From: Candidatus Woesearchaeota archaeon
GTDB lineage: Archaea; Nanobdellota; Nanobdellia; Pacearchaeales; GW2011-AR1
NCBI GenBank assembly: GCA_964494915.1
Contig: CAZBTP010000001.1
Coordinates: 6,792 to 70,791 of the forward strand
DNA length: 64,000 nucleotides
Reading direction: 5' to 3'
The notes below the pieces were generated by a model that saw only the letters and a program-made list of their open reading frames with translations, searched no databases and was not told where the DNA came from. The number at the start of each line of letters is the position of its first letter. Positions within the stretch are counted from its first letter, which is position 1. The position numbers were made by a program, and so were the translations under genes. Positions 1 to 64,000 of this stretch are shown here, piece by piece.

Positions 1-902
1 ACGTTATTGACAAGTGCGAAAACCTGCCAGAATGGTTCTGGTTTAAATTTTTCGATTTCACGTTCTCTGTCAACGATTATTTTAAGTGCAGGACCTTGGA
101 CGCGGCCTATAGAGAGGATCTTGAATGAGCCAACCGTCTTGAGCGCCGTCATTAAGGCGCGTGAGAGATTAATACCATAAAGCCAGTCAAGAATATGACG
201 AGTCTCTCCTGCGTAAGCCTGACCCCAATCAGGCGTCGGAAGAGGGTTTTCGTATGCCTTTTCTAGTTCTGACTTTGTAAGTGTAGAGAACTTCATTCTT
301 TTTGCACTGCTTCGATGACAGATAAAACGAAGAACATTCCAACCAATAACCTCGCCTTCATTATCATAATCCGTTGCGATAATAATATCATTTGTTCTCC
401 GCGCAAGTTTTTTCAGGAGATCAAAGTACTTTTTTGTGAAGGCAGCGGTATCTTTTTCATACGAAGGACGCCATTCTAATTCAAAGATAGGCCAGCCTCG
501 TTGCCCTTGTTTGTAGGTTAATCCAAAAAGATGTCCGACTGCAGACGCAATAAGGATTATTTTATCGCCTCTTTCAACGTCGAAATAGAAAACACCACCC
601 TCCCTATGCTTTCTCGCGCTCCCAAGAGCAAAAGCTATTTTTTGTGCTGCTTGGGGTTTTTCTGTTATGATAAGGACTGTGTTTGTATTCGGGCGCTCTA
701 TCTTCTCAGGATCAGACGTTGCTTTTCTGGTTCTTCTCCTTTTTTGCGGTTTTTCAGAGGATGTTTCTTCGAGGGTGTCTGCAGGAATTGGCTTTCCTGG
801 AGATTCTATTGTCGTCCGTTCTGCGAGTGTTGGTTTCTGTTTTACTTCTTTTTCTACTGTTTGTTTAACGTCTTTGATCGGTATAAAGTCTCTTACAGTC
901 AT
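1..902 (-). CDS. topA: DNA topoisomerase IA, N-terminal Toprim portion (5' partial; gene continues beyond window start)
   Basis: Hand translation of the minus strand from the ATG at 900-902 gives MTVRDFIPIKDV...LIITEKPQAAQKIAFALG...ATDYDNEGEVIGW...GRVQGPAL. The TEKP/DxDxEGE/GRVQ motifs are those of the Toprim domain of type IA topoisomerases. Not in the ORF track because it runs off the edge. Confidence 0.75.
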   Translation of the reverse strand, partial: MTVRDFIPIKDVKQTVEKEVKQKPTLAERTTIESPGKPIPADTLEETSSEKPQKRRRTRKATSDPEKIERPNTNTVLIITEKPQAAQKIAFALGSARKHREGGVFYFDVERGDKIILIASAVGHLFGLTYKQGQRGWPIFELEWRPSYEKDTAAFTKKYFDLLKKLARRTNDIIIATDYDNEGEVIGWNVLRFICHRSSAKRMKFSTLTKSELEKAYENPLPTPDWGQAYAGETRHILDWLYGINLSRALMTALKTVGSFKILSIGRVQGPALKIIVDREREIEKFKPEPFWQVFALVNN

Positions 903-954
903 TTTCTAAGTAAAAATAGAGAGTTCTTAAAGTATATAGTACTTTGGATTCTTT

Positions 955-1572
955 TCAAATCTCAATGACACGGCCATCCCTACCGACATTGATCACCCGC
1001 GTTCCCTCGATGTTTTCTTCAACACCTGCCGCCTCGTGGATATGGCCATGGAGAAGAATGTCTGGCTTAAACTGTCTGATCGCCTTTCTAATCGCCTCGC
1101 TACCAGGAATCCCAGAGAATTCTGAGACGCTGCCTGCAGGATGCATATGGGTTACCATAATCTTTTTTTCTATACCTCTGAGATCTGCGTGTGCCTTCTC
1201 AAGTGTCTTAAAGAGCTCTTTTTCTGTTATTCTTCCTGGACCAAGGTCTGCACCACCTGCACCAAAAAAGCCAATGTTCTCATAAGTAACTGCATACCCA
1301 TGAATATTCTTCACGCCATAGAGCGCAGCAAGAAAGTCCGTTGTTGCAAAGGAATCGTGATTACCAGGGATTATAAGAAGGGGTTTGTTCTTATCTTTAA
1401 AGGGTTTTATAATATCTTTTGTTTCTGTCCAAGAAGTAATGTCGCCGCATAAAACAACAAGATCAACCTTTTCCTTCTCAGCTTTCGTCGCAAGTTTTTT
1501 TGCAAGGGCTGAATCACCATGAATATCTGAAGCTGCAAGGATCTTGAACCTTCTCATTTTTGTTTTCGACAT
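955..1572 (-). CDS. calcineurin-like metallophosphoesterase (YfcE/MJ0936 family)
   Basis: Motifs ASDIHGD, LCGDI, GNHD and a GHIH pattern over a 205-aa length. Confidence 0.8.
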   Translation of the reverse strand: MSKTKMRRFKILAASDIHGDSALAKKLATKAEKEKVDLVVLCGDITSWTETKDIIKPFKDKNKPLLIIPGNHDSFATTDFLAALYGVKNIHGYAVTYENIGFFGAGGADLGPGRITEKELFKTLEKAHADLRGIEKKIMVTHMHPAGSVSEFSGIPGSEAIRKAIRQFKPDILLHGHIHEAAGVEENIEGTRVINVGRDGRVIEI

Positions 1573-1655
1573 TGTTTCCCAAGAACATAAGAGGTTATAA
1601 GAGTTTGGTTTTAGCCCTGCAATAGTCTTTTATACCTCCTCTTTCTCTAATCGTC

Positions 1656-3107
1656 ATGGCAACAAAAAAATTCTACCTCACAACACCAATCTACTACCCA
1701 AATGACATACCTCATCTTGGGCATGCATATACAACAATCGCAGCCGATGCTCTTGCGCGCTGGCACAGACTACTAGGAAACAAGGTATTCTTCCTTACAG
1801 GAACAGACGAACACGGAAAGAAAATAGCGCGAACCGCAGAAAAAGTAGGAAAAACACCGGAGCAATTTACTGATGCCCTTGTCCCTGAATTCAAAAAAGC
1901 ATGGCACACACTCAATATAACCTACGACCGGTTTATCCGTACAACAGAAGAAGATCATAAAAAAGTCGTTCAATACATCCTCGAGAAAGTCAACGCGAAC
2001 AACGATATCTACAAAGGAATGTACGAAGGACTCTATTGTACAGAGTGCGAGGCATACTACACAGAAAAAGACGTTCCAACCGCCCACTGCCCAATCCACA
2101 AAAAGCCGCTGGAAACACTCAAAGAAGAGTCTTACTTCTTCAGACTTTCAAAATACCAACCTTTTCTCCTCGATTTCTACAAAAAAAATCCAGAATTCAT
2201 CTCGCCAAAAAAGAGAAAACAAGAAATAATCAACCGGGTGAAAGAAGGCCTCAGGGATTTCAGCATCTCACGAACCTCATTCAGCTGGGGCATCCCTCTT
2301 CCATTTGACAAAAAACACATCACCTACGTTTGGTTCGATGCGCTTATCAACTATCTCTCGGGCGTTGATATCCTAAAAAACAAAAAACAATTCTCAACCT
2401 TCTGGCCAGCAGATGTTCACCTCATTGGCAAAGACATCCTCTGGTTTCATGTTGTTTACTGGCCTGCCATGCTCAAATCAGCAGGTATTGAACTTCCAAA
2501 GAAAGTATTTGCACACGGCTTTCTTACCCTTCATAATGAGAAGATAGGAAAATCAGCAGGCAACGCAATCACCATCCAGACACTTATCAATTATGCAGGC
2601 GTTGACACAGCACGCTATTTCCTTCTTCGATCAACACCCTTCGGCGAAGACGGTGACTTCTCAGAACACGCACTCAAAGAAAGACACAATAACGAACTTG
2701 CAAACAAACTCGGAAATCTCGTTACAAGGACAACTGCTCTTGCGGAAAGGTATGGTATCGAGAAGACCCTAATAAAAAGATTATCATCAAAACAACTCTA
2801 TACAAAGATAACAAACTATCTTAAGAATCTTGAATTTGATAAAGCTTTGAATGAGATATTTTCTTTTATTGATCGATGCAACAAATTCATCCAAACGAAA
2901 AAACCCTGGGAAACAAAAGACAAAGAAGTCTTATATGAACTCTGTAATGCCCTCAAAGACATTGCAATCCTCCTCTCCCCATTTCTACCAGAAACATCAG
3001 AAAAAATAGCAACAATACTCAATACCCCAATAACGCTCAAAAACCTCAAAAAACCCCTCCTCATAAACAAAATAAAAAAATCAGAAATCCTATTTAAAAA
3101 GATTTAG
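1656..3107 (+). CDS. metG: methionyl-tRNA synthetase (short form without C-terminal tRNA-binding domain)
   Basis: HLGH motif (PHLGHAYT), KMSKS-like KIGKSAGN, and a Cys-x2-Cys...Cys-Pro knuckle (CTECEAYY...HCP). Confidence 0.93.
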   Translation: MATKKFYLTTPIYYPNDIPHLGHAYTTIAADALARWHRLLGNKVFFLTGTDEHGKKIARTAEKVGKTPEQFTDALVPEFKKAWHTLNITYDRFIRTTEEDHKKVVQYILEKVNANNDIYKGMYEGLYCTECEAYYTEKDVPTAHCPIHKKPLETLKEESYFFRLSKYQPFLLDFYKKNPEFISPKKRKQEIINRVKEGLRDFSISRTSFSWGIPLPFDKKHITYVWFDALINYLSGVDILKNKKQFSTFWPADVHLIGKDILWFHVVYWPAMLKSAGIELPKKVFAHGFLTLHNEKIGKSAGNAITIQTLINYAGVDTARYFLLRSTPFGEDGDFSEHALKERHNNELANKLGNLVTRTTALAERYGIEKTLIKRLSSKQLYTKITNYLKNLEFDKALNEIFSFIDRCNKFIQTKKPWETKDKEVLYELCNALKDIAILLSPFLPETSEKIATILNTPITLKNLKKPLLINKIKKSEILFKKI

Positions 3108-6100
3108 CCGAGACTCTTTCGACATCCAAACGGATAATCAAACCACAAGAACTTAAAACACCGTCGACAAACGCCGAAACCGTTCTCGCTAACACAAACA
3201 TTGCCATCGGGACACTTAAGAAGTTCATAATCCAAAACATTCCCAGCACAATAATACACTCTTAGATTACGCCCCGGATAATAATCAGGATTACAAATAT
3301 CCTTTTGTTCAACGTACCCATCTTCCTGATTCCCTGTCACTGTATTCTTCACCTTTTTTATTGAGTCGTACGAGAGCGGGTCAGATTCCTTTTGTTGAGC
3401 AGCGCTGATCTGACCTCCGGTTCTGGTAGGGAATACTCTCCCCACAGGGTCATTGCATGTGTATCCAAGTTCCGTGGCATCAGTTTGTTCTTGGTTGTTT
3501 GTTTGCGAAGTTTGCGAGGAGGAAAATTTAATTTCTACATTAATTCCGCCATCAGACGTTATCTCTTTAACTTTTATCCTTAAATCATTATCGGGATCAT
3601 AAAACTCTTTTCCAATATTTAAGAAAGAATCTACAAAGTCGGTTCTTGTTATATCTTTAGATTCCTTTGGATAATCTGGCAAAGATTCAGGAGTCATATC
3701 AAGTAAATAGGTTGACCACGATTCATAATCTTCGGGTAAAAGGCCTCTAATTAAAATTCCATTAATATTGATTCCCATTCCCTCAAGACGTTTAAGTTTT
3801 TCGTCAAACCCAATAGATTGTCTAAATTCCAATAAATAAGAAGAAATTTCCAGTCCTTCTTTGTCGGATATAGATATATGATTCTTTAATGGAACTTTTA
3901 TTACTTTTAATTTAGAATTTACTTCTTCCAGAGGATAGAGAGTATAAACTCCGCTTTGCGAAACAACTTGAAAATTACTCTCTTCAAACCAGCCCAGACG
4001 TTTTTTGTGGTTCCCATTAAAATGATAAGCATACAACCTACCTCCCATAACATCAAACACATCGCTATAAGGGTCTATCGAGCACTTGGAGTAATCTTTA
4101 GTTATGATCTCTTTTCCACATTCATAAGTTATTGCATGTCCATTAATACCGAAACTATGTCCCAGCTCATGTGCAAAAACAGTATTTGCGGCAGGAAAAT
4201 GATCTTTTCCTCCCAAACTATCTCCATACGGAGAGAATATTTGGTCGAAGTAAATATGGGAAATGCCTATTTTTATTCTTCCGTCAGGAGTATCAATGAC
4301 TTTTTTTCCAAAAGATGAACTACCAAAAGCACCAGGGCAATTCTCGCGGAATACAATAATAATTCTATCATAATCCGGATAATAAACTTCATTATCGGCT
4401 ATCTCAAAAATTTCTTGATCGGTTCGAGAGCAAGAATCCTCTCCCTCTTTTAAATGATACCATCCATAAACATCCCCTGTCAACCATGTCTTTCCATAGG
4501 ACGCCTCTGTAATAAAACTAGTTATTGATTTTTGTGCCCCAGTATCAAAAATTGCCTTCTGGTAATCTGCTAGAGGGGTTTCACCATTATCGTTTAACAA
4601 ATCTACTAAAATCACAGCAATTTTTTGCTCACCTGATACATCGCCAATTTCAGCACAGCTCGATGCAGTAAAGGTTCGCAGGGGAGAATTCACTCCGTTC
4701 GATATCCATACACTATAGGTACTTCCCTCTTGCAAATTAAACCCGCTTCGTTCAATATATGTTCCAGAACTCGCGTGCCAGAATGTTCTCTCGCCACCGG
4801 ACGGCGCAACAACACTCATTGTTGGAGAAAGTACATAGCTATCCCAATAATCAGTTGGATATTCAGTCGTGTACGAACCAGGAGCAACAGCAATCCAATA
4901 TTTCCCACTTGAGGGGGCACTACCACCGCTCCACGAAATTGTTGCTTTTGACACACCATTCTCACACGAAAGAGACACACTAGGCTTGTTCACTGGCGTG
5001 ACAGAAGAAGTATTCTGAGTAGGTATTGGTTGCGTTGGTTGTTGTGTACTACAAATAGGAGTCGTTATACTAGTCATTCCTGAATTCTTGCCGTTAGAAA
5101 CCCAGAAACTATAAGCTTTATTTTCTTCCAAAACAAATCCTCCTTGTTGAATATATGTTCCATCTTTTGCGTGCCAGAATGCTCTCTCGCCACCATTCCA
5201 AGCAACAACACTTGTTGTAGAAGAACTAACATAGGTATCCCAATAATCAGTTGGATAGGTTGTGTGTAAGCCAGGAGCAACAGCAATCCAATATTTCCCA
5301 CTTGAGGGGGCACTACCACCGCTCCACGAAATTGTTGCTTTTGACACACCATTCTCACACGAAAGAGACACACTAGGCTTGTTCACTGGCGTGACAGAAG
5401 AAGTATTCTGAGTAGGTATTGGTTGCGTTGGTTGTTGTGTACTACAAATAGGAGTCGTTATACTAGTCATTCCTGAATTCTTGCCGTTAGAAACCCAGAA
5501 ACTATAAGCTTTATTTTCTTCCAAAACAAATCCTCCTTGTTGAATATACGTTCCAGAACTCGCGTGCCAGAATGTTCTCTCGCCACCGGACGGCGCAACA
5601 ACACTTGTCGTAGAAGAAGTAATATAAGTATATGTAGAAGAATTAACATTAGTACCTATAAAAGAACTGACATACGTATCCCAGTAATCAGTCGGATAGG
5701 TTGTGTGTGAACCAGGAGCAACAGCGATCCAATATCTCCCACTTGAAGGAGCACTACCACCACTCCATGAAATTGTTGCTTTTACAACGTTTCCATCACA
5801 AAACGCATTCACACTTGGCGCATTCGTCGGTATTATCTGAGGGCTCGTCCCGCTACATCTTTGGGCAGAAAATCTTGTTATTAGCGAATTTGAATTTGCA
5901 CCCTTCGATACCCATACACTATACTCAGCTCCATCTTCTAACGAGAATCCTCCTTGTTGAATATACGTTCCAGAACTCGCGTGCCAGAATGTTCTCTCGC
6001 CACCGGACGGCGCAACAACACTCATTGTTGGAGAAAGTACATAGCTATCCCAATAATCAGTTGGATAGGTTGTGTACGAACCAGGAGCAATAGCGATCCA

Positions 6101-6319
6101 ATATCTGTCACTCGCAGGATTAGGATCGCCACTCCAAACGATACTCGCTTTTGAGACACTATTTTCACAATACGTTTGCACAAAGGGTTGCGTAACCGGA
6201 CTTAATTGCGGACGCTTAAAACCGAACCATTCAAGAATATCATCGCCAAGCCCAGCAGAAACAAAGGGAATACCTAATAGTAAAACAATAACAAATCCAA
6301 GATAAATAATAGTTCTCAT
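3104..6319 (-). CDS. giant secreted modular protein with four approximately 100-aa W/Y-rich Cys-bounded repeat modules, a zinc metalloprotease domain (M6/InhA-like, HELGH) and a Cys-rich C-terminal domain
   Basis: Signal peptide MRTIIYLGFVIVLLLGIPFVSA. Repeated modules VSKATISWSGGSAP..YWIAVAPG..YPTDYWD..GGERTFWH..YSFWVSNG. PT-rich linkers QQPTQPIPTQNTSS. Protease region EQKIAVILV...EASYGKTWLTGDVYGWY...HELGHSFG. C-terminal GYTCNDP...CRRCFKFLWFDYPFGC. Confidence 0.7.
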   Translation of the reverse strand: MRTIIYLGFVIVLLLGIPFVSAGLGDDILEWFGFKRPQLSPVTQPFVQTYCENSVSKASIVWSGDPNPASDRYWIAIAPGSYTTYPTDYWDSYVLSPTMSVVAPSGGERTFWHASSGTYIQQGGFSLEDGAEYSVWVSKGANSNSLITRFSAQRCSGTSPQIIPTNAPSVNAFCDGNVVKATISWSGGSAPSSGRYWIAVAPGSHTTYPTDYWDTYVSSFIGTNVNSSTYTYITSSTTSVVAPSGGERTFWHASSGTYIQQGGFVLEENKAYSFWVSNGKNSGMTSITTPICSTQQPTQPIPTQNTSSVTPVNKPSVSLSCENGVSKATISWSGGSAPSSGKYWIAVAPGLHTTYPTDYWDTYVSSSTTSVVAWNGGERAFWHAKDGTYIQQGGFVLEENKAYSFWVSNGKNSGMTSITTPICSTQQPTQPIPTQNTSSVTPVNKPSVSLSCENGVSKATISWSGGSAPSSGKYWIAVAPGSYTTEYPTDYWDSYVLSPTMSVVAPSGGERTFWHASSGTYIERSGFNLQEGSTYSVWISNGVNSPLRTFTASSCAEIGDVSGEQKIAVILVDLLNDNGETPLADYQKAIFDTGAQKSITSFITEASYGKTWLTGDVYGWYHLKEGEDSCSRTDQEIFEIADNEVYYPDYDRIIIVFRENCPGAFGSSSFGKKVIDTPDGRIKIGISHIYFDQIFSPYGDSLGGKDHFPAANTVFAHELGHSFGINGHAITYECGKEIITKDYSKCSIDPYSDVFDVMGGRLYAYHFNGNHKKRLGWFEESNFQVVSQSGVYTLYPLEEVNSKLKVIKVPLKNHISISDKEGLEISSYLLEFRQSIGFDEKLKRLEGMGININGILIRGLLPEDYESWSTYLLDMTPESLPDYPKESKDITRTDFVDSFLNIGKEFYDPDNDLRIKVKEITSDGGINVEIKFSSSQTSQTNNQEQTDATELGYTCNDPVGRVFPTRTGGQISAAQQKESDPLSYDSIKKVKNTVTGNQEDGYVEQKDICNPDYYPGRNLRVYYCAGNVLDYELLKCPDGNVCVSENGFGVCRRCFKFLWFDYPFGCRKSLG
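4877..5547. repeat. intragenic tandem duplication in gene 3104-6319: about 280 nt of perfect identity at 390-nt offset
   Basis: The string from ccaggagcaacagcaatccaatatttcccacttgagggggcactaccaccgctcc to ccttgttgaatata occurs identically at about 4877-5157 and about 5267-5547. Confidence 0.8.
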
Positions 6320-6420
6320 CGTCCTCCTTCTTATATAAAATAATATGTCTCAATTTATATATCTTACTGCAAGTATCAAGAATAAAATATATTTACGCTA
6401 AAGCGAAAGATCTTCGTCAC

Positions 6421-6620
6421 CAATCAATCCAGAACCCTCTCGTTAATACCCTTCCACTCACGAAAGGCTTTTTCATACCGCTCCTCATAAACAAAATAAA
6501 AAAATCAGAAATCCTATTTAAAAAGATTTAGCCGAGACTCTTTCGACATCCAAACGGATAATCAAACCACAAGAACTTAAAACACCGTCGACAAACACCG
6601 AAACCATCTTCATTGATACT
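6421..6620. repeat. mosaic intergenic spacer made of copied gene 3' ends (NTase 11663 region, MetRS 3057-3107, secreted gene 3108-3185)
   Basis: 6425-6485 matches 11667-11727 with 3 mismatches. 6481-6531 equals 3057-3107 exactly. 6532-6612 equals 3108-3188 with about 1 mismatch. Confidence 0.85.
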
Positions 6621-6662
6621 TGTCGATTTAGAAATTATTACCTATGTACCTATGGGGATAGG

Positions 6663-9600
6663 CTATAAGTTCCTTTTGACATCCTCGAGATACTTGCTGT
6701 AGCCGCTTAGTACCTTTTGACATCCAAATGGGTAATCGAACAACCAGAAGTTAAAGCATCTTCGACAAGCACCAACCCAAAAACCAAGATTCTTATCATT
6801 GATACATATATGGTTCTCTGGACACTTAAGTATTTCATATTTTAGTGCATTCCCAACACAATAAGGCACCTGCAGATCATAACCAGAAGGACTACAAAGA
6901 TCTGATACTTCAAAATCTCCTACTCCTTGATTTCCCGTAACAGTATTCTTCTCCTTTTTTATTAAGTCGTATGAGAGGGGATTGAGTATCATATCTTTAT
7001 TACTTCTACCTGGTCTTGTAGGGAATACTCTCCCCGCAGGGTCATTGCATGTGTATCCAAGCTGTCCTGCGTCAACAACAGCAGGCGCAGGCGGTGTTGT
7101 TGATCCTTCAGCTCCACTACATGTAACACTAACGCTATTGCTATTCGCGTCTAATCCTTCATCACCGCCATCGATGTAATAGGTATGACTTCTGACAGAG
7201 GCTTCAAAACTAGTTGACAGCAAGGTCTGCCCGATAACTACATCACTTGGTTGCTCAACAAACTTTACAACTTGATTATTCTCTACAACATTATATCCGC
7301 TAACTGAATTAATACTGGCCCATGATAAATCAACGCGTGTACCGCTGCAGAAGCCAGCTAGTGAGATCTCGAACTGTGTTGGTGTTGGCGTTGTTGTACC
7401 CGGTGTCGGACTTTGAACATCTCGGGGCGGACTAATACAATAATAGATCACTCTTCCATTTCTATCTTCAAACGATCCTATAACACTATCGCTCCCGCAA
7501 CCGTTATACTGAACATACACATTTGTCAAGAACACGGTATTTTCTGAAAATGAAGACTTCCTCACACACTGATACACGACCGCCCCCTTTCCGTCAAGGA
7601 ACCAACTGCCAACACGATCGCCCACGATCCCACAACCTTCTGCACTATCGCGGAAGTAAACATGAGTAACATACTCTTTTCCAGGACTACCAACAGACTT
7701 CCGTACACAATGATTAATCCGCCGTCCATTAGCATCATCAAACCAACTTGTAACATCATCACCCCCACAAGTATCATACTGAAAATAAGCCCCTTCCACA
7801 ATCCCTATTGAAACAGTCAAGGGAGGCGTCGTAATACCATTCGCCTTTAACTCTCGGAAGATATTCCTCGCCAAACCAGGATCGCGTTGGCTACCAAAAA
7901 ATCCCCCAGGTTTCTCAAACAAGAAATCAACCAGTGTCTCCTGAAATGCAGCATCAATCCTTCCAGAACTCAACCTGCTTTGCAACGTATCAGCCATCGA
8001 ATTACTCAATTCGCGAACACGCTGAACAGCAGAACTACCTAGATCAGAACTGAGTGTGGCATCATCAACAATAAGTTCTTTCAATACCTTCTCGCCAAGT
8101 TCAGCATTCCGCGGCGTATTCAAAAGACCACGAACACCATAGAGGTAATCTAACAAACTAATCTGAAACTCAACATCAATATTACGCGCATTAAACTTCG
8201 TCTCTAAATTACTTGCCATCCCTGGATCTTTATCCTGTAAATAACTGATAACTTCGTCTTTCAACGCACCGCTAATCATATATCCATTTAACACAATAGG
8301 TAATGTTCCTTCTCCACCTTGTTCTCCTCCAGTTCTACCAGATACAATATCAGCACAGCTCATTGCGGTAAAGGTTTGCAGAAGAGAATTCACTCCATTT
8401 GATATCCATACACTATAGGCACCCCCTTCCTGCAAGGTAAACCCACTCTGTCCGATATATGTTCCAGAACTCGCGTGCCAGAATGTTCTCTCGCCACCAG
8501 ACGGAGCAACAACACTGGTCGTAGAAGAACTAACATACGTATCCCAATAATCAGTTGGGTAGGTTGTGTGTGAGCCAGGAGCAATAGCGATCCAATATCT
8601 CCCAGTTGAAGGAGCAGCGCCACCAGACCATGAAATCGTTGCTTTTGAGACGCCATTCTCACACAAAAGGGACACACTAGGCTTGTTCACTGGCGTGACA
8701 GAAGGAGTATTCTGAGTAGGTGTTGGTTGCGTTGGTTGCTGTGTACAAATAGGAGTCGTTATACTAGTCATCCTTGAATTCACGCCGTTAGAAACCCAGA
8801 AACTATAAGCTTTATTTCCTTCCAAAACAAGCCCACTTTGTCCGATATATGTTCCATCTTTTGCGTGCCAGAATGTTCTCTCGCCACCAGACGGAGCAAC
8901 AACACTTGTCGTAGAAGAACTAACATATGTATCCCAATAATCAGTTGGATATTCGGTCGTGTACGAACCAGGAGCAACAGCGATCCAATATCTCCCAGTT
9001 GAAGGAGCAGCGCCACCGCTCCACGAAATCGTTGCTTTTGCAACGTTTCCATCACAAAACGGAGTTAAAGATGGAGGATTCACCGGCGCTATCTGAGGAG
9101 GGGTGGCTGTAGTGGTTGGCGTCGGTGTAGGTTGTGGAGTTAATTGTTGCGTACAAATAAGGGCACGGAAATGGGTCCTTCCTGAATTCACGCCATTAGA
9201 TACCCAGTAAGTATACTCTTTCGTTGGTTCCAAAACAAATCCTCCTTGTTGAATATACGTACCGTCTTTCACATGCCAAAATGTTCTCTCGCCACCAGTT
9301 GGAACAACAACACTTGTTGTAGAAGAACTTACATAGCTGTCCCAGTAATCAGTTGGATAGGTTCCATATAAGCCGGGAGCAACAGCAATCCAATATCTTC
9401 CACCTGAGGGAGCACCACCACCGCTCCACGAAATCGTTGCTTTTGCAACGTTTCCATCACAAAACGGAGTTAAAGATGGAGGATTCACCGGCGCTATCTG
9501 AGGAGGGGTGGCTGTAGTGGTTGGCGTCGGTGTAGGTTGTGGAGTTAATTGTTGCGTACAAATAAGGGCACGGAAATGGGTCCTTCCTGAATTCACGCCA

Positions 9601-10361
9601 TTAGATACCCAGTAAGTATACTCTTTCGTTGGTTCCAAAACAAATCCTCCTTGTTGAATATACGTACCGTCTTTCACATGCCAAAATGTTCTCTCGCCAC
9701 CAGTTGGAACAACAACACTTGTTGTAGAAGAACTTACATAGCTGTCCCAGTAATCAGTTGGATAGGTTCCATATAAGCCGGGAGCAACAGCAATCCAATA
9801 TCTTCCACCTGAGGGAGCACCACCACCGCTCCACGAAATCGTTGCTTTTGAAACATCATTTTCACAAAACGTAAGCACCGTTGGAGTCACGCGGCAACCT
9901 GAGGCAATAAACTGTATTATTTGAGAGTTCGCCCCATTTGAGATCCATACACTATAAGTACTTCCACTTTGCAAGGTAAACCCACTTTGTTCAAAATATG
10001 TTCCGGAACTTGCATGCCAGAATGCTCTATCGCCACCAGTTGGAACAACAACACTTGTCGTAGAAGAACTTACATAGCTGTCCCAGTAATCAGTTGGATG
10101 AGTTGCATGTACACCAGGAGCAACAGCAATCCAATATCTTCCACCTGAGGGAGCACTACCACCGCTCCACGAAATCGTTGCTTTTGAAACATCATTTTCA
10201 CAGTAAACGCGTACTCCGATTTGATTTATAGGTTCCGGACTCAATTGCGGACGCTTAAAACCAAACCATTCAAGAATATCATCGCCAAGCCCAGCAGAAA
10301 CAAAGGGAATACCTAATAGTAAAACAATAACAAATCCAAAATAGATTGTAGTTCTCATCAT
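6663..10361 (-). CDS. giant secreted modular protein paralog with six W/Y-rich repeat modules, no HExxH domain, a triplicated small Cys motif, an FN3-like segment and the shared Cys-rich C-terminal domain
   Basis: Signal peptide and first 40 aa nearly identical to gene 3104-6319, as are the 5'-end nucleotides 10270-10361 versus 6228-6319. Same module consensus and C-terminal GYTCNDPAGRVFPTRPG...CRRCFNFWLFDYPFGCQK. Confidence 0.7.
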   Translation of the reverse strand: MMRTTIYFGFVIVLLLGIPFVSAGLGDDILEWFGFKRPQLSPEPINQIGVRVYCENDVSKATISWSGGSAPSGGRYWIAVAPGVHATHPTDYWDSYVSSSTTSVVVPTGGDRAFWHASSGTYFEQSGFTLQSGSTYSVWISNGANSQIIQFIASGCRVTPTVLTFCENDVSKATISWSGGGAPSGGRYWIAVAPGLYGTYPTDYWDSYVSSSTTSVVVPTGGERTFWHVKDGTYIQQGGFVLEPTKEYTYWVSNGVNSGRTHFRALICTQQLTPQPTPTPTTTATPPQIAPVNPPSLTPFCDGNVAKATISWSGGGAPSGGRYWIAVAPGLYGTYPTDYWDSYVSSSTTSVVVPTGGERTFWHVKDGTYIQQGGFVLEPTKEYTYWVSNGVNSGRTHFRALICTQQLTPQPTPTPTTTATPPQIAPVNPPSLTPFCDGNVAKATISWSGGAAPSTGRYWIAVAPGSYTTEYPTDYWDTYVSSSTTSVVAPSGGERTFWHAKDGTYIGQSGLVLEGNKAYSFWVSNGVNSRMTSITTPICTQQPTQPTPTQNTPSVTPVNKPSVSLLCENGVSKATISWSGGAAPSTGRYWIAIAPGSHTTYPTDYWDTYVSSSTTSVVAPSGGERTFWHASSGTYIGQSGFTLQEGGAYSVWISNGVNSLLQTFTAMSCADIVSGRTGGEQGGEGTLPIVLNGYMISGALKDEVISYLQDKDPGMASNLETKFNARNIDVEFQISLLDYLYGVRGLLNTPRNAELGEKVLKELIVDDATLSSDLGSSAVQRVRELSNSMADTLQSRLSSGRIDAAFQETLVDFLFEKPGGFFGSQRDPGLARNIFRELKANGITTPPLTVSIGIVEGAYFQYDTCGGDDVTSWFDDANGRRINHCVRKSVGSPGKEYVTHVYFRDSAEGCGIVGDRVGSWFLDGKGAVVYQCVRKSSFSENTVFLTNVYVQYNGCGSDSVIGSFEDRNGRVIYYCISPPRDVQSPTPGTTTPTPTQFEISLAGFCSGTRVDLSWASINSVSGYNVVENNQVVKFVEQPSDVVIGQTLLSTSFEASVRSHTYYIDGGDEGLDANSNSVSVTCSGAEGSTTPPAPAVVDAGQLGYTCNDPAGRVFPTRPGRSNKDMILNPLSYDLIKKEKNTVTGNQGVGDFEVSDLCSPSGYDLQVPYCVGNALKYEILKCPENHICINDKNLGFWVGACRRCFNFWLFDYPFGCQKVLSGYSKYLEDVKRNL
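9016..9825. repeat. perfect 405-bp (135-codon) tandem duplication, two copies, inside gene 6663-10361
   Basis: About 433 nt starting caccgctccacgaaatcgttgcttttgcaacg is identical at 9013-9445 and 9418-9850. The encoded module LTPFCDGNVAKATISW...QIAPVNPPS appears twice verbatim. Confidence 0.9.
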
Positions 10362-10575
10362 CCCCTTTTCGTATCTACTAATCTCCTTCTTCCTTTATAT
10401 ACTTTATTGTCTATTCAGTTGTTCCGATGTGCAAATTGGACAGAAGAAGAGAAAAAGAAAATCCGAGATAATTTACTGAAATATTGTGAGTGTGATACTT
10501 TGGCAGAGGTTATGATTGTTGAGAGGTTGGGGAGATTGTTAATGAGTGAGTAACCATCTCTGAGGAACTAAGTCT

Positions 10576-10983
10576 CTAGCTATTTTTCAATTCCTCGACA
10601 ATTTTTTTGCATTTTTCTATTGCTTGTTTTGCGGTTTCATAATCCATCCTGTTTCCGTAATAAGTAAGGGAGTTTCTTTTATACCTTAAGTCATCAATTA
10701 ATATATACAAATCCTCTCTTTTTAGAACATCCCTTAAATAATAACCTAAGCAAATATGGTTTAATATGTTGAATCCTTTTTTGAAAGCCATTGCCTGCAA
10801 TAATTCAAGCAATGAAGTATAATAATCTTCAAATATAAAATTGCAGTTTTTTTCATTCACTTCTTTAATTAAGTTCATTCTTTCGCTTGCAGTCTCTTGT
10901 AAAGATTCTGCTCTTTTTAGGTCAGGAGTTATAGTTTTAGCTGATTTATTGATTAAGCAATCATCCCAGTTTGCTTCTTTCAT
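10576..10983 (-). CDS. HEPN-domain protein (partner of the adjacent minimal nucleotidyltransferase)
   Basis: 135-aa helical protein overlapping by 4 nt (ATGA) with the upstream MNT gene. R-x(4-6)-H-like region LRYKRNSLTYYG. Typical MNT-HEPN pair arrangement. Confidence 0.55.
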   Translation of the reverse strand: MKEANWDDCLINKSAKTITPDLKRAESLQETASERMNLIKEVNEKNCNFIFEDYYTSLLELLQAMAFKKGFNILNHICLGYYLRDVLKREDLYILIDDLRYKRNSLTYYGNRMDYETAKQAIEKCKKIVEELKNS

Positions 10984-11513
10984 CTAAAAACCTCCACAAA
11001 TCCATTTAATAAAAAGCCGTTTATAACATTATTTGCTAAATGAGGATTTGATAATTCATTAAGATTTTTATGCTGGAATACTTGTATTCTTCTTTTAAGT
11101 AATTTTTCAAATTTTTCAAAAATTACTTTTCTCTTTGAAGGGGTTTCTATATATAAGTCAATATCGCTTTCTTCTGTGTCTTCTCCTTTTGCAAAAGAAC
11201 CGAAAAGAACAATTGCGGGGTTGCTTAATTCCTGTTTTAGATACTCTATAAGCCCTGATTCATATATCTTTTTTATATTGCAGAGCTTTTTTTCCAAGAG
11301 GTATTTTTCACTGCTCCTATTTGCTGTGTAGAAATTAACATTGCCTGTTTTAACTGCTGTTAAAATGCTTTCTTTTTCCAGTTCTTTGCAATATCTTATA
11401 ACAGAAGGAAGAGAAAGTTTAAGGGTTCTTTCTATCTCTCTTACCCTAAGTTTAGCATTAGGATTAACAAAGAAGTATTCACTGATTGTTTGCTTGATAT
11501 CTTTTCTTTTCAT
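10980..11513 (-). CDS. minimal nucleotidyltransferase (MNT) with N-terminal winged-helix domain
   Basis: GSFAKGEDTEESDIDLYIE matches GS-x(9-13)-DxD of the pol-beta NTase superfamily. N-terminal wHTH-like LSLPSVIRYCKELEKESIL. Confidence 0.7.
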   Translation of the reverse strand: MKRKDIKQTISEYFFVNPNAKLRVREIERTLKLSLPSVIRYCKELEKESILTAVKTGNVNFYTANRSSEKYLLEKKLCNIKKIYESGLIEYLKQELSNPAIVLFGSFAKGEDTEESDIDLYIETPSKRKVIFEKFEKLLKRRIQVFQHKNLNELSNPHLANNVINGFLLNGFVEVFR

Positions 11514-11662
11514 TTGATAATATAAAGTATCAACTGATATTTAAAGTTATCGACTTTGTGTAATTACTTACCTTTCTGAAGTAAATCTGACATAAAACTC
11601 ATAGGATTATTTGATTGCAGTTTTGGAGTGAACCCCTAAAATTGGACACATAGTTAAGCTAA

Positions 11663-12403
11663 CTAATCCAGAACCTTTTCATTAATACCCTTCCACTCAC
11701 GAAAGGCTTTTTCATACCGCTCCCAGGTATCCGTTGGAAACCATTGTCCTTGAAACAAGAAACCCGCGAGCTGCCCCCGCGAGGCAAGAATCGGCCAAAT
11801 CTCTCGCTCAATCGAAACAGCCCTCTCTTCAGGAATCAGATCAATAACAGAAGGTTCTAGGACATACAATCCAGAGCTAATCAATTTGCTCGGTGCTTCA
11901 TGCGCGAGCGGCTTTTCCACAAATCTTTTTATTTTATTATCCTCAAGATCTGCAACCCCATAGCCTGTAATATCCTCAAGCTCCTTCAACGCAATCGTTG
12001 CCAACACGCCTTGTTGCGCATGAAAATCATGGAAGACATCAAGGTTAACATCCTTTAACTCATCGCCATTACACATATAAAACCTTTCTTTTAATAAGCC
12101 TCGAGCTAGCCGTAGTGCCCCTGCAGTTCCCATCGGCTGATTCTCAATAACATATCGTATCCGCACACCAAACCTTGAACCATCGCCAAAATACCGCATA
12201 AACTGCGACGCCTTATACCCGATCGCAAGAACAATCTCTTGAACATTGTGTCTCTTAAACAACTCAATCCCATGTTCCAGAATCGGCTTTCCATGAATTG
12301 GAATCATTAATTTTGCGACTTCATACGTTAACGGTCGTAACCGCGTTCCCAATCCTCCTGCAAGAATAAACGCCTTTGTTGGTGTTTCCATTACCACAAA
12401 CAA
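11663..12403 (-). CDS. sugar-1-phosphate nucleotidyltransferase (RmlA/GlmU-like NTP_transferase)
   Basis: FILAGGLGTRLRPLT G-rich loop. Probable true start at METPTK (about 12391). Confidence 0.85.
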   Translation of the reverse strand: MFVVMETPTKAFILAGGLGTRLRPLTYEVAKLMIPIHGKPILEHGIELFKRHNVQEIVLAIGYKASQFMRYFGDGSRFGVRIRYVIENQPMGTAGALRLARGLLKERFYMCNGDELKDVNLDVFHDFHAQQGVLATIALKELEDITGYGVADLEDNKIKRFVEKPLAHEAPSKLISSGLYVLEPSVIDLIPEERAVSIEREIWPILASRGQLAGFLFQGQWFPTDTWERYEKAFREWKGINEKVLD

Positions 12404-12445
12404 AAGTTAAGACATATAAACACTTTGCTTCTCAATTATATACGC

Positions 12446-13153
12446 TTAATACCTCCCACCAAGATAAACCTGTTTGATTTTTCGATGGCGAAGAATTCTC
12501 TTCCCAGATCCCTGAAGGACAATCGCTCCATCCTCAAGCACATACGTTCTATCAGCAATCTCAAGAGCCTTCTTCGCATTTTGTTCAACAATCAAAAGTG
12601 ACATATCAAACTGATCACGAAGTTTCGCAATGGTCTTAAATAATTCTGTCTGTATTTTAGGAGAAAGCCCAAGAGAAGGCTCATCAAGGAGAAGCAAAGA
12701 AGGTTGTTGCATCAATGCCCTCCCCAGTGAAAGCATCCGCCGCTCGCCCCCGCTCAACACATACGCAAACTCCTTCCGCCGCTCCTGCAGAAAAGGAAAT
12801 TGCGCATAAACAAGAGAAAAGCGTGCGTCTCGCTCTTTTAGCGTAAAACGAACACCAAGACCTAGATTCTCTTCAACACGAAGATTCTCAAAAATAACCC
12901 TCCCTTGATTAACATAGCAAAGACCTTTCTTTATGAGCTCATACGGCTTCAAACCAACAATGCTTGTTCCTTCAAATAAAATCTCTCCTTTACGAATCTC
13001 TACAAGATTAAAAATAGACCTCAACAATGTACTCTTCCCAGCTCCATTTGGTCCAATAAGCGCAACAATCTCATTCTTCTCAACCTTGAGTGTTATTCCC
13101 TTCAAAATATCTAATCCGTTATATCCTGAATAAAGTCCCTTAATCTCAAGCAT
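12446..13153 (-). CDS. livF: branched-chain amino acid ABC transporter ATP-binding protein LivF
   Basis: Walker A GPNGAGKSTLL, signature LSGGERRML, Walker B LLLDEP. Likely start at MLEIKGL, overlapping livG by 8 nt (track ORF extends to 13252). Confidence 0.85.
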   Translation of the reverse strand: MLEIKGLYSGYNGLDILKGITLKVEKNEIVALIGPNGAGKSTLLRSIFNLVEIRKGEILFEGTSIVGLKPYELIKKGLCYVNQGRVIFENLRVEENLGLGVRFTLKERDARFSLVYAQFPFLQERRKEFAYVLSGGERRMLSLGRALMQQPSLLLLDEPSLGLSPKIQTELFKTIAKLRDQFDMSLLIVEQNAKKALEIADRTYVLEDGAIVLQGSGKRILRHRKIKQVYLGGRY

Positions 13154-13910
13154 CACTCCCTCCCAAATATGCATCGAGAACCTTTTTGTTCCTTCGAATC
13201 TCTCGAGGCTTCCCTTGAGCAATAACCTCCCCATGATCCAATACATAGACATAATCTGCCAAGTCCATTACAAAATTCATATCATGTTCAATAAGCAAAA
13301 TACTTTCTCCTTCTCTCTTTAATTGAACAAGAATATCTCGTATCTTTCCCCGTACTTCAGGGTGAACACCTGCAACAGGTTCATCAAGGAGTAAAAATGA
13401 ATGTTTTCTCGTAAGTGCCATCGCGAGATCAAGTAATTTTCGCTGCCCAAAACTCAGCGTAGAAGGCAAAGCATCAAGATCAACGTATAAACCAACGCGC
13501 CGAAGAATCTTCAGGATCCTTTCGTCATCGAAAGCGCGCGGAACAAATAATCCCCGTAATAATCGTTCATAATCCTCTGACAATGCAAGCTCAAGGTGCT
13601 CTCGGACACTCAAGCTCTGAAACAGCCTTACTTCTTGAAATGTCCGTGATATACCGCGTCGTGCAACCGCATAATCCTCGAACCCTTCAAAATGCGCTCC
13701 ATCATAAACAATCGAGCCACTATCCTCCACTTCAATCCGTGAAATCACATTAAAGAGCGTTGTCTTCCCGCTTCCATTTGGCCCAATCAACGCAATAATC
13801 TTTTTCTTCTGAACCGTTAAGGTACACGAATCAAGCGCATGAACGCCTCCAAAGCTCTTCACGATTCTCTCTACTTTAATCATGTAAATCAACTCCCCCG
13901 TACAAACCAC
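13146..13910 (-). CDS. livG: branched-chain amino acid ABC transporter ATP-binding protein LivG
   Basis: GPNGSGKTTLFN, LSFGQRKLLDLA, LLLDEP. Start possibly at MIKVERI (about 13883). Confidence 0.85.
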   Translation of the reverse strand: MVCTGELIYMIKVERIVKSFGGVHALDSCTLTVQKKKIIALIGPNGSGKTTLFNVISRIEVEDSGSIVYDGAHFEGFEDYAVARRGISRTFQEVRLFQSLSVREHLELALSEDYERLLRGLFVPRAFDDERILKILRRVGLYVDLDALPSTLSFGQRKLLDLAMALTRKHSFLLLDEPVAGVHPEVRGKIRDILVQLKREGESILLIEHDMNFVMDLADYVYVLDHGEVIAQGKPREIRRNKKVLDAYLGGSDA

Positions 13911-14751
13911 GTGGACGTTTCATCAAAATAAAAAGCAACACGAGCCCATAAAGAATCTGTCTTCCTGGCCCAATAATACTGCTCGGTAATGGAACAAATC
14001 GCATGAGCTCTGCCAAGAGAATAATAACAAACGTTGCGAGAATCGACCCCTTGAACGAAGCAAGACCCCCAACAATCACAATACTAAGAATAAGGATAAG
14101 CTCATGAATAGAAAAAATGTTTGGATCAATATAGCCAAGGTAATGAGCCAATAAACTCCCTGCAATACCAACAAAAAAAGCAGAAATGCCCATCGTAATG
14201 TACTTTAATCGTTTTGTATTAACACCGAACATTCTGAGTCCAACTTCATCATCACGCATTGCAGCTAAGAGCGTTCCAAACCCAGAGCGAACAATTCGGA
14301 AGAGCACAAATAAGGAAACAAGAGCAATACCAGACACAAAAAGAAGATACAGGAGGTTCTCTTCGAGAACAAAACCAAAAAACGCAGATCGTGGTATGCC
14401 TGGAATCCCAAGAGGCCCGCGGGTTATCCCAACGAGATTTAAGAGTAAAGAATGAATCACAAACGCAAACCCAAGGGATGCGAGCGCATAGTAATCCCCT
14501 CGCAGCTTCTTTGTAGCGAACACCAAAAAAAAACCAAAAAAACTCGCAAGAAGTCCTGCCGCAAGAAACGCAACAAAAAAAGGAACACCGCGCAACACAA
14601 GCAATGTCGAAGTATACGCACCAACCCCAAAGAGCGCAACATGTCCAAGATTCAGCAATCCAGAATAACCAAGAGCAAGATTAAGACTCGTAATAACAAT
14701 AAGATAAATCCCAATCAGGATGAGAATATGAACAAGATAAGGTACGATCAT
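13876..14751 (-). CDS. livM: branched-chain amino acid ABC transporter permease LivM
   Basis: Polytopic membrane protein in the livFGMH order. 4-nt overlap with the upstream permease. Confidence 0.8.
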   Translation of the reverse strand: MIVPYLVHILILIGIYLIVITSLNLALGYSGLLNLGHVALFGVGAYTSTLLVLRGVPFFVAFLAAGLLASFFGFFLVFATKKLRGDYYALASLGFAFVIHSLLLNLVGITRGPLGIPGIPRSAFFGFVLEENLLYLLFVSGIALVSLFVLFRIVRSGFGTLLAAMRDDEVGLRMFGVNTKRLKYITMGISAFFVGIAGSLLAHYLGYIDPNIFSIHELILILSIVIVGGLASFKGSILATFVIILLAELMRFVPLPSSIIGPGRQILYGLVLLFILMKRPRGLYGGVDLHD

Positions 14752-15626
14752 GATATCCTCCGTTTTATACGAACAATCCCTTCAGGTTTAAACAAGAGAA
14801 ATAAAAACAAAAGAACAAACGAAATCGCATCTTTATATCCAGAGGGTAAAAATAAAATACCAATATTCTCAGCTAACCCAAGAAGGTATGATCCGAAAAC
14901 AGAGGCAGGAACAGAGCCGATACCACCGATAATTGCGCCGCTGAAACCCTTAATAATCAACTGCGTCCCACCATACGGCGTTATGTTCTGTTCAAGTGCA
15001 ATAAAAATACCTGCAACACCTGCGAGAAAAGAACCGATAAAAAACGAAAGACCAGAGACCCTTGTACTATGAATACCGACAAGAGAGGCAAGTTCTTTAT
15101 TATGAGAAACAGCCCGCATCTCTCTCCCAAAAGACGTTTTCTGCATAAACAGAAAGAGAAGAACGAAAAGAATGAGTGAAGAAAAGAAGAGAGTAAGTTG
15201 AAAAGGAGTTGCCTGAACACCGAGGAAACTAACTCCTTCCTTGATTTCAATATACCCAACGTCCTTGACACTTGCCCCGTATATAAGTAACATTATATTC
15301 TGAAACAAAACAAGAAGAGAGAGCGACACAATAAGAAGAATAACACGACTCGCCTTCCTCTTTTCGAATGGATAGTAAATAAATACATACATAAAAAAAC
15401 CAAGAAAGCTCGCATAGAACACTGCTAACAACACAGAAAAAACAAAATGAAAACCAACAACATGAAAGAACGTATAGACAAGATAGCCTGCAAAAACAAC
15501 AATACCACCATGAGCAAAATGCATGAAACGATTCGTCATACTAATCAAGGTAAATCCTGAAGCAACGAGAGCGTAAATCGATCCTGCAATAAGTCCATTA
15601 ACAACAAGCTGTAAAATCAAAGACAT
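14748..15626 (-). CDS. livH: branched-chain amino acid ABC transporter permease LivH
   Basis: Polytopic membrane protein of the LivH/BPD_transp_2 type in the operon. Confidence 0.8.
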   Translation of the reverse strand: MSLILQLVVNGLIAGSIYALVASGFTLISMTNRFMHFAHGGIVVFAGYLVYTFFHVVGFHFVFSVLLAVFYASFLGFFMYVFIYYPFEKRKASRVILLIVSLSLLVLFQNIMLLIYGASVKDVGYIEIKEGVSFLGVQATPFQLTLFFSSLILFVLLFLFMQKTSFGREMRAVSHNKELASLVGIHSTRVSGLSFFIGSFLAGVAGIFIALEQNITPYGGTQLIIKGFSGAIIGGIGSVPASVFGSYLLGLAENIGILFLPSGYKDAISFVLLFLFLLFKPEGIVRIKRRIS

Positions 15627-15644
15627 ATCCGTTGTACTCTCAAC

Positions 15645-16835
15645 CTACTCAACTAACACAAACGTGTTGTTTTGGAGCCGGTAAACCTCATAAGTCCCCG
15701 AGACATCTCCCTGTTCATCAAAATCAATTGACCCTGAAGCACCATCAAACTGGAGCGTCGTAAGCTGCTTCTGTATATCAGGTCCTGTTTTTGCATCACT
15801 CTTTATTGCGCGAGCGAGCGCATCGAAAGCATCATATGCCTGTGGCGCAAAAGGTTGTACCTCCAACCCATGTTCACGCATATATGCGTCTGCAAAACTC
15901 TTTGTCCCTGCCGATACTGAGGTAATCGTAAGTCCCTGTGCTGCCTTAAGTGCTGCAATTTCAGGTCCTTTTAACCCCTCAGACCCAAATACCCGCGTTT
16001 TTATCCCCATCTGTTTAAGCTGTTTAAGAAGAGCAACAGACGAATCCGGAGAATTACTAATAATATAAATCGCATCAGGCTTCGCAGCACGGATCTTTGC
16101 CAACTGCGTTCGTAAATCAACAACACCGCGCTCAAATGTTTCTTCTGCAACAACCTGCCCTCCGAGAAGCTCAAAATTCTCCCTGAGAACATTCTTAAAT
16201 CCTATACCATACTCTTCATTACTAAAGAGAATAGATAAATTTCGAAAACCTTCGCTAAAAACAAGCGCTGCACCAAACTTCCCTTGAAAACTATCACTAG
16301 GAATTGTCCGGAAAATATACTCGCCAGCTTTCGTTATCTCAGGACTTGTTGAACTTGCAGAGATCATCACCACCTTATTTTGTTCTGCAATAGGTGCTGC
16401 AGCAAGAGTAGCACCCGAACAAACCTCTCCAACAATGGCAACAACGCCGTCAACATCAATTAATTTACGGACCGCGCTTACAGCCTCTTTACCATCACAC
16501 TTTGTATCTTCATAAATAATCTCGACATTCTCTACACCAGAATCCTTAAGCGCAAGCGCTACTCCTCGCTTAATCGCATGCCCGTAACTTGCAGCATCCC
16601 CTGTTAATGGTCCCATAAACCCCACCTTGATAACATTCTGCGTGTTCTTACCTTCTCCAAAGAGAGAGCCTCCGGTTATTGTCCCATAGGCATACACAAG
16701 AACAACAATAGCAACAATAGCAATACCAACAATAAATGCCGAGGTATTCGTGTTTTGGCGAGAGTCACTCTCTTTTTCCTTTTTTTCAGGGGTGCTCTCC
16801 TCGCTTTCTTTAGGCTTTTCCTTCTTTTCAGCCAT
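15645..16835 (-). CDS. ABC transporter substrate-binding protein (LivJ/K-like, type I PBP), membrane-anchored
   Basis: N-terminal charged segment then TM FIVGIAIVAIVVLVYAY, followed by a Leu/Ile/Val-binding-protein-like periplasmic domain. Confidence 0.8.
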   Translation of the reverse strand: MAEKKEKPKESEESTPEKKEKESDSRQNTNTSAFIVGIAIVAIVVLVYAYGTITGGSLFGEGKNTQNVIKVGFMGPLTGDAASYGHAIKRGVALALKDSGVENVEIIYEDTKCDGKEAVSAVRKLIDVDGVVAIVGEVCSGATLAAAPIAEQNKVVMISASSTSPEITKAGEYIFRTIPSDSFQGKFGAALVFSEGFRNLSILFSNEEYGIGFKNVLRENFELLGGQVVAEETFERGVVDLRTQLAKIRAAKPDAIYIISNSPDSSVALLKQLKQMGIKTRVFGSEGLKGPEIAALKAAQGLTITSVSAGTKSFADAYMREHGLEVQPFAPQAYDAFDALARAIKSDAKTGPDIQKQLTTLQFDGASGSIDFDEQGDVSGTYEVYRLQNNTFVLVE

Positions 16836-16888
16836 GCTAACTCACCGAAACACCTCTATATAAAGTTTTATTTATTAGCATATACACA

Positions 16889-17695
16889 TTACGAAGACAG
16901 GAAATCATACAAGAAAATACCGCCAACGAAGAACGCAAGAATACCAACATACACACCAAACCACCAAAGGTTCTTTTTATCTTTCAAGAAATACCTTAGT
17001 AAAAGATGAATTGTTGCCATACCAACAATAAATGAAACCAGCGTAGCCCAAACATACTGGGGCGGTAAGGATCGTGTTCCAATAACAAGAACATTCGCTC
17101 CGAAAATAACAGGAATCGACATAAGAAAAGAAAAACGAAGCGCCTCCTTCTCCTTCAATCCGGCAAGCAAACCAGCAGCAATAGTCATTCCGCTTCGTGA
17201 TATGCCAGGAAAAAGAGCAAATACCTGCGCAATACCAACAATGAGCGCTTCACGATACCCAAAAACCCTCCTCTGAAATGGTTTCTGATCCTCAAAATCA
17301 CGAGAAGCTATAAACAAAACTAATGCGCTTACACCGAACCCTAACGCAACAACCCCCAGATGTTCAAACGCAAATTCAAAAACTGATCGAAAAAGAAAAC
17401 CAATAATCGCAGCAGGAATTGTTGCCACACCTACCAAAATCCCGAGTCGACCATACTCGCTTCCCAATCTTCCGTGCAATACATCACGAACAATACTAAC
17501 TATGTCGCGTCCATAATACACAAACACAGCCATCAGTGTCCCAAGGTGCACAACAACCTCGAACACAAAATCAGCATTATACCCTAATAACCACTCACCC
17601 ACAACCAAATGTCCAGAACTCGAAATCGGCAACCACTCACTAACGCCCTGCACAACAGCCAGGATCAATCCTGCAAGAAAATTATACTCAAGCAT
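16889..17695 (-). CDS. uppP: undecaprenyl-diphosphatase
   Basis: Signature VSEWLPISSSGH near the N-terminus. 268 aa polytopic. Confidence 0.9.
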   Translation of the reverse strand: MLEYNFLAGLILAVVQGVSEWLPISSSGHLVVGEWLLGYNADFVFEVVVHLGTLMAVFVYYGRDIVSIVRDVLHGRLGSEYGRLGILVGVATIPAAIIGFLFRSVFEFAFEHLGVVALGFGVSALVLFIASRDFEDQKPFQRRVFGYREALIVGIAQVFALFPGISRSGMTIAAGLLAGLKEKEALRFSFLMSIPVIFGANVLVIGTRSLPPQYVWATLVSFIVGMATIHLLLRYFLKDKKNLWWFGVYVGILAFFVGGIFLYDFLSS

Positions 17696-17735
17696 CTCAA
17701 AAAAGAAAACACAGACTTAATAAAAATTCCTATAC

Positions 17736-18605
17736 TCAACCAAAAAGGCTCTTGAGCCATGCAATAAGACGTCGAAAGAATCCCTCTCTCTTCTGAGGTG
17801 GAATAATGCCCTCACTTCCATTTATCGAGTTATTTGCAGAAACATTGAGTGAATCATTCGTCACAGAAGACACACTAACATTCTCTCCTGTCCCATTCGT
17901 ACTTTGATTAGAAAGAGTAACGTTTGCAGATGCATTAACCGATAAAGTCTGGTTTGTTGTTTGATTAAGGCTCGTTGTTTGTTCAGTTGTACTAATCACA
18001 ACCTCTGAAATATCCCCAGTTGCACACCGTTGTACTTCAACAATCACATTCGTGCTTGAAGCAGAACTAAGCTCAACCACATAGGACAGATTACCAAAAG
18101 TTACTTTTTCTGAAGGATTCTGTTCCTCAGACAAAGATAGCTTCTGTGCACCGACAACAAGTCTCACATTCGCCCCCTCAGGGCCAGTAGCTTCTGCATC
18201 ACTTAGATACACAAATAAACCCTTTATCGTAGCAACCGCACCCTCATCAACACTAGCAGATTCCCCTCCAATAGAAATCTTCGCAAAAGAAGAGGATGCA
18301 TTGAGCATGGAAATCGTATAACCACCGCTCAACAAATTAATTGTCTCAGACGAAGTTTGATTCGTTAAGCTTAAACGACGACTATCAAGAAGCAAATCCG
18401 CAGAAAACTGCCTGAATCGACTCCCTTCCTGTGCCTGAGTCGCACCAATGCCAAGTCCATTAATAACACGCGAAGAACCAAGATCCACCTCTCCCACGTC
18501 ACGAATCACTGCGCTCCCATCACTACAGTTCGCTTCCGCTGAAACACGAACCAGCCCAAGAGCAAAAAAGAACAGAAAAAACACAAACACCACCCCTTTT
18601 TTCAT
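17736..18605 (-). CDS. secreted Ser/Thr/Asn-rich protein with many N-glycosylation sequons
   Basis: Signal peptide MKKGVVFVFFLFFFALGLVRVSA. C-terminal run NQTTNQTLSVNASANVTLSNQSTNGTGENVSVSSVTNDSLNVSANNS. Confidence 0.5.
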   Translation of the reverse strand: MKKGVVFVFFLFFFALGLVRVSAEANCSDGSAVIRDVGEVDLGSSRVINGLGIGATQAQEGSRFRQFSADLLLDSRRLSLTNQTSSETINLLSGGYTISMLNASSSFAKISIGGESASVDEGAVATIKGLFVYLSDAEATGPEGANVRLVVGAQKLSLSEEQNPSEKVTFGNLSYVVELSSASSTNVIVEVQRCATGDISEVVISTTEQTTSLNQTTNQTLSVNASANVTLSNQSTNGTGENVSVSSVTNDSLNVSANNSINGSEGIIPPQKREGFFRRLIAWLKSLFG

Positions 18606-18756
18606 GCAGTAAAAGAGTTATCACAATTTATAAATTTACTTATTATATTTTTTATCACACAATTTATCATAAGAATTGTAATATAAATAGCGATATTTAT
18701 AACTATAGAATAACAACAATACAAAGATTTAAAAAGGAGAATCTTATTAAATAATT

Positions 18757-19005
18757 ATGACAAATGAGCAAATTAGAACATATGCAACTAAACAACCAGA
18801 TAGTGATACCTATGTATTAATGCATTCTGGAAGAGATTCTTATGTTCCAGTATTCGAATCTAAAGAAGGAGAAAGAAAACTAAGGGCAAGTCATCCGGCT
18901 TTTTCTGAAGCATTGGATAAAGGTCTTGAATTTGTAGTTGTGGACGTTAGCCCTCTTGTTTCTGCTTGTTTGTTAGATGAAAGTAAATTGTATAACTTTC
19001 ACTAA
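18757..19005 (+). CDS. hypothetical small protein
   Basis: 82-aa ORF after an AT-rich promoter-like region. No recognisable domain. Confidence 0.35.
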   Translation: MTNEQIRTYATKQPDSDTYVLMHSGRDSYVPVFESKEGERKLRASHPAFSEALDKGLEFVVVDVSPLVSACLLDESKLYNFH

Positions 19006-19119
19006 TCTATAACATTCTGAGACATTTTTTAGAACCTATAAATATGTGGGATGTTTCTGTCCCACAATGTATTCTCTAAATATACAAATTATTATAAGCA
19101 ATATATGTTATAATAAAAA

Positions 19120-19506
19120 ATGGGCAGCTTAATAGAAATAAATGACACGTTAAAAATATCAAAAGAAAGAGGTTTTCCTGAAGGTTTAACTTTAGACTCT
19201 CATGTTTCAAATTCATCGATCTCTTCAAGGTTTATTGGCCAAGAATTTGAGTTTTGGAACAATAATGAAAGATTATACCACAGACCTCCAACAAGAGTAT
19301 TTTTAGTTGAAGAAGTAGATGGAAAATGGCTTTATTGGGGCAATGCTTTAATCACATCGCAAACAATAGAAGAAGGCAGAACTAAAGGAAGGTATAAGAT
19401 CGTTAAAATCTATCAGCCAGATTTTCAGAGACAGATAACTATTGAAGAATCTCCTAAGGATAAAAGCTATTTTCCTGATAGCCCAAAAAGTCTTCTTCCA
19501 TCATAA
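19120..19506 (+). CDS. hypothetical protein
   Basis: 128-aa ORF bracketed by short hairpins containing cccacaat at 19040-19069 and 19509-19537. Confidence 0.4.
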   Translation: MGSLIEINDTLKISKERGFPEGLTLDSHVSNSSISSRFIGQEFEFWNNNERLYHRPPTRVFLVEEVDGKWLYWGNALITSQTIEEGRTKGRYKIVKIYQPDFQRQITIEESPKDKSYFPDSPKSLLPS

Positions 19507-19569
19507 CTACATTGTGAGACCCTTTTGACCCACAATTTATAAATATAGCGCCCATTTCTGTCCTCTATC

Positions 19570-20130
19570 TTAAAATTCAAAATATTCTCTTTTGATTAAT
19601 ATTTTATCATCACAAACATTCCATAAATGATTTGATAAAGAAAAACCAGACTTTCTTTTTCTATCGGTGAAATATGCTAAAATAATTTTAACACCAAAGT
19701 CCTTTCTTATCTCCTGAATGATTGGAACGAAATCAGTATCCGAAGTTAATAATATCAAATTCTTAATTTCTTTCTTTTGTGAAACTTTAAGTAAATCCAT
19801 TGTAAGCAAAGTATCAACTCCTTTCTGTTGGAATCCGCCTTCACTTTTTTGAACTCTTCCTTCTCTAATATTTATTTTTGGTTTTACTTCTCTTAGTTTT
19901 AGAATAAATTTGTCGTAATTAGCACGTCTCTTATTTTCTTCGATAGTTGATGTTGAACTTTGATATGGTGGAGCAGTATAAAAATAAATTTCTTCAACTT
20001 CTAAATTCTTAATTTTAGCTATATTTTGAGCAAACTTTTCGATTTTATTTCCTAATGGTTTACCTTTACCAAAATATTTTGAAATAAAAGATAAATAACC
20101 TCCGTCTATAAAGAATACTGTTTTTTCCAT
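19570..20130 (-). CDS. NYN-domain (LabA-like, PIN-related) putative ribonuclease
   Basis: N-terminal VFFIDGGYL, GVDTLLTMD, and LILLTSDTDFVPII pattern typical of NYN/DUF88. Confidence 0.6.
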   Translation of the reverse strand: MEKTVFFIDGGYLSFISKYFGKGKPLGNKIEKFAQNIAKIKNLEVEEIYFYTAPPYQSSTSTIEENKRRANYDKFILKLREVKPKINIREGRVQKSEGGFQQKGVDTLLTMDLLKVSQKKEIKNLILLTSDTDFVPIIQEIRKDFGVKIILAYFTDRKRKSGFSLSNHLWNVCDDKILIKREYFEF

Positions 20131-20349
20131 TATATTTCATCGGGCAACCCAAAGGATCACCCGGGATTATGTTAATAAAGCTATGATTCTCGATCTTTTA
20201 AAACTTTCTATTTTCGTGCTGTGTTGTATGATTAATGCAACATAGACAAAGTTGAATTCTGGGTTTACAATTTGCTTCAAGAGATTACATAAATCCATAG
20301 GATCAGCGAAAGCCACGTTGTTTAAGACGAGTCATACAACACAGCAGCG

Positions 20350-20625
20350 TTACTCATACTGGAGAACAACAGTATAACCAACTTCTTCGTTCACATCCTC
20401 GTCAGCTTCTTCGTTCACATCTGCGTCAGCTTCTTCGTACACCCCATGAGATTCTTCTTGAGCAACCTCACGACAGCGCCAGCACAAGGATTGCTCACTA
20501 CCACCTTGATAATCCTGCTCATGTTCTAACTCTTGCAGATCGTACCAAAGGTCAAACACAGCATTGCACCGCCGACATCGAACAGGCAGTACACACATTG
20601 CTTGTCTCATATGCAACAGAAACAT
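20350..20625 (-). CDS. small zinc-ribbon protein with acidic repeat tail
   Basis: CRRC...CWRC four-Cys arrangement. Tail EEADADVNEEADEDVNEE. Start uncertain (internal Met at about 20610). Confidence 0.35.
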   Translation of the reverse strand: MFLLHMRQAMCVLPVRCRRCNAVFDLWYDLQELEHEQDYQGGSEQSLCWRCREVAQEESHGVYEEADADVNEEADEDVNEEVGYTVVLQYE

Positions 20626-20764
20626 ACAGACTATAAATAAACATAGAGAACTTCAATTATTACATTCGTTCTCAACAAATCTTATATAGCAAATACCTTT
20701 AGAGTTACAAATACCAAGTGAGGATAAAACAACAATATTTTTATACTGCGTTACTCCGAAGTAC

Positions 20765-21235
20765 TTACTTTACAGGTTCGAGTAAGGTATACATAATGTT
20801 ATTTGCTAGATCACTAGGATTAAATCCTTCTGGCGCATCAAGGATATATCCTACCATGAAGCTTCCAGGTTCAAGCGCCACTACATGAGCTACTTCCCTT
20901 GGAAGATAAATAATCCTTTGTTCAGGGTTATAACTATTGAATTCTAATTCAACATGTTCTTCTCCTGACCGAACTCTCTGAGCTACTACTATTCCCCTCC
21001 CTCGTCCAAGAACAAAAAGCTCGTCAAAAATTTCATGATAATGATTCCCGAGAACGAGTCTGCCATGACTGTCAACCCCTTTTTCAGGATTAAGGCTTAA
21101 GTCAAATATATTTGAGCCAGCCACTTTTCTTCCCTGTAGATACCCTACAGGAAGGTCGCCAATAAATCGTCGCGAGTCGCGGTGCGAACCGACAAATTTC
21201 CGTCGTATGATTTGTTCTAATTCTGATGCTGTCAT
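20765..21235 (-). CDS. cupin-fold protein (possible sugar isomerase/epimerase-like)
   Basis: GRLVLGNHYHEIFDELFVLGRGRG resembles cupin motif 1 (G..H.H...E......G). 156 aa. Confidence 0.45.
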   Translation of the reverse strand: MTASELEQIIRRKFVGSHRDSRRFIGDLPVGYLQGRKVAGSNIFDLSLNPEKGVDSHGRLVLGNHYHEIFDELFVLGRGRGIVVAQRVRSGEEHVELEFNSYNPEQRIIYLPREVAHVVALEPGSFMVGYILDAPEGFNPSDLANNIMYTLLEPVK

Positions 21236-21329
21236 CTTTGTCGTTATACGAAAATCTTTATAAGCTTTCTAGTGATAGAGTGATATGTTCGATAGCAACT
21301 TTTAATAATCTGTTCACTTTCTTCTTCTC

Positions 21330-22784
21330 ATGGAACTAAAAGAGTATCAACAACTTGGCCTGAAAGCAGGTCTTGAAATCCACCAACAACTCGACACAGG
21401 CACAAAGCTCTTTTGCAACTGTCCTTCTTTCCTAAGAAATGACCCTCCTGAAATAACAATAAAACGGAAACTTCATGCAGTCGCAGGCGAAACAGGCGAA
21501 GTTGATAGCGCGGTCGAGTACGAAGCAGCACGTAATCGCGAATTTTATTACCAAGGCTACCATGATACTACCTGCCTTATTGAACTCGATGAAGAACCCC
21601 CAAAACTAATAAATGAAACAGCGTTAAACGAGGCACTTAAGATAGCGCTTCTTCTCAACTGTGAAATCTATCAAGTGACACAAATCATGCGAAAAACAGT
21701 AATAGACGGCTCAAATACCTCTGGCTTCCAACGTACAGTCCTCATCGCTCGTAATGGTCTCCTTAAAACATCGAAGGGCGATGTGGGAATAGAAACCCTC
21801 GCCCTAGAAGAAGACGCAGCCCGCATTATAGAAAAAGATGATAAAAAATCGATCTATCGTCTCGATCGTCTTGGCATTCCTCTTGTAGAGATTACAACAA
21901 CGCCAACCCTCCAAGATCCTGAACACATTAAGGAAACAGCACTCAAACTCGGAGAAATCCTTCGCGCCTGTAAGGTAAAACGCGGCATCGGTACAATTAG
22001 ACAGGATATCAATGTTAGCATTAAAAGCCACGAGAAGGTTGAGATCAAGGGCTTCCAAGATCCGGCTCTAATGGTGAAAACAATAGGATTAGAAGTCCAA
22101 CGTCAGGTAGAAGATCTCAAAAACAACAAAAAAACAGGAGAAGTACGAAACGCGCTTCCTGATGGCACAACTGAATTCCTGAGACCTCTTCCTGGAAGAG
22201 CGCGCATGTATCCTGAGACCGATCTTCCGCTCTTAAGGATAAGTAGAGAAAAAATAAATGCCATTAAAAAACAACTACCAAAACTAAAACACGAGATAAG
22301 ATCAGAACTCAAGAAGAAAGGCCTCTCGGATGAACTCATTCCTCGTATTCTTGAAGGGAATCTTGATGAGTTTGAAACTCTTCTCCAAGTGTATGAAAAA
22401 AACCCAAATCTCATTGCAAAAATGATGACGCTCTGGCGATCAGAACTTGCAACCAAACTTAGAAAACCGCTCGCTGAAATAAAAGAAATCCTCTCAGAAA
22501 GAATCCTCGAACAAATCCTTGAAGCATTAAAAGAAAACAGAATCACCGAATCAGACATCCGCCCAATCATGGAGAAGATCACAACAGGCACACCGCTTGA
22601 AGACGCCCTGAGAACAGAAAGAATATCTTCTGACGAACTCGAAGAGCATATTCGAAAAATAATCAAAGAAAAACCGGGATTGCGCCCAAATGCTTACATG
22701 GGACTTATCATGCAACAACTCAAAGACAAACTCAACCCCCAACAAGCTATGCAGATCATACAAAAAATCCTTGCCGCAGAATGA
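21330..22784 (+). CDS. gatB: Asp/Glu-tRNA amidotransferase subunit B (GatB/GatE family)
   Basis: N-terminal GLEIHQQLDTGTKLFCNCPS, RMYPETDLP, and C-terminal YqeY-like helical domain. Partnered in the window by gatA and gatC. Confidence 0.85.
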   Translation: MELKEYQQLGLKAGLEIHQQLDTGTKLFCNCPSFLRNDPPEITIKRKLHAVAGETGEVDSAVEYEAARNREFYYQGYHDTTCLIELDEEPPKLINETALNEALKIALLLNCEIYQVTQIMRKTVIDGSNTSGFQRTVLIARNGLLKTSKGDVGIETLALEEDAARIIEKDDKKSIYRLDRLGIPLVEITTTPTLQDPEHIKETALKLGEILRACKVKRGIGTIRQDINVSIKSHEKVEIKGFQDPALMVKTIGLEVQRQVEDLKNNKKTGEVRNALPDGTTEFLRPLPGRARMYPETDLPLLRISREKINAIKKQLPKLKHEIRSELKKKGLSDELIPRILEGNLDEFETLLQVYEKNPNLIAKMMTLWRSELATKLRKPLAEIKEILSERILEQILEALKENRITESDIRPIMEKITTGTPLEDALRTERISSDELEEHIRKIIKEKPGLRPNAYMGLIMQQLKDKLNPQQAMQIIQKILAAE

Positions 22785-23275
22785 GAGTAAAGAAACTCAG
22801 TTTCCGAAGTATCACCCCCTTCGTTCTAATCTTCTTTATTATTCTTAGTACAATGTTATTAATCACATCCATTAAAAAAACAACACAAACACAACCATTA
22901 CAAACACTCACAATTCAAACACAAACAAAAACACTCTTGATTGATATAGAGATAGCAAACACCCCACGAAAACGCGCACAAGGACTTATGTATCGCCCCT
23001 CCCTAGAACAAAACACCGGCATGCTCTTCGTCTTTCCTCGAGAACAACAGCAAACTTTCTGGATGAAAAACACCCTCATTCCTCTTGACATTCTCTTCAT
23101 AAACACAAACCTCGAGATCATCGAAATCATAACAGCACAGCCCTGCAGCCATAACCCCTGTTTCTATTACACCTCCTCACTCCCAGCAAGGTACGTTCTC
23201 GAACTCAATGCCGGTTTTTCTCAGCGCAATAATCTCTCCCAGAGCGATAGAATCATCGTCAACACCGGGCTGTGA
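22781..23275 (+). CDS. DUF192 (COG1430) family protein with N-terminal TM
   Basis: IANTPRKRAQGLMYR...GMLFVF...FWMKNTLIPLDILF pattern. Confidence 0.6.
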   Translation: MRVKKLSFRSITPFVLIFFIILSTMLLITSIKKTTQTQPLQTLTIQTQTKTLLIDIEIANTPRKRAQGLMYRPSLEQNTGMLFVFPREQQQTFWMKNTLIPLDILFINTNLEIIEIITAQPCSHNPCFYYTSSLPARYVLELNAGFSQRNNLSQSDRIIVNTGL

Positions 23276-23336
23276 AGTAAACGTCTAGAATTCCGAACAA
23301 AACATTTATATAATAGTTATACATATAAGTTATACA

Positions 23337-23564
23337 ATGGCGATCGAAGTTAAAACAAAAAAATGGGGAAACTCGATAGGAATAGTTATACCTATAGAGG
23401 CTGTGGAAAGATTTAATATAAAACCAGAAGAAGATATTATAATCGAGATTGAAAAAAAGAATAATGTGCTCAAAGAGATGTTCGGGAAGGCTAAATTAAA
23501 GAAATCTGCAAAGAGGATGATAAAGGATTTTAGAAAAGAAAACGAAAGCAAATGGATGAAATAA
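23337..23564 (+). CDS. AbrB/SpoVT-type antitoxin (VapB-like)
   Basis: KWGNSIGIVIPIEAV swapped-hairpin motif. 13-nt overlap with the downstream PIN gene. Confidence 0.65.
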   Translation: MAIEVKTKKWGNSIGIVIPIEAVERFNIKPEEDIIIEIEKKNNVLKEMFGKAKLKKSAKRMIKDFRKENESKWMK

Positions 23565-23926
23565 AGAAATGTTTGGACACGTATGCGCTAATGGAGATTT
23601 ATTTAGGCAATGAGAGATTTGCCCAATATCTAAATGTTGATTTTGTAATAAATGATTTCACACTAGCAGAATTTTACGGAGTTCTCTTAAAAGAATATGG
23701 CGAAAGCGAGGCTGAACTTTGGCTGAAAAAATTAGAGAGATATTCTTTGCCAGTCACCAGAAAAATTTTAATTGAAGCTATCAAGTTTCGACAAGAAAAT
23801 AAAAAACAAGACATCTCATTTTTTGATGCAGTAGGATACATGTTCTCAGTTAAGAATGGATATTATTTTGTTACAGGAGATAAAGAATTTGAAAACCTTC
23901 CGAATGTTGAATTCAAGAAAAAATAA
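23552..23926 (+). CDS. PIN-domain toxin (VapC-like)
   Basis: LDTYALMEI acidic N-terminal motif, TGDKEF near the C-terminus, 124 aa. Confidence 0.65.
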   Translation: MDEIKKCLDTYALMEIYLGNERFAQYLNVDFVINDFTLAEFYGVLLKEYGESEAELWLKKLERYSLPVTRKILIEAIKFRQENKKQDISFFDAVGYMFSVKNGYYFVTGDKEFENLPNVEFKKK

Positions 23927-24008
23927 GAGGCCGTTTTCAGTTATGCACTAATCATACAACACAGCATATCAACACAAATCTTAAAAACCTCTCTCGACTC
24001 TCACTCCT

Positions 24009-25385
24009 ATGTTACGAACGCATACTTGTAATGAGCTAAAGAAAAAAGATGCAGGCAAGAAGGCAACACTCTGTGGCTGGATTGATACGATCCGCGAACA
24101 CGGAAAGCTTTCATTCATAGATATCAGAGATCGCTACGGTAAAACCCAGGTTGTTGTACGAGAGAAACACGAACTCAAACCAGAATACGTTGTTCGAATA
24201 AAGGGCGAAGTAAAAACACGCAAACCAGGCACAGAAAACAAAGACCTTGAGACAGGAGACATTGAACTACTTGCAGAGAAAATAGAGATCCTAGGGAAAT
24301 CAAAAACTCCTCCCTTTGAAATTCTCGATGAAAAGCCAGCAGGCGATGAAATCAGGATGAAATACCGCTTCCTTGATCTGCGTCGTCCTATCATGCAAAA
24401 AAATCTCGCATTTCGAGCACGAGGAACACACGCTATACGAGAATTCTTTTTGGAAAACAATTTTATTGAAATAGAAACGCCCCTCCTTGTTAAACCAACA
24501 CCGGAAGGAGCACGTGATTACATTGTTCCGAGCAGAGTAAATCCAGGGAAGTTCTATGCGCTCCCTCAATCTCCTCAATTATACAAACAGATCCTCATGA
24601 TTGCAGGCTTTGATAGATACTTCCAGATCGCACGCTGCCTTCGTGATGAAGATCTCCGCGCAGATAGGCAACCAGAACACACACAAATAGATCTCGAAAT
24701 GTCGTTTGTTGAGGCAGCAGATATAATGGAAATTGTAGAATCGCTCTACAAACATCTCTTCAAGAAACTCTTACGCATCGAACTGAAAAAATTTGCACGA
24801 GTATCATACGAAGAAGCAATGAAGACGTATAAAACAGACAAACCAGATCTACGAAAAAACAAAACAGATAAAAAAGAATTCGCTTTCTGCTGGGTCTATG
24901 ATTTTCCGCTCTTTTCCTACAACGACGAAGAAAAACGATGGGAACCAGAACATCATATGTTCAGTGCTCCTAAAAAAGAGCACCTCTCTTTCCTTGAAAA
25001 AGATCCTGCAAAGGTAAAGGGCGATCTTTTCGACATTGTCCTGAACGGTGTCGAAATCGGTTCAGGGTCAATTCGTATTAACAACCCAGAAGTACAAGAG
25101 CGTGTTATGAAGGTTATTGGCATGTCAAAAGAAGAAGCACACAAGAAATTCGGCTTTCTCCTCGATGCCTATGAATATGGTGGTCCTATTCATGGCGGCA
25201 TGGGTCTCGGCCTTGATCGCCTTATTGCTCTCATGCTGGGTTATTCTGACATTCGTGAAGTTATCGCCTTCCCTAGAAACAAAGCAGCGCAAAACCCCAT
25301 GGACAACTCTCCTACAGACGTCTCACAAAAACAACTGAAAGAAGCCCACATCTCTCTCGACCTTCCGAAAAGATCAAAGAGATGA
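24009..25385 (+). CDS. aspS: aspartyl-tRNA synthetase, archaeal/eukaryal type (likely non-discriminating)
   Basis: Class II motifs FRARGTHAIREFF, QSPQLYKQ...FQIARCLRDEDLRADRQPEHTQIDLEMSF, GGMGLGLDRL. GatC encoded 5 nt downstream. Confidence 0.93.
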   Translation: MLRTHTCNELKKKDAGKKATLCGWIDTIREHGKLSFIDIRDRYGKTQVVVREKHELKPEYVVRIKGEVKTRKPGTENKDLETGDIELLAEKIEILGKSKTPPFEILDEKPAGDEIRMKYRFLDLRRPIMQKNLAFRARGTHAIREFFLENNFIEIETPLLVKPTPEGARDYIVPSRVNPGKFYALPQSPQLYKQILMIAGFDRYFQIARCLRDEDLRADRQPEHTQIDLEMSFVEAADIMEIVESLYKHLFKKLLRIELKKFARVSYEEAMKTYKTDKPDLRKNKTDKKEFAFCWVYDFPLFSYNDEEKRWEPEHHMFSAPKKEHLSFLEKDPAKVKGDLFDIVLNGVEIGSGSIRINNPEVQERVMKVIGMSKEEAHKKFGFLLDAYEYGGPIHGGMGLGLDRLIALMLGYSDIREVIAFPRNKAAQNPMDNSPTDVSQKQLKEAHISLDLPKRSKR

Positions 25386-25389
25386 AACA

Positions 25390-25617
25390 ATGACCGCACA
25401 AAAAGAAATCGAAGCAGAAGCAAAACACCTACTTAAAAAATTCAGTAGGGCATTACATAAAATAAAAGAAAAGGAGAAAGAAATAAAACCAACAACAGAC
25501 GGTATGCGAGAAGAAGGCCCTGGCGAAACTGCAGATCCAGAGTTCAAAAAGTCCATGTTTGCGAATGCTCCTAAAACAGACAATGGCTTCATTATCGCAG
25601 AGAAGAAAAAATGGTGA
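25390..25617 (+). CDS. gatC: Asp/Glu-tRNA amidotransferase subunit C (short)
   Basis: C-terminal FANAPKTDNGFIIAEK matches GatC NAP...G.I.VP. Placed immediately after aspS. Confidence 0.6.
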   Translation: MTAQKEIEAEAKHLLKKFSRALHKIKEKEKEIKPTTDGMREEGPGETADPEFKKSMFANAPKTDNGFIIAEKKKW

Positions 25618-25919
25618 CACAGATAATGAATGAAGAAAGAGAGATAAAGAAGGCAAAAATAAAAGCCTCAAAACCGATCGAAGAGATAAAAAAAGGCGAT
25701 AGAATAAGAATAGATTCTCTCCTTCTCGAAGTCGATTCTCACCACATCCTCATAAATCATGGTTCGACAAAAGAAATAGCAATCGAACTCTTCGACCCAA
25801 AAACCGATAAAGACTACCAACTCCGCTACTTTTCAGATCAACCTGAAACCAGCCTCGAGCTCTATGAGCTTCAAGAGATCATTTACAACAAGGTTGATAT
25901 TGATAACATCGAATGGTAA
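25611..25919 (+). CDS. hypothetical protein
   Basis: 102-aa ORF overlapping gatC stop by 7 nt. Confidence 0.4.
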   Translation: MVTQIMNEEREIKKAKIKASKPIEEIKKGDRIRIDSLLLEVDSHHILINHGSTKEIAIELFDPKTDKDYQLRYFSDQPETSLELYELQEIIYNKVDIDNIEW

Positions 25920-25982
25920 TTGCTCTTCTTTATCCTACAACAAACAAATAATTAAAAACCCCGGCAGCCTCTCCAGACAATA

Positions 25983-26474
25983 ATGCCATACTATACGATA
26001 GGGTATGAAATACTCGGAGAAACCCTGAGCACCGTAGTTCGCTTTGGGGAAAGACTTATCCATAAAACACCAAAAGAACTCGAGAGCACCTTATTTCACT
26101 CTGAGAGAGAACTTAATCATAAAGAACTAAGCGATCTTGTTAATCAAGCGACAAAAAATGCTCTCGTGCACGCAATCAATCATAGAGATGAGTATTTTTG
26201 GAGTCTGGAAGAGGGAGGAATATCTTTTGCGGAGCTATATTTCAAAGTAGTTGAAGAACTAGAAAATTTGGGACTCAAAGAATTAGACGTCAAACTAGAA
26301 TTGAATTATCAGGGATCTGCTTCTATCTGCACTGATAAGGACGGGGAATCTGAGTTCACGACTCCAGAGAATAAACTTCTCATAGAGAGTATTCCGAAGG
26401 AACTGAGAGAGGAAGCGATAAAAATAGCTCGTGATTTTCATAAAGAGTATTTCGAAGGGATGAAAGAGAAATAG
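25983..26474 (+). CDS. hypothetical protein
   Basis: 163-aa acidic ORF with coding-like composition. Confidence 0.45.
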   Translation: MPYYTIGYEILGETLSTVVRFGERLIHKTPKELESTLFHSERELNHKELSDLVNQATKNALVHAINHRDEYFWSLEEGGISFAELYFKVVEELENLGLKELDVKLELNYQGSASICTDKDGESEFTTPENKLLIESIPKELREEAIKIARDFHKEYFEGMKEK

Positions 26475-26531
26475 CTAGAAATAGAGCGCGATTTTGGCGG
26501 CAAATTCCTCCGGATTAGAAATTCTTAACAT

Positions 26532-27641
26532 TTATTCATAGCACAATTTCCAAGTCAGATGATCTTTATGGATAAGACGTAAGATGGAAGCTTTCGCCCC
26601 CTCACTAAAATATGGCTCAGGACATATTCTTTCGCCGTTTTCGCCCAGCCGTAGGACACCCAAGTCGACATGAGAGCCGTCGCCTCCATTGATCAGCTTT
26701 CCGATCAAGTCTCCCTGCTTAACTTCGTCCCCGTTTTTCACAAACACATTATCCTTTTGTCTTTGGTTAACTGCATCACTGGATGAAAAAGTCTCGAAAC
26801 TGTAACAGACAAGAAAGGGATTGTGATCGATGCAAAGTTGAGTATTTCCACCTTCGTTTCGGAAATTAGTGATCTTACCATCGGTAACCGCCAGAAACGG
26901 AATCATGTCAGACACAGGGAAGAAATCAATCCCCAGATGTTTTATCCCTAATAAACCGCCAGATGTTTCACTGTATGGACCGATTCGGCTGATATCTGCT
27001 TCATCGAAATACGGTGTGATCATCACAAGATCCTGATATGTTTTTTGGCTTGGCAAATTTTGATCGTATGAAGACTCATTACGAATCAAACCCCCATGGG
27101 AAGTGTATCCGTAGTAGGAATTATCAAGCCCATAAATTTGGTACGCAAAAAAACCTAAGAACAAAATATTTATTACAGCTAATATCAAAATTGTATTCCA
27201 CCTGCCTTTTGCGCCCCACGTGCGATCCACGTTTCTATAAATGAAATAAGGGGTTAATACAAAAAAGCCGACGCCGATAAGAGTCCAAATAGGACTTTGC
27301 GTTTTACCCGGGTCGGGCAGAAACCATTTGAAAATAAACCAAATAGTCGACGCACTAACCCACACGATGGGCCAGCTTAATGAACGGAACAGAATCCAGC
27401 TTATAAAACCAAACAGCAAATAGAATAGTGGACGGTGGAGAGCATCGCTCAAACTCATATCTAATATCGAGACTTTGTCGGGACCACCTCCGCCGATGCC
27501 AGGACCGATCAAATAGAGTGGCAGAGCTATAATCTGTTCACCAAGAAGAAAGAATGTTAAGACGAAAAATAAGATAAAACTCGCAGAAAGCTTACGATCC
27601 TCCCTCCAGTTCCCATATTTCTTGAAAAAATCCATATTCAT
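26532..27641 (-). CDS. membrane protein with C-terminal M23/LytM-like peptidase domain
   Basis: Several N-terminal TM helices. HLGIDF (HxxxD) and later GDGSHVDLG motifs. Confidence 0.5.
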   Translation of the reverse strand: MNMDFFKKYGNWREDRKLSASFILFFVLTFFLLGEQIIALPLYLIGPGIGGGGPDKVSILDMSLSDALHRPLFYLLFGFISWILFRSLSWPIVWVSASTIWFIFKWFLPDPGKTQSPIWTLIGVGFFVLTPYFIYRNVDRTWGAKGRWNTILILAVINILFLGFFAYQIYGLDNSYYGYTSHGGLIRNESSYDQNLPSQKTYQDLVMITPYFDEADISRIGPYSETSGGLLGIKHLGIDFFPVSDMIPFLAVTDGKITNFRNEGGNTQLCIDHNPFLVCYSFETFSSSDAVNQRQKDNVFVKNGDEVKQGDLIGKLINGGDGSHVDLGVLRLGENGERICPEPYFSEGAKASILRLIHKDHLTWKLCYE

Positions 27642-27751
27642 TTCAATAAATCTTCAATAGTCTTGGCATAATTTTTATTACAGAGTTACAAGTTTATAAA
27701 TATACCCTCAATAATAAGAACATTTATTAACTCAAAACCTTTCTGTCGACA

Positions 27752-28132
27752 ATGAATAAAGTTGTTCACTTTGAAATACCCTATGATAATATAGACCGTG
27801 TAAAAACCTTCTATGAAAACGTGTTTGGATGGAAGATCAATGAAATTCCTGCGATGAATTATCACATGGTTACCACCGTCCAAACAGACGAAAAACAGAT
27901 GCCAAAAGAATCCGGTGCGATTAACGGCGGCATGTATAAGCGCGGTATGGGCGGCTCACAAACACCAGTCATTGTTATCGATGTGCCATCGATCGATGCA
28001 TACATCGAAAAAGTAAAAGCTGCAGGCGGTACGATTGTCTTTGACAAGCGCAAGGTCGGCGACATGGGCTTCTACGCACAAATCAAGGATACAGAAGGCA
28101 ACATCGTTGGCATCTGGCAGACAACACAATAA
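27752..28132 (+). CDS. VOC/glyoxalase-family protein
   Basis: HFEIPYDNIDRVKTFYENVFGW start and GIWQ end, typical of small VOC proteins. Confidence 0.8.
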   Translation: MNKVVHFEIPYDNIDRVKTFYENVFGWKINEIPAMNYHMVTTVQTDEKQMPKESGAINGGMYKRGMGGSQTPVIVIDVPSIDAYIEKVKAAGGTIVFDKRKVGDMGFYAQIKDTEGNIVGIWQTTQ

Positions 28133-28427
28133 ACGTATCTACTTAGAATTATAAAGTTACGAGGACAACTTTATGTTACAACTTTGATAATGTCAAGATG
28201 TTACGACATCTTGAGCATGCTCAAGAACCGGGTGTTCTTGACATTGCTAAATTATCTCAATTACGAAAGATTTAATTTAATGAATGCTGATAATAATATC
28301 GAAGAAAAATATGATACCTTAGCTATTTTTTCAAGGTAAATTTTAAAGATTAGTAGATTTTAGCTTTACAAAGCTAAGCAATTACCAATAGACAAAACCT
28401 TATTAATACCCTCTCTCTTTTCTTACC

Positions 28428-29729
28428 ATGGATTTAGAACAAAAGGTAAAATCCTATCTGGAAAGAATAAAAAAAGAGGACAAGAAAATAAACGCCTTTC
28501 TCCATCTCAATGAGAACGTGCTTCGCGAAGCAAAGGCGATAGACAAGAAACAAAAAAAAGGAAAACTCTACCAGCATATTATAGCAGTAAAGAGCAACAT
28601 ACAAGTAAAAGGACTTATCTGCAATTGTGCATCAAGAACACTTGAAAACTATAGGGCTCCTTATAATGCAACTGTTATTGAAAAAATAAAAGCAGAAGAC
28701 GGCCTCATTGTCGGTATGACAAACATGGATGAATTTGCTGCAGGCTCATCGGGCGAAAATTCTGCGTTTGGTCCAACGCAAAACCCTACAGCCCCCGGCA
28801 GAATTCCAGGAGGCTCCAGCTCAGGCTCAGCAGCAGCTGTCGCAGCCTCATTTTGCAATAGTGCCCTTGGCTCAGACACTGGCGGCTCAGTAAGAAATCC
28901 TGCGAGTCAGTGCGGCATTATGGGCTACAAGCCTTCATACGGACTCGTTTCACGATACGGTCTCATTGACCTCTCAATGTCTCTTGACCAGATCGGTATC
29001 TTAGCAAAAAACCTCGCAGACATAACGCTCCTTCTTTCAGTCATTCAAGGTAAAGACAAGAGAGATACAACGACCTTTGAAGCGCCCCCACTCGAAGAAA
29101 CAAACACGAACGCAATAACGCTAGGCATCCTCTCAATCAAAGGAACAAACAAAAAAATACAAGAGCACATAACAAAAAAGATTGAATCGCTAACAAAAAA
29201 ACATAACTGGAAAACAAAAAATGTAACAATAAAGCACATTGATCTCGCAGTGCAAACCTACTACCTATTAGTCTATGCAGAGTTCTTCTCAGCAACCAGG
29301 AGATTCGATGGGAGGCGCTACGGTAAAAAAATCGAAGATGTTGCAGGTCAGGAAGTGCTAAGGAGAATCCTTGGTGGTAGCGAAACAACAAGAGCAGAAT
29401 TCGAAGGCGCCTACTATGAAAAAGCACGTGCAGTAAAACAGATCATCAAAAAAGAATTCGAAAACCTCTTTAAAGACGTTGACTGCATTGCACTTCCAAC
29501 ACTCCCCTTGCTCCCCTGGAAAATCGGGGAAGGTAACGTAATGAAAGCAGAAGAAATCTACGCTGCAGACGCCCTAACCATACCGGTAAACCTTGCAGAA
29601 GCCTGTGCAATCTCGCTGCCTGCTGGAAAAATCGACAATCTCCCGGTTGGCCTCCAACTCATCTGCGCAAAAGCACATGACGCACGATTACTCTCAATCG
29701 CAAAAAGAATAGAGAAAACACAATGGTAG
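28428..29729 (+). CDS. gatA: Asp/Glu-tRNA amidotransferase subunit A (amidase signature family)
   Basis: GGSSSGSAAAVAA and GSDTGGSVRNPAS amidase-signature motifs. Confidence 0.88.
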   Translation: MDLEQKVKSYLERIKKEDKKINAFLHLNENVLREAKAIDKKQKKGKLYQHIIAVKSNIQVKGLICNCASRTLENYRAPYNATVIEKIKAEDGLIVGMTNMDEFAAGSSGENSAFGPTQNPTAPGRIPGGSSSGSAAAVAASFCNSALGSDTGGSVRNPASQCGIMGYKPSYGLVSRYGLIDLSMSLDQIGILAKNLADITLLLSVIQGKDKRDTTTFEAPPLEETNTNAITLGILSIKGTNKKIQEHITKKIESLTKKHNWKTKNVTIKHIDLAVQTYYLLVYAEFFSATRRFDGRRYGKKIEDVAGQEVLRRILGGSETTRAEFEGAYYEKARAVKQIIKKEFENLFKDVDCIALPTLPLLPWKIGEGNVMKAEEIYAADALTIPVNLAEACAISLPAGKIDNLPVGLQLICAKAHDARLLSIAKRIEKTQW

Positions 29730-30397
29730 AAATAAAAAATATATCGCTCGATTTCCTAGGACATGCAGGTTTTCTTATCAGATTAGAAGATAAGAAAAAG
29801 ATAGCAATCGATCCTTATAATATCTCGCAAAACATTCCACCGGTCGATATTATTCTCATTACACATAGCCACTATGATCATTGTAGTATTAAAGACATAG
29901 AGAAAATTACACAAAAAGGAACGATCATTATTATACCCCCAGACGCTCAGAGCAAGATAACAAAAATAAAGGATGTCGAGATGCAGATCATTGAAGTAGG
30001 CGATGAACTCTCATTTGATACAATCAAGATAGAAGCAGTCCCCGCGTACAACATAAAAAAAGAGTTCCATCCTAAGTCTGAAGGCTGGCTTGGTTACCTC
30101 ATAAAAATAGGTGACGTAATCATATACCACACAGGCGATACTGACAGAATTCCGGAGATGGAAAAACTCACCGGCTATGGAAAACACAATAACGAATTTA
30201 TTATCCTCCTCCCTGTTTCAGGAACCTATACCATGAACGCTGAAGAAGCCGCTGATGTCGCAAAACTTCTTGGTCCGACACTAACAATCCCAATGCACTA
30301 CGGTGCCGGTGTTGCTGGTTCTCGTGAGGACGCAGAGAGATTCCTACAAGAGTGTTCAAAACTAAATATCCGGGCTCAAATCCTCGAGAAAATATGA
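29723..30397 (+). CDS. MBL-fold metal-dependent hydrolase
   Basis: ILITHSHYDH (HxHxDH) plus downstream His/Asp ligands. 7-nt overlap with gatA. Confidence 0.8.
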   Translation: MVEIKNISLDFLGHAGFLIRLEDKKKIAIDPYNISQNIPPVDIILITHSHYDHCSIKDIEKITQKGTIIIIPPDAQSKITKIKDVEMQIIEVGDELSFDTIKIEAVPAYNIKKEFHPKSEGWLGYLIKIGDVIIYHTGDTDRIPEMEKLTGYGKHNNEFIILLPVSGTYTMNAEEAADVAKLLGPTLTIPMHYGAGVAGSREDAERFLQECSKLNIRAQILEKI

Positions 30398-30434
30398 TAG
30401 CATAGTTTTTTAACAATCAATTCTTTCTTCTTAT

Positions 30435-30959
30435 ATGGGGAAATATAAATTGAGGTTATATAACAAAGACTCTCCTAAGTTGTATAAAAGAGAGGAGACC
30501 AAGTTGAAAAAGATTCTTCCTAAAAATACAAATATAGAACATATTGGTAGTAGTGCTGTTGTTGGGTTAAGAGGAAAGGGTTTGATAGATATTATTATAG
30601 CTGTTCCTAAAAGGAAGATTAGTAAAATAAAGATCATCTTAGAAAAAGGAGAGTATGAGTTTCGACCTAATTCTGGGGATAAAGAAAGATTATTCTTTAG
30701 AAGAGACTATACTTCAAATGGAAAAACGCGAAGAGTTCACTTACATCTTACTCACTATCCTAGCAAAACATGGTTAGGAACACGGGCTGTTAGAGACTAT
30801 CTAAGAACTCATAAAGAAGAAGCTCGAGAATATGAGGAAGTTAAAAGAAAAGCTGTTAAGAAAGCTAAAGGTAATGGTGAGACTTATAGGAAAGTTAAGA
30901 ATAAATATCTTAAGCTACTAACTAAGAAGGCTCTAAAATCACTAAAATTAAAACTCTAA
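30435..30959 (+). CDS. GrpB/UPF0157-family protein (nucleotidyltransferase-like)
   Basis: IEHIGSSAVVGLRGKGLIDIIIAV pattern and Lys-rich tail. Confidence 0.65.
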   Translation: MGKYKLRLYNKDSPKLYKREETKLKKILPKNTNIEHIGSSAVVGLRGKGLIDIIIAVPKRKISKIKIILEKGEYEFRPNSGDKERLFFRRDYTSNGKTRRVHLHLTHYPSKTWLGTRAVRDYLRTHKEEAREYEEVKRKAVKKAKGNGETYRKVKNKYLKLLTKKALKSLKLKL

Positions 30960-31254
30960 TCTATACATTTAGAACCACGCCATTTGGAGATAAGATACTT
31001 AGATACTTTCTCTAAAAAGATATTAAAGGAAAAACCTAACTTCATTATAAGTATAGCTAAGAGCAACAACACAGAGGGTTAGCACCTAAAAAGGCTAACC
31101 CTTTATAGATTATCGCCCTCTATATACTATCAATTACCCTCAGTGCCGCCATCGAAGAGAGTATAAAAACCCAGCAACACACAACAATCAAATATATAAA
31201 GGTAATAGACCTCACAAAAAAGAAAACTGAAAGGAGGCATATAAAAAAAGGTAA

Positions 31255-32334
31255 ATGGTCCTAGACATTGCGAAAGAGGCAATCGCAAGCGCGCAAACAC
31301 ACAGTATAAACTTTGATGAACTCCGTGCAGGAAAAGCAAACATCAAGGTTTTTGGTGTCGGTGGCGCTGGGTGCAATGCAATAACCTGGCTTTTTAACAA
31401 GGGAATCAATGGTGCAACAATCTACGGAGTAAACACAGATGCCCTCCATTTAAGTATTACAAAATCAGATGAGAAAGTTCTCATCGGAAAAGAACTTACA
31501 CGAGGTCTTGGTGCGGGCGGTAAACCAAATGTTGGAAGAGAGGCGGCAAAAGAGTCAATATCAGAACTAAAGAGAGCAACAAGCGGCGCAGACATGGTCT
31601 TTGTCCTTGTAGGTCTCGGAGGTGGTACTGGCACCGGAGCAGCGCCGGTTGTAGCGCAACTCGCCAAAGAATCAGGCGCGGTTGTTATTGCAGTAGCAAC
31701 AATGCCTTTTGATTGTGAAAAAGTACGGCAGGATAAGGCAGAATTTGGTTTACAAGAACTCGTTGAAGTAGTTGACACAGCAATACTCATTGACAACAAT
31801 CGTCTCGTTGATATCGCAGGTAATCTCCCCATGGAACAAGCATTTGCAGTCGCGAATGAATTAGTGAGTACAATGATTAAGGGTATCGTAGAAACGATTA
31901 CGCTTCCATCATTGATCAATCTCGACTATGCAGACGTTGCTGCAATCATGAAAAACGGAGAGGTTGCAGTTATTGGCGTCGGTGAATCAGATACAACATC
32001 ACGAGCCGATGAAGCAGTACGCCAAGCACTGACACAACCACTACTCGATGTTGACTACAGGGGCGCAACAGGCGCATTAATCCACATTACCTGTGGTCCA
32101 GATTTCAAACTCGAAGAATTCTCAAGCGTTGGTGAACTCGTTACAGAAAACATCAGTCCAGAAGCTCAAGTAATTATTGGCGCGCGCATTAATAAAGACT
32201 TTGCAAACCGCGTTCGCGTTATTACCATTATGACAGGAGTAAAATCTCCGTACGTTCTCGGACGAGCAGCATACAAGGAACAAGAACGCGCAACGTCAGA
32301 AATGTCAGAGCTCGGTATAGAAGTCTTTAGATAA
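31255..32334 (+). CDS. ftsZ: cell division GTPase FtsZ
   Basis: Tubulin signature GGGTGTGAAP, VFGVGGAGCNA nucleotide-binding loop, T7-loop region. Confidence 0.9.
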   Translation: MVLDIAKEAIASAQTHSINFDELRAGKANIKVFGVGGAGCNAITWLFNKGINGATIYGVNTDALHLSITKSDEKVLIGKELTRGLGAGGKPNVGREAAKESISELKRATSGADMVFVLVGLGGGTGTGAAPVVAQLAKESGAVVIAVATMPFDCEKVRQDKAEFGLQELVEVVDTAILIDNNRLVDIAGNLPMEQAFAVANELVSTMIKGIVETITLPSLINLDYADVAAIMKNGEVAVIGVGESDTTSRADEAVRQALTQPLLDVDYRGATGALIHITCGPDFKLEEFSSVGELVTENISPEAQVIIGARINKDFANRVRVITIMTGVKSPYVLGRAAYKEQERATSEMSELGIEVFR

Positions 32335-32367
32335 GTTTTATTTTTTTCTTCTTTTTCTTTTTACCAA

Positions 32368-32949
32368 TTAACTTGGTGGGCGATAATCCTCTCTATCCTC
32401 TTCAAATATAGTAGGTCTCCTTTTATTCCCCCAACGTTCCCAATGAACAGTCGCTTCAAGCGATCGCTTTTTCCGCACAGCACTTCCTTTCTGCACTAAC
32501 TCATACCCAACAGGAATAATCGCTTCAACCTGCATGTGCTGAGGGATCTTTAACTTCTCCTTAACAAGTTCATCAGGATATGCTCCTACCCAACATCCGC
32601 TTAATCCAGAATGGACGAGTGAGAGTAAGATCGTCTGAATCACAGCCCCTGCCTGCTGTCGTGAGTACACGCGGCCTCGTTCTCCATACATATTCTCCAA
32701 ATGAATATCATCAGAAACAACGATAATAAACAACGACGCTTCAGCAGTCCATAGCTGCTCAGCCAATGAAGCCAAGGTACGTATCATTTCTTTATCTTCA
32801 ACAATAATAAATCGTATATTTGTATGATTCCCTGCAAACGGTCCCTGCAATGCAGCATCAATCGCATACAGCACGTCCTTCCAACTAGCACGTTTTTTCA
32901 AAAAACTCCGAACAGATGTCCGTTGTTTCACGACCTCATTAAAATCCAT
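32368..32949 (-). CDS. nitroreductase-family protein
   Basis: KQRTSVRSF N-terminal motif and overall 190-aa nitroreductase-like pattern. Confidence 0.7.
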   Translation of the reverse strand: MDFNEVVKQRTSVRSFLKKRASWKDVLYAIDAALQGPFAGNHTNIRFIIVEDKEMIRTLASLAEQLWTAEASLFIIVVSDDIHLENMYGERGRVYSRQQAGAVIQTILLSLVHSGLSGCWVGAYPDELVKEKLKIPQHMQVEAIIPVGYELVQKGSAVRKKRSLEATVHWERWGNKRRPTIFEEDREDYRPPS

Positions 32950-32982
32950 AGAGTAAAAAAGAAACCATTCTATAAAAACCTT

Positions 32983-34083
32983 TCACCGCAGCCTCATCTC
33001 CCCTCCTCCAACAACGCGCTCGCCATCATAGATCACAAGCGCCTGTCCTTCAGCAATTCCCCAAACAGGTTTCTTAAAGTGAAATACGAATCTTCCCTTT
33101 CTCCTCGTCAAGCTCCCGTAATGCAACACACCACGATGTCGTATTCTCCCCCGTAATCTTCGCGAGTATATTTGAGCATTATGAGCAACAAACAGAAATT
33201 TCCTTACAAAGACCTTCTTTCCCTTCAGCAACGAATCTCCCTCAGGTACAACCACGAGGACATTTCCTCTTTTTTTTGCTGCAACATATAGCCTTCTCTT
33301 CCTCCATAGCTCGGCTTTTTCATTAAAAACAAATTCCTTCCCTTCACCAACGCGCTCCCCAATAGTAAAAAATACACTCCCGGGATGTGTTCCAATAATC
33401 TCCCCTCGAGGCGACATAACATCCCCCTTCTTTTTTTTAATTCTTTTCTTCAAAAAAGCCTTCATATCCATCTTCCCAATAAAACAAATCCCCCGCGTTC
33501 CTTGCTTATTCCAATTTGGAAATCCGTTCTTCCGTGCGAGAGCTCGAATCCCATCCTTCCGATAACCACCGAGAGGGAAAAGCGTATGCCTTAAATCTTT
33601 TTGTGTAAGTTCATACAAAAAATACGACTGATCCTTGTCATTATCAGCCCCGCGCAATAACTCGTATTCCTTCGTTCCATGCTGAACTCTCGCGTAATGT
33701 CCTGTCGCGATAAAATCTGCCCCAAGCGATCGCGCCTTCTTCCATAAAAATGGAAACTTAATAACGCGATTGCACAAAATATCAGGATTCGGCGTTAAAC
33801 CACTCGCATAGTCTTTGTACATACAATCGATTACAGAACGTTTATATTCCCTTTCAGAATCAATCATCACAATTGGAATGTTCAGCATACCAGCAACGCG
33901 CTGAGCCATTCTCCATTCCTCCCTCCAATGACACTCCCCACTCGTAGGATCCTTACGATCAGAATAATTCTTCATAAACGCACCAATAACCTTATATCCC
34001 TTCTTCTTCAACAACAACGCAGCCACGCTTGAATCAACGCCTCCTGACATCCCAACAAGGACCGTTTCTCTATGAACACGCAT
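32983..34083 (-). CDS. mnmA: tRNA-specific 2-thiouridylase MnmA
   Basis: PP-loop VGMSGGVDSSVAA, catalytic Cys context, 366 aa. Confidence 0.9.
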   Translation of the reverse strand: MRVHRETVLVGMSGGVDSSVAALLLKKKGYKVIGAFMKNYSDRKDPTSGECHWREEWRMAQRVAGMLNIPIVMIDSEREYKRSVIDCMYKDYASGLTPNPDILCNRVIKFPFLWKKARSLGADFIATGHYARVQHGTKEYELLRGADNDKDQSYFLYELTQKDLRHTLFPLGGYRKDGIRALARKNGFPNWNKQGTRGICFIGKMDMKAFLKKRIKKKKGDVMSPRGEIIGTHPGSVFFTIGERVGEGKEFVFNEKAELWRKRRLYVAAKKRGNVLVVVPEGDSLLKGKKVFVRKFLFVAHNAQIYSRRLRGRIRHRGVLHYGSLTRRKGRFVFHFKKPVWGIAEGQALVIYDGERVVGGGEMRLR

Positions 34084-34133
34084 ACAACAACCAACGAAAA
34101 AAGATTTATAACTATTACTGTCTTTCCTTTCCT

Positions 34134-34358
34134 ATGGCGGAAAAAGTGTCGACAGGCGGCGTAAAGTCATTCACGTACACGAAAGAGCACAATCCTCGAC
34201 TTACTTCAGAACAAAAACAAGAAATTAGAGAGGCCTACCAACACTATGATGAGCGAAAAGCACGTCAAAAAAAAGAGAAGAGAACGAGAATAATCATCAT
34301 AAGTATCATTATCCTTATCCTCATCATACTCGCAGTACTATTCCTCAGAAAATCCTAA
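34134..34358 (+). CDS. hypothetical small protein with C-terminal TM helix
   Basis: MAEKVSTGG... ending IIIISIIILILIILAVLFL. Track ORF 34029-34358 overlaps the mnmA start, so the internal ATG at 34134 is used. Confidence 0.25.
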   Translation: MAEKVSTGGVKSFTYTKEHNPRLTSEQKQEIREAYQHYDERKARQKKEKRTRIIIISIIILILIILAVLFLRKS

Positions 34359-34360
34359 CA

Positions 34361-34999
34361 TCAAACACGCCGAAATCGCTGCGATGCAAGGATATAACCA
34401 ATAAACGCGATATTTAACAAAACACCGACCATAGCCTCAAGAGCAGCAATAAACTTATTAATCCCTAAGGGGGTAAAGTCGCCATAACCAACTGTCGTAA
34501 AAGTAATTGCACTATAATAAAGCGAATCAGGAAAAGATATCACTGTCGGTTTACTAAGATACAAAAATTGCGTATCGCTCGCATAATACGCCCCCGCGAA
34601 TAAAAGAATAATCATCGTCACAAAAAACCCATAACTCAGAATAAACACTGCAACCCTCTTTGATTTCAAAAGATGATCAATCCATGGAATCAATCCAACT
34701 GAATATATCATGACAAAAACGATAACAATAATAATAATCGAATTGATCTGCTCTCGTAAGATCAGATTGATAATCCCAAAAATAACAATAAGCGCGAGTG
34801 CCGTATAATCCTCAAAAATACTTCCACCAATACGACGCATATCATAGATACGTAATCCAACAAAAACTAAGATCAAGAGAGTGGTAAACACAGGTGGCAC
34901 ATGCAAGTACTGTTCAGAAAACAATGACCCCAACAAAAGAGCAGCAATAACAACCGCTAATATGAACTCAGCCCGCTGCAGAGATACCCTCTTTTTCAT
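34361..34999 (-). CDS. potassium channel family protein
   Basis: K+ selectivity filter TTVGYGDFTP after multiple TM helices. Start moved to MKKRVSL because the track ORF (to 35101) runs into tRNA-Asn. Confidence 0.7.
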   Translation of the reverse strand: MKKRVSLQRAEFILAVVIAALLLGSLFSEQYLHVPPVFTTLLILVFVGLRIYDMRRIGGSIFEDYTALALIVIFGIINLILREQINSIIIIVIVFVMIYSVGLIPWIDHLLKSKRVAVFILSYGFFVTMIILLFAGAYYASDTQFLYLSKPTVISFPDSLYYSAITFTTVGYGDFTPLGINKFIAALEAMVGVLLNIAFIGYILASQRFRRV

Positions 35000-35042
35000 A
35001 TCCAATAAACGTACAGGAGCTTTATAAGGCTTGTCGAGAAAA

Positions 35043-35128
35043 CGTCCCGGAGAGGACTCGAACCTCTGACCCCATGGTGTCTGTACGACGATAACAGCCA
35101 TGTGCTCTGCCAGCTGAGCTACCGGGAC
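35043..35128 (-). tRNA. tRNA-Asn (anticodon GUU) with 13-nt intron after position 37
   Basis: Cloverleaf GUCCCGG-UA-GCUCAGCUGGCAGAGC-A-CAUGG[CUGUUA+UCGUCGUACAGAC+A]CCAUG-GGGUC-AGAGGUUCGAGUCCUCU-CCGGGAC-G. No CCA encoded. Confidence 0.75.
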
Positions 35129-35387
35129 TCATCCCTTCCAACAAAAAACGTTATTTAACCTTTGTGGCCAAAAAGTCCATATCCTGAATCGCAATTAGAT
35201 TGTGGATGAATTGGCCTGGAAGGATATATAAATATGGATATTGTAGTTGTAATAATAAAAATAAATATTTTAGGCAAGGGACTTGCCTTGTGGAGACGAT
35301 GTCAGACTTTCCTTTGGGAAATCAGTTGTCTATAAAGCAAGAAGCCATAACCTCAACAGAAAATGTTAGGTTATGATAGTTCACACA

Positions 35388-35882
35388 TTACTTCAGATAC
35401 GCTTCTTTTCGAATCCGATTCATTCGCTCAAGATATTTATACATATTCGCCTGTTTCGATCCTCTGATAATATGGGTAATAGCAGTAACTGCATGTTCAA
35501 TCGACTCGCTATCTCCAATAATCCCAACATCATAATCCCGAATAATCAAGAAACATCCGGAAATTTTCTCAATCGTCCGTTTTGTTTTTCCCTTTGTTCC
35601 CACGATGCGAGAAAGAACATCTCGCAAATTCTTCCGCCGGGTATAATCACGAATACGTATCTTTCGGAAATGATAGTCTTCCTCTATCAGCAAGAGCGCT
35701 TTCTGAACAGAGAACCCAAACGCAATCGCTTCAAAGACCAATGCTGCCCCATACTCATCTAACGGCAATCCTTCAAAGCGAACCTGCCCTCCGTTTACAG
35801 CAATACGAACATTCAATCTCTTCTCAAGCTCTTGCTTTTTCTTCTTTACACGCCCGCTATTGCGCATATACACGAGTTCCAT
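35388..35882 (-). CDS. KH-domain RNA-binding protein (Dim2/Pno1/Krr1-like)
   Basis: GxxG KH loop IVGTKGKTKRTIEKISG and a second KH-like segment. Confidence 0.5.
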   Translation of the reverse strand: MELVYMRNSGRVKKKKQELEKRLNVRIAVNGGQVRFEGLPLDEYGAALVFEAIAFGFSVQKALLLIEEDYHFRKIRIRDYTRRKNLRDVLSRIVGTKGKTKRTIEKISGCFLIIRDYDVGIIGDSESIEHAVTAITHIIRGSKQANMYKYLERMNRIRKEAYLK

Positions 35883-35925
35883 TAATTGAGAATGTAAATC
35901 TCCTTTTTAAGCTATCGGCTGAGTA

Positions 35926-36231
35926 TTATAACAATACCAACGCAAAGGGAATTCCCTGTACGTATCCTATATTTCCTCGAACAATAATTCCTACCTCAAG
36001 CGCGATCTGTACTGAATTTTTTCCAACAATATTAAACGTCGCGTCTTCCTGAGACTCGTGTTTCAGAATAGTTACAAGCTGTTCAGCGAATACTTCCTCG
36101 CCCTTATAAAAACCCTCACGTACATCAAGCTGTCGTTTTCCTTCTTCAAATTTTTTTCCGAGTAAATCAGCATCGCATACCGCCACAAGATGCCGATATT
36201 GCGTATATATCTTTAAAAAGAACCAGTGCTC
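35926..36231 (-). CDS. DUF424-family archaeal protein
   Basis: LKIYTQYRHLVAVCDADLLGKKFEEGKRQLDVREGFYKGEEV matches the DUF424 consensus (ICDEELLGK...EGFY.GE). Start taken at MEHWFF, shorter than track ORF 35926-36303. Confidence 0.5.
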   Translation of the reverse strand, partial: EHWFFLKIYTQYRHLVAVCDADLLGKKFEEGKRQLDVREGFYKGEEVFAEQLVTILKHESQEDATFNIVGKNSVQIALEVGIIVRGNIGYVQGIPFALVLL

Positions 36232-36288
36232 CATAGTGACATTTAAAAGCACTGCTTTAAATAAGTTACGCTCACCAGAAGAAAAGAG

Positions 36289-36816
36289 ATGGCACAACGA
36301 CATCGGTTACGTCATACAATCGTATTTACTATTTTGTTATTAGTTCTAATGCTTCTTATCTTGTCATATAGACATCTTTCGTACGCTGAACAAAGATCGC
36401 ACCCCCGAGAGAGTCGTGTTTTAAAAAATCCTGTCGAAGACCTAAGTGACGAAGAAGCAATTGCGCAGTTTAATGAAGACTTTGTTTTGTACCTATTATA
36501 CACAATAAAAGCACAGAGATTGCACAATCCTCCACTAAGCAAGAGTACGCCGAAAATAGAGGTTTTTGTTGACGAGGACGTGTATCGTGCAGAAGTTATC
36601 GATAACGTAATTTACGTTGGGCGCGGGCGTTTTTCTGCGAAAGATATTGTTATTACAACAAGTGCTCGAGAAGCAGTTCAGATGTTGCGTGATCAATCAC
36701 ATATTGTCGAATCGTTTGCACAAGGAAATTCGCATCTTGAAATCATCGAGGACAAAGTAACATTATTTGCAAAAGGATACCGAGAGATTCATAATGAAGT
36801 AACGAAAAAGACGTGA
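36289..36816 (+). CDS. hypothetical membrane-anchored protein
   Basis: N-terminal TM TIVFTILLLVLMLLILSY followed by a soluble domain. Confidence 0.4.
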   Translation: MAQRHRLRHTIVFTILLLVLMLLILSYRHLSYAEQRSHPRESRVLKNPVEDLSDEEAIAQFNEDFVLYLLYTIKAQRLHNPPLSKSTPKIEVFVDEDVYRAEVIDNVIYVGRGRFSAKDIVITTSAREAVQMLRDQSHIVESFAQGNSHLEIIEDKVTLFAKGYREIHNEVTKKT

Positions 36817-36929
36817 GTGCTTTTTTGCACATTTTATTCGCTACTCTTGCGGGTAACACAGATAGGGAAAGATTTAAAAATCTGATATTGTGGGTCTAAT
36901 ATATAGATTACAATATATAGATTATAACC

Positions 36930-37205
36930 ATGGATGAAACACGAGACAACTTCGACATCTTTTTCAGGCGAAAACCTGCGATGATGTTGGTTGCATTAAA
37001 GCGGATCACACGAGTACGTTACGGAAGCATACTTGCAAAGGAGGTTGACTGTACGTATAGTCATGCTGTCAAGATTCTGCAAAGCCTCGAGCGTTTAGGA
37101 TTGGTAATGTTTGAGAAGAAAGGAAGGATAAAGTTAATTAAACTTACAAAAAGAGGACAAGAAGTTGCTGAGAATATAGAGAATATTAAAAAATCAATTA
37201 GTTAG
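36930..37205 (+). CDS. winged-helix transcriptional regulator
   Basis: 91-aa wHTH-like YGSILAKEVDCTYSHAVKILQSLERLGLV. Its last 6 codons lie within the 72-bp direct repeat. Confidence 0.5.
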   Translation: MDETRDNFDIFFRRKPAMMLVALKRITRVRYGSILAKEVDCTYSHAVKILQSLERLGLVMFEKKGRIKLIKLTKRGQEVAENIENIKKSIS

Positions 37206-37256
37206 GACCTCGTTGCATAAAAGAGCGCCTGTGCTTAAATTGCCGCTGTCTCTTCA
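37185..37256. repeat. 72-bp perfect direct repeat, left copy, bracketing the HEPN-MNT cassette
   Basis: attaaaaaatcaattagttaggacctcgttgcataaaagagcgcctgtgcttaaattgccgctgtctcttca is identical at 37185-37256 and 38277-38348. Confidence 0.9.
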
Positions 37257-37268
37257 CTGTCATGATGT

Positions 37269-37754
37269 TTGAATGGCCCAGACGGACTTCGTGATAAAAA
37301 GTTTCAAAGTAGGGTAATCTCAACATCTTTGTTTTCTGGAAAGTTTTTTATACCGCCTCTTCTTAGATCAAAAATGAGAAAGGAAGTCGGCAATTGGTTA
37401 AAACAGGCAAATAAAGACTTAGAAGTAGCAGAAAAGAATATCAAAATTGAAGAATATTACTCTGCTGTTTTTTGGTGCCAGCAAGCTGTTGAAAAAGGAT
37501 TAAAAGCAGTATATATACTAAAACATAATACCTTGCCGCCAAAAATACACGACTTAGTAGAAATTTGTAGATTGGTAAAGGCACCAGACAACATAGTCTT
37601 GCTGTCCGGGAAGATCGTCACAGCATACATATTCTCACGTTATCCGGGGGCTGCTCCAGAGATGCCCGAAGACTATTATGACAAGGGCAAGGCAGAAGAA
37701 CATGTTAAAATAGCTAAGGAGGTTCTAGAATGGGTTATAAAACTGATAAAATAA
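37269..37754 (+). CDS. HEPN-domain protein
   Basis: FWCQQAVEKGLKAVYILKHNTLPPKIHDL, typical of the HEPN helical core. Start may be MRKEVGN at about 37374. Confidence 0.6.
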   Translation: MNGPDGLRDKKFQSRVISTSLFSGKFFIPPLLRSKMRKEVGNWLKQANKDLEVAEKNIKIEEYYSAVFWCQQAVEKGLKAVYILKHNTLPPKIHDLVEICRLVKAPDNIVLLSGKIVTAYIFSRYPGAAPEMPEDYYDKGKAEEHVKIAKEVLEWVIKLIK

Positions 37755-38047
37755 TTAATTCTTTTGTAAAAAAAGTTAGAAATAAGGTTCCTTCGTCAAG
37801 AATTTATTTATTTGGCTCTAGGGCGAGGGGAACTGCAAAAAAAGGTAGTGATTACGACTTCCTTATTATAAGTAAGGATTTCAGAAATTTTAATTTTGAA
37901 GAAAGATCTGCCAAGATTTATTTTCTAAAAAGAAAGATTCCTGCGGCGATGGATATTTTATGCTACACTCCAGAAGAATTTGAAAAAAAGAAAAAGCAGA
38001 TTGGTATTGTTAAAATCGCTGTTGAAGAGGGAATCGAGATAAAATGA
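37730..38047 (+). CDS. minimal nucleotidyltransferase (MNT)
   Basis: IYLFGSRARGTAKKGSDYDFLII (GS-x9-DxD). Overlaps HEPN gene end. Confidence 0.7.
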   Translation: MGYKTDKIINSFVKKVRNKVPSSRIYLFGSRARGTAKKGSDYDFLIISKDFRNFNFEERSAKIYFLKRKIPAAMDILCYTPEEFEKKKKQIGIVKIAVEEGIEIK

Positions 38048-38160
38048 TATTATTTTACTTTATTATCGGCTTGATTGAAATTCTATTATTTTTGTTCTTG
38101 TCGCTTAATGGAACTTATTTATCCAGATTATGTGTCCCTCTTGAAAAATTAGATTGTATT

Positions 38161-38277
38161 ATCAAAAAAACTTTGAGTTTTACCACACCTTAAAAGATGT
38201 GGTTTGTTAGTTTTTTGGATGCTCAAGGAACTTCCGCATCTTGAAAGGTGCGGTTTTCGTCAAGTTCCTTGACATAA
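38161..38277. repeat. structured repeat element, copy 1 (two nested hairpins plus ACAUAA tail); second copy at 60690-60807
   Basis: atcaaaaaaactttgagttttaccacacc..gtgg..gctcaaggaact.ccgca.cttgaaaggtgcggttttcgtcaagttccttgacataa is shared with 60690-60807 with about 5 differences, which are positioned to preserve pairing (G-U wobble). Confidence 0.75.
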
Positions 38278-38348
38278 TTAAAAAATCAATTAGTTAGGAC
38301 CTCGTTGCATAAAAGAGCGCCTGTGCTTAAATTGCCGCTGTCTCTTCA
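38277..38348. repeat. 72-bp perfect direct repeat, right copy
   Basis: Identical to 37185-37256. Its reverse complement encodes the C-terminal 19 aa of the Toprim ORF. Confidence 0.9.
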
Positions 38349-38724
38349 TCGTATTATCGAGGTTTTCTACCTTCGTCATAAAGTTATGAATGCCTTCGAT
38401 ATGCGGAATATTTGCTTTGATAAGAATGCCACGGAGTGCTGAATCAATGCGACACCCTAATTCCTGGAGAATTGGTTTGATTGTTTCGTAAAGTTTTCTC
38501 CCTCGTTTGTCAAGATCCGTAAGGATACAGATTTTCTCTTTTTTACCGAGTCCAGCGACAATTTCTTCGATTCTCTCTCTAAGAGGGACAGCTGTTTTGT
38601 GGATTGTATAGACTTTATCGAAACCAAAGAGACGGAGTGCATCCCTATCCTTTTTTCCTTCAACAAGAATAACGTACGCTTTGAAGGATTCAATTTCATT
38701 TCTGAGCCTTTGATTGAATTTCAT
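38290..38724 (-). CDS. small Toprim-domain protein
   Basis: VILVEGKKDRDAL...ICILTDLDKRGRKL matches the Toprim E...DxD pattern. C-terminus encoded inside the 72-bp repeat. Confidence 0.55.
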   Translation of the reverse strand: MKFNQRLRNEIESFKAYVILVEGKKDRDALRLFGFDKVYTIHKTAVPLRERIEEIVAGLGKKEKICILTDLDKRGRKLYETIKPILQELGCRIDSALRGILIKANIPHIEGIHNFMTKVENLDNTMKRQRQFKHRRSFMQRGPN

Positions 38725-38734
38725 GATATTTAAA

Positions 38735-38809
38735 TGGCCCCGAGGGGATTTGAACCCCCGACACCTGGATTAAGAGTCCAGTGCTCTAACCGGGCTGAGC
38801 TACGGAGCC
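38735..38809 (-). tRNA. tRNA-Lys (anticodon CUU)
   Basis: GGCUCCG-UA-GCUCAGCCCGGUUAGAGC-A-CUGGA-CUCUUAA-UCCAG-GUGUC-GGGGGUUCAAAUCCCCU-CGGGGCC-A. Confidence 0.85.
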
Positions 38810-38846
38810 TCACAAGAAGAAATTGAAAGCGATTTAAAAATCTATG

Positions 38847-39152
38847 TCAGCGATACACTCGCCAGGTATGATCGCACTTAGTACACTTATAGAATTTTGT
38901 TTCTGATTCGTCTGAGGAGCGGGTTTGTCGTGTCCAGAAATAACAAGTTTTGTTTTTACATTTAGGACATCTCATTTCGATTATTGGATAGATATTCTCC
39001 CCTTCCTTGATAACGACAACGGTTTCTGTTTTCCCAATTTTTTCCGATGCCTTTATTTTCAGTTTTTTTTGCGATCGGTGTCCACACCGTGCACACACCG
39101 CTTTTTCATCTTTTATAAGGAGCATACCACCGCATTTCTCACAAAATTCCAT
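38847..39152 (-). CDS. tfs: transcription factor S / RNA polymerase subunit M (TFIIS-type zinc ribbon)
   Basis: N-terminal CEKCGG...CARCGH ribbon and C-terminal CPKCKNKTCYFWTRQTRSSDESETKFYKCTKCDHTW. Confidence 0.85.
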   Translation of the reverse strand: MEFCEKCGGMLLIKDEKAVCARCGHRSQKKLKIKASEKIGKTETVVVIKEGENIYPIIEMRCPKCKNKTCYFWTRQTRSSDESETKFYKCTKCDHTWRVYR

Positions 39153-39219
39153 GTTCTTCTAACGAGATAGTACACTAAACTCTTATTTATACTTTTGGAA
39201 TACTGAGAAGTAGTACTCG

Positions 39220-39825
39220 CTACCTACAGAATCCACGTTGTGCAGCCTCACGAAATGGTTCAAAGAATATCAGCTTTATCCAGCCAAGAAGGGGTATTTT
39301 TATGATCGCTTTTCCCATAATTCTTTCAGGCAGGATGTTTGTCTCATCAATGTTCTGGTTATTAGTATTCCCCACAAGCTGTCCTGGGTTGTGATCTCCT
39401 TTTGTTGCTATCGGATCGGTAGTAACAATACGGTGAATAATTGGGTGTCTCGCGTTTGCTTCAGGATTCGCCTCAAAAACAATAACGTCTCCCACAATGT
39501 ACGATGATCTCCCCCATACCACAATAATATCTCCCTTTGTAAATCCGTTTCTTAAACGAAATGTCATAAACTCCTCTTCCGAAATGCCGTTTGTTTTGTA
39601 CCATTCAGCGTTCTTTGTCCACCACATTTCAAACCCTGATTCGTGGTACATGGAACAGGATTCTACAACGACGAGTGGTAAAGGGCTTGCCGTAATAAAG
39701 GAAAGTGTCGGGAAAAAGATAAAGCGTATAAGGACAACAATAAGAATAAGCGAAACGACCCAAGAATGCCAGCTGTCTTTTTTGAGGTAGTTCCAGAATT
39801 GTTGTATTCGTATTTTTAGGGCCAT
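39220..39825 (-). CDS. signal peptidase I, archaeal/Sec11 type (S26)
   Basis: Box B-like VVVESCSMYH, GDIIVV, IIHRIV, KGDHN boxes after an N-terminal TM. Confidence 0.6.
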   Translation of the reverse strand: MALKIRIQQFWNYLKKDSWHSWVVSLILIVVLIRFIFFPTLSFITASPLPLVVVESCSMYHESGFEMWWTKNAEWYKTNGISEEEFMTFRLRNGFTKGDIIVVWGRSSYIVGDVIVFEANPEANARHPIIHRIVTTDPIATKGDHNPGQLVGNTNNQNIDETNILPERIMGKAIIKIPLLGWIKLIFFEPFREAAQRGFCR

Positions 39826-39896
39826 AAGAGAGTATCGACTTAGATATTTATAAACTGTCGCCTCGCTGCACGCCTTTTCATCACCACGAATAAAAA

Positions 39897-39977
39897 TGGG
39901 GCTGCCGGGATTCCCGTAACGAGCTGTGCGAGTGAGGGCACCGCGGAGCTTTGCTCTGCGAGTGCGTGCGAATCCTA
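39897..39977 (-). other. 81-nt 3' trailer of tRNA-Pro ending in an exact 18-nt copy of the tRNA 3' end, followed by oligo-U
   Basis: atggggctgccgggattc occurs at 39895-39912 and 39981-39998. AAAAA at 39892-39896 gives U5 on the minus strand. Internal 10-bp inverted repeat gtgcgaatcc/ggattcgcac. Confidence 0.6.
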
Positions 39978-40051
39978 TGGGGCTGCCGGGATTCGCACCC
40001 GGGTCGCAAACCCCCGAAGCTTGAAGGTTAACTAAACTACCCCACAGCCCC
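39978..40051 (-). tRNA. tRNA-Pro (anticodon CGG)
   Basis: GGGGCUG-UG-GGGU-AGUUUAGUUA-ACCU-U-CAAGC-UUCGGGG-GUUUG-CGAC-CCGGG-UGCGAAU-CCCGG-CAGCCCC-A. The D-loop is atypical, hence moderate confidence. Confidence 0.55.
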
Positions 40052-40082
40052 GTAAGAAAAAGAGATTATTAGAGATTATAAA

Positions 40083-40153
40083 TGCGCTGACCGGGAGTTG
40101 AACCCGGGCGATCACCTTGGGAAGGTGACATCATACCGTTAGATCATCAGCGC
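40083..40153 (-). tRNA. tRNA-Gly (anticodon CCC)
   Basis: GCGCUGA-UG-AUC-UAACGGUAU-GAU-G-UCACC-UUCCCAA-GGUGA-UCGC-CCGGGUUCAACUCCCGG-UCAGCGC-A. Confidence 0.75.
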
Positions 40154-40215
40154 TTGAACACGTATGACCGTCAGTTTTAAATAACTTAGTATATGATAGA
40201 ATTGCTATTTATACA

Positions 40216-41049
40216 ATGGCACGTTTTCATGTACCAGATCTCGAAGAGCTTACTCGCGGCTATAATCCACGTTTTTTTAATGAACTCTGTCGAAAAGGAG
40301 AATGGGTATTACGAAGGCTCGTACAGGATTCTATTGTTACCGATAAGTACGGAACGTTTCGTTCATTAGCCGAAAATCCACGCCAGGCACTCCATCTAAG
40401 CAATCATCGAAGTCAGTATGATCCCTTACAGCAACTATTCACGTTTTGGAAGTACAGGGTAACAATACCAAGAATCGCAGCAGATAAGCACGCGTTTCTG
40501 CCAGGCATTGGAAGAATTTGGCGGCTTTGTGGTGCATTTGAACTTCCGACTGTTCGTAACGATATTAATGCGTTGAGGTCTCTATATTATATTTTTGATC
40601 GATTAGTCAAGGCAGGAGAGAGTATTTTCATGTATCCTGAAGGTAGTAGAAGTACTGATGGTTCTTTAAAAGAATTTCAAAGAGTAGCAATTCGTATTAT
40701 ACACCATCGCGTACAAGCCCATAAGAAAGAGGTGATTGTTGTCCCTCACTATATTACATACGATCATCCCATTGAAGAGAAGTATTTCCCTTATTTATTT
40801 CCTGAACGTTTTCCCGCAACAAAGAGAAAGCTACTTTCTCCAGCACAACGTCAGCGCGTTGAGCTGTATGCGTTTACAAACCGGTTTGTTCAAGGTCTTG
40901 TTGCTCCTCAAGGCGTTGTACTCCACGCCATCGGAAAATCGTTCTCTCTCAGCGAATGTGAAAATGAGGAAGCTGTGTGTAAACATGCCTACAATGCAAT
41001 CGATACTATGAGGCAAGACTATAAAGGAAAATTAGAGTATTGGCCCTAG
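40216..41049 (+). CDS. lysophospholipid/glycerol-phosphate acyltransferase family protein (PlsC-like)
   Basis: HX4D motif HRSQYD and FMYPEGSRS (PEGTR-like) block. Confidence 0.55.
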   Translation: MARFHVPDLEELTRGYNPRFFNELCRKGEWVLRRLVQDSIVTDKYGTFRSLAENPRQALHLSNHRSQYDPLQQLFTFWKYRVTIPRIAADKHAFLPGIGRIWRLCGAFELPTVRNDINALRSLYYIFDRLVKAGESIFMYPEGSRSTDGSLKEFQRVAIRIIHHRVQAHKKEVIVVPHYITYDHPIEEKYFPYLFPERFPATKRKLLSPAQRQRVELYAFTNRFVQGLVAPQGVVLHAIGKSFSLSECENEEAVCKHAYNAIDTMRQDYKGKLEYWP

Positions 41050-41093
41050 GGCTATAGTAGGTTTTATAAACGAATTGTTTTTTAGAGTCGTAA

Positions 41094-41168
41094 GATCGTG
41101 TAGCTCAGCCCGGTTAGAGCACTGCTCTGATAAGGCAGGGGTCCCCGGTTCAAATCCGGGCACGATCA
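41094..41168 (+). tRNA. tRNA-Ile (anticodon GAU)
   Basis: GAUCGUG-UA-GCUCAGCCCGGUUAGAGC-A-CUGCU-CUGAUAA-GGCAG-GGGUC-CCCGGUUCAAAUCCGGG-CACGAUC-A. Confidence 0.85.
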
Positions 41169-41561
41169 TGCATTCTTATCTTTTTTAAAATCAAGCGCGA
41201 GTGAGTTGATGCAATAACGTTCGCCAGTAGGATGTGGTCCATCATGAAAGAGATGACCAAGATGACTGCCACATTTTTTGCAGAGGACTTCTGTTCGAAT
41301 CATGCCATGCGAATAATCAGGTTTTGTTGTTACATTTTTTTTGTTAGAAGAGAAGAAACTTGGCCAGCCGCTACCAGAATCAAATTTTTTCTCTGATGAA
41401 AAGAGTTCTGCGCCACAGGCAGCGCATCGATAGCCACCGTGATCTTTATTGGAAAGAAGTTTCCCTGAAAACGCAGGTTCTGTCGCTTTCTGTCGCAGCG
41501 CTGCGTACTGTTCAGGAGAGAGTTTGTTCTTGAAAAAGGTTTCAGAGATCTTTTTTTTCAT
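41166..41561 (-). CDS. msrB: peptide-methionine (R)-S-oxide reductase
   Basis: Two CxxC pairs ([21 protein letters not shown]) and catalytic RYCINS. Confidence 0.9.
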
Positions 41562-41564
41562 TAG

Positions 41565-42245
41565 CTAGTGATTGTTAAACTCAACAAAGAGTTTGTTTTC
41601 TGAAATCATATAGCGTTTCATTGGAAGGTTAACAGGGATTGAGTTCACATAAACCTTCTTGTCACCAATTGCTTTTATTTCATAACCTGATTCAAGTCTC
41701 GAGACAAAGATATCATCGACCGATATGAGACCAGGAGTTGTTAGTTCGTAGACTATTTTATTACCAAGGCGTTTTACTGTTGTCTTTGCTTTTTCCTTTG
41801 GCAATTGAGCCATACGTTCGAGTTGTTCTTCAGAGATCTTTCTTTGTTGAGGCTGGTGTCTGTGTAATGAATTGGTATGGGGCGGTAGTTGACTCGTAAT
41901 CTTTATTCGCACTCCATTAGGGAGTGTTGTTATCTCTGCGTTGGCATCATTGAGCTCACGTTCCATCTCCTTCATTTGTTGTTTAAATTGCTTATCAAAG
42001 GATTTCATAATGCTATTGACAAGTGAATTAAATATTCTATCTGAGATTCCGAATCCTTCCGGAGAAGCAGCCTCATTCTCGGAGAGAGAAGAATCGTCTC
42101 TACCAAGGAGACCATAATCGCGCTGTTCTTTTTGATGATCGATAATAGTGTTCCCACAATATGGGCAGAACTTATAGTCCTGACCTGACAATTCTCCACA
42201 CTGATCACATCGCTTCTTGTTTTTTTTATTGAAAAGCATCGCCAT
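41565..42245 (-). CDS. zinc-ribbon protein with possible Hsp20/alpha-crystallin-like C-terminal domain
   Basis: N-terminal CDQCG...CPYCG ribbon. C-terminal beta-rich region IVYELTTPGLISVDDIFVSRLESGYEIKA...KLFVEF. Confidence 0.35.
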   Translation of the reverse strand: MAMLFNKKNKKRCDQCGELSGQDYKFCPYCGNTIIDHQKEQRDYGLLGRDDSSLSENEAASPEGFGISDRIFNSLVNSIMKSFDKQFKQQMKEMERELNDANAEITTLPNGVRIKITSQLPPHTNSLHRHQPQQRKISEEQLERMAQLPKEKAKTTVKRLGNKIVYELTTPGLISVDDIFVSRLESGYEIKAIGDKKVYVNSIPVNLPMKRYMISENKLFVEFNNH

Positions 42246-42297
42246 ATTAGGAGAGCAGTACTTTTAAACTTTCCGTCGATCCCACGCCATGGTTTTT

Positions 42298-43713
42298 TTA
42301 CGATTTATTCCTAAAGAGTACCCGAAACCAACCCATTTCTGCACGGATTGTTCTGAAAGGATGAGCAATGTGGACATGCATTGGTGGAAGACGTTCGACC
42401 TTGCGAACCTCTTCTACACGTGGAAGGAAGACGAGTGCGACACCAAGCCGAAGGAGCGAGGCTAAGATAAAGATGAGAAAGAATTTATTGAGCGAGAGCG
42501 TATTTGAAGGGAGGACAGAAAGAAGATAACCCCCAAGAATAGCGCCGAAGAAACTGCCAAGCCCAATAAGAACGTTCGTATAAGCGATACAGCGACCGCG
42601 TTTTTCTTGAGAGACAGCATCATAGGTAAAGTTCGTTGATGCGATAATGAATGCTGCGTTCGCAATACCTGCCACGAGTTGCGGTATAACAATCAGGTAG
42701 ATCGGATTCTTAGATATGAGCCAGAGAAGTGGTGTAAAAATAAAACATACGTTCGCGATAACCAGAAGGCGTGCGTTGCCATATCTATCCGAGAACTTGC
42801 CTGCAAGTGGTGTGAAGAGGAGGTAAAAGAGTGAAGAACTCATTGCGACAAGTGTATAGAGGAGATAGTTCTGATTATAGCCAAGTTCTTGGAGCATGTA
42901 GACCGCAAAGAATGGTGATGCGACCATAATTGCGAATTCGAAGAATGCCAAATACACAGAAAACCTTCCGTAATTATCAAAACGTTTTATAAATTGCCAG
43001 AATGAAAAATAGTTTGAACGATGGATCTTGAGCGGTGGTGCATAATGTTTCCGAAAACTTGCGAACGATAACATGCGGAAGAGAAATGCGAGGATAAATA
43101 AGATAAAAAAACCAATCATAATCCCTTCTTGTTCGAAGAAATCAAGGATAAATGCGCCCATAAGAAAGGTCACAAGGCTTACGATACCAGTAACAACATT
43201 TCGTTTGCTGAAATACCGACCACGATCTTTCTCAGGAACAAGATCACCCATCCAAGAATACCAAGCAGGAAATGCAAGTCCATTAAAGATACCAAGAAGC
43301 GTATAAGCGACAATAAGAAACAAGATAAAAAAAGGATTCTTCGTTTTTATATATGCAAAGATTGCAATCGCTGCGAGAACGAGCCACATACACGCATTAA
43401 GGAAAACAGAGGCGAGAACAATCTTTTTCCGTGGACTTCTCGCCATAAGAGAACTCCCCCGAAGTTGTGCGAGAGGTGACGCAAGCGCTGTGATCGCGCT
43501 GAGTAGACCAATATGGATTGGTTGTGCACCAAGTACGTCAGCAAAGGGCGTTATATATGAATCACCAGTTCCTGTTGCAACACTCGCCGCAGCACCTTCG
43601 TCCATACTGCGCCTAAGTGTTTTTTGCTTTTCGTGAACGACTTTGGTTGACGAACCTTTCACGTCTTTTTCAACCTCTTTTATATCAAGAATCTTTTTCG
43701 CTGGATTCTCCAT
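42298..43713 (-). CDS. MFS transporter
   Basis: About 12 predicted TM helices in a 6+6 layout with a cytoplasmic N-terminal extension. Confidence 0.7.
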   Translation of the reverse strand: MENPAKKILDIKEVEKDVKGSSTKVVHEKQKTLRRSMDEGAAASVATGTGDSYITPFADVLGAQPIHIGLLSAITALASPLAQLRGSSLMARSPRKKIVLASVFLNACMWLVLAAIAIFAYIKTKNPFFILFLIVAYTLLGIFNGLAFPAWYSWMGDLVPEKDRGRYFSKRNVVTGIVSLVTFLMGAFILDFFEQEGIMIGFFILFILAFLFRMLSFASFRKHYAPPLKIHRSNYFSFWQFIKRFDNYGRFSVYLAFFEFAIMVASPFFAVYMLQELGYNQNYLLYTLVAMSSSLFYLLFTPLAGKFSDRYGNARLLVIANVCFIFTPLLWLISKNPIYLIVIPQLVAGIANAAFIIASTNFTYDAVSQEKRGRCIAYTNVLIGLGSFFGAILGGYLLSVLPSNTLSLNKFFLIFILASLLRLGVALVFLPRVEEVRKVERLPPMHVHIAHPFRTIRAEMGWFRVLFRNKS

Positions 43714-43744
43714 GACGAGAAATAGAATCGTCGGTTAATAAAGA

Positions 43745-44434
43745 TTACCCAGCATCTAACTCTTTTTTTCTCCCTTTAAGTCGTTCTCTGACTGTTCTTA
43801 CTATCCCAGGTAATAGACTCTGTCCCTTTTCAAGTACATCTGGTTTCTTTCCCAAATATTCAAGATGGAGAATACTAAATGGAACTCCTCTGTAACGTGT
43901 ATCTCTACGTTTTCTTTGAGCATAGAGATGCTCTCCGATAGTGACTCGCGGATTCTCATCACGTTCTATTGGTGTTTGATATTCTATTTTTTCTCCTAAG
44001 AGGTGTAAAGAAAGGTTTCCTGTTTCTCTTTTTATTCTTCTGTTTATATGAATAACCATACCCATATAAAGCAATATGCATGGCTGAGAAACTCTGTCTA
44101 AACGATCAGCAACGCGTCGATAGGCAAGAATAACCTGATCTAATGCGAGCGCTCCTATTTGGGACTGAAACTCAAGAGCTCGGTCAGCATGAAAAGTCGC
44201 TCGTTGTTCTGCTGAGGCAAGTCTCCTTTTTGTTTCTCTGAGCGTTCCTTGATAGCTCGCCTCTACATCACGAAATCCCGCTTCCTGTCCTCTAATAACA
44301 TCCCGATAACGTTGATCGTGTTCATCAAGCCTTCGTTGATATGAGGGTGTCGATTGAATAAACACATCAAGACAACTTGCAGTTGTTCTAGTAAAGTATG
44401 TTACAACACCTCGAAGAAGACCGCGATAATCCAT
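43745..44434 (-). CDS. hypothetical Arg-rich protein
   Basis: 229-aa ORF, no domain recognised. Confidence 0.4.
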   Translation of the reverse strand: MDYRGLLRGVVTYFTRTTASCLDVFIQSTPSYQRRLDEHDQRYRDVIRGQEAGFRDVEASYQGTLRETKRRLASAEQRATFHADRALEFQSQIGALALDQVILAYRRVADRLDRVSQPCILLYMGMVIHINRRIKRETGNLSLHLLGEKIEYQTPIERDENPRVTIGEHLYAQRKRRDTRYRGVPFSILHLEYLGKKPDVLEKGQSLLPGIVRTVRERLKGRKKELDAG

Positions 44435-44465
44435 TATTCATATGACAACCGAAATATTTAAATAG

Positions 44466-44494
44466 TATTGTATACACAGAAAGTGTATACAATA
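44466..44494. promoter_or_regulatory. palindromic operator-like site (12-bp arms, 5-bp spacer) 8 nt upstream of the start codon at 44502
   Basis: tattgtatacac-agaaa-gtgtatacaata is a perfect inverted repeat. Confidence 0.45.
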
Positions 44495-44501
44495 AGGATA
44501 C

Positions 44502-44885
44502 ATGACTATGAAAGACTTGTTTGATGCAAAGATCGTGTGTAAGCAATGTGACGTACAGATGAAACCAATCTACGTCGAAAAGTCTGGTTTTCGTCTGCGA
44601 GCAATTCACTGTCCACACTGCAATGATAAGATTATTCATCCCGGAGATTTACACGATTTAGAGCAGTATAATGGCTTGCGGCAGAAAACGTTCGATGTGA
44701 AATTACGTATGGTAGGAAACAGCCATGCAATCAGTATCCCGAAAGAGATTGTTGATTTTATTAATGAAACACACCAGCGCATGCATAAACAGATGAGCGA
44801 TATGGTACGTTTAGGATTTGAGGATTTTGGAAAGTTGAGCATTACATTTTTTAATGATGCTCAAAAGAGGGGGCGCGAATGGTAA
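44502..44885 (+). CDS. zinc-ribbon plus AbrB/SpoVT-like (swapped-hairpin) small protein, translationally coupled to cdc48
   Basis: CKQCD...CPHCN ribbon. [22 protein letters not shown] resembles AbrB/MazE. Stop overlaps the CDC48 start (ATGG at 44879). Confidence 0.5.
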
Positions 44886-47800
44886 AGAGCACAGGTATTA
44901 AACTAAAAGTCGTTGAGTCATTGCAAGACGATGTATACAAAGGAGTTGCACGAATCGATCCGCAGATCATGCGATCGATGGGTTTGATGAGGGGCGATAT
45001 TATCACAATTCAAGGCGGGCGAGAAACGCAAGCGATTGTCGATCGTGCATACCCTGCTGATGTCGGCGAGAGTATTATTCGTATCGACGGTCTGATCAGA
45101 AAGAATGCGCGTATTGGCGTCGGTGAGCACGTTATCGTCAAGAAAGCAACGAGCAGACCAGCAACAAAGGTCATTATTGCACCTGCACAGCAAGGGATTA
45201 TGGTACAAGGCGATCCTGAAATGTTAAAGCAGGGTTTGTTAGGACGCCCAGTTGCAAAGGGAGATATCATCTCATTAGGAGGAGTGCATCGCCGGAGAGA
45301 TAGTATAGGTGATGGTTTTCCTGACTTCTTCGGCGATCTACATGATCTGTTCGGAGGGCATCTTGCATTTCCTGGCTTTCAACACCTACGATTTATCGTC
45401 GTTTCAACAATACCAAATCAGCAGTGTTTTATCAATGAAGATAGCGAGATCGTACTAAATCCAAAGGCCGTTGATATCTCTGAAGATGCAATGCCGGGTA
45501 TTACATACGAAGAGATTGGCGGTTTAAGGGACGAGATTAAAAAAATACGTGAAATGGTCGAACTTCCGTTGAAACATCCTGAGATCTTTGAACGTCTTGG
45601 CATTGACGCGCCAAAGGGAGTTTTATTACATGGTCCACCAGGAACTGGAAAGACACTCCTCGCAAAGGCTGTGGCGAATGAGTCCGATGCTAATTTCATT
45701 TTGTTAAATGGTCCTGAGGTCATGAGTAAATTTTACGGGGAATCTGAGAAAAAGATTAGAGATATCTTCGAAGAAGCAGAGAAGCATGCACCGAGCATTA
45801 TCTTTTTCGACGAGATTGATGCGATCGCGCCGAAGCGAGAGGATGTACAAGGAGAGGTTGAACGAAGGGTGGTAAGTCAGTTATTATCAATGATGGATGG
45901 TTTAAAGTCAAGAGGAAAGGTTGTTGTTATTGGAGCGACAAATAGGGTTAATTCTGTTGATCCTGCGTTACGAAGACCTGGAAGATTTGACCGAGAGATT
46001 GAGATCTCTGTCCCCGGAAAGGAGGCGCGTTTAGATATACTAAAGATTCATACGCGAAATATGCCATTAACAAAAAATGTCAATCTTGATATGCTTGCAG
46101 GAAAGACGCACGGTTTTGTTGGCGCTGATTTGTCCGCGTTGACAAAAGAGGCTGCGATGAATGTTCTACGAAAGATGCTACCTGAGCTTAAGATGGACAG
46201 TGAAGAACCAATACCAAAGGAGGTTTTGGAAAAAGCTATTGTTCGCGTCGAGGACTTTGAAGATGCATTAAAGGTTGTACGCCCGAGTGCAATGAGAGAA
46301 GTTTTTGTTGAAACACCAAATGTTTCCTGGGAAGACGTTGGTGGCCTAGAAAAAACAAAGCAAGAATTGAAGGAAGCCGTTGAATGGCCGATTACGAATC
46401 CTGACGGCTTTAAACGACTCGGTATCAGAGCACCACGGGGAATCTTGTTGTATGGACCTCCAGGAACAGGGAAGACGCTATTAGCGAAGGCAGTTGCGAA
46501 GGAATCTGAGGCAAACTTTATTCATATTAAAGGACCTTCGCTATTAAGTATGTGGGTCGGAAAGTCGCTTCCCTATGAGGAAGAGGTTATTGTAATGAAA
46601 AATGGGCTTGTTGATAGAAAACCCATTGGAAGGCTTGTTGAAAACAAAGAGAAGGCTGATGTTATAAGTTTTGATAAACATAAAAAAGTAAAGTTCTCTC
46701 CGATAAAGGATTTTATACTCCATAATTCGGATGGGTCTCTTGTTGAGATCACTACTGCAAGTGGTAGGAAGATTCGTGTAACGAAAGATCATTCATTGTT
46801 TAGTTTGTATGGTACTGAGATTATTGATCTGCCAACGACTCATCTTAAAGAGAATGAGAGCTATATTGCGATTCCGCGGAAACTTCCTCTTCCTGAGATC
46901 GAACCGGAGCCGATTAATCTCTTGCATGTTCTTGAGGAAGAAATTTCTGTTTCTTTTAATAGCTATATTGGGGAAGCGGTTAAGGTGTTAGGAAAAGAAC
47001 GATCTGCCGAAGTACTTGAGATACCTCTAAAGTATATGTATGATGTGCTTAGCAAAGAGTTGGCGATCTCCGCAAAAGGATTTCTAGCCCTCATGAAGGA
47101 AGCAGGAATAGCGTTCGACTATAAGCAGACTAGTATCCATGTACGAAATAGCACCCACTCAATGCAAGCTTCTTTGATTATTACTCCAGAATTGTGCGAA
47201 CTTCTTGGACTATGGGTTGCTGAAGGCGATTACAATAAAAAAAGCGTTCGTATTCATGCGATGAATAAGGAGATACGAATGAGAGTGAGAGAACTTTTAG
47301 ATGTCTGTCGTTTACCCTTCTCGACTAATAAAGAAACCTTTAGTATCAACTCGTTATTATTCCAGCGTATCATGAAGGAAGTTTTCAAGTTATATGATAA
47401 AGCCCATAATAAGCGAATACCTGCTTTGGTGTTTACTTTACCACGGCGATATATTCATTCTTTTTTGAGAGGTTATTACAGTGGAGATGGTTCTATTTAT
47501 TCTACGAATGGAAGAAGTTCTGCTATTGAAGCTGCGACAAAAAGTGAGAAACTAGCGAATGATTTACTTTATCTATTGTTAGGGCTTGGTATCGTTGGAA
47601 GGGTTTATGAAAAGAGCATTGATACAGAACGCTATTATCGAGTTATGTTTATGGGAGTCGACTATCTCACCGTATTTAGCGAGATAGGCTTTATTGATAC
47701 CAAGAGAAATAATAGGATTCTGTTGTACATTAAAAGTAAGAAATGGAAAAGAAGTGATAATATTCCTATTACAGGAGATTTGTACACGCTTCTTCCAAAA

Positions 47801-48619
47801 TCACGAAGATCGAATGAAAGTATTGAACGAGAAGAACTGAGAAAGATTGGGAACCAGTTGAATAATGAAAACATATTAAAATTGGTTGATGCCGATGTTT
47901 ATTTTGATAAGGTCGTTGAAATTACCAATCTCGACTATTCTCTCCCTGTATACGATCTAACAATAAATCCAACTGAGAATTTTGTTGCAGGATTTGGTGG
48001 TGTGTTCGTGCATAATAGCGAAGAAGGCGTTCGAAAGGTTTTTGAGCGCGCGCGGCAGGTCGCACCCTGTGTTGTGTTCTTTGACGAGATTGATGCACTT
48101 GCAGGAAAACGAGGGTTAGAAGTCGGGACAAAGGTAACCGAACGTGTTTTGAATCAGCTCTTAGCAGAGATTGACGGTCTTGAAGACCTAAAAGACGTAA
48201 CTATTATTGGTGCTACGAATCGGCCAGATATGTTAGATCCGGCTATCTTACGACCAGGAAGGTTCGATCGAGTGATCTTGGTTGATATACCCGATGAAAC
48301 AAGTCGTCAGAGAATTTTAGAGATCCATACCAAAAAGACACCGTTGGGAGACGACGTTGATATACGCGAGCTTGTAAAGTTAACCGATGGTTTTGTTGGT
48401 GCTGATTTAGAAGCGTTAGTACGTGAAGCTGCGCTGAATGCATTACGGAAAGATAACAGCGCGAGTATGGTGATGCTTGATGATTTCGACGAAGCGTTCA
48501 AGAGGGTTAAACCCTCAGTATCGCGCGACACTGCGCAGCGATACAAAAAGATCGAAGAGTATTATTTAAAGCGAGCAAAAGCAGGATTAGAAAGTTCCAG
48601 CCCTATGTATGCAGGATAA
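44879..48619 (+). CDS. cdc48: CDC48/VCP-like AAA+ ATPase containing a 484-aa LAGLIDADG intein in the D2 domain
   Basis: N-domain, two Walker A GPPGTGKT, two DEID Walker B, SRH. Extein about 762 aa once 46565-48016 is removed. Confidence 0.9.
46565..48016 (+). mobile_element. intein with LAGLIDADG homing-endonuclease domain inserted between WVGK and SEEGVRK of CDC48 D2
   Basis: Begins with Ser, ends VHN followed by Ser. Motifs [11 protein letters not shown] and [13 protein letters not shown]. Flanks reconstitute the CDC48 consensus LLSxWVGESE. Confidence 0.85.
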
Positions 48620-48711
48620 TCGTATTTTGAAACCGAAAAAAAATCGCTCAAAGAACTCCTTTCCAATTGGCATGGGGCGTCGGTTTCGATCGTGATTTGA
48701 AGCTTGGACCC

Positions 48712-48742
48712 TCTCACGCTAGGTCCCTCTCATCTCTTTTTC
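48712..48742. repeat. 31-bp direct repeat (copy 1) flanking the protease gene 48897-51782
   Basis: tctcacgctaggtccctctcatctctttttc is identical at 48712-48742 and 51777-51807. Confidence 0.85.
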
Positions 48743-48896
48743 TTTTTTAGCATGTTTTAATTAACGGGCTGGACCGCGGGGAATTATTCGACTGCACGTA
48801 CCGTCAATGCAAATCTCTTCTTCTATGCATTCCTGAAGTTGTTCTTCTCGAACACCGCAGGTGTCAACCGAGTAAACATCCGCATTGAAACATATT

Positions 48897-51782
48897 TTAG
48901 AACCGACAACTGTCTCCACGACATGAACGTCCACCACAGCCCGTATATAACGACGAGGGATTCCCACAGGAGTCAAACCAGTAAACATTCCCATTATAGC
49001 AGCTTTTGTATGCAAAATCCGAGCAACATCCTGAAAAATCGAATAAGCAATTGGAATTGCAACCTAATAGTCCACGGTCCCAACAAAAGTTTCCACAGGT
49101 TTTTCCGTTCAATTTGTTTCCTTCGCATTGTTCACCGGGTTCTATTAGGCCGTTTCCACAAATGGCCTGCACCCGGTCTATTGAAGAGGGATTTTCCAAG
49201 ACTACAAGAGCAACTGGCAGGCTTCCACTCCTCCGGAATTGGTTTATCGACTTCAGATAAAGGTTTTCCTTAATTGCGGGTTTGATTTGGGCATTTTGGA
49301 AATTGATTACAGTTTGGGGGTTAACGGTCTGGGAACCAATAACGATATTAGAGGTATCCAACAATTCAAATACCGCACTCGGCCGGTTGTCTGAATTGGA
49401 GTTTATTGAAACCAGTTTCATTTTCATGGTTTGGCCTTCAAAAATCCCTTTGCCTGTCAAGAAGATCATTGATCCCACGTCAATGGTTTTTGTTTCAAAT
49501 GTTCTGTCGCTGGGTTGTTCGATGCAGTAAATTCTTTGTCGGGTTGAACAATCGGATAATGATCTTTTGGTTCTTTCCCATTCAATCGTATTAGTCCCGT
49601 CAATTATCCCAGAAGCGCCTTTTACGGTGGCGCTATGTTGGTCAAAAGTCCAGTCCTGGCAAGTGAGAAGAGCACCCAAAGTCGGAGTCAATCGGTTGCT
49701 TGGTCTCAAAGGTTTTTTTCCAGTCCAAACAAAAGAGTTGACCAACGTTTTTGTTTCATCCAAATTAATGGGGTGTCGAATAGTTCCATCGGTAAGGTCA
49801 TTCCAATCATTTGCGATCCGTGTCCCGTCGAGTAACTGGTAGGGAAAGGGTGTTTCAGCGATTCCATTTCCTGGTTCCATAGCGGAAGTGCCCAGATAGG
49901 CTTTCCATCTTCCTCCCAAGTTGGCGTTGTCCGCGAGTATTTGGCATTGAAAGTCTGCCCCGCGTGTTCCACCGAGGTTTCCTGAAAATTGAGTGCTCGA
50001 AACAAACACTCGAAAGCGATTGCAATCCAATTCGCAGTTCGCAAGGTTTTCGTAGGGTTCGCAGACATTATTGCCACAAGATAAAGGAGAATAGGGTGGA
50101 AAATCAATTTTAACTTGGGTTTCTTCTAAGTTCGTCTTTAAATTGGTGATTCCAACATCGTTAAATGGTGCAATAACTGTTTGACCAGTTGGGATAATCG
50201 GCTTCAGCCAATCCCACTTATCATTTGTTCGCGGATTAGAATGGGGAGTCATATCGAGTAAAATAGGAGACGAGAAATCGTAATCGCTTAACTTTTTATG
50301 AGCCATCGGGCCGTTTATATCGTACTTTTCGCCACCATATATAGCGTCTTTGCCCAGGGGCTGTCGGAATTCAAGATAAAAAGTATAATCCTGCCTTGCT
50401 CCGCACGGAATTTTTAAGACTTTGGTGTTCAGACCCGCTCGTTCAAGCGGAGTTAACGCAATAATTGCATCCTGAGTCACATCCACTATGTTCCCTGAAT
50501 TAAACCAACCCAGTGTTTCTTTTTGGATGCTATTAAAATGTCCGTCGAGGCCGCCCATAATATCAAAATAATCACCATACTCGAAAACAGAACATGCATT
50601 CGGACTGTGAGAAAAAGAGACATCTCCGCATTCCAAACTGCTGGAGTGAGGCAGCCCCAAATTGTGCCCAAATTCATGAATAAATACGTTATAAAAAACA
50701 TCATCGAATCGATATTCTGCTATCAACAGAACCGAAGTTAAAGTTGAACTGCCATCTTGCGTATTAATAAAAGACGATCCGAGAGCAAATCCCAGACCAC
50801 ATGACACTCCGGTGGAAACAATGACTGCGATTCGTTGATAATCCGGATAGAAAATATCAGCATCGGCTACCTCCAGTGCCCTCTGAAGTAGTCCGTGAGA
50901 AGAACACACTTCTACGTCTCCTGAAGTTTCAATGTGGATGATATCCGAGGGTGTATCTCCTCCTTGGTACCATCCAAACACATTGCCAGTAAGCCATGTT
51001 TTACCGTAAGAAACTTCTTTGTAATAAGAATCAACCGAATCCGCATTGGTTAAACCGAATATGCGATCGTGAATTTCTTCTGGAGATACAGTGGGGGTAG
51101 GGCCATCCGAAAAAGCAACTAAAATTACGGCGATTTTTTGTTCTCCCGTCGTCGGAATTTGCGTCCTATCAACCTCAGCACCTGCAATGCCGAGTACTTG
51201 GTCCGCGTTCGCGAGGATAACCTGATTGTCAAGCGCGTACCCACTTAAAACCACTTCTGACCCTGAGTTGGTTTTAGGTTCCCCCATTGCAAAAAATAGT
51301 TCGGATCTCCCAGTTTTTTCTTTCAGAAAGTACCGCTGTTTATACTTTTTGTTTTCGAAGTCGTCCTCGTGCCAGACTTCAAATGTTCCTTGTTTTCGAA
51401 TGGACTGTTCAATATATAGTTTTATCCCTGGAGGCAACCGGTTTCGGGTTTCTCCCGGAAGTGCGAGTTCTAAAAAAGCCTTTGGGTCTTTTTTGATTAA
51501 TTGTAGCATTTTTTGTTTGCGTTGTTTGGCGAAGGTCACTCGTTTGGAGAGTGGAAGAGCATTATTCAGGAGTTGTGTATCGAACTTTTTGATTTGTTCC
51601 TTGTCGCTTACAGCGCTGGCAAAATCCGTTGCAGTGTTTTTTGGTCGAGAAGATGCAATCCCGGAATTTTCTAATATTAAATTTGGACCAAAAACCGAGC
51701 TTTGGATAACTGCTAGTATGCCCACAGCGGAGATAATAAAAACGACGAGTATCCAATTTAGCTGGTGCTTGAACGATCTCAC
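48897..51782 (-). CDS. secreted zinc metalloprotease, M6/InhA-like, with Cys-rich C-terminal region. GTG start.
   Basis: N-terminal TM/signal. EQKIAVILVAF...DSYYKEVSYGKTWLTGNVFGWY...HEFGHNLGLPH (HExxHxxGxxH). C-terminal Cys-rich modules. The start codon GTG lies inside the 31-bp repeat. Confidence 0.7.
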   Translation of the reverse strand: MRSFKHQLNWILVVFIISAVGILAVIQSSVFGPNLILENSGIASSRPKNTATDFASAVSDKEQIKKFDTQLLNNALPLSKRVTFAKQRKQKMLQLIKKDPKAFLELALPGETRNRLPPGIKLYIEQSIRKQGTFEVWHEDDFENKKYKQRYFLKEKTGRSELFFAMGEPKTNSGSEVVLSGYALDNQVILANADQVLGIAGAEVDRTQIPTTGEQKIAVILVAFSDGPTPTVSPEEIHDRIFGLTNADSVDSYYKEVSYGKTWLTGNVFGWYQGGDTPSDIIHIETSGDVEVCSSHGLLQRALEVADADIFYPDYQRIAVIVSTGVSCGLGFALGSSFINTQDGSSTLTSVLLIAEYRFDDVFYNVFIHEFGHNLGLPHSSSLECGDVSFSHSPNACSVFEYGDYFDIMGGLDGHFNSIQKETLGWFNSGNIVDVTQDAIIALTPLERAGLNTKVLKIPCGARQDYTFYLEFRQPLGKDAIYGGEKYDINGPMAHKKLSDYDFSSPILLDMTPHSNPRTNDKWDWLKPIIPTGQTVIAPFNDVGITNLKTNLEETQVKIDFPPYSPLSCGNNVCEPYENLANCELDCNRFRVFVSSTQFSGNLGGTRGADFQCQILADNANLGGRWKAYLGTSAMEPGNGIAETPFPYQLLDGTRIANDWNDLTDGTIRHPINLDETKTLVNSFVWTGKKPLRPSNRLTPTLGALLTCQDWTFDQHSATVKGASGIIDGTNTIEWERTKRSLSDCSTRQRIYCIEQPSDRTFETKTIDVGSMIFLTGKGIFEGQTMKMKLVSINSNSDNRPSAVFELLDTSNIVIGSQTVNPQTVINFQNAQIKPAIKENLYLKSINQFRRSGSLPVALVVLENPSSIDRVQAICGNGLIEPGEQCEGNKLNGKTCGNFCWDRGLLGCNSNCLFDFSGCCSDFAYKSCYNGNVYWFDSCGNPSSLYTGCGGRSCRGDSCRF

Positions 51783-51807
51783 GCTAGGTCCCTCTCATCT
51801 CTTTTTC
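51777..51807. repeat. 31-bp direct repeat (copy 2), overlapping the protease GTG start
   Basis: Identical to 48712-48742. Confidence 0.85.
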
Positions 51808-51986
51808 CTTTTTTTGCAATTGTAATATCCACTATTAATCTTCAATCGATTATTTAAGTTAATCATTGTTTTTATTCCTTTCGTTGCTTGATACTATTTA
51901 AAGGATCCTTACCAAGATATACATATACATCAGATAAGAAAAGAAACAAAGCACGCTCCTCCTAACAAGACCAAAAAGTTTCAAGT

Positions 51987-53378
51987 TTATGGAATAGTTT
52001 CCGCCATAAAAAAAACTTTATTTGACACAACACGAGCGTGTTTGTTATTATAAACAAATGAAGCACTCGCAGAAGGCAGTTCAAATCTACCAATAACATT
52101 AAGTGTTGTGTAGATTATATACGAATAAACACGTACCTCCCCTGCATTAAGTTTTTCTATGTTCCACGTAAGTCTCTTTGTGTTCGGATCAACATGCTCG
52201 TCCGATGTTCTGCCAAACTGTTCATAGAGTTTTGTCGCCGTTGGTAGCTGGTCTATTATTCTTACATGCTCAAGATATTTTTGTGCTTTTGCAGTGAGTG
52301 TAACCTTAAGTGCGAAATGGCTACTTTTTGTTTTTATGAATGATACCTTCTTATGAAGCGTCACTGGTGTGCGGATATAGATCCTTACAGCGAGCGTTCC
52401 AAGAATAATTATTGCAAGAATAATTGTCGGAAGAGTATAATTTGAGGTAGTTGATACAATTATTGAGTCGCTTGGGTTCAGGAATGATCGCCAGCGATAG
52501 GTAACATATAGTCCTTTCCGTTCTATTTCATGAGGCGTTGGTTCTTCACGAGTAAGAAAACGAGAGAGAATATCCTTTTTTATTTCTACAGTTTCTGCAA
52601 TCGGTGTATTTCCTTCGTTTGTTTTTTTAACAGTCGTTCTTCGTATGATAATCCCTTCAGACGAACGCTCAACAATAACGCCTTCCCGCTCTCTATAATC
52701 AAGTGTTATATCGAATTCTACTTTTTTGTTCTCGAGAATAATTCCAACACTCGCCGAATAAAACCCTGCTGCAATCTGTCGCGTTCGCTCTCGATCAATT
52801 GGAAGCGAAATATCTTTTATTTCATAAGGACCCAGTGTTAGTTTTTCTTCCTGGTCAAAGAATCGTGAGGTAAGTTGTACGCTGAGATTCTCTATAGGTA
52901 TACCTTCTTTGTTCTTTACGCGAACAGTTATTGTTGTATCCATCGGATTTATTGGCGCCGCGGTTATCTCAAAGATTTCCTGGATAGGAACTATCTTCAT
53001 AAGGAGTGTGTCTTTTGTAATTCCAGTGTTCTGCCCTCGTAGTTGATATTCGAATTGGTAGAAGCCGCTAGATTTTCGCACCTCTTTATTTGGATTTGCA
53101 GTTACTTCCAGTGTTGTCTTCCCTGATGGAAGATCAAACGTTCCCCTCGGGGTCATTGAGACTCCTACGAAAGAATAGATCTCAAAGGTGTCTTGCTTCC
53201 CGAGGTTATTAATCGTAAATTCAAAGATCGCTGGATTGTTGAGCTCCGCAATTACAATGCTATGCTTCTCCTTTTTTTCTATCTCTATTCCCTGGGCACT
53301 TGTAAGTGTTAGGAGAAGCATAAGTGAGAAGAGTGTACAAGAGAGAAAAAGTAACACGAACAACGACGCTCTTTTCAT
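51987..53378 (-). CDS. type-I membrane-anchored surface protein
   Basis: Signal peptide MKRASLFVLLFLSCTLFSL..., TM LPTIILAIIILGTLAV at about aa 305, and a cytoplasmic tail of about 140 aa. Confidence 0.5.
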   Translation of the reverse strand: MKRASLFVLLFLSCTLFSLMLLLTLTSAQGIEIEKKEKHSIVIAELNNPAIFEFTINNLGKQDTFEIYSFVGVSMTPRGTFDLPSGKTTLEVTANPNKEVRKSSGFYQFEYQLRGQNTGITKDTLLMKIVPIQEIFEITAAPINPMDTTITVRVKNKEGIPIENLSVQLTSRFFDQEEKLTLGPYEIKDISLPIDRERTRQIAAGFYSASVGIILENKKVEFDITLDYREREGVIVERSSEGIIIRRTTVKKTNEGNTPIAETVEIKKDILSRFLTREEPTPHEIERKGLYVTYRWRSFLNPSDSIIVSTTSNYTLPTIILAIIILGTLAVRIYIRTPVTLHKKVSFIKTKSSHFALKVTLTAKAQKYLEHVRIIDQLPTATKLYEQFGRTSDEHVDPNTKRLTWNIEKLNAGEVRVYSYIIYTTLNVIGRFELPSASASFVYNNKHARVVSNKVFFMAETIP

Positions 53379-53449
53379 CGTCCTAAAGAAGGGATGTGTT
53401 ATATAAATATTTGTGTTCTTTTTCGCGTAGTTTTTTCCGAAAGAGAAGA

Positions 53450-53950
53450 TTATCTCCGACCTGTAAGTTCGAGAAAGGCCTTCATTTCTTCTTTGATCGT
53501 TTTTACCTCTGACGATGTTTTTAGCTTTGATTCCATAACTCGTGAAGGAATAATATATTTGTTGTACGTATCCCTAAGAAAGCGTGCATAGGGCGAGGTT
53601 TCCCATTTCCCTTCAGGATCTTTCACAAGCGTTCCTCTAATATCGACAGAGATATCTCCCTTATTCATCTTTTTCTTTGTTCCGTCTATTTCAACCTCAA
53701 CATCAGTCAGGTTCTTTATCTCGAATTTTAGTTTCATCTCAATTGAGAAATAGTCTGAAATACGCTTGACCGCCTTCCATTCAATGAGAATATCACGTTT
53801 GTTCGCGCTTATCTTTTCGCTATATTTTTCTTCATCAACACCATATTCCTCATCACGAAACCAAGAGTGTGCGTAGTTATAGAATGCCCCGAAGTCAAAG
53901 ATTCCTGAGTGGTCTACTTTCTCACGGATGATCATCTCTTTATCAGCCAT
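53450..53950 (-). CDS. hypothetical protein
   Basis: 166-aa Lys/Glu-rich ORF. Confidence 0.4.
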   Translation of the reverse strand: MADKEMIIREKVDHSGIFDFGAFYNYAHSWFRDEEYGVDEEKYSEKISANKRDILIEWKAVKRISDYFSIEMKLKFEIKNLTDVEVEIDGTKKKMNKGDISVDIRGTLVKDPEGKWETSPYARFLRDTYNKYIIPSRVMESKLKTSSEVKTIKEEMKAFLELTGRR

Positions 53951-53989
53951 TTTTCTCTTTGGTAGTATGGAGAGGATTGTATTTAAAGG

Positions 53990-54922
53990 TTATTGGGAAG
54001 ACGATTGGCGAGGTCGGATATTAACAACTGCACCATTATTCTCTTTTGAGAGCTCACGTTCTTGATGATAAACCACAAACGAAACACGGTTGGTTTCTCG
54101 AGGGATATAGATATTGGTAACTGTTATAATGCGCTTTGTACCAATTGAATAATTTCCGATATCAAAGGTTTTTACCCTCTCTTCATTCGCTGAAAGATCA
54201 AGGAAGGCGTTTTTTGCTTCTTTGAGTCCGTCGTTTGCAATAATAACCTCAATATTCAGGTAGCGACCTGTTTTGTTTGCTTTTACTCTCTCTATAACAA
54301 GATCACTAAGTGCAGAATCACGGTAGAGATTGTTAATTTCCTCAATAATGTACGCATCTATTGTCTGCCGGCAGTTTGTAACCGGATAGATAATACTTGT
54401 TTTATGTGCATTATGGTCAAAGCCAAGAGCATGGAGAATTTCGTGCGTTGCTACTTGAGGAGTTTTGCAGCTCTCTGGACGGTAGAGTGCTATTTTTCCA
54501 GACGTGATCACCGCATATCGTGTCGCGTTGATAATCTCTGTTGGTCCGCCCTCCCCTGCAACAAAATGATTTTCTTGTGTTGGTTGTGGAGCAATGTTTT
54601 CACACGAAATCTCAATCTGAGCCTCTAAAGACTCATTAAACATAAGGATCGTTTTTTGTTGAAGAAGTGCAAAAGCCGCTCGCCCATCTGTTCTCTTTTT
54701 TTGGTCACAGGATTCACTAAAAGAATAAGATATAATCCTATCTGGATAGCGCATATTTGGGTAGAATTGCGAGCTTTTCGTTGAGATATTCTCGGTCGTT
54801 ATCGAAGTGAATGTCTCAAACTCTTGCGGCGGGGTAGGAAGATTTACCCAAAGAAAATAAATAGAAAATATAAGCAGGCTAAAAAGCACAAGGAAAACAA
54901 GTGCATTGAATACAACCCCCAT
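53990..54922 (-). CDS. membrane-anchored metzincin-type zinc metalloprotease
   Basis: N-terminal TM. HEILHALGFDH (HExxHxxGxxH). Confidence 0.65.
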   Translation of the reverse strand: MGVVFNALVFLVLFSLLIFSIYFLWVNLPTPPQEFETFTSITTENISTKSSQFYPNMRYPDRIISYSFSESCDQKKRTDGRAAFALLQQKTILMFNESLEAQIEISCENIAPQPTQENHFVAGEGGPTEIINATRYAVITSGKIALYRPESCKTPQVATHEILHALGFDHNAHKTSIIYPVTNCRQTIDAYIIEEINNLYRDSALSDLVIERVKANKTGRYLNIEVIIANDGLKEAKNAFLDLSANEERVKTFDIGNYSIGTKRIITVTNIYIPRETNRVSFVVYHQERELSKENNGAVVNIRPRQSSSQ

Positions 54923-54982
54923 TTCTCATCATGGATTTGCGATATTATAAATCTTTTTAAATCTCGAGCACATTGGATAAGA

Positions 54983-55387
54983 ATGAGATACGAGTTTTTA
55001 GAGCATACTGCAGATATAAAGTTTAGAGCATACGGAAAAACCCTCAACGAGCTATTCGAGAATGCTGTATTAGCTGTTGCCGCGTATGTGGGCAAGGGTG
55101 AGAAAATACACCCAAGAAAAGCGCGAAGGATCGAGGTACATGGCACTGATATTGAAAATTTGCTCTATTCATTTTTAGATGAACTCATTTATTTAATGGA
55201 TGCTGAGAAGTTTGTGACAGCAAAGGCAGAGGTGTTTGTTCGCGGGAATAATCTAACCGCCGAACTGTACGGTGATGCTGCTACTCAATACGAAGGTTTA
55301 GATGCAATAAAGGCAGCAACCTATGCTGACATGTATGTTAAAAAAACGAGTAAAGGCTGGGAGTTGCAAGTAGTCCTGGACGTATAG
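54983..55387 (+). CDS. archease
   Basis: MRYEFLEHTADIKFRAYGKTLNELFENA canonical archease N-terminus. Start chosen at the internal ATG because the track ORF (from 54824) overlaps the upstream gene. Confidence 0.85.
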   Translation: MRYEFLEHTADIKFRAYGKTLNELFENAVLAVAAYVGKGEKIHPRKARRIEVHGTDIENLLYSFLDELIYLMDAEKFVTAKAEVFVRGNNLTAELYGDAATQYEGLDAIKAATYADMYVKKTSKGWELQVVLDV

Positions 55388-55431
55388 TTATATGTATAAT
55401 CACCCAAAAAAAAGAAAAAGAAAAGCCAGGA

Positions 55432-55460
55432 TAAAAAAATCTCACCGCCTACTTAGGCGG
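55432..55460 (-). terminator. hairpin plus U7 terminator for the minus-strand surface-protein gene
   Basis: ccgcc-tactta-ggcgg stem-loop followed on the minus strand by UUUUUUU (aaaaaaa at 55432-55438). Confidence 0.45.
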
Positions 55461-55703
55461 CGGAGGTACGAGACAAATCTCTGTCGCGGTATTACCTGCA
55501 GCATCTGTAGCTACAATTATCGCATCACTCTTTAGAGTAATGTGTACTATAATCGCTCCAGCTTGGCCGTTCGTACTTCCTATCTTTTTTAATGACGCAG
55601 TCGCACCCGGCGCTTCAGTGATCTTTACCTTATCACCAGAGGCAAATGGCCCGAATGGACCAGAACCAGCACTATCTGTGACAAAGATCTCGACATCTAT
55701 GTC

Positions 55704-56705
55704 TTAATCGTCTTTTCCTATAAGTTCGTAGAACCCGTCTTCATTCTGGCCGCCCTTCGAACCTGGAAGCGTCGTGCTTCCCGCTGGCGGAATATTTTTT
55801 CCGTGAGGGTTGACTGTCTCTATACAACCTATCTTCGGTGGGGTTTCATCATGAGGTTCTTGTAATGGACACGTCCCTGCTTCTACTTCAAAGGCCTCAT
55901 ACAGACTGTTAAATGCATCCTTAGCAAGAATCGCTTCTTTTGGAGCGTACGTTACCGGGTCACAGGTAAGATCCTCTACTCTTCCTGCTGTCGTAGCAAA
56001 CTGGGATATAAAATCGCCATTTGTTTTATTAATTCTCCGAATCTCAGCAGCACCATTACGACCTATATACAATGTATTCCCTGCTCCAACCACCACGCCG
56101 CTAACACTACAATCTGATATATTGTTAGCGTCCTTTGGCGTTACTGTGTTAAGAAGTGTTCCATTCGGTGTGAGATGGTAAACATTGCAGTTAACATCAG
56201 GGCTATAGTATATTGTGTCATCACTTCCATCGTATGCTAATCCATCAACGAGGGGTAGTCCACTAACATTAGGACTAAACTGAAAGGTTGCCAGTGCTGT
56301 ACCATTAAGAGTCTTATTACCGACATCAATGAGATAGACACTGTCATTGAAAGCTCCCCAGAGCAGATCCCTGCCCTGATCCCAGGCTAATGCACTAATA
56401 ATAATCGAATCATTGCTCGCGTTTATGATAGACTTTGTAGCTATAAGTGTTGCACTTCCATTCCCGCCGATAGGTGGTTGGTATATACCTATCACTGTTC
56501 CAGAACAGCTATTTGAGTTGATTGTAAGGTAGTATACACCATCAAACGTACCAGCGACTGAACAACCACCATTTCCAGGTAAACTAACCGTTCCTAATAG
56601 ATCTCCTGCAACTGCTAAAACTATACTAGCGGTCGTAATCATGAGAGATAGCATTATGAACATCTTTACGCTTCTCGCATTCAGAAATCTTTTCTGATTA
56701 TCCAT
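55704..56705 (-). CDS. secreted beta-propeller-like surface protein with many NxS/T sequons (ends at an in-frame TAA; 87 further sense codons follow)
   Basis: Signal/TM IMLSLMITTASIVLAVA. Repeated YY/NGT-containing blades. Confidence 0.55.
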   Translation of the reverse strand: MDNQKRFLNARSVKMFIMLSLMITTASIVLAVAGDLLGTVSLPGNGGCSVAGTFDGVYYLTINSNSCSGTVIGIYQPPIGGNGSATLIATKSIINASNDSIIISALAWDQGRDLLWGAFNDSVYLIDVGNKTLNGTALATFQFSPNVSGLPLVDGLAYDGSDDTIYYSPDVNCNVYHLTPNGTLLNTVTPKDANNISDCSVSGVVVGAGNTLYIGRNGAAEIRRINKTNGDFISQFATTAGRVEDLTCDPVTYAPKEAILAKDAFNSLYEAFEVEAGTCPLQEPHDETPPKIGCIETVNPHGKNIPPAGSTTLPGSKGGQNEDGFYELIGKDD

Positions 56706-56861
56706 CTTTTTATCCCTCCTTTCAGCTATTGATTGTAACTATAATTACATATCAATGGATTGTAACTATATATACATTATGCCAGTCTGCTAAGATTAAG
56801 CCCAGAATTTTTAATAACCGAGAATCGCAATAGTTAAAAGGTTCGTTGAGTATCGTTCTAC

Positions 56862-59693
56862 ATGGGAATAAAGAAAGTAAGTGAGAACGTCTGGGAAATC
56901 GAAAAAGAAGGAAGGATGCTAGTTCCAGGGATTGTGTTTGCCTCAGATAGCTTAATGGCTTCAATTCAAAAAGATAAGACACTCGAACAAGTGAAAAACG
57001 TTGCACAGCTTCCAGGAATTGTTGGATATTCTCTCGCGATGCCAGATGCACATCAAGGATATGGAATGGCTGTCGGAGGTGTAGCCGCGTTTGATTCCGA
57101 GCACGGAATTATTTCTCCCGGAGCAGTAGGTTATGACGTGAACTGCTTAACGGGCGATACAGAAATCCTTACAGAATTCGGAAATTCGATAAAAATTGAA
57201 GAATTTGAAAAATACAAATCAGAAATAGAAATTGAACAAAATAACCAAAAAATTAAAAAAATAATATTCTCGCGCAATCTGCCAACCTTAAACCTTGATA
57301 CAAAAAAAATAGAAGATAAATCTATTAATTTATTTATGTCAAGGCACGCGGAAGATGTATGTGAGATAACTTTAGCATCCGGCTTAAAAATTAAAGCTAC
57401 AAGCGATCATCCTTTTTTAACAAAACAAGGAATGAAAAAATTATCTGAATTAAAAGATAACACAGAACTAGCAATAAATACTTTTGAAGGAGTTGAATCC
57501 AGCGAAGTGATAAATGAAAAGGAAGCAATCCTTGCAAAGTTAATTGGTTATATGTTTGGGGATGGTTCCTTCTACGAAACAAAAGGAGAATTACGTGCGG
57601 TAGCTTATGGGCAAAAAGAAGACCTTGAAAAAATAAAGGAAGACTTATCAAGATTAGAAATAAATTCAAGTCTCTTTTGCAGAATAAGGGAGCATAAAAT
57701 ACAGACTCGTTATGGCGAAAAAAGTTTTAATTCTACAAACTGGGAGTTACATATTTATAATCAAGCTTTTCTTAAGATTTTAAAAGAAAGAGGTCTCACG
57801 TTAGGAAATAAAACAAGGCAGAAAATCAGGGTTCCCGAATGGATAAAAAAGTCAAGTAAATTAACAAAAAGATTATTTTTAGCTGGTTTTTTCGGCGCAG
57901 AAATGTCATCTCCTAAAACACTCTCTAGAACATGCTTTTGTAGCTCAACTATTAATCAGAATAAAATAACCTTACTAAAAAAAAACTGTAGAGATTTTCT
58001 TATAGACATCTCTCTGCTTTTAGAAGAATTTGGGATTAAAAATTACAAAATATCAGAGATGGAGGATTATATCAATAAATACAAAGAAAAAACATCAAGA
58101 TTAAGGCTAGCTTTATACGGAGAGGATACAATGTTAAAACTATGGAGAACAATAGGTTTTGAGTATAATAAAAAAAGACAGGACTTGGCAAACATAGCCT
58201 CTTTGTATATCTTACTAAAAAAGCAGGAAAATCAACGGAGGATTGAACTGGCTAGAAAAATAAAACAATACAGGAAAAATGGACTTACAATAGCAGAAGT
58301 AAAGGGACTCTTCCATAAAGAGATTAACGAAAGATTTATAGAAAGGCACTATTACGAAAATGCAAAACAAAGAATCAATCTTGATTTTATTACTTTTAAT
58401 GAGTTCAGAGATATAAAACTCAAAGAAATAAGAGAAATTGGGACTCTTCTTGACAAAATAATTTCTATTAAAAAGATAGAAGGCATACATAAAGTTTATG
58501 ATTTTAACATTCAGGATAATCATAATTTTATTGCAAATGGCTTTATAGTTTCGAATTGTGGAGTACGATTGCTTGCGACGAATATAACGAAAAAAGAATT
58601 TTTACCGAAACGAGGAATAGTATTAAATGAACTCTATAAGAATGTGCCGTCCGGCATCGGAAGAGGAACAGGAATAAAACTTTCAGATGCTGAATGTAAC
58701 GCGGTCTTAGAAAAGGGATTAAAATGGGCACGAGAAAAAGGATATGCGTCTGAGGAAGATATTGAGCACACAGAAGATAAGGGCTGTATTCAAGGAGCGA
58801 ATGCAGCAAAAGTTTCGCAAAGAGCAAAAGCAAGAGGCAGGGATCAGCTCGGGAGCATTGGGGCAGGAAATCATTTCCTTGAAGTACAAGAGATCGTGGA
58901 GATTTTTGATGATCGTGTTGCAAAAACGTTTGGATTAAACGAAGTCAAACAGATCGTAGTAATGATCCATACCGGCTCACGAGGGTTAGGACACCAAACT
59001 GCATCAGATTATATTATGAAAATGGAAAAAGAGTATGGATATAAACACCTTCCAGATCGCGAGTTGGCATATGCGCCAATTACTTCTGCTTTGGGAAAAG
59101 ACTATAGAGAAGCAATGGCGAGTGCTGCTAATTTCGCATTTACAAATCGGCAGATGATCACGCATCTTATAAGAAAAAGTTTTGAGAAGTATTTTCCAAA
59201 CGCGAAACTAAGCGTTGTGTATGATATCGCACATAATATTGCGAAGCTTGAGGAGTTCGAAGTCGAGAACGAGAAAAAAATATTGTGCGTACACCGAAAA
59301 GGTGCAACTCGATCATTTGGACCAGGAAGAAAAGAAATTCCGAGCGATTATAGAGAGGTAGGCTGTCCGATTTTTATTCCAGGAAGTATGGGAACATTTT
59401 CGTATGTCCTCGTCGGAACAAAGAAAGCACGTGAGATTTCGTTTGCGTCAACAGCCCATGGTGCTGGACGAATGCTATCAAGGACGTACGCAAAACAACA
59501 TATTTCTGCTGAGCATTTAAAACAAGGGCTAGCAGAAAGAGATATTATAATTAAAGCTGGATCGCTAAAAGGCATGATTGAAGAAGCGCCAGAGGCGTAT
59601 AAGGATGTGAGCGAGGTTGTTCGTGTTTCACATGCGCTCGGTATTGGAAGCGTAGTTGCAAAGCTGAAACCATTAGCCGTAATGAAAGGGTGA
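56862..59693 (+). CDS. rtcB: RNA-splicing ligase RtcB containing a 471-aa LAGLIDADG intein
   Basis: PDAHQGYG, GYDVN-CGVRL split by the intein, GAGNHF, HTGSRGLGHQ. Extein 472 aa. Confidence 0.9.
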   Translation: MGIKKVSENVWEIEKEGRMLVPGIVFASDSLMASIQKDKTLEQVKNVAQLPGIVGYSLAMPDAHQGYGMAVGGVAAFDSEHGIISPGAVGYDVNCLTGDTEILTEFGNSIKIEEFEKYKSEIEIEQNNQKIKKIIFSRNLPTLNLDTKKIEDKSINLFMSRHAEDVCEITLASGLKIKATSDHPFLTKQGMKKLSELKDNTELAINTFEGVESSEVINEKEAILAKLIGYMFGDGSFYETKGELRAVAYGQKEDLEKIKEDLSRLEINSSLFCRIREHKIQTRYGEKSFNSTNWELHIYNQAFLKILKERGLTLGNKTRQKIRVPEWIKKSSKLTKRLFLAGFFGAEMSSPKTLSRTCFCSSTINQNKITLLKKNCRDFLIDISLLLEEFGIKNYKISEMEDYINKYKEKTSRLRLALYGEDTMLKLWRTIGFEYNKKRQDLANIASLYILLKKQENQRRIELARKIKQYRKNGLTIAEVKGLFHKEINERFIERHYYENAKQRINLDFITFNEFRDIKLKEIREIGTLLDKIISIKKIEGIHKVYDFNIQDNHNFIANGFIVSNCGVRLLATNITKKEFLPKRGIVLNELYKNVPSGIGRGTGIKLSDAECNAVLEKGLKWAREKGYASEEDIEHTEDKGCIQGANAAKVSQRAKARGRDQLGSIGAGNHFLEVQEIVEIFDDRVAKTFGLNEVKQIVVMIHTGSRGLGHQTASDYIMKMEKEYGYKHLPDRELAYAPITSALGKDYREAMASAANFAFTNRQMITHLIRKSFEKYFPNAKLSVVYDIAHNIAKLEEFEVENEKKILCVHRKGATRSFGPGRKEIPSDYREVGCPIFIPGSMGTFSYVLVGTKKAREISFASTAHGAGRMLSRTYAKQHISAEHLKQGLAERDIIIKAGSLKGMIEEAPEAYKDVSEVVRVSHALGIGSVVAKLKPLAVMKG
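57144..58556 (+). mobile_element. intein with LAGLIDADG homing endonuclease in RtcB at the GYDVN/CGVRL site
   Basis: Starts CLTGDTEIL (block A), LIGYMFGDGSF and FLAGFFGAEMS LAGLIDADG motifs, ends IVSN followed by Cys. Terminal Asn is preceded by Ser rather than His. Confidence 0.85.
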
Positions 59694-59696
59694 TGT

Positions 59697-60425
59697 ATGA
59701 AGGTTATTATTGTTCGTAACAAAAACGAAGGAGGAGCACGTGCAGCAAAGCTCGTTTCCGATATTATTCAAAACAAAAAGAACTGTACACTCGGATTAGC
59801 GACAGGAAAAACAATGATTCCTTTTTATCGAGCGCTCATCAGCGCGGCGCATACAAAGAAGATAGATTTTTCTCGAGTAAAGACCTTTAATATTGATGAG
59901 TTTTATGGTCTAAACACTCCCGAGAAGGGAAGTTTTCGACATTTTATGGATTCACATTTTTTTCACAGAGTAAATATAAGCAAGAAAAATATTCATTTTT
60001 TAGATGGGAAAAAAAAGGATTATAAAAAAGAGTGTAACGAATACGAACGTGCAATAAAACACAAGGAGGGAATCGATATAGCAATCGTGGGTATCGGAAA
60101 AAACAGGCATATTGGTTTTAATGAGCCCGGATCGTCTTTTGCAAGCAGAACGCGAAAAGTGAGATTGCGCGATGAAACACGGCACGCAAATGCCTGGCTG
60201 TTTGAATCCTTTTCGCGCGTGCCTCAGTATGCGCTAACAATGGGTATTGAAACAATACTCGCTTCACGAAAGATTATCTTGTTAGCCTTCGGAAAAGAAA
60301 AAGCAACTGCTGTTGCAGCCACCTTCAAGCATGTCACACAACAAGTGCCAGCGAGCGTCCTACAACGTCATACTAATGTAACGTTTATTATCGACCGCGC
60401 GGCAGCCAAGCGCGTGTTTAAATAA
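59697..60425 (+). CDS. nagB: glucosamine-6-phosphate deaminase/isomerase family (NagB-like)
   Basis: TLGLATGKTMIPFY, FNIDEFYGL, GIGKNRHIGFNEPGSSFASRTR. Confidence 0.85.
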   Translation: MKVIIVRNKNEGGARAAKLVSDIIQNKKNCTLGLATGKTMIPFYRALISAAHTKKIDFSRVKTFNIDEFYGLNTPEKGSFRHFMDSHFFHRVNISKKNIHFLDGKKKDYKKECNEYERAIKHKEGIDIAIVGIGKNRHIGFNEPGSSFASRTRKVRLRDETRHANAWLFESFSRVPQYALTMGIETILASRKIILLAFGKEKATAVAATFKHVTQQVPASVLQRHTNVTFIIDRAAAKRVFK

Positions 60426-60429
60426 TCCC

Positions 60430-60672
60430 TTGACAATACAATACAATACAATGAAAAAAGTTGTATTTACATTCACAAACGCCCTCTACCCAACACAAAA
60501 GATAATAAAAGAGATAGTATTTAGTGACGATATTATTTCCTCACGCTATTGGTCACTTCAATTATCGAGCGTGTCAGGATTAACACCGGGTCAATATGCA
60601 CTCTCAATAAAAGCCTACAACAGAGAATATATTTCCTCTCCTCCAATAACACTAACATTAACGCTAACCTAA
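60430..60672 (+). CDS. hypothetical small protein
   Basis: 80-aa ORF 5 nt after the nagB stop. Confidence 0.3.
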   Translation: MTIQYNTMKKVVFTFTNALYPTQKIIKEIVFSDDIISSRYWSLQLSSVSGLTPGQYALSIKAYNREYISSPPITLTLTLT

Positions 60673-60689
60673 GTCTCTTTTTTTGAACA

Positions 60690-60807
60690 ATCAAAAAAAC
60701 TTTGAGTTTTACCACACCTTAAAAAGTGTGGTTTGTTAGTTTTTTGGACGCTCAAGGAACTACCGCACCTTGAAAGGTGCGGTTTTCGTCAAGTTCCTTG
60801 ACATAAC
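60690..60807. repeat. structured repeat element, copy 2
   Basis: See copy 1 (38161-38277). Both hairpins are perfect here (ccacacc/ggtgtgg and ccgcacc/ggtgcgg inside caaggaact/agttccttg), followed by ACAUAA. Confidence 0.75.
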
Positions 60808-60855
60808 AAACTTTAAATAGAATTTTCTCTTTGTGAGAAGAGAAAACAAAGAACG

Positions 60856-61452
60856 ATGACGCGAGCATTATGCATTGTTGCTCATCCTGATGACGAAACG
60901 ATATGGATGGGCGGAACGATTCTCCAAAAGAAGGACTGGAAGTGGACTATATTTTCACTCTGTAGAAAGAATGACCTAAATAGAATGCCGAGATTTATGA
61001 AGGTATGTAAATTCTATGGTGCGCAAGGTTTTATCGGGGACTTAGATGATGAAAGATTAGAACCACTTTCTGTTTTTGAGGTTATTGATTGTATACAGAA
61101 CTATCTCGATACATCTCATTACGATTATATGTTCACCCATGGAGAGAACGGCGAGTATGGGCATAAACGACACGAAGAAATCCATAAAGCCGTTCAGAAG
61201 TTGTTTTCCCTCGGAGCCTTGAATTGCACGAAGATGTACTATTTTTCGTATGTAGCTGGAACAGAAAGCGCAGCGCATGATTCCGCAATAAAAATACCGA
61301 TCGCAAAACAAGATTCAGACTGGTTTGTTTCTTTAACAAATGAACAGCATGCGACAAAGTTGAAAATTATTCGTGATTTCTACGGATTTTCCGATGGTAT
61401 CTTCGAAACGTTAAGCTGCGGAAAAGAGGAGGCATTTGTGCGTGCCTTATGA
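60856..61452 (+). CDS. PIG-L/LmbE-family N-acetylglucosaminyl deacetylase
   Basis: VAHPDDETIWMGG zinc-binding motif and downstream HxxH. Confidence 0.85.
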   Translation: MTRALCIVAHPDDETIWMGGTILQKKDWKWTIFSLCRKNDLNRMPRFMKVCKFYGAQGFIGDLDDERLEPLSVFEVIDCIQNYLDTSHYDYMFTHGENGEYGHKRHEEIHKAVQKLFSLGALNCTKMYYFSYVAGTESAAHDSAIKIPIAKQDSDWFVSLTNEQHATKLKIIRDFYGFSDGIFETLSCGKEEAFVRAL

Positions 61453-62639
61453 GAATCATGTTACTCTACCCACATCCGCCTGAACCTGATGGACAGAGTT
61501 TACAAGGTGTTAGTCTAATGCAGGGTTTGAAAGAGAATGGGTACGATGTCATCGTATGTGATCGTGCTGATAGCATACAAAAAGAGTGGGCATATCGTTC
61601 ATTCAAACCTGATGTTGCCATTGGCATCGGATACTGGGCTGACACCCCTGATGTGATCTTAGATCCCTTAGAGCACGGCGTACAGGCAGTACCTTGGTTT
61701 AATGCCGATGGTTGGATTGCGAATTACCACCACGTTCTAAATAATCTACCGTTAGTAATGGTTACCAGTACATGGGTGAAATCGACGTATGTACGCGATG
61801 GTGTTTCCGGAGAAAATATTCATATAGCGCCGATCGGTTTTGATCCATCAGTCTTTTATCCACGCTCCGACAGTGCAGTACACGATCTACGGAAAACACT
61901 GGGTGTTGAAGATGACGAAAAAATGATCCTCACGATTGGTGGCGATGCAACAAGTAAAGGCGCACAAGAGATGTTTCGCGCACTTACATTTATTAATCAT
62001 CACTTTCCAAAATGGAAATATGTATGCAAGGTATGGAATAGCTTTTCAGCGCGGAATCATGGAAGGGAAGAGCGTCGTTTAATCCGTGAGCTCGGATTAG
62101 ACATGGATAAGATTGTTTATCTCGAGGGAAAATATTCTTCAGAGTTCGTGGCCCTTTTGTTGAATGCATGCGACATATATGCAGCGCCTTCACGTCTCGA
62201 GGGTTTTGGCATGATCCAGGTTGAGGCGCAGGCATGTGGTAAACCGGTTATTTCAATCAACTGTGGTGGACCACGAGATACAATTATCCATGAAAAAACA
62301 GGATTTCTAGCGAACGTTGCTTCAGAGGTTAAGCTTGAGCGTGAGTGGGTATATCCATGGATGGGATTTGAAGAGAAACACCAGATTGAGTTTCCAGAAC
62401 CAAAAACGTTTGCCTATCGAGCAGATAGTAATCAGCTCGCTGCATATACACTAAAGCTATTAGAAGATGATCGCCTCCGTGAACAAATGGGAAAGAATGC
62501 CACAGCACATGTTCACGAAAGATTTCACTACCGTGCAACAGCACAAAAAATCGTTGACTTAATCGAGGAGCACGTTATGAAAAAGAAAGTTATTGAGACT
62601 GTTCAACACACAGCTGTTGTCGAGCATAGTAAGGATTGA
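61449..62639 (+). CDS. glycosyltransferase family 4 (GT-B, RfaG-like)
   Basis: C-terminal EGFGMIQVEAQACGKPVISINCGGPRDTIIHEKTGFL (Ex7E motif). 4-nt overlap with the upstream deacetylase. Confidence 0.85.
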   Translation: MRIMLLYPHPPEPDGQSLQGVSLMQGLKENGYDVIVCDRADSIQKEWAYRSFKPDVAIGIGYWADTPDVILDPLEHGVQAVPWFNADGWIANYHHVLNNLPLVMVTSTWVKSTYVRDGVSGENIHIAPIGFDPSVFYPRSDSAVHDLRKTLGVEDDEKMILTIGGDATSKGAQEMFRALTFINHHFPKWKYVCKVWNSFSARNHGREERRLIRELGLDMDKIVYLEGKYSSEFVALLLNACDIYAAPSRLEGFGMIQVEAQACGKPVISINCGGPRDTIIHEKTGFLANVASEVKLEREWVYPWMGFEEKHQIEFPEPKTFAYRADSNQLAAYTLKLLEDDRLREQMGKNATAHVHERFHYRATAQKIVDLIEEHVMKKKVIETVQHTAVVEHSKD

Positions 62640-62760
62640 ATAATAGTTTCTCTGTAAAACTAATTATCAAGAAAAGTTAATTTTTTAGTTAAGATAACTC
62701 CCTTTAACTTGACAGCTCAAGCCAAGAGCATGTTTAAATAATCTCTCGACAATATAATAA

Positions 62761-64000
62761 AATGAAAAAAAGAGGTAAAAAGTTGTATAAGTTGTATATC
62801 CTCTATGCCCTAGGTACAGTTCTTCTTCTCACGCTCATAATCTTTGGAATAACCAAAGGAACTATTCACGGAGCATACACGATCGATACAGATGAATATT
62901 TTAATCCTGGTCCTGGTTTATTAGGACTACGCCAAATATCGCGAGAGTACTTCGGTGCTGAGGATTATGTAGTTCTAGCAAAAGAAGGAGATATAAGGAT
63001 CGAGAAAATAACTGAGTATATAATACTCTCAACTAGGACGCCAACAACAACTGTATTTCAAAACTCGTATATTGAGAAACGCGTATCGATAAAAGAATGG
63101 CTTGGGTCAACAGCGAGTCTAATAAAACAATATAATTCAGTAGAAATTCGTGCTAGCTCAGGTAGACTGCTGATAGAGTATAGCGAAAATGATAGGGCAG
63201 CACAACATAGAGGTAAAGTTGAAAATAAAATGCTAATAGAATACCAAGGAGGGATAGTAAAAAGATTTGAAAAAGAGGTTAAGGACTATATTATAGCGGG
63301 TGAGATACCACCAGTGCAATACACACCTCCAGCCTCACTAGACGATCCTAATCTTGAATTAGAGAGTAAATATGTCGAGATAGTTGAATATGACCCTACA
63401 ACAAGCGCTACTGCTTGGAATGATGATCCCCTCAACTTATTTACACGCGGTGATCTGGTTGGGAAACTAAAAAAATACATTCAAGAACATACAGTCTACG
63501 GTTTTAGGACACCCTATCCAGATTTCATTTTAATAACAGATGGTTTAATACAGCATGACGAACGTAGAAAAAAAGAGTATAACCCTCCAGGAATAATCGC
63601 GACATATGACCATACAAAAAGGGAATATACGAAACCACCGACTTTCCCAAATCCTCCGCTTTCACGGAGCCAGCAAAAATTAAAGAAGTATATAAACGAA
63701 CAGACTATTTACCATCCAAATGGTCCAATATATAAACACAGTTCTACTTTAGAAGACTATGATGATAACGGAGTGCCAAAAAGCTCAATAATAAAATCAA
63801 TTCATAATAACGATAAGGGCCAGAACTTTTATAACTATCAGACAAAGAAAACATATGATGAGAACGGAAACCTCATTGAAGAGAAAAAGACAGAAAAGCA
63901 AAATGACGAAGCGACATTAAAGAAACAAAGTTATCTCCATAGCGAAGAAACACCTCAAAAAACATATACATTCAATAAAAGGTGGTATCTTGATACAGCA
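62761..64000 (+). CDS. hypothetical membrane-anchored protein (3' partial, continues past window end)
   Basis: ATG at 62761, N-terminal TM LYILYALGTVLLLTLIIFGI, and over 410 sense codons without a stop in an AT-rich region. Confidence 0.45.

Follow-up and report, generated by a model that had tools for sequence, protein, structure and literature searches.

A family of dispersed two-module palindromic repeats in DPANN archaea, probably of the REP/BIME-like kind

Two copies of a 117-nt structured element in a 64,000-nt stretch of archaeal DNA (contig CAZBTP010000001.1 of assembly GCA_964494915.1, positions 6,792 to 70,791; hereafter the window) belong to a dispersed, multi-copy repeat family of DPANN archaea. 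On balance, and with moderate confidence, we take this family to be a lineage-restricted, non-coding and non-autonomous palindromic repeat of the REP/BIME/BOX/MITE-like kind that resides between genes in Pace-/Woesearchaeota-type genomes. The MITE or repeat alternative, which a sequence-only reading of the same DNA had offered beside a guide RNA, thus proved essentially right. Structured dispersed repeats are well studied in bacteria and, to our knowledge, hardly described in DPANN archaea, the genomes of which (~1 Mb) are thought to be streamlined.

Results

Two copies of a modular element in the window

The sequence-only reading had placed copies of about 108 nt at 38161-38277 and 60690-60807. 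Both copies are present, the second ending at 60806, and the element as defined by the family is 117 nt long. A repeat search of the window returned a longer pair (38154-38277 and 60683-60806, 124 nt, 94%), and the bounds used here, 38161-38277 and 60690-60806, delimit the part common to relatives elsewhere. Over these 117 nt copies A and B align without gaps and are 95.7% identical, with 5 substitutions. Folding of both copies on both strands gave z-scores of −4.5 to −6.0, and 0 of 200 dinucleotide shuffles folded as well. An independent assembly from another sample (locus L001) is 100% identical across 36194-44023, copy A included, indicating that the local arrangement at copy A is not an assembly artefact. 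The copies and their parts are as follows.

38161-38277, plus strand: copy A of the repeat element (modules U1 and U2), 154 bits with the two-copy covariance model, 82 bits with the U2 model
38161-38220, plus strand: U1 module of copy A, from the fold, with an outer A/T stem CAAAAAAACT/AGTTTTTTG
38183-38204, plus strand: U1 inner hairpin of copy A, ACCACACC-TTAAAAG-ATGTGGT, then TTGTT
38219-38277, plus strand: U2 module of copy A, from the fold and the U2 covariance model
38219-38232, plus strand: U2 foot of copy A, ATG-C-TCAAGGAACT
38234-38253, plus strand: U2 inner hairpin of copy A, CCGCATC-TTGAAA-GGTGCGG
38254-38262, plus strand: U2 bulge of copy A, TTTTCGTCA, unpaired, 8-9 nt, on the 3' side only
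38263-38272, plus strand: U2 3' arm of copy A, AGTTCCTTGA, followed by the end CATAA
60690-60806, plus strand: copy B of the repeat element (modules U1 and U2), 154.7 bits with the two-copy model, 84.5 bits with the U2 model
60748-60806, plus strand: U2 module of copy B, with parts as in copy A, shifted by +22529

The layout described earlier was borne out, namely an A7 tract, hairpin 1, a T-rich linker, an outer stem of 9-10 bp, an inner hairpin, a 3'-side bulge and an ACATAA end. In U2, the outer stem of 9-10 bp (TCAAGGAACT/AGTTCCTTGA) surrounds an inner hairpin of 7-8 bp. By contrast, the differences between the copies do not behave as had been described. They were said to retain pairing and to include a 1-nt loop indel, but the supposed indel consists of two adjacent substitutions, and only one of the five changes is compatible with pairing: C/T at 38240 (copy A versus copy B) keeps the pair as G-U. 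The other four produce mismatches in one copy or the other, with GA versus AG at 38196-38197 placing one C.A mismatch in the inner stem of U1 (hairpin 1) in each of the two copies, T/C at 38220 removing a foot pair from copy B and T/A at 38233 leaving a T.T in copy A. Comparison of the window copies thus lends no support to selection on the fold, for which the evidence comes instead from covariation across genomes, as shown below.

A repeat family in other DPANN genomes

A covariance-model search built from both copies had been put forward as a check of the two-copy family, and it found further copies in other genomes at 23-98 bits. The repeat family stands, with dozens of members in other genomes rather than two copies. 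The 21-mer TTTTCGTCAAGTTCCTTGACA, spanning the U2 bulge and 3' arm, had 19 exact matches at 18 loci. These belong to six species-representative MAGs, each of which is labelled Pacearchaeota, Woesearchaeota or Nanoarchaeota, and at least 7 element copies (seven 21-mer matches on four contigs) lie in a single one of them. A looser pattern, AAGGAACN{18,30}GTTTTCGTCAAGTT, which left the last 11 nt of the element free, matched 38 metagenome contigs; 34 of them were confirmed by the covariance model, and in all 34 the free 3' end reads CCTTGACAT[A/C/G]A. Proteins in element-bearing loci are 40-67% identical to window proteins. Despite this protein divergence, the U2 foot, bulge and end are identical between genomes, so their conservation greatly exceeds that of the surrounding genomes; the search patterns fixed part of U2 in this comparison but imposed neither the 5' module nor the terminal 11 nt.

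No Rfam family matched the element at gathering or permissive thresholds (the best permissive match was a yeast snoRNA model, 12 bits, E=9.9). Three patterns run against IMG/VR returned either zero matches or 18 chance matches, and 0 of these 18 fitted the covariance model. In the article texts examined we found no description of the repeat family; one of them, a MITE census (PMC11602168), names a Woesearchaeal genome among the MITE-densest archaea and does not describe the families.

Within the window, a third and more diverged hairpin stack had been pointed out near 28194-28250. It is a genuine distant relative, since the U2 model matches 28188-28246 on both strands (24.4 and 23.2 bits).

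28188-28246, no single strand: two simple hairpins of the family, arranged head to head (U2 model, 24.4 bits on the minus strand and 23.2 bits on the plus strand, E ~1e-4)
62667-62712, plus strand: candidate degenerate miniature relative, TATCAAGAAAAG...AACTTGACAG (weak, 8.2 bits, E=9, two-copy model)

The two hairpins of the pair read ATGTCAAGATGT-TACG-ACATCTTGAGCAT and ATGCTCAAGAAC-CGGGT-GTTCTTGACAT. They have in common the foot GCATGCTCAAG...CTTGACAT. The candidate relative at 62667-62712 adjoins a 44-nt repeat at 62720-62763.

Modules, nested hairpins and mosaics

Across the family, U2 consists of a foot, ATG-C-TCAAGGAAC ... GTTCCTTGA-CAT, with a bulged pyrimidine, a variable inner stem, the near-invariant bulge TTTTCGTCA and the end CTTGACATAA. 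U1 has three tiers in most other genomes: an outermost one (ATCAAAAAGACGA/TCGTCTTTTGGAT), a middle one (GCGCC/GGCGC) that the window U1 lacks, and an inner one (ACCTCGCC-TTAAAA-GGCGAGGT) followed by TTGTGAC. Small hairpins of the form CTCAAGAAC-loop-GTTCTTGAG occur between modules, in place of module parts, or inside the loop of the U1 inner hairpin, the last arrangement being present at 4752-4968 and 5249-5470 of locus L006. Two loci (L010 and L015) carry short chimeras in which the 5' half of U1 is fused to the 3' half of U2, and three (L006, L009 and L016) carry mosaics of units.

The inner hairpins of U1 and U2 share the form ACCnnnnCC-loop-GGnnnnGGT-TTT. A minus-strand match to the plus-strand model at 40-44 bits was first read as a sign that U1 and U2 are inverted copies of one unit. 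This idea was withdrawn because direct U1-U2 alignments score as well as or slightly better than inverted ones and because the U2 model matches the U1 inner hairpin directly: for copy A, the hairpin and its 3' flank score 19.3 bits against the inner part of the U2 model, without inversion. The minus-strand match is accounted for by the palindromy of the element. Judged from these alignments, the relative orientation of U1 and U2 is probably direct.

Selection on the fold and the level at which it acts

Among 18 distinct U2 sequences, 94.4% of cells were paired and 9 pairs showed double-sided changes. None of 500 shuffles matched the percentage paired, the double-sided-change count or the covariation score, and slid controls were 31-40% paired. 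The corresponding values for 12 U1 sequences were 92.4% of cells paired and 11 pairs with double-sided changes; 0 of 500 shuffles matched the percentage paired or the covariation score, 1 of 500 reached the double-sided-change count, and slid controls were 30-48% paired. The inner stems are interchangeable, CCGCACC/GGTGCGG, CCACACC/GGTGTGG and CTCCACC/GGTGGAG being found alongside TCTCCAGC/GCTGGAGA, GCGCCC/GGGCGC and CCTTGCC/GGCAAGG. The fold is under selection across genomes.

If the constraint acted on an RNA copied from one strand, G.U mismatches should be tolerated and A.C mismatches should not. In the variable stems, raw counts were 13 G.T versus 10 A.C mismatches for U2, with four chance pattern matches included, and 5 versus 5 for U1. 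Each of four loop types occurs in both orientations (TTAAAA/TTTTAA, CTAAAG/CTTTAG, ATAAAT/ATTTAT and TTGAAA/TTTCAA), and L056 and L073 hold alleles that are alike except for a flip of the loop. Such loop flipping is the behaviour of a DNA palindrome. Furthermore, the flanks of the copies are unrelated from the first base outward, indicating that no promoter travels with the repeat. The sequence patterns lean toward a constraint on DNA, or at least toward one that involves no single transcribed strand.

Genomic context and turnover

With both neighbours called for 36 elements, 11 were tandem sense, 12 tandem antisense, 8 convergent and 5 divergent, a distribution close to that of background intergenic spacers at the same loci (62% tandem, 15% convergent, 23% divergent). 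Full elements have a mean identity of 90% within a genome and 77% between genomes, the inner-stem variant is specific to each genome, and nearly identical U1 modules lie in unrelated flanks within one MAG. Most genes beside the elements have housekeeping roles (ribonucleotide reductase, PPDK, transketolase-like and helicase genes among them). The commonest neighbour family, the MNT-type nucleotidyltransferases, accounts for 4 of 107 neighbour proteins, and all-against-all clustering of neighbours revealed no recurrent gene beside the elements. No position was conserved between genomes, the two candidate cases having the element on opposite sides of a homologous gene. No target-site duplication was present in the flanks of 39 elements, and a long flanking repeat was found for 1 of 23 copies checked (copy A), so that it is not a general feature. 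Orientation relative to local GC skew was 26 versus 16 (binomial p=0.16), a comparison confounded by gene orientation.

Searches for a transposase, integrase or HUH-type gene found none beside either copy, none in the ~30 of ~50 larger window ORFs that were scanned and none in ~320 kb of flanks. An HUH...Y motif scan of 1250 flank ORFs was likewise negative, and the Y1 HUH (RAYT) family is absent among the 25 best-represented Pfam families of the 107 neighbour proteins.

Several contigs end in or beside an element, where short-read assemblies break, and several ORFs run through an element, which can inflate gene calls. At L005, a 14-nt repeat of a tRNA 3' end lies 42 and 19 nt from the element. 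Two sets of loci that share a flank and diverge at the element end (L072/L076 and L052/L053/L075) were not counted toward recombination, since short reads can be joined chimerically across a repeat of 120 nt; the divergence of L072 from L076 exactly at the element end may be an assembly chimera at the repeat.

These data bear on the possibility that the element is a cis-acting UTR RNA or transcription element, such as a bidirectional terminator, an insulator or a stabilising hairpin, a role that some REP/BIME elements have been shown to play. On this reading the element would be retained to supply the signals required where genes are tightly packed, as in compact DPANN genomes, and its strong conservation would fit a host function. 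U1 has an A-tract/hairpin/T-tract arrangement (CAAAAAAAC...GTTTTTTG) that places a T run after the hairpin on either strand, a terminator-like site is predicted in U2, both window copies are downstream of a co-oriented gene, and at least one gene 3' end faces 31 of the 36 elements. However, the remaining 5 of 36 lie between divergent gene starts, the distribution is that of the intergenic background, the family has no orientation preference (11 sense versus 12 antisense), neither strand is favoured by the wobble statistics, element positions are not shared from one genome to another, and a sister species does without both window copies (see below). Oligo-T suffices for termination in archaea, and such termination leaves the invariant bulge and end unexplained. 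We therefore regard a UTR element as unlikely. A plain intrinsic terminator of the upstream gene, one of the outcomes that together had been named as fatal to the earlier proposal, fits the two window copies but is not supported for the family, which is unoriented and also occurs between divergent genes.

The sites of copies A and B in a sister species

A 1020-nt segment (37257-38276) lies between the two copies of a perfect 72-nt direct repeat; it holds a HEPN-MNT pair, and its last 117 nt are copy A.

36930-37205, convergent with the Toprim gene: HTH gene, 3' end within the left 72-nt repeat
37185-37256, plus strand: left copy of the perfect 72-nt direct repeat, made up of the last 21 nt of the HTH gene and Toprim 3'-tail sequence
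37257-37326, minus strand: diverged remnant of the Toprim 3' region beside the left repeat, CTTCGTGATAAAAAG where the intact gene has CTTCGTCATAAAG
37374-37754, plus strand: HEPN gene (Pfam), toxin-antitoxin pair with MNT
37730-38047, plus strand: MNT nucleotidyltransferase gene (Pfam), toxin-antitoxin pair with HEPN
38277-38348, plus strand: right copy of the perfect 72-nt direct repeat, encoding the Toprim C-terminal tail and sharing one A with the end of copy A
38290-38724, minus strand: Toprim/RNase M5-like gene, 3' end within the right 72-nt repeat

The 72-nt repeat holds the overlapping 3' ends of the convergent HTH and Toprim pair. In the sister species GCA_964413975.1 (locus L041, Toprim 76% identical), these two genes overlap directly, representing an empty site. 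The element end and the right repeat share a single A, indicating that the end of copy A is the boundary of the insertion. A Toprim remnant of this kind would be expected had a circle bearing a stretch of homology integrated by a Campbell-type event. The order HEPN-MNT-element recurs in an unrelated population (L076/L072). Another insertion in the window, flanked by repeats at 6426-6484 and 11665-11723, contains no element. Given this element-free insertion, and given that copy A has the sole long flanking repeat among 23 copies, the arrangement at copy A is not generalised here.

Copy B lies between a 73-codon ORF and a PIG-L/glycosyltransferase gene pair, which is also present in the sister species. 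From 60803 on, a position in the terminal ATAA and within 4 nt of the element end, the sequence is again homologous to that of the sister species. Neither covariance model recognised an element at the sister's copy B site, nor did blastn support one; at most there is a candidate decayed trace, tentatively read from 15 matches in 24 ungapped positions and an exact AAGGAACT. The sister species is thus without a recognisable element at both corresponding sites.

These boundaries raise the possibility of a recombination site that bounds mobile gene cassettes, an analogue of attC or att in which a recombinase would read the folded hairpin and the 3' end would be the boundary. The 3' end of copy A abuts the right 72-nt repeat to the base while the sister site is uninterrupted, sister homology begins again no more than 4 nt from where copy B ends, and HEPN-MNT-element is found in another lineage. 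In addition, co-oriented element-gene-element clusters exist (L006, L014, L008, L079 and L074), and U2 is a two-stem structure with AAC/GTT beside an internal loop and a variable terminal hairpin. By contrast, AAGGAAC/GTTCCTT departs from the attC core consensus RYYYAAC/GTTRRRY, there is no bias toward a co-oriented upstream ORF (the same 11 sense versus 12 antisense), most copies are solitary, a long flanking repeat accompanies 1 of the 23 copies checked, the insertion at 6426-6484/11665-11723 has no element, and the flanks examined contain no integrase. A cassette site in this sense is improbable.

The stand-alone small RNA gene family that had been suggested earlier, e.g. an H/ACA pseudouridylation guide, is very improbable. 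It could claim the stable, covarying fold and a lower stem of 9-10 bp, an internal loop, an upper stem and an ACA directly after the stem in nearly all copies. The pocket of real H/ACA guides is the part that differs between paralogues, but here it has 0-2 nt on the 5' side and, on the 3' side, TTTTCGTCA, invariant in ~60 copies (partly fixed by the pattern). No rRNA gene lies in the window or in the other loci examined. A GA-type K-turn or K-loop is not conserved, the upper stems are plain Watson-Crick and the loops (TTGAAA/TTAAAA/ATAAAT/CTAAAG) vary and flip, three bases of ACAUAA (CAU) are paired to an AUG further upstream, with a bulged C in between (pairs 3-60, 4-59 and 5-58; 89-100% of cells paired), flanks unrelated from the first base leave no promoter with the repeat, seven or more copies lie in random orientation in a ~1-Mb genome, and no Rfam family matches above noise. 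The small RNA or H/ACA reading is largely refuted.

Discussion

We favour a non-autonomous, intergenic palindromic repeat. In the mechanism that we propose, copies would be made and homogenised within each genome and lost again at single sites. The hairpins would form on single-stranded DNA, and an enzyme encoded elsewhere would recognise the invariant foot, bulge and 3' end, by analogy with IS200/IS605-PATE and REP-RAYT systems, while effects on neighbouring transcripts would be secondary. Selfish repeats do not usually keep an unpaired tract and their ends so strongly conserved over family-level divergence, and a host function would also fit. An invariant foot, bulge and 3' end with covarying stems across half-identical proteomes implies a specific partner that reads the fold. 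Such a partner would be new, since the transposases associated with REPs, the RAYT-type Y1 proteins, have been reported from bacteria only (PMC6006769). A covariance model for the family would aid the annotation of DPANN MAGs.

It is conceivable, as an extension to which we give limited credence, that the family represents the DNA component of an archaeal equivalent of REPIN-RAYT or integron-type systems, with an enzyme that is neither RAYT nor IntI. The repeats would then be a vertically inherited population of folded single-strand recognition sites, which the enzyme would copy and also use as joints for cassettes such as HEPN-MNT. The exact coincidence of the copy A 3' end with the boundary of the insertion flanked by the 72-nt repeat would be accounted for by use as a cassette joint.

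Comparison with known systems

The family resembles several known systems and has none of the sequence or enzyme features that define REP/BIME, REPIN, BOX or PATE (no GTAG, no fixed target and no nearby TnpA, RAYT or IntI). The likeness to archaeal H/ACA sRNAs consists of a hairpin with an internal loop followed by ACA, but the loop is one-sided and invariant, a K-turn is missing, the ACA is partly paired, and the element is multi-copy and promoterless, with no Rfam match. Compared with classical MITEs, the element has no target-site duplication, and its ends (ATCAAAA.../...TTGACAT) are only loosely inverted. With integron attC sites, including those of archaeal integrons (PMC9668308), it shares a folded two-stem site with a variable terminal hairpin, higher similarity within than between genomes, an association with a toxin-antitoxin pair and one copy located exactly at an insertion boundary. 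It differs from them in the core consensus, in that no integrase-adjacent arrays were found, and in showing no ORF orientation bias.

Like the IS200/IS605-derived PATEs, the element has two related subterminal hairpins in the same orientation (U1 and U2) and short conserved tails after the hairpins, without target duplication. TnpA of the IS200 type occurs in archaea (PMC6006769). By contrast, the element has no conserved 4-5 nt target on the 5' side, its left flanks are variable, no TnpA or TnpB was found near it, and no full-length parent with these ends was seen.

The BOX elements of Streptococcus pneumoniae are modular boxA-boxB(n)-boxC repeats. Like them, the element has conserved 5' and 3' modules that enclose a varying number of internal ones, is predicted to fold strongly, is dispersed between genes and encodes no protein. 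It differs in its unrelated sequence and host domain, and in small hairpins that are inserted into the loops of larger ones.

Set against REP/BIME and REPIN-RAYT systems, the element has an archaeal host, larger two-tiered nested units (55-60 nt), no GTAG tag and no flanking Y1 gene that we could find, and the copy number seen so far is in the tens, not hundreds. CGTC is conserved in the unpaired tract of U2, in a geometry unlike that of the CGTC-REPs of PMC3733652. The likenesses are that the element, too, is a short imperfect intergenic palindrome with many copies in both orientations, that it forms mosaics or head-to-head dimers (28188-28246), and that it has conserved unpaired nucleotides beside a stem and genome-specific variants, with no target-site duplication. 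It represents a new family within an already known class of objects.

Repeated gene ends in the window

The perfect 72-nt direct repeat (37185-37256 and 38277-38348) bracketing the segment with HEPN-MNT and copy A encodes an extra C-terminal tail of the Toprim/RNase M5-like protein, whose homologues are 122-123 aa in length in most of about 140 cases, compared with 144 aa in the window. The coding stretch for this tail shares sequence with the 3' end of the HTH gene (36930-37205), which is convergent to it.

38290-38724, minus strand, Toprim/RNase M5-like gene (product of 144 aa)

A second insertion with a duplicated gene end on its flanks is represented by the 5.2 kb enclosed between two 59-nt direct repeats, which correspond to the 3' end of an NTP_transferase gene. 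The enclosed segment contains the gene of a 1232-aa repeat-rich protein together with an MNT-like gene (10980-11513), and the hairpin element is absent from it.

6426-6484 and 11665-11723, 59-nt direct repeat (95%)
11663-12403, minus strand, NTP_transferase gene

A further repeat takes in the final codons of the gene for glucosamine-6-phosphate deaminase, as well as a TTTAAATAA box and the stretch preceding an ATG; the end of this deaminase is different in the sister species (GCA_964413975.1).

60404-60447 and 62720-62763, 44-nt repeat (86%)

Other features of the window

Two large paralogous genes, each a tandem array of 8-9 units about 400 nt long (repeat families D1-D9) and near-identical to each other at their 3' ends, probably encode surface proteins.

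3104-6319, minus strand, large paralogous repeat gene
6663-10361, minus strand, large paralogous repeat gene

The RtcB protein of the window contains an intein that includes a LAGLIDADG-type region, and its counterpart in the sister species is 472 aa in length and intein-free.

56862-59693, RtcB with intein (943 aa)

Cumulative GC skew reaches its minimum at around 36000-37000, where the sign of the skew switches, and the skew differs between the left and right sides of this region for genes in the same orientation. A replication origin or terminus could lie at this switch.

tRNA genes and the hairpin element

A suppressor tRNA, as called by ARAGORN, was rejected. Because the Rfam alignment revealed a CAUGG/CCAUG anticodon stem, a CU-GUU-A loop and a 14-nt insert, the gene is an ordinary intron-containing tRNA-Asn(GUU).

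35043-35128, minus strand, 'tRNA-Stop (tta)' (ARAGORN call)

At other loci, some family members directly adjoin tRNA gene 3' ends. The last base of a tRNA-Gln is the first base of the element in L016 (7014-7240), 14 nt of the tRNA 3' end recur 19 nt past the element in L005 (831-1104), and a tRNA-Leu sits between two element copies in L006 (4752-5470).

Two otherwise identical alleles (loci L056 and L073) differ in the orientation of the hairpin loop (TTTTAA versus TTAAAA). Several short-read contigs, L003 and L047 among them, terminate within the element or immediately ahead of it. Therefore, the element breaks assemblies and may be the cause of chimeric joins.

Follow-up and report, generated by a model that had tools for sequence, protein, structure and literature searches.

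Why should a tRNA gene be followed, a few dozen nucleotides downstream, by an exact copy of its own 3′ end? The question is raised by a tRNA-Pro gene of Candidatus Woesearchaeota archaeon, lying in a stretch of 64,000 nucleotides of contig CAZBTP010000001.1 that is referred to here, as a whole, as the window. Duplicated tRNA 3′ ends are a classical mark of integration (PMC9897764; PMC8371274), and archaeal integrases that target tRNA genes usually leave a block of identity that extends from the T-loop to the 3′ end (PMC8371274). The known archaeal elements between such repeats measure 9-23 kb (PMC9897764), whereas 63 non-coding nucleotides are all that lies between the two repeats in the window. 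An earlier note on this DNA had taken the duplicated end for the footprint of a site-specific insertion, and had suggested either a scar left by a lost element or a transcript processed in a non-standard way. The features on which the argument depends, in the direction of transcription, are these:

40083-40153, minus strand: tRNA-Gly(CCC), separated from tRNA-Pro by a 31-nt spacer
40075-40082, minus strand: TTTATAAT, TATA-box-like, at -24 to -31 of tRNA-Pro (from sequence and alignment)
39978-40051, minus strand: tRNA-Pro(CGG), 74 nt, CCA not encoded (ARAGORN, Rfam RF00005)
39989-39998, minus strand: 5′ arm of helix alpha, GTGCGAATCC, tRNA G53-C62 (from a repeat search)
39977-39994, minus strand: repeat copy 1, tRNA G57-A73 and one T more, forming the 3′ end of the functional gene
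39966-39975, minus strand: alpha′, GGATTCGCAC, exact reverse complement of tRNA 53-62
39938-39965, minus strand: beta hairpin, GCAC-U-CGC-A-GAGC/AAA/GCUC-C-GCG-GUGC (from folds)
39914-39937, minus strand: gamma segment, CCTCACTCGCACAGCTCGTTACGG (from alignment and pattern searches)
39896-39913, minus strand: repeat copy 2, displaced tRNA 57-73 plus T, with no T-arm before it
39892-39896, minus strand: run of five T, directly past the discriminator of copy 2

The repeat is the 18-mer GAATCCCGGCAGCCCCAT, which occurs exactly twice on the minus strand, at 39977-39994 and 39896-39913, with a start-to-start distance of 81 nt; 100 dinucleotide shuffles gave 0 matches to this duplication. The earlier note was right about the duplicated 18-mer and its place at the tRNA 3′ end, but its coordinates were off by 1-4 nt and its spacing of 86 nt has to be corrected to 81. 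Two further details that it recorded hold as described: the second copy does run into five T at 39892-39896, and a 10-bp inverted repeat is exact, with its arms at 39989-39998 and 39966-39975. The first of these arms, GTGCGAATCC, spans the last T-stem pair, the T-loop and the first two bases of the 3′ strand of the T-stem; the second, alpha′ (GGATTCGCAC), begins 2 nt past the discriminator of tRNA-Pro, with 13 nt between the arms. In random sequence of 201 nt and the same composition, a perfect 10-bp inverted repeat arose in 0.7% of trials. The beta hairpin that follows is built in the window of 4 bp, a 1-nt bulge, 3 bp, an A·C mismatch, another 4 bp and a loop. About 42 nt past copy 2 there is a palindromic box, TTTATAAA. 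Copy 1 is not followed by any run of three or more T, whereas the single tRNA end of a sister species (L006, described below) has TTT right after it; transcription of tRNA-Pro likely stops at the five T behind copy 2, an archaeal type of terminator. A second sample, assembled independently (ERZ27284376, L001/L003), has the identical structure, which is therefore no artefact of a single assembly. At the window locus a short-read assembler could have merged several tandem units into one.

The tRNA gene itself is sound. ARAGORN assigns Pro(CGG) to 39978-40051 of the minus strand and the gene scores 48.9 bits with Rfam RF00005, for which the gathering score is 29, and the two agree with the identity proposed for it earlier. 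Its D-loop, AGUUUAGUUA, is without GG, G18 being missing, and its T-loop reads UGCGAAU, with G55 in place of U55; the low RF00005 score is due to this A18/G55 combination. The earlier note had called the D-loop atypical, and GG is indeed absent, but this is no defect, for it is shared, together with G55, by the DPANN tRNA-Pro genes that we retrieved, and it is identical in the sister species. Every DPANN tRNA-Pro among the matches listed has this pair of deviations, of which the D-loop side alone is an independent observation, the retrieval pattern having demanded G55. Furthermore, tRNA-Pro is 100% identical in the sister species, where the neighbouring acyltransferase is 74% identical, a contrast that points to purifying selection; judged by these comparisons, the gene is genuine and not a pseudogene. 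By its position, TTTATAAT is a putative promoter element of tRNA-Pro, and the spacer between tRNA-Gly and tRNA-Pro, 31 nt in the window, is just 5 nt in the sister species. The neighbours in the window are archaeal housekeeping genes (TFS, CDC48 with an intein, RtcB with an intein, FtsZ and aminoacyl-tRNA synthetases), and among the matches listed from species-representative genomes the 3′ sequence of tRNA-Pro is common to Woesearchaeota and Pacearchaeota MAGs only.

The sister species supplies an empty site. Its syntenic contig (L006, GCA_964413975.1) carries a tRNA-Gly and a tRNA-Pro that are 100% identical to those of the window, and the alignment of the two has a single gap, of exactly 81 nt. 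The sister trailer (TTTAGGTTCGCGGT...GACAGTTTATAAATA) aligns past copy 2 and not past copy 1, and it is copy 2 that retains the native trailer, the T-run and the TATA box of the downstream gene. The gap therefore represents one repeat plus 63 new nucleotides, gained in the lineage of the window or precisely lost in L006. On this alignment the 81 nt are a lineage-specific insertion, and the view that the duplicated end is the footprint of a site-specific insertion is borne out by the empty site and by the sister's native trailer flanking copy 2. Vertical inheritance followed by loss in L006 may be the alternative history, tenable because instances are few and the lineages are sparsely sampled.

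Comparable loci were gathered from JGI metagenomes, by way of the tRNA-Pro 3′ end, and from species-representative genomes. About ten distinct DPANN tRNA-Pro loci were found among the matches listed, three of them with inserts, and the module-bearing family extends, among the same matches, over three lineages and two tRNA identities (Pro and Leu). At L020 and L046-L054 the order is tRNA-Pro(CGG), TT, GGATTCGCAC, GCACACGCAGAATGCGTTCCGCGGTGC, CCTCGCGCTCACGCGCTACGG and GAATCCCGGCAGCCCCAT; the alpha′ of the L020/L046 Pro module is identical to that of the window, and the L020 insert as a whole is 77% identical to the window insert, about 10 SD above shuffled controls. The insert behind tRNA-Pro(GGG) of the MAG L010 is more divergent (z = 2-3), with its parts in the same order. 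Apart from L010, where the insert has about 79 nt, insert lengths are 59-63 nt. The three Pro modules have one beta hairpin architecture in common (stem, 1-nt bulge, 3-bp stem, A·C mismatch, apical stem), within which the changes are compensatory: CGC/GCG is replaced by CAC/GUG in L010, and the apical GAGC/GCUC by GAA/UUC in L020 or GACAC/GUGUC in L010. Since the module recurs at Pro in two other DPANN lineages and at Leu, the insert of roughly 60 nt is itself a conserved unit, and the idea of a scar left after the loss of an element has to be given up in the face of inserts of the same size and architecture at these sites.

The units also occur in tandem. In two assemblies, each of a different sample, two identical 77-nt units of the L020 type stand head to tail, so that the tRNA end is present three times, and a single unit is present in two other assemblies, where the one-unit versions could reflect collapse by the assembler; the unit-to-unit junction means that at least two L020-type units exist somewhere. 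In L010, a scaffold gap of 100 N opens exactly where a second unit would begin. Extra sampling through neighbouring proteins found no further member of the family. It did find, behind a tRNA-Ser (L066), a different short insert, of 126 nt and with a 14-nt repeat.

The sister module at tRNA-Leu was reached through a neighbouring NUDIX protein. On these contigs (L046-L055) a tRNA-Leu(CAA) gene adjoins tRNA-Pro and bears a module in the order ...GGTTCGAATCCTAATATCCGCA, TAGAA, GGATTCGAAC, GTCCAGAGATTCGCAAATCTCTGGC, CCCTCACGCTCACGCGTTACGG and GAATCCTAATATCCGCAT. Its repeat is again 18 nt long and starts at G57, and its gamma segment has 20 of 22 positions (counted by eye) in common with the Pro one, with the same CCCTCRC...TACGG ends that are kept in Pro and Leu modules alike; its beta hairpin is unrelated in sequence to the Pro one. 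The plan shared by all of them is the tRNA end, a 10-nt anti-T-loop segment complementary to 53-62, a hairpin, a segment ending in TACGG and a copy of tRNA 57-74. The Leu alpha′, GGATTCGAAC, is the exact reverse complement of tRNA-Leu 53-62, the T-loop there being GTTCGAATCC, and the sole difference between the Pro and Leu versions of alpha′ is C (Pro) or A (Leu) opposite position 55, which is G in the one tRNA and U in the other. Because position 55 lies outside the duplicated block, alpha′ matches the real tRNA and not the copy that the module itself carries. This exact, tRNA-specific complementarity to 53-62 is a loose end for all of the models considered below. At two of the Leu loci (L047 and L050) a C-to-A change in the distal copy would break the acceptor stem and the proximal copy is intact, from which it follows that the proximal copy is the functional one; decay of the distal copy is what a displaced fragment would be expected to show.

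With no terminator ahead of copy 2, the module is expected to be transcribed within the pre-tRNA, and what is said here of transcription, processing and mobility is deduced from sequence throughout. The minimum-energy fold of the 161-nt window precursor, at -71.1 kcal/mol, forms helix alpha with copy 1 buried in it and uses copy 2 to complete the acceptor stem, as against -50.3 kcal/mol for the cloverleaf with a separately folded trailer. At equilibrium the full-length transcript would misfold tRNA-Pro, and it is presumably rescued by co-transcriptional folding and fast 3′ cleavage. The trailer alone is no more stable than shuffled sequence (z = -0.47). The two strands also differ: the module hairpins are more stable on the strand antisense to the tRNA in 8 of 8 cases, by 0.8-4.3 kcal/mol, and whole units reach -33.7 to -35.0 kcal/mol antisense vs -23.7 to -27.2 kcal/mol sense. 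On the antisense strand the A·C, C·A and UC/CU mismatches of the sense strand turn into G·U or tandem G·A pairs, and the gamma loop becomes GUGA, a GNRA-type tetraloop. As the three Pro modules are homologous, this strand pattern is largely one inherited observation.

Enzymes and larger elements that might account for the module were sought widely. Pfam assigned the 40 window ORFs scanned to housekeeping genes only; neither these ORFs nor the contig flanks beyond the window yielded an integrase, casposase, transposase or reverse transcriptase. Scans of IMG/VR for a free or larger element with the module or an attP-type junction gave chance matches to coding sequence or nothing, and the attP junction gamma - tRNA 57-74 - alpha′ was absent from JGI metagenome, phage and plasmid scans; all of these scans, IMG/VR included, used exact patterns in collections poor in DPANN elements. 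A second, distant copy of GAATCCCGGCAGCCCCAT that would bound a large island was found neither in the window (at up to 2 mismatches) nor at related loci; the window holds no other copy of the insert, whereas the L046 population holds two related copies. With Rfam 15, tRNAs alone reach the gathering threshold in the window, and a search of 39840-40000 on both strands with E up to 10 returned noise of at most 13 bits. By eye, the insert has no C/D boxes, H/ACA boxes, hammerhead core or k-turn, and it lacks terminal inverted repeats, its left end (AGGATTCGCAC...) having no inverted symmetry when set against the reverse-complemented right end (CCGTAACGAGC...). A coding function was rejected, as the open frames mirror G+C richness and the 77-nt unit shifts the frame between units, and so was helix alpha as the core site of a tyrosine recombinase, the spacing of its arms varying between 13, 16 and 28 nt. 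To our knowledge, no IS200/IS605-like element, integron attC site, retroviral-PBS-like arrangement or rolling-circle origin fits 18-nt direct repeats.

Among known systems, the integrase-type elements offer the most extended comparison. They, too, have a repeat that runs from the T-loop to past the 3′ end, a proximal copy that completes the gene and a dispensable distal copy, and with them as with the module a relative has the site empty, occupancy can be tandem and several tRNAs serve as targets. In the window, the gene is regenerated and the old fragment is displaced, L006 providing the empty site, but no integrase or cargo lies between the repeats. The module further departs from these elements in having 59-79 nt where they have kilobases, in its conserved, hairpin-rich insert with a tRNA-specific 10-nt anti-T-loop, and in that no attP-bearing free form was found. 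Casposons of Family 2 occupy the 3′ ends of tRNA-Pro in Aciduliprofundum boonei and of tRNA-Leu in Methanosarcina mazei, their target duplications of 14-15 bp reach no further into the tRNA than its last 4-5 bp, tandem insertion upstream of earlier copies has been predicted for them, and casposases can insert very short DNA (PMC5137440; PMC6977970). The module resembles them in its tRNA-Pro and tRNA-Leu targets, in a target duplication of constant length and in a palindromic T-arm just upstream of the duplication, comparable to the casposon "leader", but its repeat is 18 bp, 17 bp of it inside the tRNA, and it is 100-fold smaller. Membership in the casposons was rejected on the lack of terminal inverted repeats, the wrong duplication length and the absence of Cas1 and PolB from the insert and the scanned window ORFs.

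Like MITEs and cis-mobilizable elements (CIMEs), which are non-autonomous derivatives of mobile elements, the module is tiny and non-coding, is flanked by direct repeats of its target, has related copies at different sites in one genome, and shows presence/absence polymorphism and tandem accretion. Unlike a MITE, it has no terminal inverted repeats, a single copy in the window and no autonomous parent that we could find; CIMEs, which retain only their att sites, differ from it in being kilobases long and bacterial. A population-level model ties the integration of mobile elements to the disruption of tRNA genes (PMC3293823), and our locus, a DPANN tRNA gene with extra sequence around its T-loop, shares this trait with the disrupted (split or permuted) and intron-bearing tRNAs of archaea. 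In contrast to an archaeal tRNA intron, the module has no bulge-helix-bulge, and the tRNA is complete without splicing.

The observations that any explanation must accommodate are an insertion polymorphism, recurrence at Pro and Leu, a conserved anatomy, a tRNA-matched alpha′ and tandem copies. A non-canonical intron, in which the 81 nt are spliced out and the mature tRNA ends in copy 2, has in its favour that in the thermodynamic fold copy 2 is the partner of the 5′ acceptor strand; the window has a gene for RtcB ligase, tRNA introns are common in DPANN (for example in the tRNA-Asn of the window and the tRNA-Pro of L012 and L013), and the Leu module has at 59/60 a weak, relaxed hBH candidate with a central helix UUCG:CGGG that includes two G·U pairs. 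That candidate is not conserved, however, and G55 breaks it in the Pro modules. General bulge-helix-bulge scans of the window, L020 and L010 precursors, together with a relaxed scan of 19 tRNA-restoring registers, yielded no bulge-helix-bulge in a tRNA-restoring register of the window or the L046 Pro module, which disposes of the earlier suggestion of non-standard processing; the sole 4-bp central helix in Pro modules is a self-complementary CCGG with flanking helices of 1 bp, and helix alpha, 10 bp without interruption, encloses the candidate 5′ splice sites. Given also that copy 1 already completes the tRNA, that the sister species does without the insert and that some strains have a mutation in the distal Leu copy that would break the acceptor stem, we consider an intron very improbable indeed. 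An unlikely but more substantial alternative is that the module is a selected, co-transcribed 3′-trailer RNA, acting as a cis element of pre-tRNA maturation or as a processed small RNA, in which pairing of alpha′ with the T-loop and of the spare 3′ end with the 5′ acceptor strand could steer the folding, processing or turnover of tRNA-Pro and tRNA-Leu. The covariation of alpha′ with the T-loop (G55/C in Pro, U55/A in Leu) outside the duplicated block speaks for it, as do the compensatory changes that keep the beta architecture in the three Pro modules, the transcription that the lack of a terminator before copy 2 imposes and the gap between -71.1 and -50.3 kcal/mol. The same alternative fold would, though, inactivate the tRNA, the trailer is no more stable than its shuffled counterparts (z = -0.47), all 8 module hairpins prefer the opposite strand, the distal Leu copy decays in some strains, and neither the closest relative, with its identical tRNA, nor most of the retrieved DPANN tRNA-Pro genes have a module. 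The earlier note had named conservation of the trailer as part of a different ncRNA as a finding that would tell against it; distant relatives do have homologues, but the closest one has none and there is no match to an RNA family in Rfam.

The preference of the hairpins (8 of 8) and of whole units for the opposite strand is what would be expected if the feature were an antisense small RNA or ssDNA on the plus strand at about 39896-39976, the repeats being its tRNA-complementary ends. The conversion of sense mismatches into G·U or tandem G·A pairs, the GNRA-type GUGA tetraloop in gamma and the palindromic box past copy 2 fit such a molecule too. Yet the plus strand has no T-run terminator, and an antisense transcript would therefore continue through the antisense of both tRNA-Pro and tRNA-Gly; the promoter is conjectural, neither strand matches Rfam, and the homology of the Pro modules reduces their mismatch pattern largely to one inherited observation, all of which leaves this proposal decidedly improbable. 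Only a little less doubtful, in our judgement, is a one-off remnant without function or mobility, left by the nearly complete deletion of a large element or by slippage or template switching near the palindromic T-arm. It draws on the classical meaning of duplicated tRNA 3′ ends (PMC9897764; PMC8371274), an inverted copy of the T-loop could stem from fold-back synthesis, and the insert at the L066 tRNA-Ser shows that such footprints are common in DPANN. Against it stand the recurrence across lineages and two tRNAs of a 59-63 nt length, of the order of parts, of 77% identity and of the same boundaries (53-62 and G57), and the 9-23 kb of the archaeal elements known between such repeats.

The reading that we favour, tentatively and at somewhat short of an even chance, is that the module is miniature and non-autonomous, enters the 3′ ends of tRNA genes site-specifically, owes its mobility or amplification to functions acting in trans and is simply tolerated by tRNA processing. 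A unit comprises alpha′, the beta hairpin and gamma, bracketed by a direct repeat of tRNA 57-74. Insertion would take place inside the segment from the T-loop to the 3′ end, the proximal repeat restoring a functional tRNA and the distal repeat being the displaced old end that still holds the native trailer and terminator, and the units can multiply in tandem. The module would be co-transcribed in the pre-tRNA, where the normal 3′-end endonuclease presumably cuts after A73 of copy 1, RNase Z probably taking off the trailer. Its spread may depend on a trans-acting recombinase or integrase, through tyrosine-integrase-like or Cas1/casposase-like staggered integration, or on homologous recombination for which the tRNA and the 18-nt copy supply the two flanks; another candidate route is that of a leftover, like a solo repeat, of the terminal repeats of a larger element. 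Alpha′ might then act in target pairing or in propagation of the module. The size of the unit, 77-96 bp, is probably at or below that at which a tyrosine recombinase can excise a circle and counts against this reading, as do the negative searches for an enzyme and for a free element and the lack of terminal inverted repeats, and the conserved hairpins with their compensatory changes and the matched alpha′ fit a selected RNA function equally well.

A bolder version, which builds on the tRNA-specific match of alpha′ and which we regard as rather unlikely, is a nucleic-acid-guided, retargetable mini-element, in which alpha′ would guide to the T-loop strand at 53-62, across the point of insertion, and the 3′ tRNA copy to the opposite strand, so that the matched tRNA is the one entered by insertion or copying. 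The targets would be Pro (G55) or Leu (U55), the antisense strand, folded as RNA or ssDNA, would be the active form, and copying that is repeated or rolling would produce the tandem arrays. If true, it would amount to a new class of minimal tRNA-homing element in reduced DPANN genomes.

In practical terms, cassettes of this sort break short-read assemblies at tRNA genes and can mislead the annotation of tRNAs and islands. Partial copies of tRNA genes are usually taken for the edges of islands measured in kilobases, and in this case a conserved cassette of about 60 nt makes up the entire "island". If it is a selected trailer RNA, whose predicted precursor fold disables the tRNA, it would represent an undescribed layer of pre-tRNA biology. 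A mobile cassette, on the other hand, would rank with the smallest site-specific elements known and would point to a tRNA-directed recombination activity in DPANN archaea.

Downstream of the last copy of the tRNA end, the tRNA-Pro genes of the window, of the other DPANN population (L020) and of the syntenic sister species (L006, which has no module) run into their native trailers:

Window 39882-39891: native trailer TTTTTATTCG, 3' of the last tRNA-end copy
L020 207-216: native trailer TTTCTATTCG, 3' of the last tRNA-end copy
L006 about 7778-7787 (-): native trailer TTTAGGTTCG, 3' of the tRNA end, module-free sister

These three trailers have in common an ATTCG/GTTCG core that is complementary to the T-loop, found even where there is no module, as in the sister, while other DPANN tRNA-Pro trailers do not have this core. 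On the 5' side, the spacer between tRNA-Gly and tRNA-Pro measures 31 nt in the window as against 5 nt in the sister (7864-7868), and the longer spacer holds two short elements:

Window 40052-40082: TATA-like TTTATAAT, at -24 to -31 of tRNA-Pro
Window 40052-40082: direct repeat AGAGATTAT, two copies

Given this TATA-like sequence and the much shorter spacer of the sister, tRNA-Pro may have acquired a promoter of its own in the window lineage.

In the body of the tRNA, U55 of the T-loop is near-universal. Every retrieved DPANN tRNA-Pro gene combines a D-loop without G18 (..UUAGUUA) with the T-loop UGCGAAU, which has G55 (window 39978-40051; loci L009, L010, L012, L013, L015, L018, L019 and L046). 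The combination resembles a covarying substitution for the G18-U55 tertiary contact, in a sample that is biased, since the retrieval pattern itself required G55.

In the module-bearing tRNA-Leu of L055 (1164-1249, -), the acceptor 5' strand GCGAGGG does not pair with the 3' strand TATCCGC, while from the anticodon arm on, module included, the gene is identical to that of L046. Either the k-mer assembly is chimeric here, or the gene is a recombinant that took in the module together with a foreign 3' half.

Structured sequences also lie behind other tRNAs. On the groundwater DPANN contig L066 (3548-3775), an AT-rich insert of 126 nt that contains three hairpins lies behind tRNA-Ser(GCT), along with a 14-nt copy of the tRNA-Ser end (CCTGGTCCGGGCGT), with the boundary at position 60/61; ParE/MazE genes lie directly past it. 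This is a footprint of the same kind as the tRNA-Pro and tRNA-Leu modules, from a different insert family. In L046 (1661-1760, +), tRNA-Arg(CCT) has a trailer, about 100 nt long and structured, in which a closing stem (CCGAAAGG/CCTTTCGG) encloses two hairpins and whose 3' end, GGCGCG, is similar to the last bases of tRNA-Arg; it may be a remote relative of the modules, or a small RNA without relation to them.

Gene content around the window tRNAs includes LAGLIDADG-domain inteins in each of CDC48, RtcB and eRF1 (the sister CDC48, of 762 aa, is intein-free) and a HEPN/nucleotidyltransferase pair that is missing from the sister (L006 5965-6744), where tRNA-Lys and TFS are separated by a DUF2334 gene instead:

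Window 44879-48619 (+): intein-bearing CDC48
Window 56862-59693 (+): intein-bearing RtcB
L089 1774-4185: intein-bearing eRF1, just past the window edge
Window 37269-38047 (+): HEPN/minimal nucleotidyltransferase pair (toxin-antitoxin-like), upstream of the Toprim and tRNA-Lys genes

Two very large ORFs, at 3104-6319 (-; 1071 aa) and 6663-10361 (-; 1232 aa), had no Pfam match at E-values up to 1e-5. At 35043-35128 (-), the "tRNA-Stop (tta)" called by ARAGORN at its default setting is an artefact; once introns are allowed, the gene proves to be tRNA-Asn(GTT), interrupted next to the anticodon by an intron of 13 nt (CTGTTAT + CGTCGTACAGACA), and no suppressor tRNA. Synteny is broken between about 955-36300 of the window and 1-4934 of the sister. 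The metallophosphatase gene adjoins MetRS in the window and, in the sister, a 173-aa gene (window 36289-36816); therefore about 35 kb has been relocated or inverted between the two, with one breakpoint close to tRNA-Asn.

Follow-up and report, generated by a model that had tools for sequence, protein, structure and literature searches.

In archaea, Cdc48 is a central unfoldase of protein quality control, and archaeal repressors bound between a TATA box and a transcription start block the recruitment of RNA polymerase. In Archaeoglobus fulgidus, cdc48 is said to belong to the operon hsr1-cdc48-hsp20, an arrangement that Rohlin et al. reportedly described in 2005. The closest described regulators are HSR1 of this organism and Phr of Pyrococcus furiosus, both of which are autoregulated and control regulons that include cdc48 and hsp20 (PMC9133787, PMC5852551, PMC10653856). 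They form arCOG01684 and have been placed among the ArsR-family regulators (PMC5852551). Phr occupies a site that overlaps the transcription start, and blocks the binding of polymerase to the TBP/TFB promoter complex (PMC9133787). For HSR1 the site is the palindrome CTAAC-N5-GTTAG, located upstream of the hsr1 gene itself, which heads an operon with hsp20 downstream (PMC9133787, PMC5852551, PMC10653856). In view of the control of cdc48 by Phr and HSR1 in Euryarchaeota, the original prediction went too far in regarding the coupling of a DNA-binding protein to this unfoldase as undescribed (PMC9133787, PMC5852551, PMC10653856).

The locus studied here, which lies in a 64-kb stretch of DNA analysed as a whole (the window), resembles these systems in a dedicated control of cdc48 that we propose to be autoregulated, and we consider it reasonably probable that a small zinc-ribbon protein is the repressor of the operon that it forms with cdc48. 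The second gene of this operon and its presumed regulated target (44879..48619, plus strand, 1246 aa including an intein) encodes a genuine Cdc48, with Pfam matches to CDC48_N, CDC48_2, two AAA domains, AAA_lid_3, Intein_splicing and LAGLIDADG_3. It is preceded on the same strand by an open reading frame of 127 aa (44502..44885), the true start of which is probably the second ATG, at 44508, yielding a gene of 125 aa (44508..44885), since the homologues all begin with MKDIF and gene callers pick this second ATG. As anticipated in the original prediction, the small frame ends inside the start of cdc48: its TAA (44883-44885) runs over the ATG at 44879 in the 7-nt overlap ATGGTAA (44879..44885, plus strand, read as A-TGG-TAA). 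The same kind of overlap was found in 61 of 78 loci, and a gap of no more than 30 nt separates the two genes in 7 more. A conserved C-terminal tryptophan of the small protein was considered as a functional motif and rejected, as it is a by-product of the overlap (A-TGG-TAA over ATG-GTA, with Cdc48 starting MV).

The gene pair, for which the original prediction had looked to conservation across archaea, proved to be strictly maintained. Of the best 80 of 256 loci, taken from different species-level genomes, 79 encode a Cdc48 N-domain immediately downstream and in the same orientation; the 80th locus ends 176 nt past the match. The record titles of these loci read Woesearchaeota, Pacearchaeota, Nanoarchaeota or Nanoarchaeia, with two of Parvarchaeota/Parvarchaeum, all of them DPANN labels. 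No other gene is as tightly linked, the next real neighbor being present in 46 of 81 loci, upstream and on the other strand. In contrast to the HSR1 operon, hsp20 is found neither in the operon nor nearby, and the 81 neighborhoods contain no other conserved regulator gene. In the window, the nearest upstream frame (43745-44434, minus strand, 229 aa) has no family match and is divergent.

A core promoter (44450..44464, plus strand), composed of a BRE-like purine-rich element CGAAA (44450-44454) and the TATA box TTTAAATA (44457-44464), precedes the small gene. It is followed, 5 nt after the TATA box, by a first putative operator box (44470..44477), with the core GTATAC and the extended sequence GTATACAC, and then by a second (44483..44490), again GTATAC and extended as GTGTATAC, at 14-15 bp from the first as measured centre to centre. 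From the geometry of the promoter, box 2 is expected to sit at the transcription start. Both boxes, together with symmetric flanks, make up the perfect palindrome TATTGTATACAC-N5-GTGTATACAATA (44466-44494), the 12-nt arms of which are 100% complementary. This palindrome ends 7 nt before the ATG at 44502 and 13 nt before that at 44508, and the original prediction, which placed it 8 nt upstream, was therefore approximately right. It occurs once in the 64-kb window, and 100 shuffles returned 0 matches even when up to 3 mismatches were allowed; given that the 229-aa frame is divergent, the palindrome is not its terminator. The operator differs from that of HSR1, two GTATAC boxes being found here versus CTAAC-N5-GTTAG.

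The upstream regions of the related loci uniformly show a TATA box and, after it, GTATAC or GTATATAC in two copies, and the element RAAA..TTTAWATA precedes the boxes in related loci too. In the DNA scanned, which comprised about 6 kb of flank on each side of the loci and one 64-kb window, 72 occurrences of the strict double-box pattern were counted in 841,736 bases, and 69 of these lie immediately before the small ORF. When one mismatch at most is accepted, a box pair is found within 400 nt upstream in 81 of 81 loci, and the remainder of the 842 kb holds 5 pairs. The geometry is likewise maintained among the 75 loci with a scored pair, the TATA box lying 3-5 nt from box 1 in 57 and the box centres 13-14 bp apart in 59 (range 11-16). 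The palindrome thus exemplifies a promoter element that is shared by 81/81 loci, which at the level of sequence lends support to the original suggestion of autoregulation. No wider regulon was seen, as the non-cognate box pairs number 5 in 842 kb; further regulated genes could exist outside the scanned DNA.

The same comparison bears on two further readings, namely that the palindrome acts as RNA, for instance as a hairpin in the 5' leader with an effect on translation or stability, or that it arose by chance or for structural reasons and has no connection with the small protein; we regard both as very improbable. A transcript of the window copy could fold into a 12-bp stem, but elsewhere only self-complementary cores of 6-8 bp are kept and the flanks are often direct repeats. 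In fact, the box cores are self-complementary throughout, while the AC/GT flanks are inverted, direct or symmetric according to species, and because of this variation the long perfect palindrome is best seen as a local elaboration; variable flanks would suit palindromic DNA sites that act independently, and would not be expected of an RNA hairpin. Seven loci have box 2 right against the ATG, at about 25 nt from the TATA box, and these seven species are therefore expected to produce leaderless transcripts, with the boxes located between TATA box and start and box 1 left untranscribed. In addition, the palindrome region has no Rfam match, the best hit reaching 24.8 bits where the gathering score is 81. 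A chance origin was excluded by the shuffles (0 of 100) and by the distribution of the box pair, in 81/81 loci compared with 5 occurrences elsewhere.

Two of the five non-cognate pairs deserve a comment. Both lie in locus L040 (1922-1941 and 8760-8779), have the form GTATATAC-N4-GTATATAC and are found in GC-rich non-coding DNA that lacks a TATA box; one is located about 80 nt upstream of a tRNA-Gly(CCC) gene (8844-8917). The boxes of the cdc48 operon in L040 are degenerate (GTGTATCC...GTATATAC).

The protein encoded downstream of these boxes belongs to a family that is compact and isolated, since a profile was searched exhaustively against 1.84 billion representatives and only 155 sequences reached an E of 1e-3 or lower. 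Altogether 540 homologues were detected, with about 60% identity to the window protein, and the named ones are labelled Pacearchaeota, Nanoarchaeota or simply "archaeon". When one genome per species was scanned, a relative was found in 256 species-level genomes, all DPANN-labelled. The literature on Cdc48 in combination with AbrB, DPANN or zinc ribbon holds no description of this family and, if the role proposed here is confirmed, a "hypothetical protein" of at least 256 species-level genomes would gain a function.

The small protein is composed of two domains. The N-terminal zinc ribbon (44508..44681, plus strand; residues 3-60 when counted from 44502) has the spacing CxxC-20-CxxC and leads into a helix at residues 47-59. 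Its four cysteines (C13, C16, C37 and C40 in the same numbering) are invariant in 120 homologues, in agreement with the four-Cys ribbon of the original prediction, and the HP.D motif after the second CxxC is invariant or nearly so; the N-terminus MKDIFDAKI is also highly conserved. The C-terminal domain (44685..44849, plus strand; residues 62-116), which has an insertion of about 10 residues after its helix, contains the best-conserved stretch of the protein, the nearly invariant block VKLR.VGNSHA.SIPKE. In Pfam the window protein matches five families, none of them above threshold: three of the zinc-ribbon kind, HypA and MazE_antitoxin. In the last case (PF04014) the score is 14.7 bits for a cut-off of 24.7 and covers only model positions 2-18 of 48, and hence the window protein does not qualify for the family by the curated cut-off; the same sub-threshold match is observed in 35 of 35 members tested, the best with an E of 0.013. 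Likewise, in NCBIfam the window protein scores 22.1 bits against TIGR02609 doc_partner, for a cut-off of 55.9. No helix-turn-helix or ArsR family appears among its Pfam and NCBIfam matches at E up to 1. Accordingly, the zinc ribbon and AbrB/MazE-like domain found here, with no match to a helix-turn-helix, differ from the ArsR-type helix-turn-helix of Phr and HSR1.

The assignment of the C-terminal domain was approached through intermediates and structure prediction. Searching 1.84 billion representatives, the family profile retrieves zinc-ribbon proteins of 103-126 aa with E values from 1e-10 to 3e-4, and 7 of the 10 distant relatives scanned pass the PF04014 cut-off (24.7-35.9 bits), their best matches spanning model positions 1-41 and thus both hairpins; members of this distant family are named AbrB/MazE/SpoVT DNA-binding proteins at NCBI. 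Through these intermediate sequences and profile comparison, the small protein is connected to the AbrB/MazE/SpoVT group. Alignment by hhalign to a small, hand-assembled MazE/AbrB set, in which only MazE was checked (against PDB 1mvf and 1ub4), gave a probability of 37% with the entire protein and of 79% with the C-terminal domain alone, and was confident over only 21 columns, corresponding to hairpin 1 and the beginning of the helix. In this alignment the GNS-type first hairpin and the following helix match those of MazE, the first hairpin of which is the DNA-contacting part. A profile search of PDB sequences returned nothing relevant, the top match being a ferritin-like protein (E 0.004) over the helix region. 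The AlphaFold model built with 120 sequences predicts strands at residues 62-71 and 74-77, a helix at 81-90 and strands at 102-106 and 110-114; this predicted beta-beta-alpha-beta-beta order across residues 62-114 would be that of the AbrB/MazE monomer, and the extra length falls between the helix and strand 3. A first, shallower model had a low-confidence helix in place of strand 3. Taken as indirect homology plus one AlphaFold model, these data make an AbrB/MazE-like C-terminal domain probable. The AbrB/MazE-like segment of the original prediction therefore finds indirect support in the distant relatives and in the modelled topology, although the window protein itself remains below the Pfam threshold.

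The indirect nature of this AbrB superfamily membership leaves room for a pure Cdc48 cofactor or adaptor, in which the C-terminal domain would not bind DNA and would serve for dimerisation or for contact with Cdc48, the boxes being occupied by another factor. The strict linkage and the conserved stop/start overlap would agree with such a role, since conserved coupling of translation to that of an abundant AAA+ protein is also compatible with a protein partner acting in stoichiometric amounts, and zinc-ribbon models that include a ubiquitin-binding zinc finger give sub-threshold matches in 21 of 35 members. We nevertheless judge an adaptor of this kind to be rather improbable, as none of the five sub-threshold Pfam families is a known Cdc48-cofactor domain (UBX, SHP/BS1, VIM, PUB/PUL and Ufd1-Npl4 are all missing from the Pfam matches of the window protein) and an operator in 81/81 loci next to an AbrB/MazE-type hairpin would be left unexplained. 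A regulator whose gene lies elsewhere could occupy the boxes, but the neighborhood contains no other conserved candidate. The original prediction also drew attention to the cradle-loop lineage that AbrB and the Cdc48 N-domain share in fold evolution; this kinship is no evidence that the small protein and Cdc48 interact.

Returning to the autoregulated repressor, an invariant hairpin in the protein together with an invariant box core in the promoter is the pattern expected of a cognate protein-operator pair. We may hypothesize that the small protein dimerises via its AbrB/MazE-like C-terminal domain and that each self-complementary GTATAC/GTATATAC box takes one dimer. With the boxes filling the gap from the TATA box to the transcription start, the bound protein would block the recruitment of RNA polymerase, and as a single transcript, in which stop and start codon overlap, would serve both genes, the levels of repressor and unfoldase would move together. 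Some signal would then release repression, so that Cdc48 synthesis would be autoregulated, and the circuit may provide stress-responsive or homeostatic control of the Cdc48 level, a role that falls to the unrelated, winged-helix repressors Phr and HSR1 in Euryarchaeota. Binding of the boxes, the resulting repression and its signal-dependent release are what we infer from this arrangement. The position of the boxes and the predicted co-transcription with cdc48 fit the precedents of Phr and HSR1, given the start and the repression proposed here. Phr and HSR1 respond to heat shock, whereas in the DPANN-labelled hosts of the present operon heat is, on our assumption, no obvious signal.

A second type of precedent is offered by MqsA (YgiT), an antitoxin that has a four-Cys zinc ribbon at its N-terminus; its C-terminal domain serves for dimerisation and recognises a palindromic operator within the antitoxin's own promoter. 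In the MqsR-MqsA system the toxin gene comes first and the zinc domain of the antitoxin binds the toxin. The small protein shares this two-domain plan, with a structural similarity to MqsA that is weak and depends on the model used; however, the C-terminal domain of MqsA is of the HTH-XRE type and the one found here is AbrB-like, and no MqsR-like toxin is adjacent, the neighbors being cdc48 and the divergent 229-aa ORF. In relation to AbrB/MazE/SpoVT proteins, the likeness covers the first hairpin and helix, the topology predicted with 120 sequences, the small size, a palindromic promoter and the overlap with the next gene; the small protein departs from them by falling short of the Pfam cut-off and by its insertion of about 10 residues between helix and strand 3. 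Unlike AbrB-type antitoxins, it carries a fused N-terminal zinc ribbon, and the gene downstream encodes a housekeeping unfoldase and not a toxin.

The distant relatives retrieved by the family profile constitute a sister family with the same zinc-ribbon and AbrB architecture, the detectable homology spanning the zinc ribbon plus the N-terminal half of the AbrB domain. Among named sources it is found only in DPANN archaea, namely Aenigmarchaeota, Micrarchaeota and Diapherotrites. Its members differ from the small protein in being shorter (103-126 aa), in having a canonical PF04014 domain and in not being encoded upstream of cdc48. In four of the four loci examined, the sister gene (104-111 aa) is preceded and overlapped by a conserved gene of about 67-92 aa; these cassettes lie at 3757-4336 in L084, 3748-4330 in L085, 3801-4315 in L086 and 3721-4321 in L087. 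One of the partner proteins matches DUF4258 weakly (E 0.006). As far as gene order and sequence go, the cassettes look like an undescribed, toxin-first arrangement of the toxin-antitoxin type. By analogy, because the sister cassettes resemble toxin-antitoxin systems, the zinc ribbon of the small protein may bind a protein, for which Cdc48 would be the obvious candidate; binding of a protein partner, possibly Cdc48, is speculative.

On this basis the small protein could be a dual-function, antitoxin-like regulator, with its AbrB-like domain on the operator and its zinc ribbon on Cdc48, perhaps on the N-domain. Transcription of the operon would then report on free unfoldase, in the manner of the HrcA-GroEL titration or of toxin-antitoxin co-repression. 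Such a dual function, which we hold to be unlikely, extends the autoregulated repressor and does not contradict it. It would account for the stop/start overlap with cdc48 kept in most loci, it is in line with a sister family of identical architecture that is encoded in overlapping two-gene cassettes, and the conserved zinc ribbon and MKDIFDAKI N-terminus suggest a conserved binding surface. The partner gene of the sister cassettes is, however, unrelated to cdc48 and located upstream rather than downstream, and overlapping genes are common in compact genomes in general. A more specific possibility, which we consider quite doubtful, is a sensor derived from a toxin-antitoxin system, in which the AbrB-like dimer would repress only when the zinc ribbon is engaged by Cdc48, or only when it is left free; substrates piling up on Cdc48 would in this manner lead to de-repression of cdc48. 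If such a sensor exists, archaea would possess an equivalent of the HrcA-GroEL and sigma32-DnaK titration circuits, built on an MqsA-like antitoxin scaffold, and the small protein would be the first dedicated partner of Cdc48 to be described in DPANN archaea.

The sister loci also provide a limited view of operator recognition. The GTATAC double box was not found at the four sister loci. In three of the four sister promoters, AGATAT or GATATC-like repeats are present just after the TTTAAATA box (at about 3650-3756 in L084, 3640-3747 in L085 and 3610-3720 in L087). This hints that related proteins recognise related palindromic hexamers and, coming from four loci, it is to be taken as a lead only.

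As to novelty, the autoregulated repressor that is co-transcribed with a chaperone or AAA+ gene is a type of circuit already known, and so is the two-domain plan in which a zinc ribbon is combined with a DNA-binding dimerisation domain. The protein family, its double box and the strict linkage to cdc48 in a DPANN clade are apparently new. If the repressor is confirmed, the autoregulation of cdc48 known from Phr and HSR1 would have been reinvented with an unrelated protein, and a housekeeping proteostasis gene would be linked to an antitoxin-like protein design. To our knowledge, few DPANN archaea have been cultivated and almost nothing is known of their gene regulation; a clade-wide cis element with a candidate trans factor constitutes a testable prediction in these poorly understood organisms.

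The surroundings of the operon show several features of their own. The Cdc48 of the window is interrupted by an intein with a LAGLIDADG homing-endonuclease domain (residues 571-1046, window 46589-48016), which lies within the second AAA domain, after SMWVGK and before SEEGVRKVF, and is recognised by Intein_splicing (E 1.6e-24) and LAGLIDADG_3 (E 2.2e-18). The first residue of the intein and the +1 residue both appear to be serine. The median related Cdc48 ORF has 763 aa, and most relatives therefore probably have no intein. Upstream, on the minus strand (41166-43713), are genes for MsrB (SelR, E 1.6e-48), for a protein of 226 aa that carries a zinc ribbon at its N-terminus and for an MFS transporter. 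MsrB, a methionine sulfoxide reductase, is close by but on the opposite strand and outside the cdc48 operon; the 226-aa gene (41565-42245) is syntenic in 46 of 81 loci and the MFS gene in 37 of 81. A stress-gene neighborhood was considered on account of the C-terminus of the 226-aa neighbor, which by eye resembled an Hsp20 alpha-crystallin domain, and was rejected, as this protein has no Pfam match even at an E of 10. Directly downstream of cdc48 and convergent with it lies a 961-aa ORF (48897-51782, minus strand) with weak metallopeptidase matches, the best to Peptidase_M11 (E 9.5e-7); inspection of its translation by eye reveals an HExxH zinc-site motif (HEFGH) and a Cys-rich C-terminus, and in most of the related loci this ORF is not conserved beside cdc48. 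Finally, about 2.7 kb downstream of the first cdc48 in L003 (3346-3702) and L007 (6051-6401), a second, divergent CDC48_N-like region with 33-34% identity was observed, the sequence of which suggests a tandem cdc48 paralogue in some genomes.

Follow-up and report, generated by a model that had tools for sequence, protein, structure and literature searches.

Among catalogued inteins, the Cdc48 protein family is represented by the InBase entry "Mka CDC48" from Methanopyrus. In MCM (CDC21), RFC and DnaB, inteins sit in conserved ATPase motifs, with several insertion sites per gene and known cases of tandem inteins (PMC4760082, where Cdc48 is not mentioned). Inteins of Anaeramoeba Cdc48, along with archaeal and bacterial inteins "at orthologous sites", are mentioned in PMC10710043; this remark, made in passing in the main text and leaving the site undescribed there, is the single mention found in the literature on Cdc48, AAA, pore-loop, DPANN or Woesearchaeota inteins. 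Here, we describe a cdc48 gene in a 64,000-nucleotide stretch of a Candidatus Woesearchaeota contig (CAZBTP010000001.1; hereafter the window). Motif content and the modeled fold indicate that the 484 residues inserted in this gene are very probably a canonical class-1 intein with a monomeric two-motif LAGLIDADG homing endonuclease, placed in frame in cdc48/VAT two residues past the Trp-Val of pore loop 1 in the second ATPase domain (D2). Elements of this kind are widespread in related genomes, as are insertions at this site, and in this respect the finding is correct but ordinary; it leaves the known workings of inteins and of Cdc48 unchanged. The unusual aspect, as judged by sequence comparison, is the lineage of the intein and not its site.

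The host gene and its insertion site

The forward-strand open reading frame at 44879..48619 begins with ATG and encodes a precursor of 1246 residues, followed by the stop codon at 48617..48619. Its Pfam domains, CDC48_N, CDC48_2, two AAA domains (D1 and the intein-split D2) and two lid domains, make up the CDC48/VAT architecture. NCBIfam model TIGR01243 (CDC48) scores the precursor at 1003.8 bits, above its cut-off of 802.65, in two stretches divided by the insert, and Cdc48 matches VAT with an E-value of 3e-233. The Walker A motif GPPGTGKT begins at residues 252 (D1) and 526 (D2), and the Walker B motif FFDEID at residues 309 and 1067. The gene is the single-copy cdc48/VAT of a Pacearchaeota/Woesearchaeota-like DPANN archaeon.

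The N-extein (residues 1–562; 44879..46564, forward strand) comprises the N domain, the whole of D1 and, as far as pore loop 1, D2. It ends in the pore-loop-1 segment M-W-V-G-K (residues 558–562; 46550..46564, forward strand), which lies directly 5' of the insertion point and whose Trp-Val aligns with W541-V542 of VAT (5g4f). The insertion point, two residues further on, corresponds to VAT E544|S545 in the substrate-translocating loop, and translation of 46505..48076 reads ...LLSMWVGK|intein...GGVFVHN|C-extein. The C-extein (residues 1047–1246; 48017..48616, forward strand) opens with the +1 Ser and carries the D2 Walker B motif, the lid and the C-terminal ...SPMYAG.

In silico excision of 46565..48016 leaves an open reading frame of 2289 nt that encodes a 762-residue protein, the predicted spliced Cdc48, in which the ligated junction reads ...SMWVGKSEEGVR... 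This product has the same length as its intein-free syntenic ortholog (L085; 86.3% nucleotide and 93.4% amino acid identity), aligns with it free of indels and shares its junction peptide, and it is colinear with Thermoplasma VAT (5g4f), the junction being crossed without a gap. The initial annotation had described CDC48 at 44879–48619 as split by a 484-residue LAGLIDADG intein in D2, had stated that removal of 46565–48016 restores the conserved segment between Walker A and Walker B and had proposed aligning the extein junctions with intein-free homologs. Domain matches, motifs, fold and excision bear out this description to the base, and the junction alignments yield an orthologous Cdc48 and sharpen the location to pore loop 1.

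Among the 120 best clusters of host homologs, the D2 site is empty in 110 and occupied in 5 (5 of 115, about 4%). The octapeptide WVGKSEEG is native at 96 of the 110 empty sites, and the idea that the Lys at position −1 is a footprint of the intein was therefore rejected; the residue is the normal one of the host lineage and not an intein-caused deviation. A split gene with trans-splicing was also considered. Several database homologs begin at "M..G(E/K/D)SLPY", just 5' of the intein, but their contigs show intact full-length open reading frames of 1218 (L002), 2572 (L001) and 1291 residues (L004) and, in L003, a run of Ns; such starts are artefacts of annotation or assembly, and the idea was rejected. 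One intein-containing cdc48 gene should be recorded in the annotation; in public pipelines, genes of this type are frequently cut short at the intein. Two further leads in the window were dismissed: a "suppressor tRNA" called by ARAGORN at 35043..35128 is a tRNA-Asn(GUU) with an intron, and a segment of about 35 kb that is missing at the syntenic position in L085 holds housekeeping genes rather than an island, with no tRNA-derived repeat found.

Anatomy of the intein and predicted splicing

The intein occupies 46565..48016 on the forward strand (484 residues from Ser1 to Asn484, precursor residues 563–1046) and its 1452 nt contain neither stops nor frameshifts. Its G+C content is 0.371, compared with 0.445 and 0.458 in the exteins. 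The N-terminal half of the Hint splicing domain (intein residues 1–104; 46565..46876, forward strand) consists entirely of beta strands, matches TIGR01445 and carries block A with Ser1 and block B as V-T-K-D-H (residues 72–76; 46778..46792, forward strand). It is followed by a helical linker (residues 105–205; 46877..47179, forward strand), modeled as four helices with a helix-turn-helix-like stretch and including the conserved G143 and L151, which presumably serves as an extra DNA-contact region. Beyond the endonuclease core (see below), an extension (residues 393–443; 47741..47893, forward strand) leads to the C-terminal splicing strands and has the lowest model confidence (pLDDT about 67–85). 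The Hint domain's C-terminal part (residues 444–484; 47894..48016, forward strand) matches TIGR01443 and contains block F as V-Y-D-L-T, with Asp464, and block G as V-F-V-H-N.

The first intein residue is Ser563 (TCG at 46565) and the first C-extein residue is Ser1047 (AGC at 48017). Ser1 is invariant among the 13 aligned family members, as are T73 and H76 of block B, D464 of block F and H483 and N484 of block G. Thus, the Ser start and the His-Asn end followed by Ser that had been read from the sequence at the outset (Ser563, His1045-Asn1046, Ser1047), together with both LAGLIDADG motifs, are intact, and blocks A, B, F and G are all present. Pfam Intein_splicing (PF14890) matches with an E-value of 1.7e-25, and the NCBIfam models intein_Nterm (7.5e-12) and intein_Cterm (6.5e-4) each pass their cut-offs. 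An AF2 model of the intein (pLDDT 91.5, pTM 0.91) has as its best Foldseek matches PI-PkoII (2cw7; E 5e-30, TMq 0.77), the Tli and Pho VMA inteins, PI-PfuI and PI-SceI; the matches also include the mini-inteins 5o9i and 6frg, in keeping with a Hint fold.

By analogy with established intein chemistry, the whole 1246-residue precursor would be translated before splicing begins with an N-O acyl shift of Ser563 (intein Ser1) on the carbonyl of Lys562, aided by Thr73 and His76 of block B. Transesterification would then move the N-extein to the +1 residue Ser1047, and cyclization of Asn1046, helped by His1045 and the block F Asp, would free the 484-residue intein. A final O-N shift would produce a normal peptide bond and hence a 762-residue Cdc48 whose pore loop (...MWVGKSEEG...) is intact. 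The unspliced precursor is expected to be inactive because a 55-kDa domain would sit in the substrate-translocating loop until splicing. The freed intein, in turn, would be predicted to cleave, at the fused junction, cdc48 alleles that lack an intein, and recombinational repair would then copy it in. Such homing would account for the sporadic distribution of the element; both splicing and DNA cleavage are inferred here from comparison with known inteins.

Endonuclease, relatives and distribution

The LAGLIDADG endonuclease core spans intein residues 206–392 (47180..47740, forward strand), as delimited by the Pfam match, the family alignment and the fold. LAGLIDADG_3 (PF14528) matches with an E-value of 1.8e-19. 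The two motifs read LGLWVAEGD (residues 214–222; 47204..47230, forward strand) and LRGYYSGDG (residues 301–309; 47465..47491, forward strand), and their catalytic Glu220 and Asp308, as well as Lys283 of block D (in N-K-R-I-P), are invariant across the family alignment. The secondary structure of the model shows a pseudo-dimeric alpha-beta-beta-alpha-beta-beta-alpha fold at residues 208–392, and Foldseek matches to PI-PkoII, PI-PfuI, PI-SceI, I-Tsp061I and I-OnuI support the assignment. The intein retains 69 of the 72 positions with at least 90% conservation in the family, the family median being 97%. In related allele pairs, though not for the window copy itself, dN/dS of the endonuclease-plus-linker part is 0.07–0.18, which indicates that purifying selection acts on the endonuclease part of the intein family. 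With the catalytic Glu, Asp and Lys and nearly all conserved positions kept, activity of the endonuclease, suggested in the initial annotation, is plausible. Its candidate substrate is the intein-less junction of L085, ...ATGTGGGTTGGAAAA|TCAGAAGAAGGT..., and as this empty-site ortholog defines the homing site to the base, the endonuclease is directly testable; it may represent a new meganuclease specificity. The D1 and D2 target DNAs of the window cdc48 match at just 21 of 48 bases and thus give no sign that cleavage by the endonuclease would extend to the D1 site of its own gene.

A scan of GTDB genomes returned 372 relatives of the intein. The best 78 of these, all complete copies, contain no internal stops, sit without exception at Ar-phi-G-x|SE sites and come almost entirely from DPANN archaea. 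Within this set, 40 occupy the D2 site, 31 the paralogous D1 site and 7 a third AAA ATPase. The comparison of insertion sites proposed in the initial annotation therefore has a divided outcome: the D2 site is not new, since many public genomes of DPANN archaea already have an intein there, but the intein lineage itself is so far a singleton. Twelve hosts share the same WVGK|SEEG context, and their inteins are 41–44% identical to the window intein but 58–91% identical to one another, with C-exteins that are 68–82% identical to the window C-extein. The window copy is 8–14 residues shorter than its relatives, with deletions in the extension at residues 393–443. No closer relative was found, the best matches being 44–45% identical in an exhaustive search of representatives, at most 47% in GTDB genomes and at most 32% in viral contigs; likewise, JGI metagenome contigs yielded no close relative. 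A word-indexed homolog search returned nothing closer either, but it missed the window's own protein although this is in the collection, and so does not by itself prove that close relatives are absent. By these comparisons, the window intein is a deep lineage and to date a singleton, sharing no more than 47% identity with any sequence recovered.

In neighbor-joining trees, the window intein lies outside the intein clade of Woesearchaeota and Pacearchaeota, the lineage of the hosts with the WVGK|SEEG context, in 100 of 100 bootstraps (the clade being monophyletic without it in each) and nested inside it in none, and groups loosely with copies from MAGs assigned to Bathyarchaeota (L021), to an unclassified archaeon (L022) and to Micrarchaeota (L082). 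Only 62 of 100 bootstraps recover the D2-site inteins, the window copy among them, as one monophyletic group. The host and intein phylogenies are in conflict and the distribution is sporadic, as in mobile elements. Independent invasion of the same site is the most likely origin of the window intein, and the low occupancy among host homologs fits a mobile element with independent arrival. Alternatively, the pattern may reflect an ancient polymorphism, with vertical descent here and loss elsewhere; neighbor-joining on proteins about 40% identical, with the bootstrap support given above, does not cleanly separate the two.

Alternative readings and known systems

The possibility that the intein splices but carries a dead or decaying endonuclease, as a fixed relic late in the homing cycle that is inherited only vertically, is a real one, though we consider it rather doubtful. 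It would fit a singleton lineage without close relatives and the deletions in the extension, and sequence by itself does not reveal activity. Decay is nevertheless at odds with the intact, family-invariant catalytic acids and block D Lys, the near-complete retention of conserved family positions, the absence of stops or frameshifts and the purifying selection on the endonuclease part of the family. Furthermore, the nearest host relative, at 93% amino acid identity, has an empty site, which favors recent gain or loss over long fixation. Far less probable is a conditional switch in which splicing, and hence the unfoldase activity of Cdc48, depends on an environmental cue, a role that has been proposed for some other inteins. 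In its broadest form, inteins in pore loop 1 of the AAA+ unfoldases of DPANN archaea would be more than selfish DNA and would gate activity post-translationally by conditional splicing, and the window copy would represent a second lineage, acquired independently, at a repeatedly recruited site. The recurrence of pore-loop inteins across DPANN archaea, in D1, in D2 and in a third AAA family, and the clustering of inteins in functional motifs of ATPases (PMC4760082) speak for a switch; occupancy of only about 4% among close relatives, however, is the pattern of a selfish element rather than of a selected regulator, and with Ser1 and a +1 Ser there is no redox-sensitive Cys. A more modest version, namely that a single codon in one host group might harbor two intein lineages of deep divergence, would, if true, offer a natural system for studying intein replacement and the homing cycle.

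A chimeric assembly, with the intein of another population joined into the cdc48 contig, is very improbable. The lower G+C of the intein and its mismatch with the lineage of inteins that relatives of the host carry could be read in this way, but the window as a whole has a G+C content of 0.403, so that the intein value is not foreign, and the excess in the exteins is mostly at first codon positions and reflects amino acid composition. A chimera would also require two precise breakpoints, with both junctions in frame and exactly at the canonical site, and a protein identical to the 1246-residue precursor is on record (P0175) from a 78-kb public contig. Still harder to credit is a lineage-specific insertion domain that does not splice and is retained in the mature protein: S1, T73, H76, D464, H483, N484 and the +1 Ser are all present and invariant, the fold is that of a Hint domain plus a LAGLIDADG endonuclease, and the insert interrupts a pore loop required for unfolding and is absent from 110 of 115 close homologs. 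A splicing-competent intein with a plausibly active homing endonuclease thus remains the preferred reading.

Compared on these terms with described systems, the best sequence match of the window intein is PI-PkoII, intein 2 of the Thermococcus kodakarensis DNA polymerase (2cw7; E 7.5e-26). In both, a two-motif LAGLIDADG endonuclease with extra DNA-contact regions (predicted in the window intein) interrupts the Hint domain, and the last two residues are His-Asn; however, PI-PkoII resides in a family B DNA polymerase rather than in the D2 pore loop of Cdc48, and identity in the structural alignment is 22%. The inteins of MCM, RFC and DnaB likewise occupy highly conserved functional motifs of AAA+/P-loop ATPases, but their hosts are replication proteins, in which they lie in the P-loop, in Walker B and in related motifs, in contrast to the substrate pore loop of an unfoldase (PMC4760082). 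The Anaeramoeba CDC48 inteins share the host protein family and mostly lack endonucleases (PMC10710043). Closest in position are the D2 pore-loop-1 inteins of DPANN Cdc48 (e.g., L005, L006 and L012, recorded as "AAA family ATPase"), which share the insertion point WVG[E/K/D]|SE (in 12 species with the very extein context of the window, SMWVGK|SEEG), Ser1, the SLPY start, a length class of 482–498 residues and all catalytic residues, yet are only 41–47% identical to the window intein. The inteins of Cdc48 D1 pore loop 1 and of the third AAA ATPase (QW[Y/F]GE|SEKN) belong to the same superfamily (34–38% identity) and sit at the paralogous Ar-phi-G-x|SE position, but in another ATPase domain or protein and mostly in separate clades. 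All told, the window contributes a deep and so far unique lineage to a large, barely described family whose targets are paralogous sites, in D1 and D2, within the substrate pore loop of AAA+ unfoldases.

Intein boundaries and the restored Cdc48 protein

The cdc48 precursor is encoded by a single long ORF (44879..48619, + strand, ATG start, 1246 aa) in which Pfam recognizes CDC48_N, CDC48_2, two AAA modules and two AAA lids, together with Intein_splicing at residues 571–1046 (E = 1.7e-25) and LAGLIDADG_3 (E = 1.8e-19). The NCBIfam model TIGR01243 (CDC48 family AAA ATPase) scores 1003.8 bits against a cut-off of 802.65 bits, in two stretches with a break at residue 563, and the NCBIfam models of N-terminal and C-terminal intein splicing each exceed their own cut-offs. 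The initial annotation had described an intein of 484 aa at 46565..48016, starting with Ser, ending in His-Asn and followed by a +1 Ser, and translation reproduces these boundaries exactly. Its G+C content is 0.371, as opposed to 0.445 and 0.458 in the exteins and 0.403 in the whole window. The higher extein values stem mostly from first codon positions, and this mild gap is no argument for an artefact.

Removal of 46565..48016 had been proposed to restore the conserved segment between Walker A and Walker B of D2. The resulting 762-aa product indeed aligns with Thermoplasma acidophilum VAT (5g4f, E = 3e-233) without a gap at the junction, where a stretch of 22 residues is matched continuously. 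Counted in this alignment, the insertion lies between Glu544 and Ser545 of VAT, two residues past Trp541-Val542, which we take from the VAT literature to be the pore-loop-1 residues of D2; in human p97, the counterpart would presumably be Glu554 and Ser555. Stronger evidence for restoration is provided by P0176, a 762-aa homolog with 93% identity, retrieved with the spliced protein from a 52-kb NCBI contig of a close relative (L085). This contig is syntenic with the window, its gene order being MFS transporter, 225-aa ORF, 125-aa ORF, cdc48. Spliced in silico, the window ORF equals the P0176 gene in length (2289 nt each), without indels; nucleotide identity is 86.3% and the junction peptide is the same, so that these two close relatives differ cleanly in having or lacking the intein. 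The Lys at position −1, previously regarded as a departure from the usual Glu, loses this meaning: empty D2 sites are found in 110 of the 120 best host homolog clusters and read WVGKSEEG in 96 of these 110, the Lys therefore being native to the host lineage and no consequence of the intein.

The first intein Ser is encoded by TCG, the +1 Ser by AGC and the same Ser in the empty allele by TCA. With Ser at residue 1 as well as at residue +1, the point of insertion in the DNA is uncertain by one codon. An AGY codon is present at +1 in 71 of 85 occupied loci but only 23 of 47 empty ones, samples which share ancestry and are not independent; such a bias is consistent with the flanking codon having been co-converted together with the intein.

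Splicing elements and endonuclease

The annotation would have failed had the insert lacked intein blocks A, B, F and G. However, an alignment with 12 relatives (34–44% identical to the window copy) reveals that Ser1, Thr73 and His76 of block B, Asp464 of block F and His483-Asn484 of block G are invariant, as are the endonuclease residues Glu220 (end of motif 1), Lys283 (block D) and Asp308 (end of motif 2). This set includes all residues by which class-1 inteins and LAGLIDADG enzymes are defined. The top sequence match among solved structures is PI-PkoII (2cw7, E = 7.5e-26), followed by TFIIB mini-inteins, VMA inteins, PI-PfuI and DnaE/DnaB inteins. An AlphaFold2 model built from the relatives' alignment is confident (mean pLDDT 91.5, pTM 0.91), and Foldseek ranks PI-PkoII (E = 5e-30, TMq 0.77), the Tli and Pho VMA inteins, PI-PfuI and PI-SceI as the closest structures. 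Free-standing LAGLIDADG enzymes match one half of the model and mini-inteins the other. The insert thus possesses blocks A, B, F and G.

By established intein biology, splicing would proceed via an N-O shift at Ser1, transesterification to Ser+1, Asn cyclisation and an O-N shift, while homing would rely on double-strand-break repair. Lying in the D2 pore loop, the insert should prevent substrate translocation by the unspliced precursor. Active homing is rated as slightly more likely than not. No catalytic residue is altered, the copy keeps 69 of the 72 positions at which the family is at least 90% conserved (family median 97%), and no stop interrupts the 1452 nt. The endonuclease-plus-linker part has a dN/dS of 0.07–0.18 in related allele pairs, which indicates purifying selection on the family's enzyme; however, this selection was measured on family pairs, while the window copy is without a close relative, and its extension at residues 393–443 is slightly shorter than in relatives.

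Genomic surroundings

A 127-aa ORF (44502..44885, +) overlaps the cdc48 start codon by 7 nt, an arrangement kept in L085 (125 aa). It has no Pfam match and carries two zinc-ribbon-like CxxC pairs and a 14-residue stretch reminiscent of AbrB/SpoVT swapped hairpins; a translationally coupled partner of Cdc48 is one possible role for its product. Directly downstream of cdc48, the interval 48620..51991 holds an ORF (48897..51782, −) for a Cys-rich, secreted-looking protein of 961 aa with weak matches to M11/reprolysin-type metalloproteases. Its absence from the otherwise syntenic L085 represents a second indel between both genomes, beside the intein-bearing gene.

About 35 kb (window ~1613..36412) is not at the syntenic position in L085 (1687..1861). 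This segment carries housekeeping genes, namely those for MetRS, GatB, an Asp/Asn-tRNA synthetase, GatA, FtsZ, MnmA and an ABC transporter, as well as two very large ORFs without Pfam match (3104..6319 and 6663..10361). No tRNA-derived repeat was found there, and the segment resembles a rearrangement more than an island. The suppressor "tRNA-Stop (anticodon tta)" called by ARAGORN at 35043..35128 (−) was ruled out: in the Rfam alignment it is an ordinary tRNA whose anticodon loop CU-GUU-A is followed by a 14-nt insert, i.e., tRNA-Asn(GUU) with an archaeal intron.

The window harbors a second intein of 471 aa, also of LAGLIDADG type (57144..58556), in an RtcB tRNA-ligase ORF (56862..59693, +, 943 aa). 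Its junctions are GYDVN↓CLTGDT...GFIVSN↓CGVRLL, with Cys1 and +1 Cys, and it ends in Ser-Asn rather than His-Asn.

Insertion site and lineage

HMMER, run exhaustively against 1.84 billion representatives, identified 3997 relatives at E up to 1e-3 and 67 at E up to 1e-30; every top match is an AAA ATPase that carries its intein at aromatic-hydrophobic-Gly-x↓Ser-Glu. Although the protein collection contains the 1246-aa protein of the window as P0175 (identical; 78-kb contig), a first, word-indexed search with the intein alone and both exact look-ups missed it, and negatives from these tools need care. Scanning one genome per GTDB species yielded 372 relatives, of which the best 80 are nearly all from DPANN (Woese-, Pace-, Nano-, Aenigm-, Iain- and Micrarchaeota). 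Their 78 complete copies, free of internal stops, occupy the same D2 site (40), the paralogous D1 site K[Y/F/W]YG[Q/E]↓SE (31) or a third AAA ATPase at QW[Y/F]GE↓SEKN (7).

The Cdc48 ORF of a Woesearchaeota genome (GCA_016185635.1; L001, 382..8100; 2572 aa) has five Intein_splicing stretches, i.e., five inteins. One of these lies at the D2 pore-loop site and the other four in D1, where the pore-loop segment SKFYGE (six residues) has an intein on either side. The same tandem spacing of six residues is seen at loci L065, L066 and L084; in the proteins P0209 and P0276, only the upstream one of these two D1 sites contains an intein, and the pore-loop site itself is empty. The public gene calls P0001 (L001), P0004 (L004) and P0005 (L002) start just before the intein and are truncated, leaving the N-terminal ~560+ aa of these Cdc48 genes unannotated though the full ORFs are intact. 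A metagenomic MinD/ParA-type ATPase (P0006, 798 aa) bears a Walker A loop intein (KGGVGK↓S...HN↓ST) that is 34–36% identical to the window's, at a local VGK↓S resembling the window site. More distant relatives reside in apparent FlaI/GspE-type secretion ATPases, recognized by flanking motifs only (GEVR[G/S]↓[S/T]EA, SIED↓TRE).

The exact context SMWVGK↓SEEG[V/M]RK is common to the window and 12 genomes. Their C-exteins are 68–82% identical to that of the window, within their own mutual range, whereas their inteins show 58–91% mutual identity but only 41–44% to the window intein. A neighbour-joining tree (79 family inteins and outgroups, 100 bootstraps) places these 12 and other Woese- and Pacearchaeota copies in one clade; the window intein falls outside it in 100 of 100 replicates and is nested within it in 0 of 100. 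It branches deep, loosely grouping with copies from a Bathyarchaeota (L021), an unclassified archaeon (L022) and a Micrarchaeota MAG (L082); all D2-site inteins are monophyletic in only 62 of 100 bootstraps. JGI metagenome contigs and viral contigs yielded no closer relative. D2 is occupied in 5 of 115 close hosts, the other four bearing the common-lineage intein (42–44% identical to the window's), and is empty in the nearest host relative. With this low occupancy and the empty nearest relative, the simplest reading is that a different, unsampled lineage invaded this site independently. A polymorphism of old standing may also fit these neighbour-joining trees.

As for known or new allele, a question raised at the outset, the answer is divided: with 40 of 78 copies at this position, the site is widely occupied in public genomes and not new, while the copy, which is deeply divergent, adds a new member to an element type already known, the finding itself being correct. 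InBase presumably lists an entry "Mka CDC48". The searchable literature yielded no description of the D2 pore-loop insertion site, and the one passing mention of CDC48 inteins concerns Anaeramoeba, whose copies weakly resemble prokaryotic inteins at orthologous sites (PMC10710043). Conserved functional motifs are favoured intein sites (PMC4760082), and in that sense the pore-loop placement is usual.
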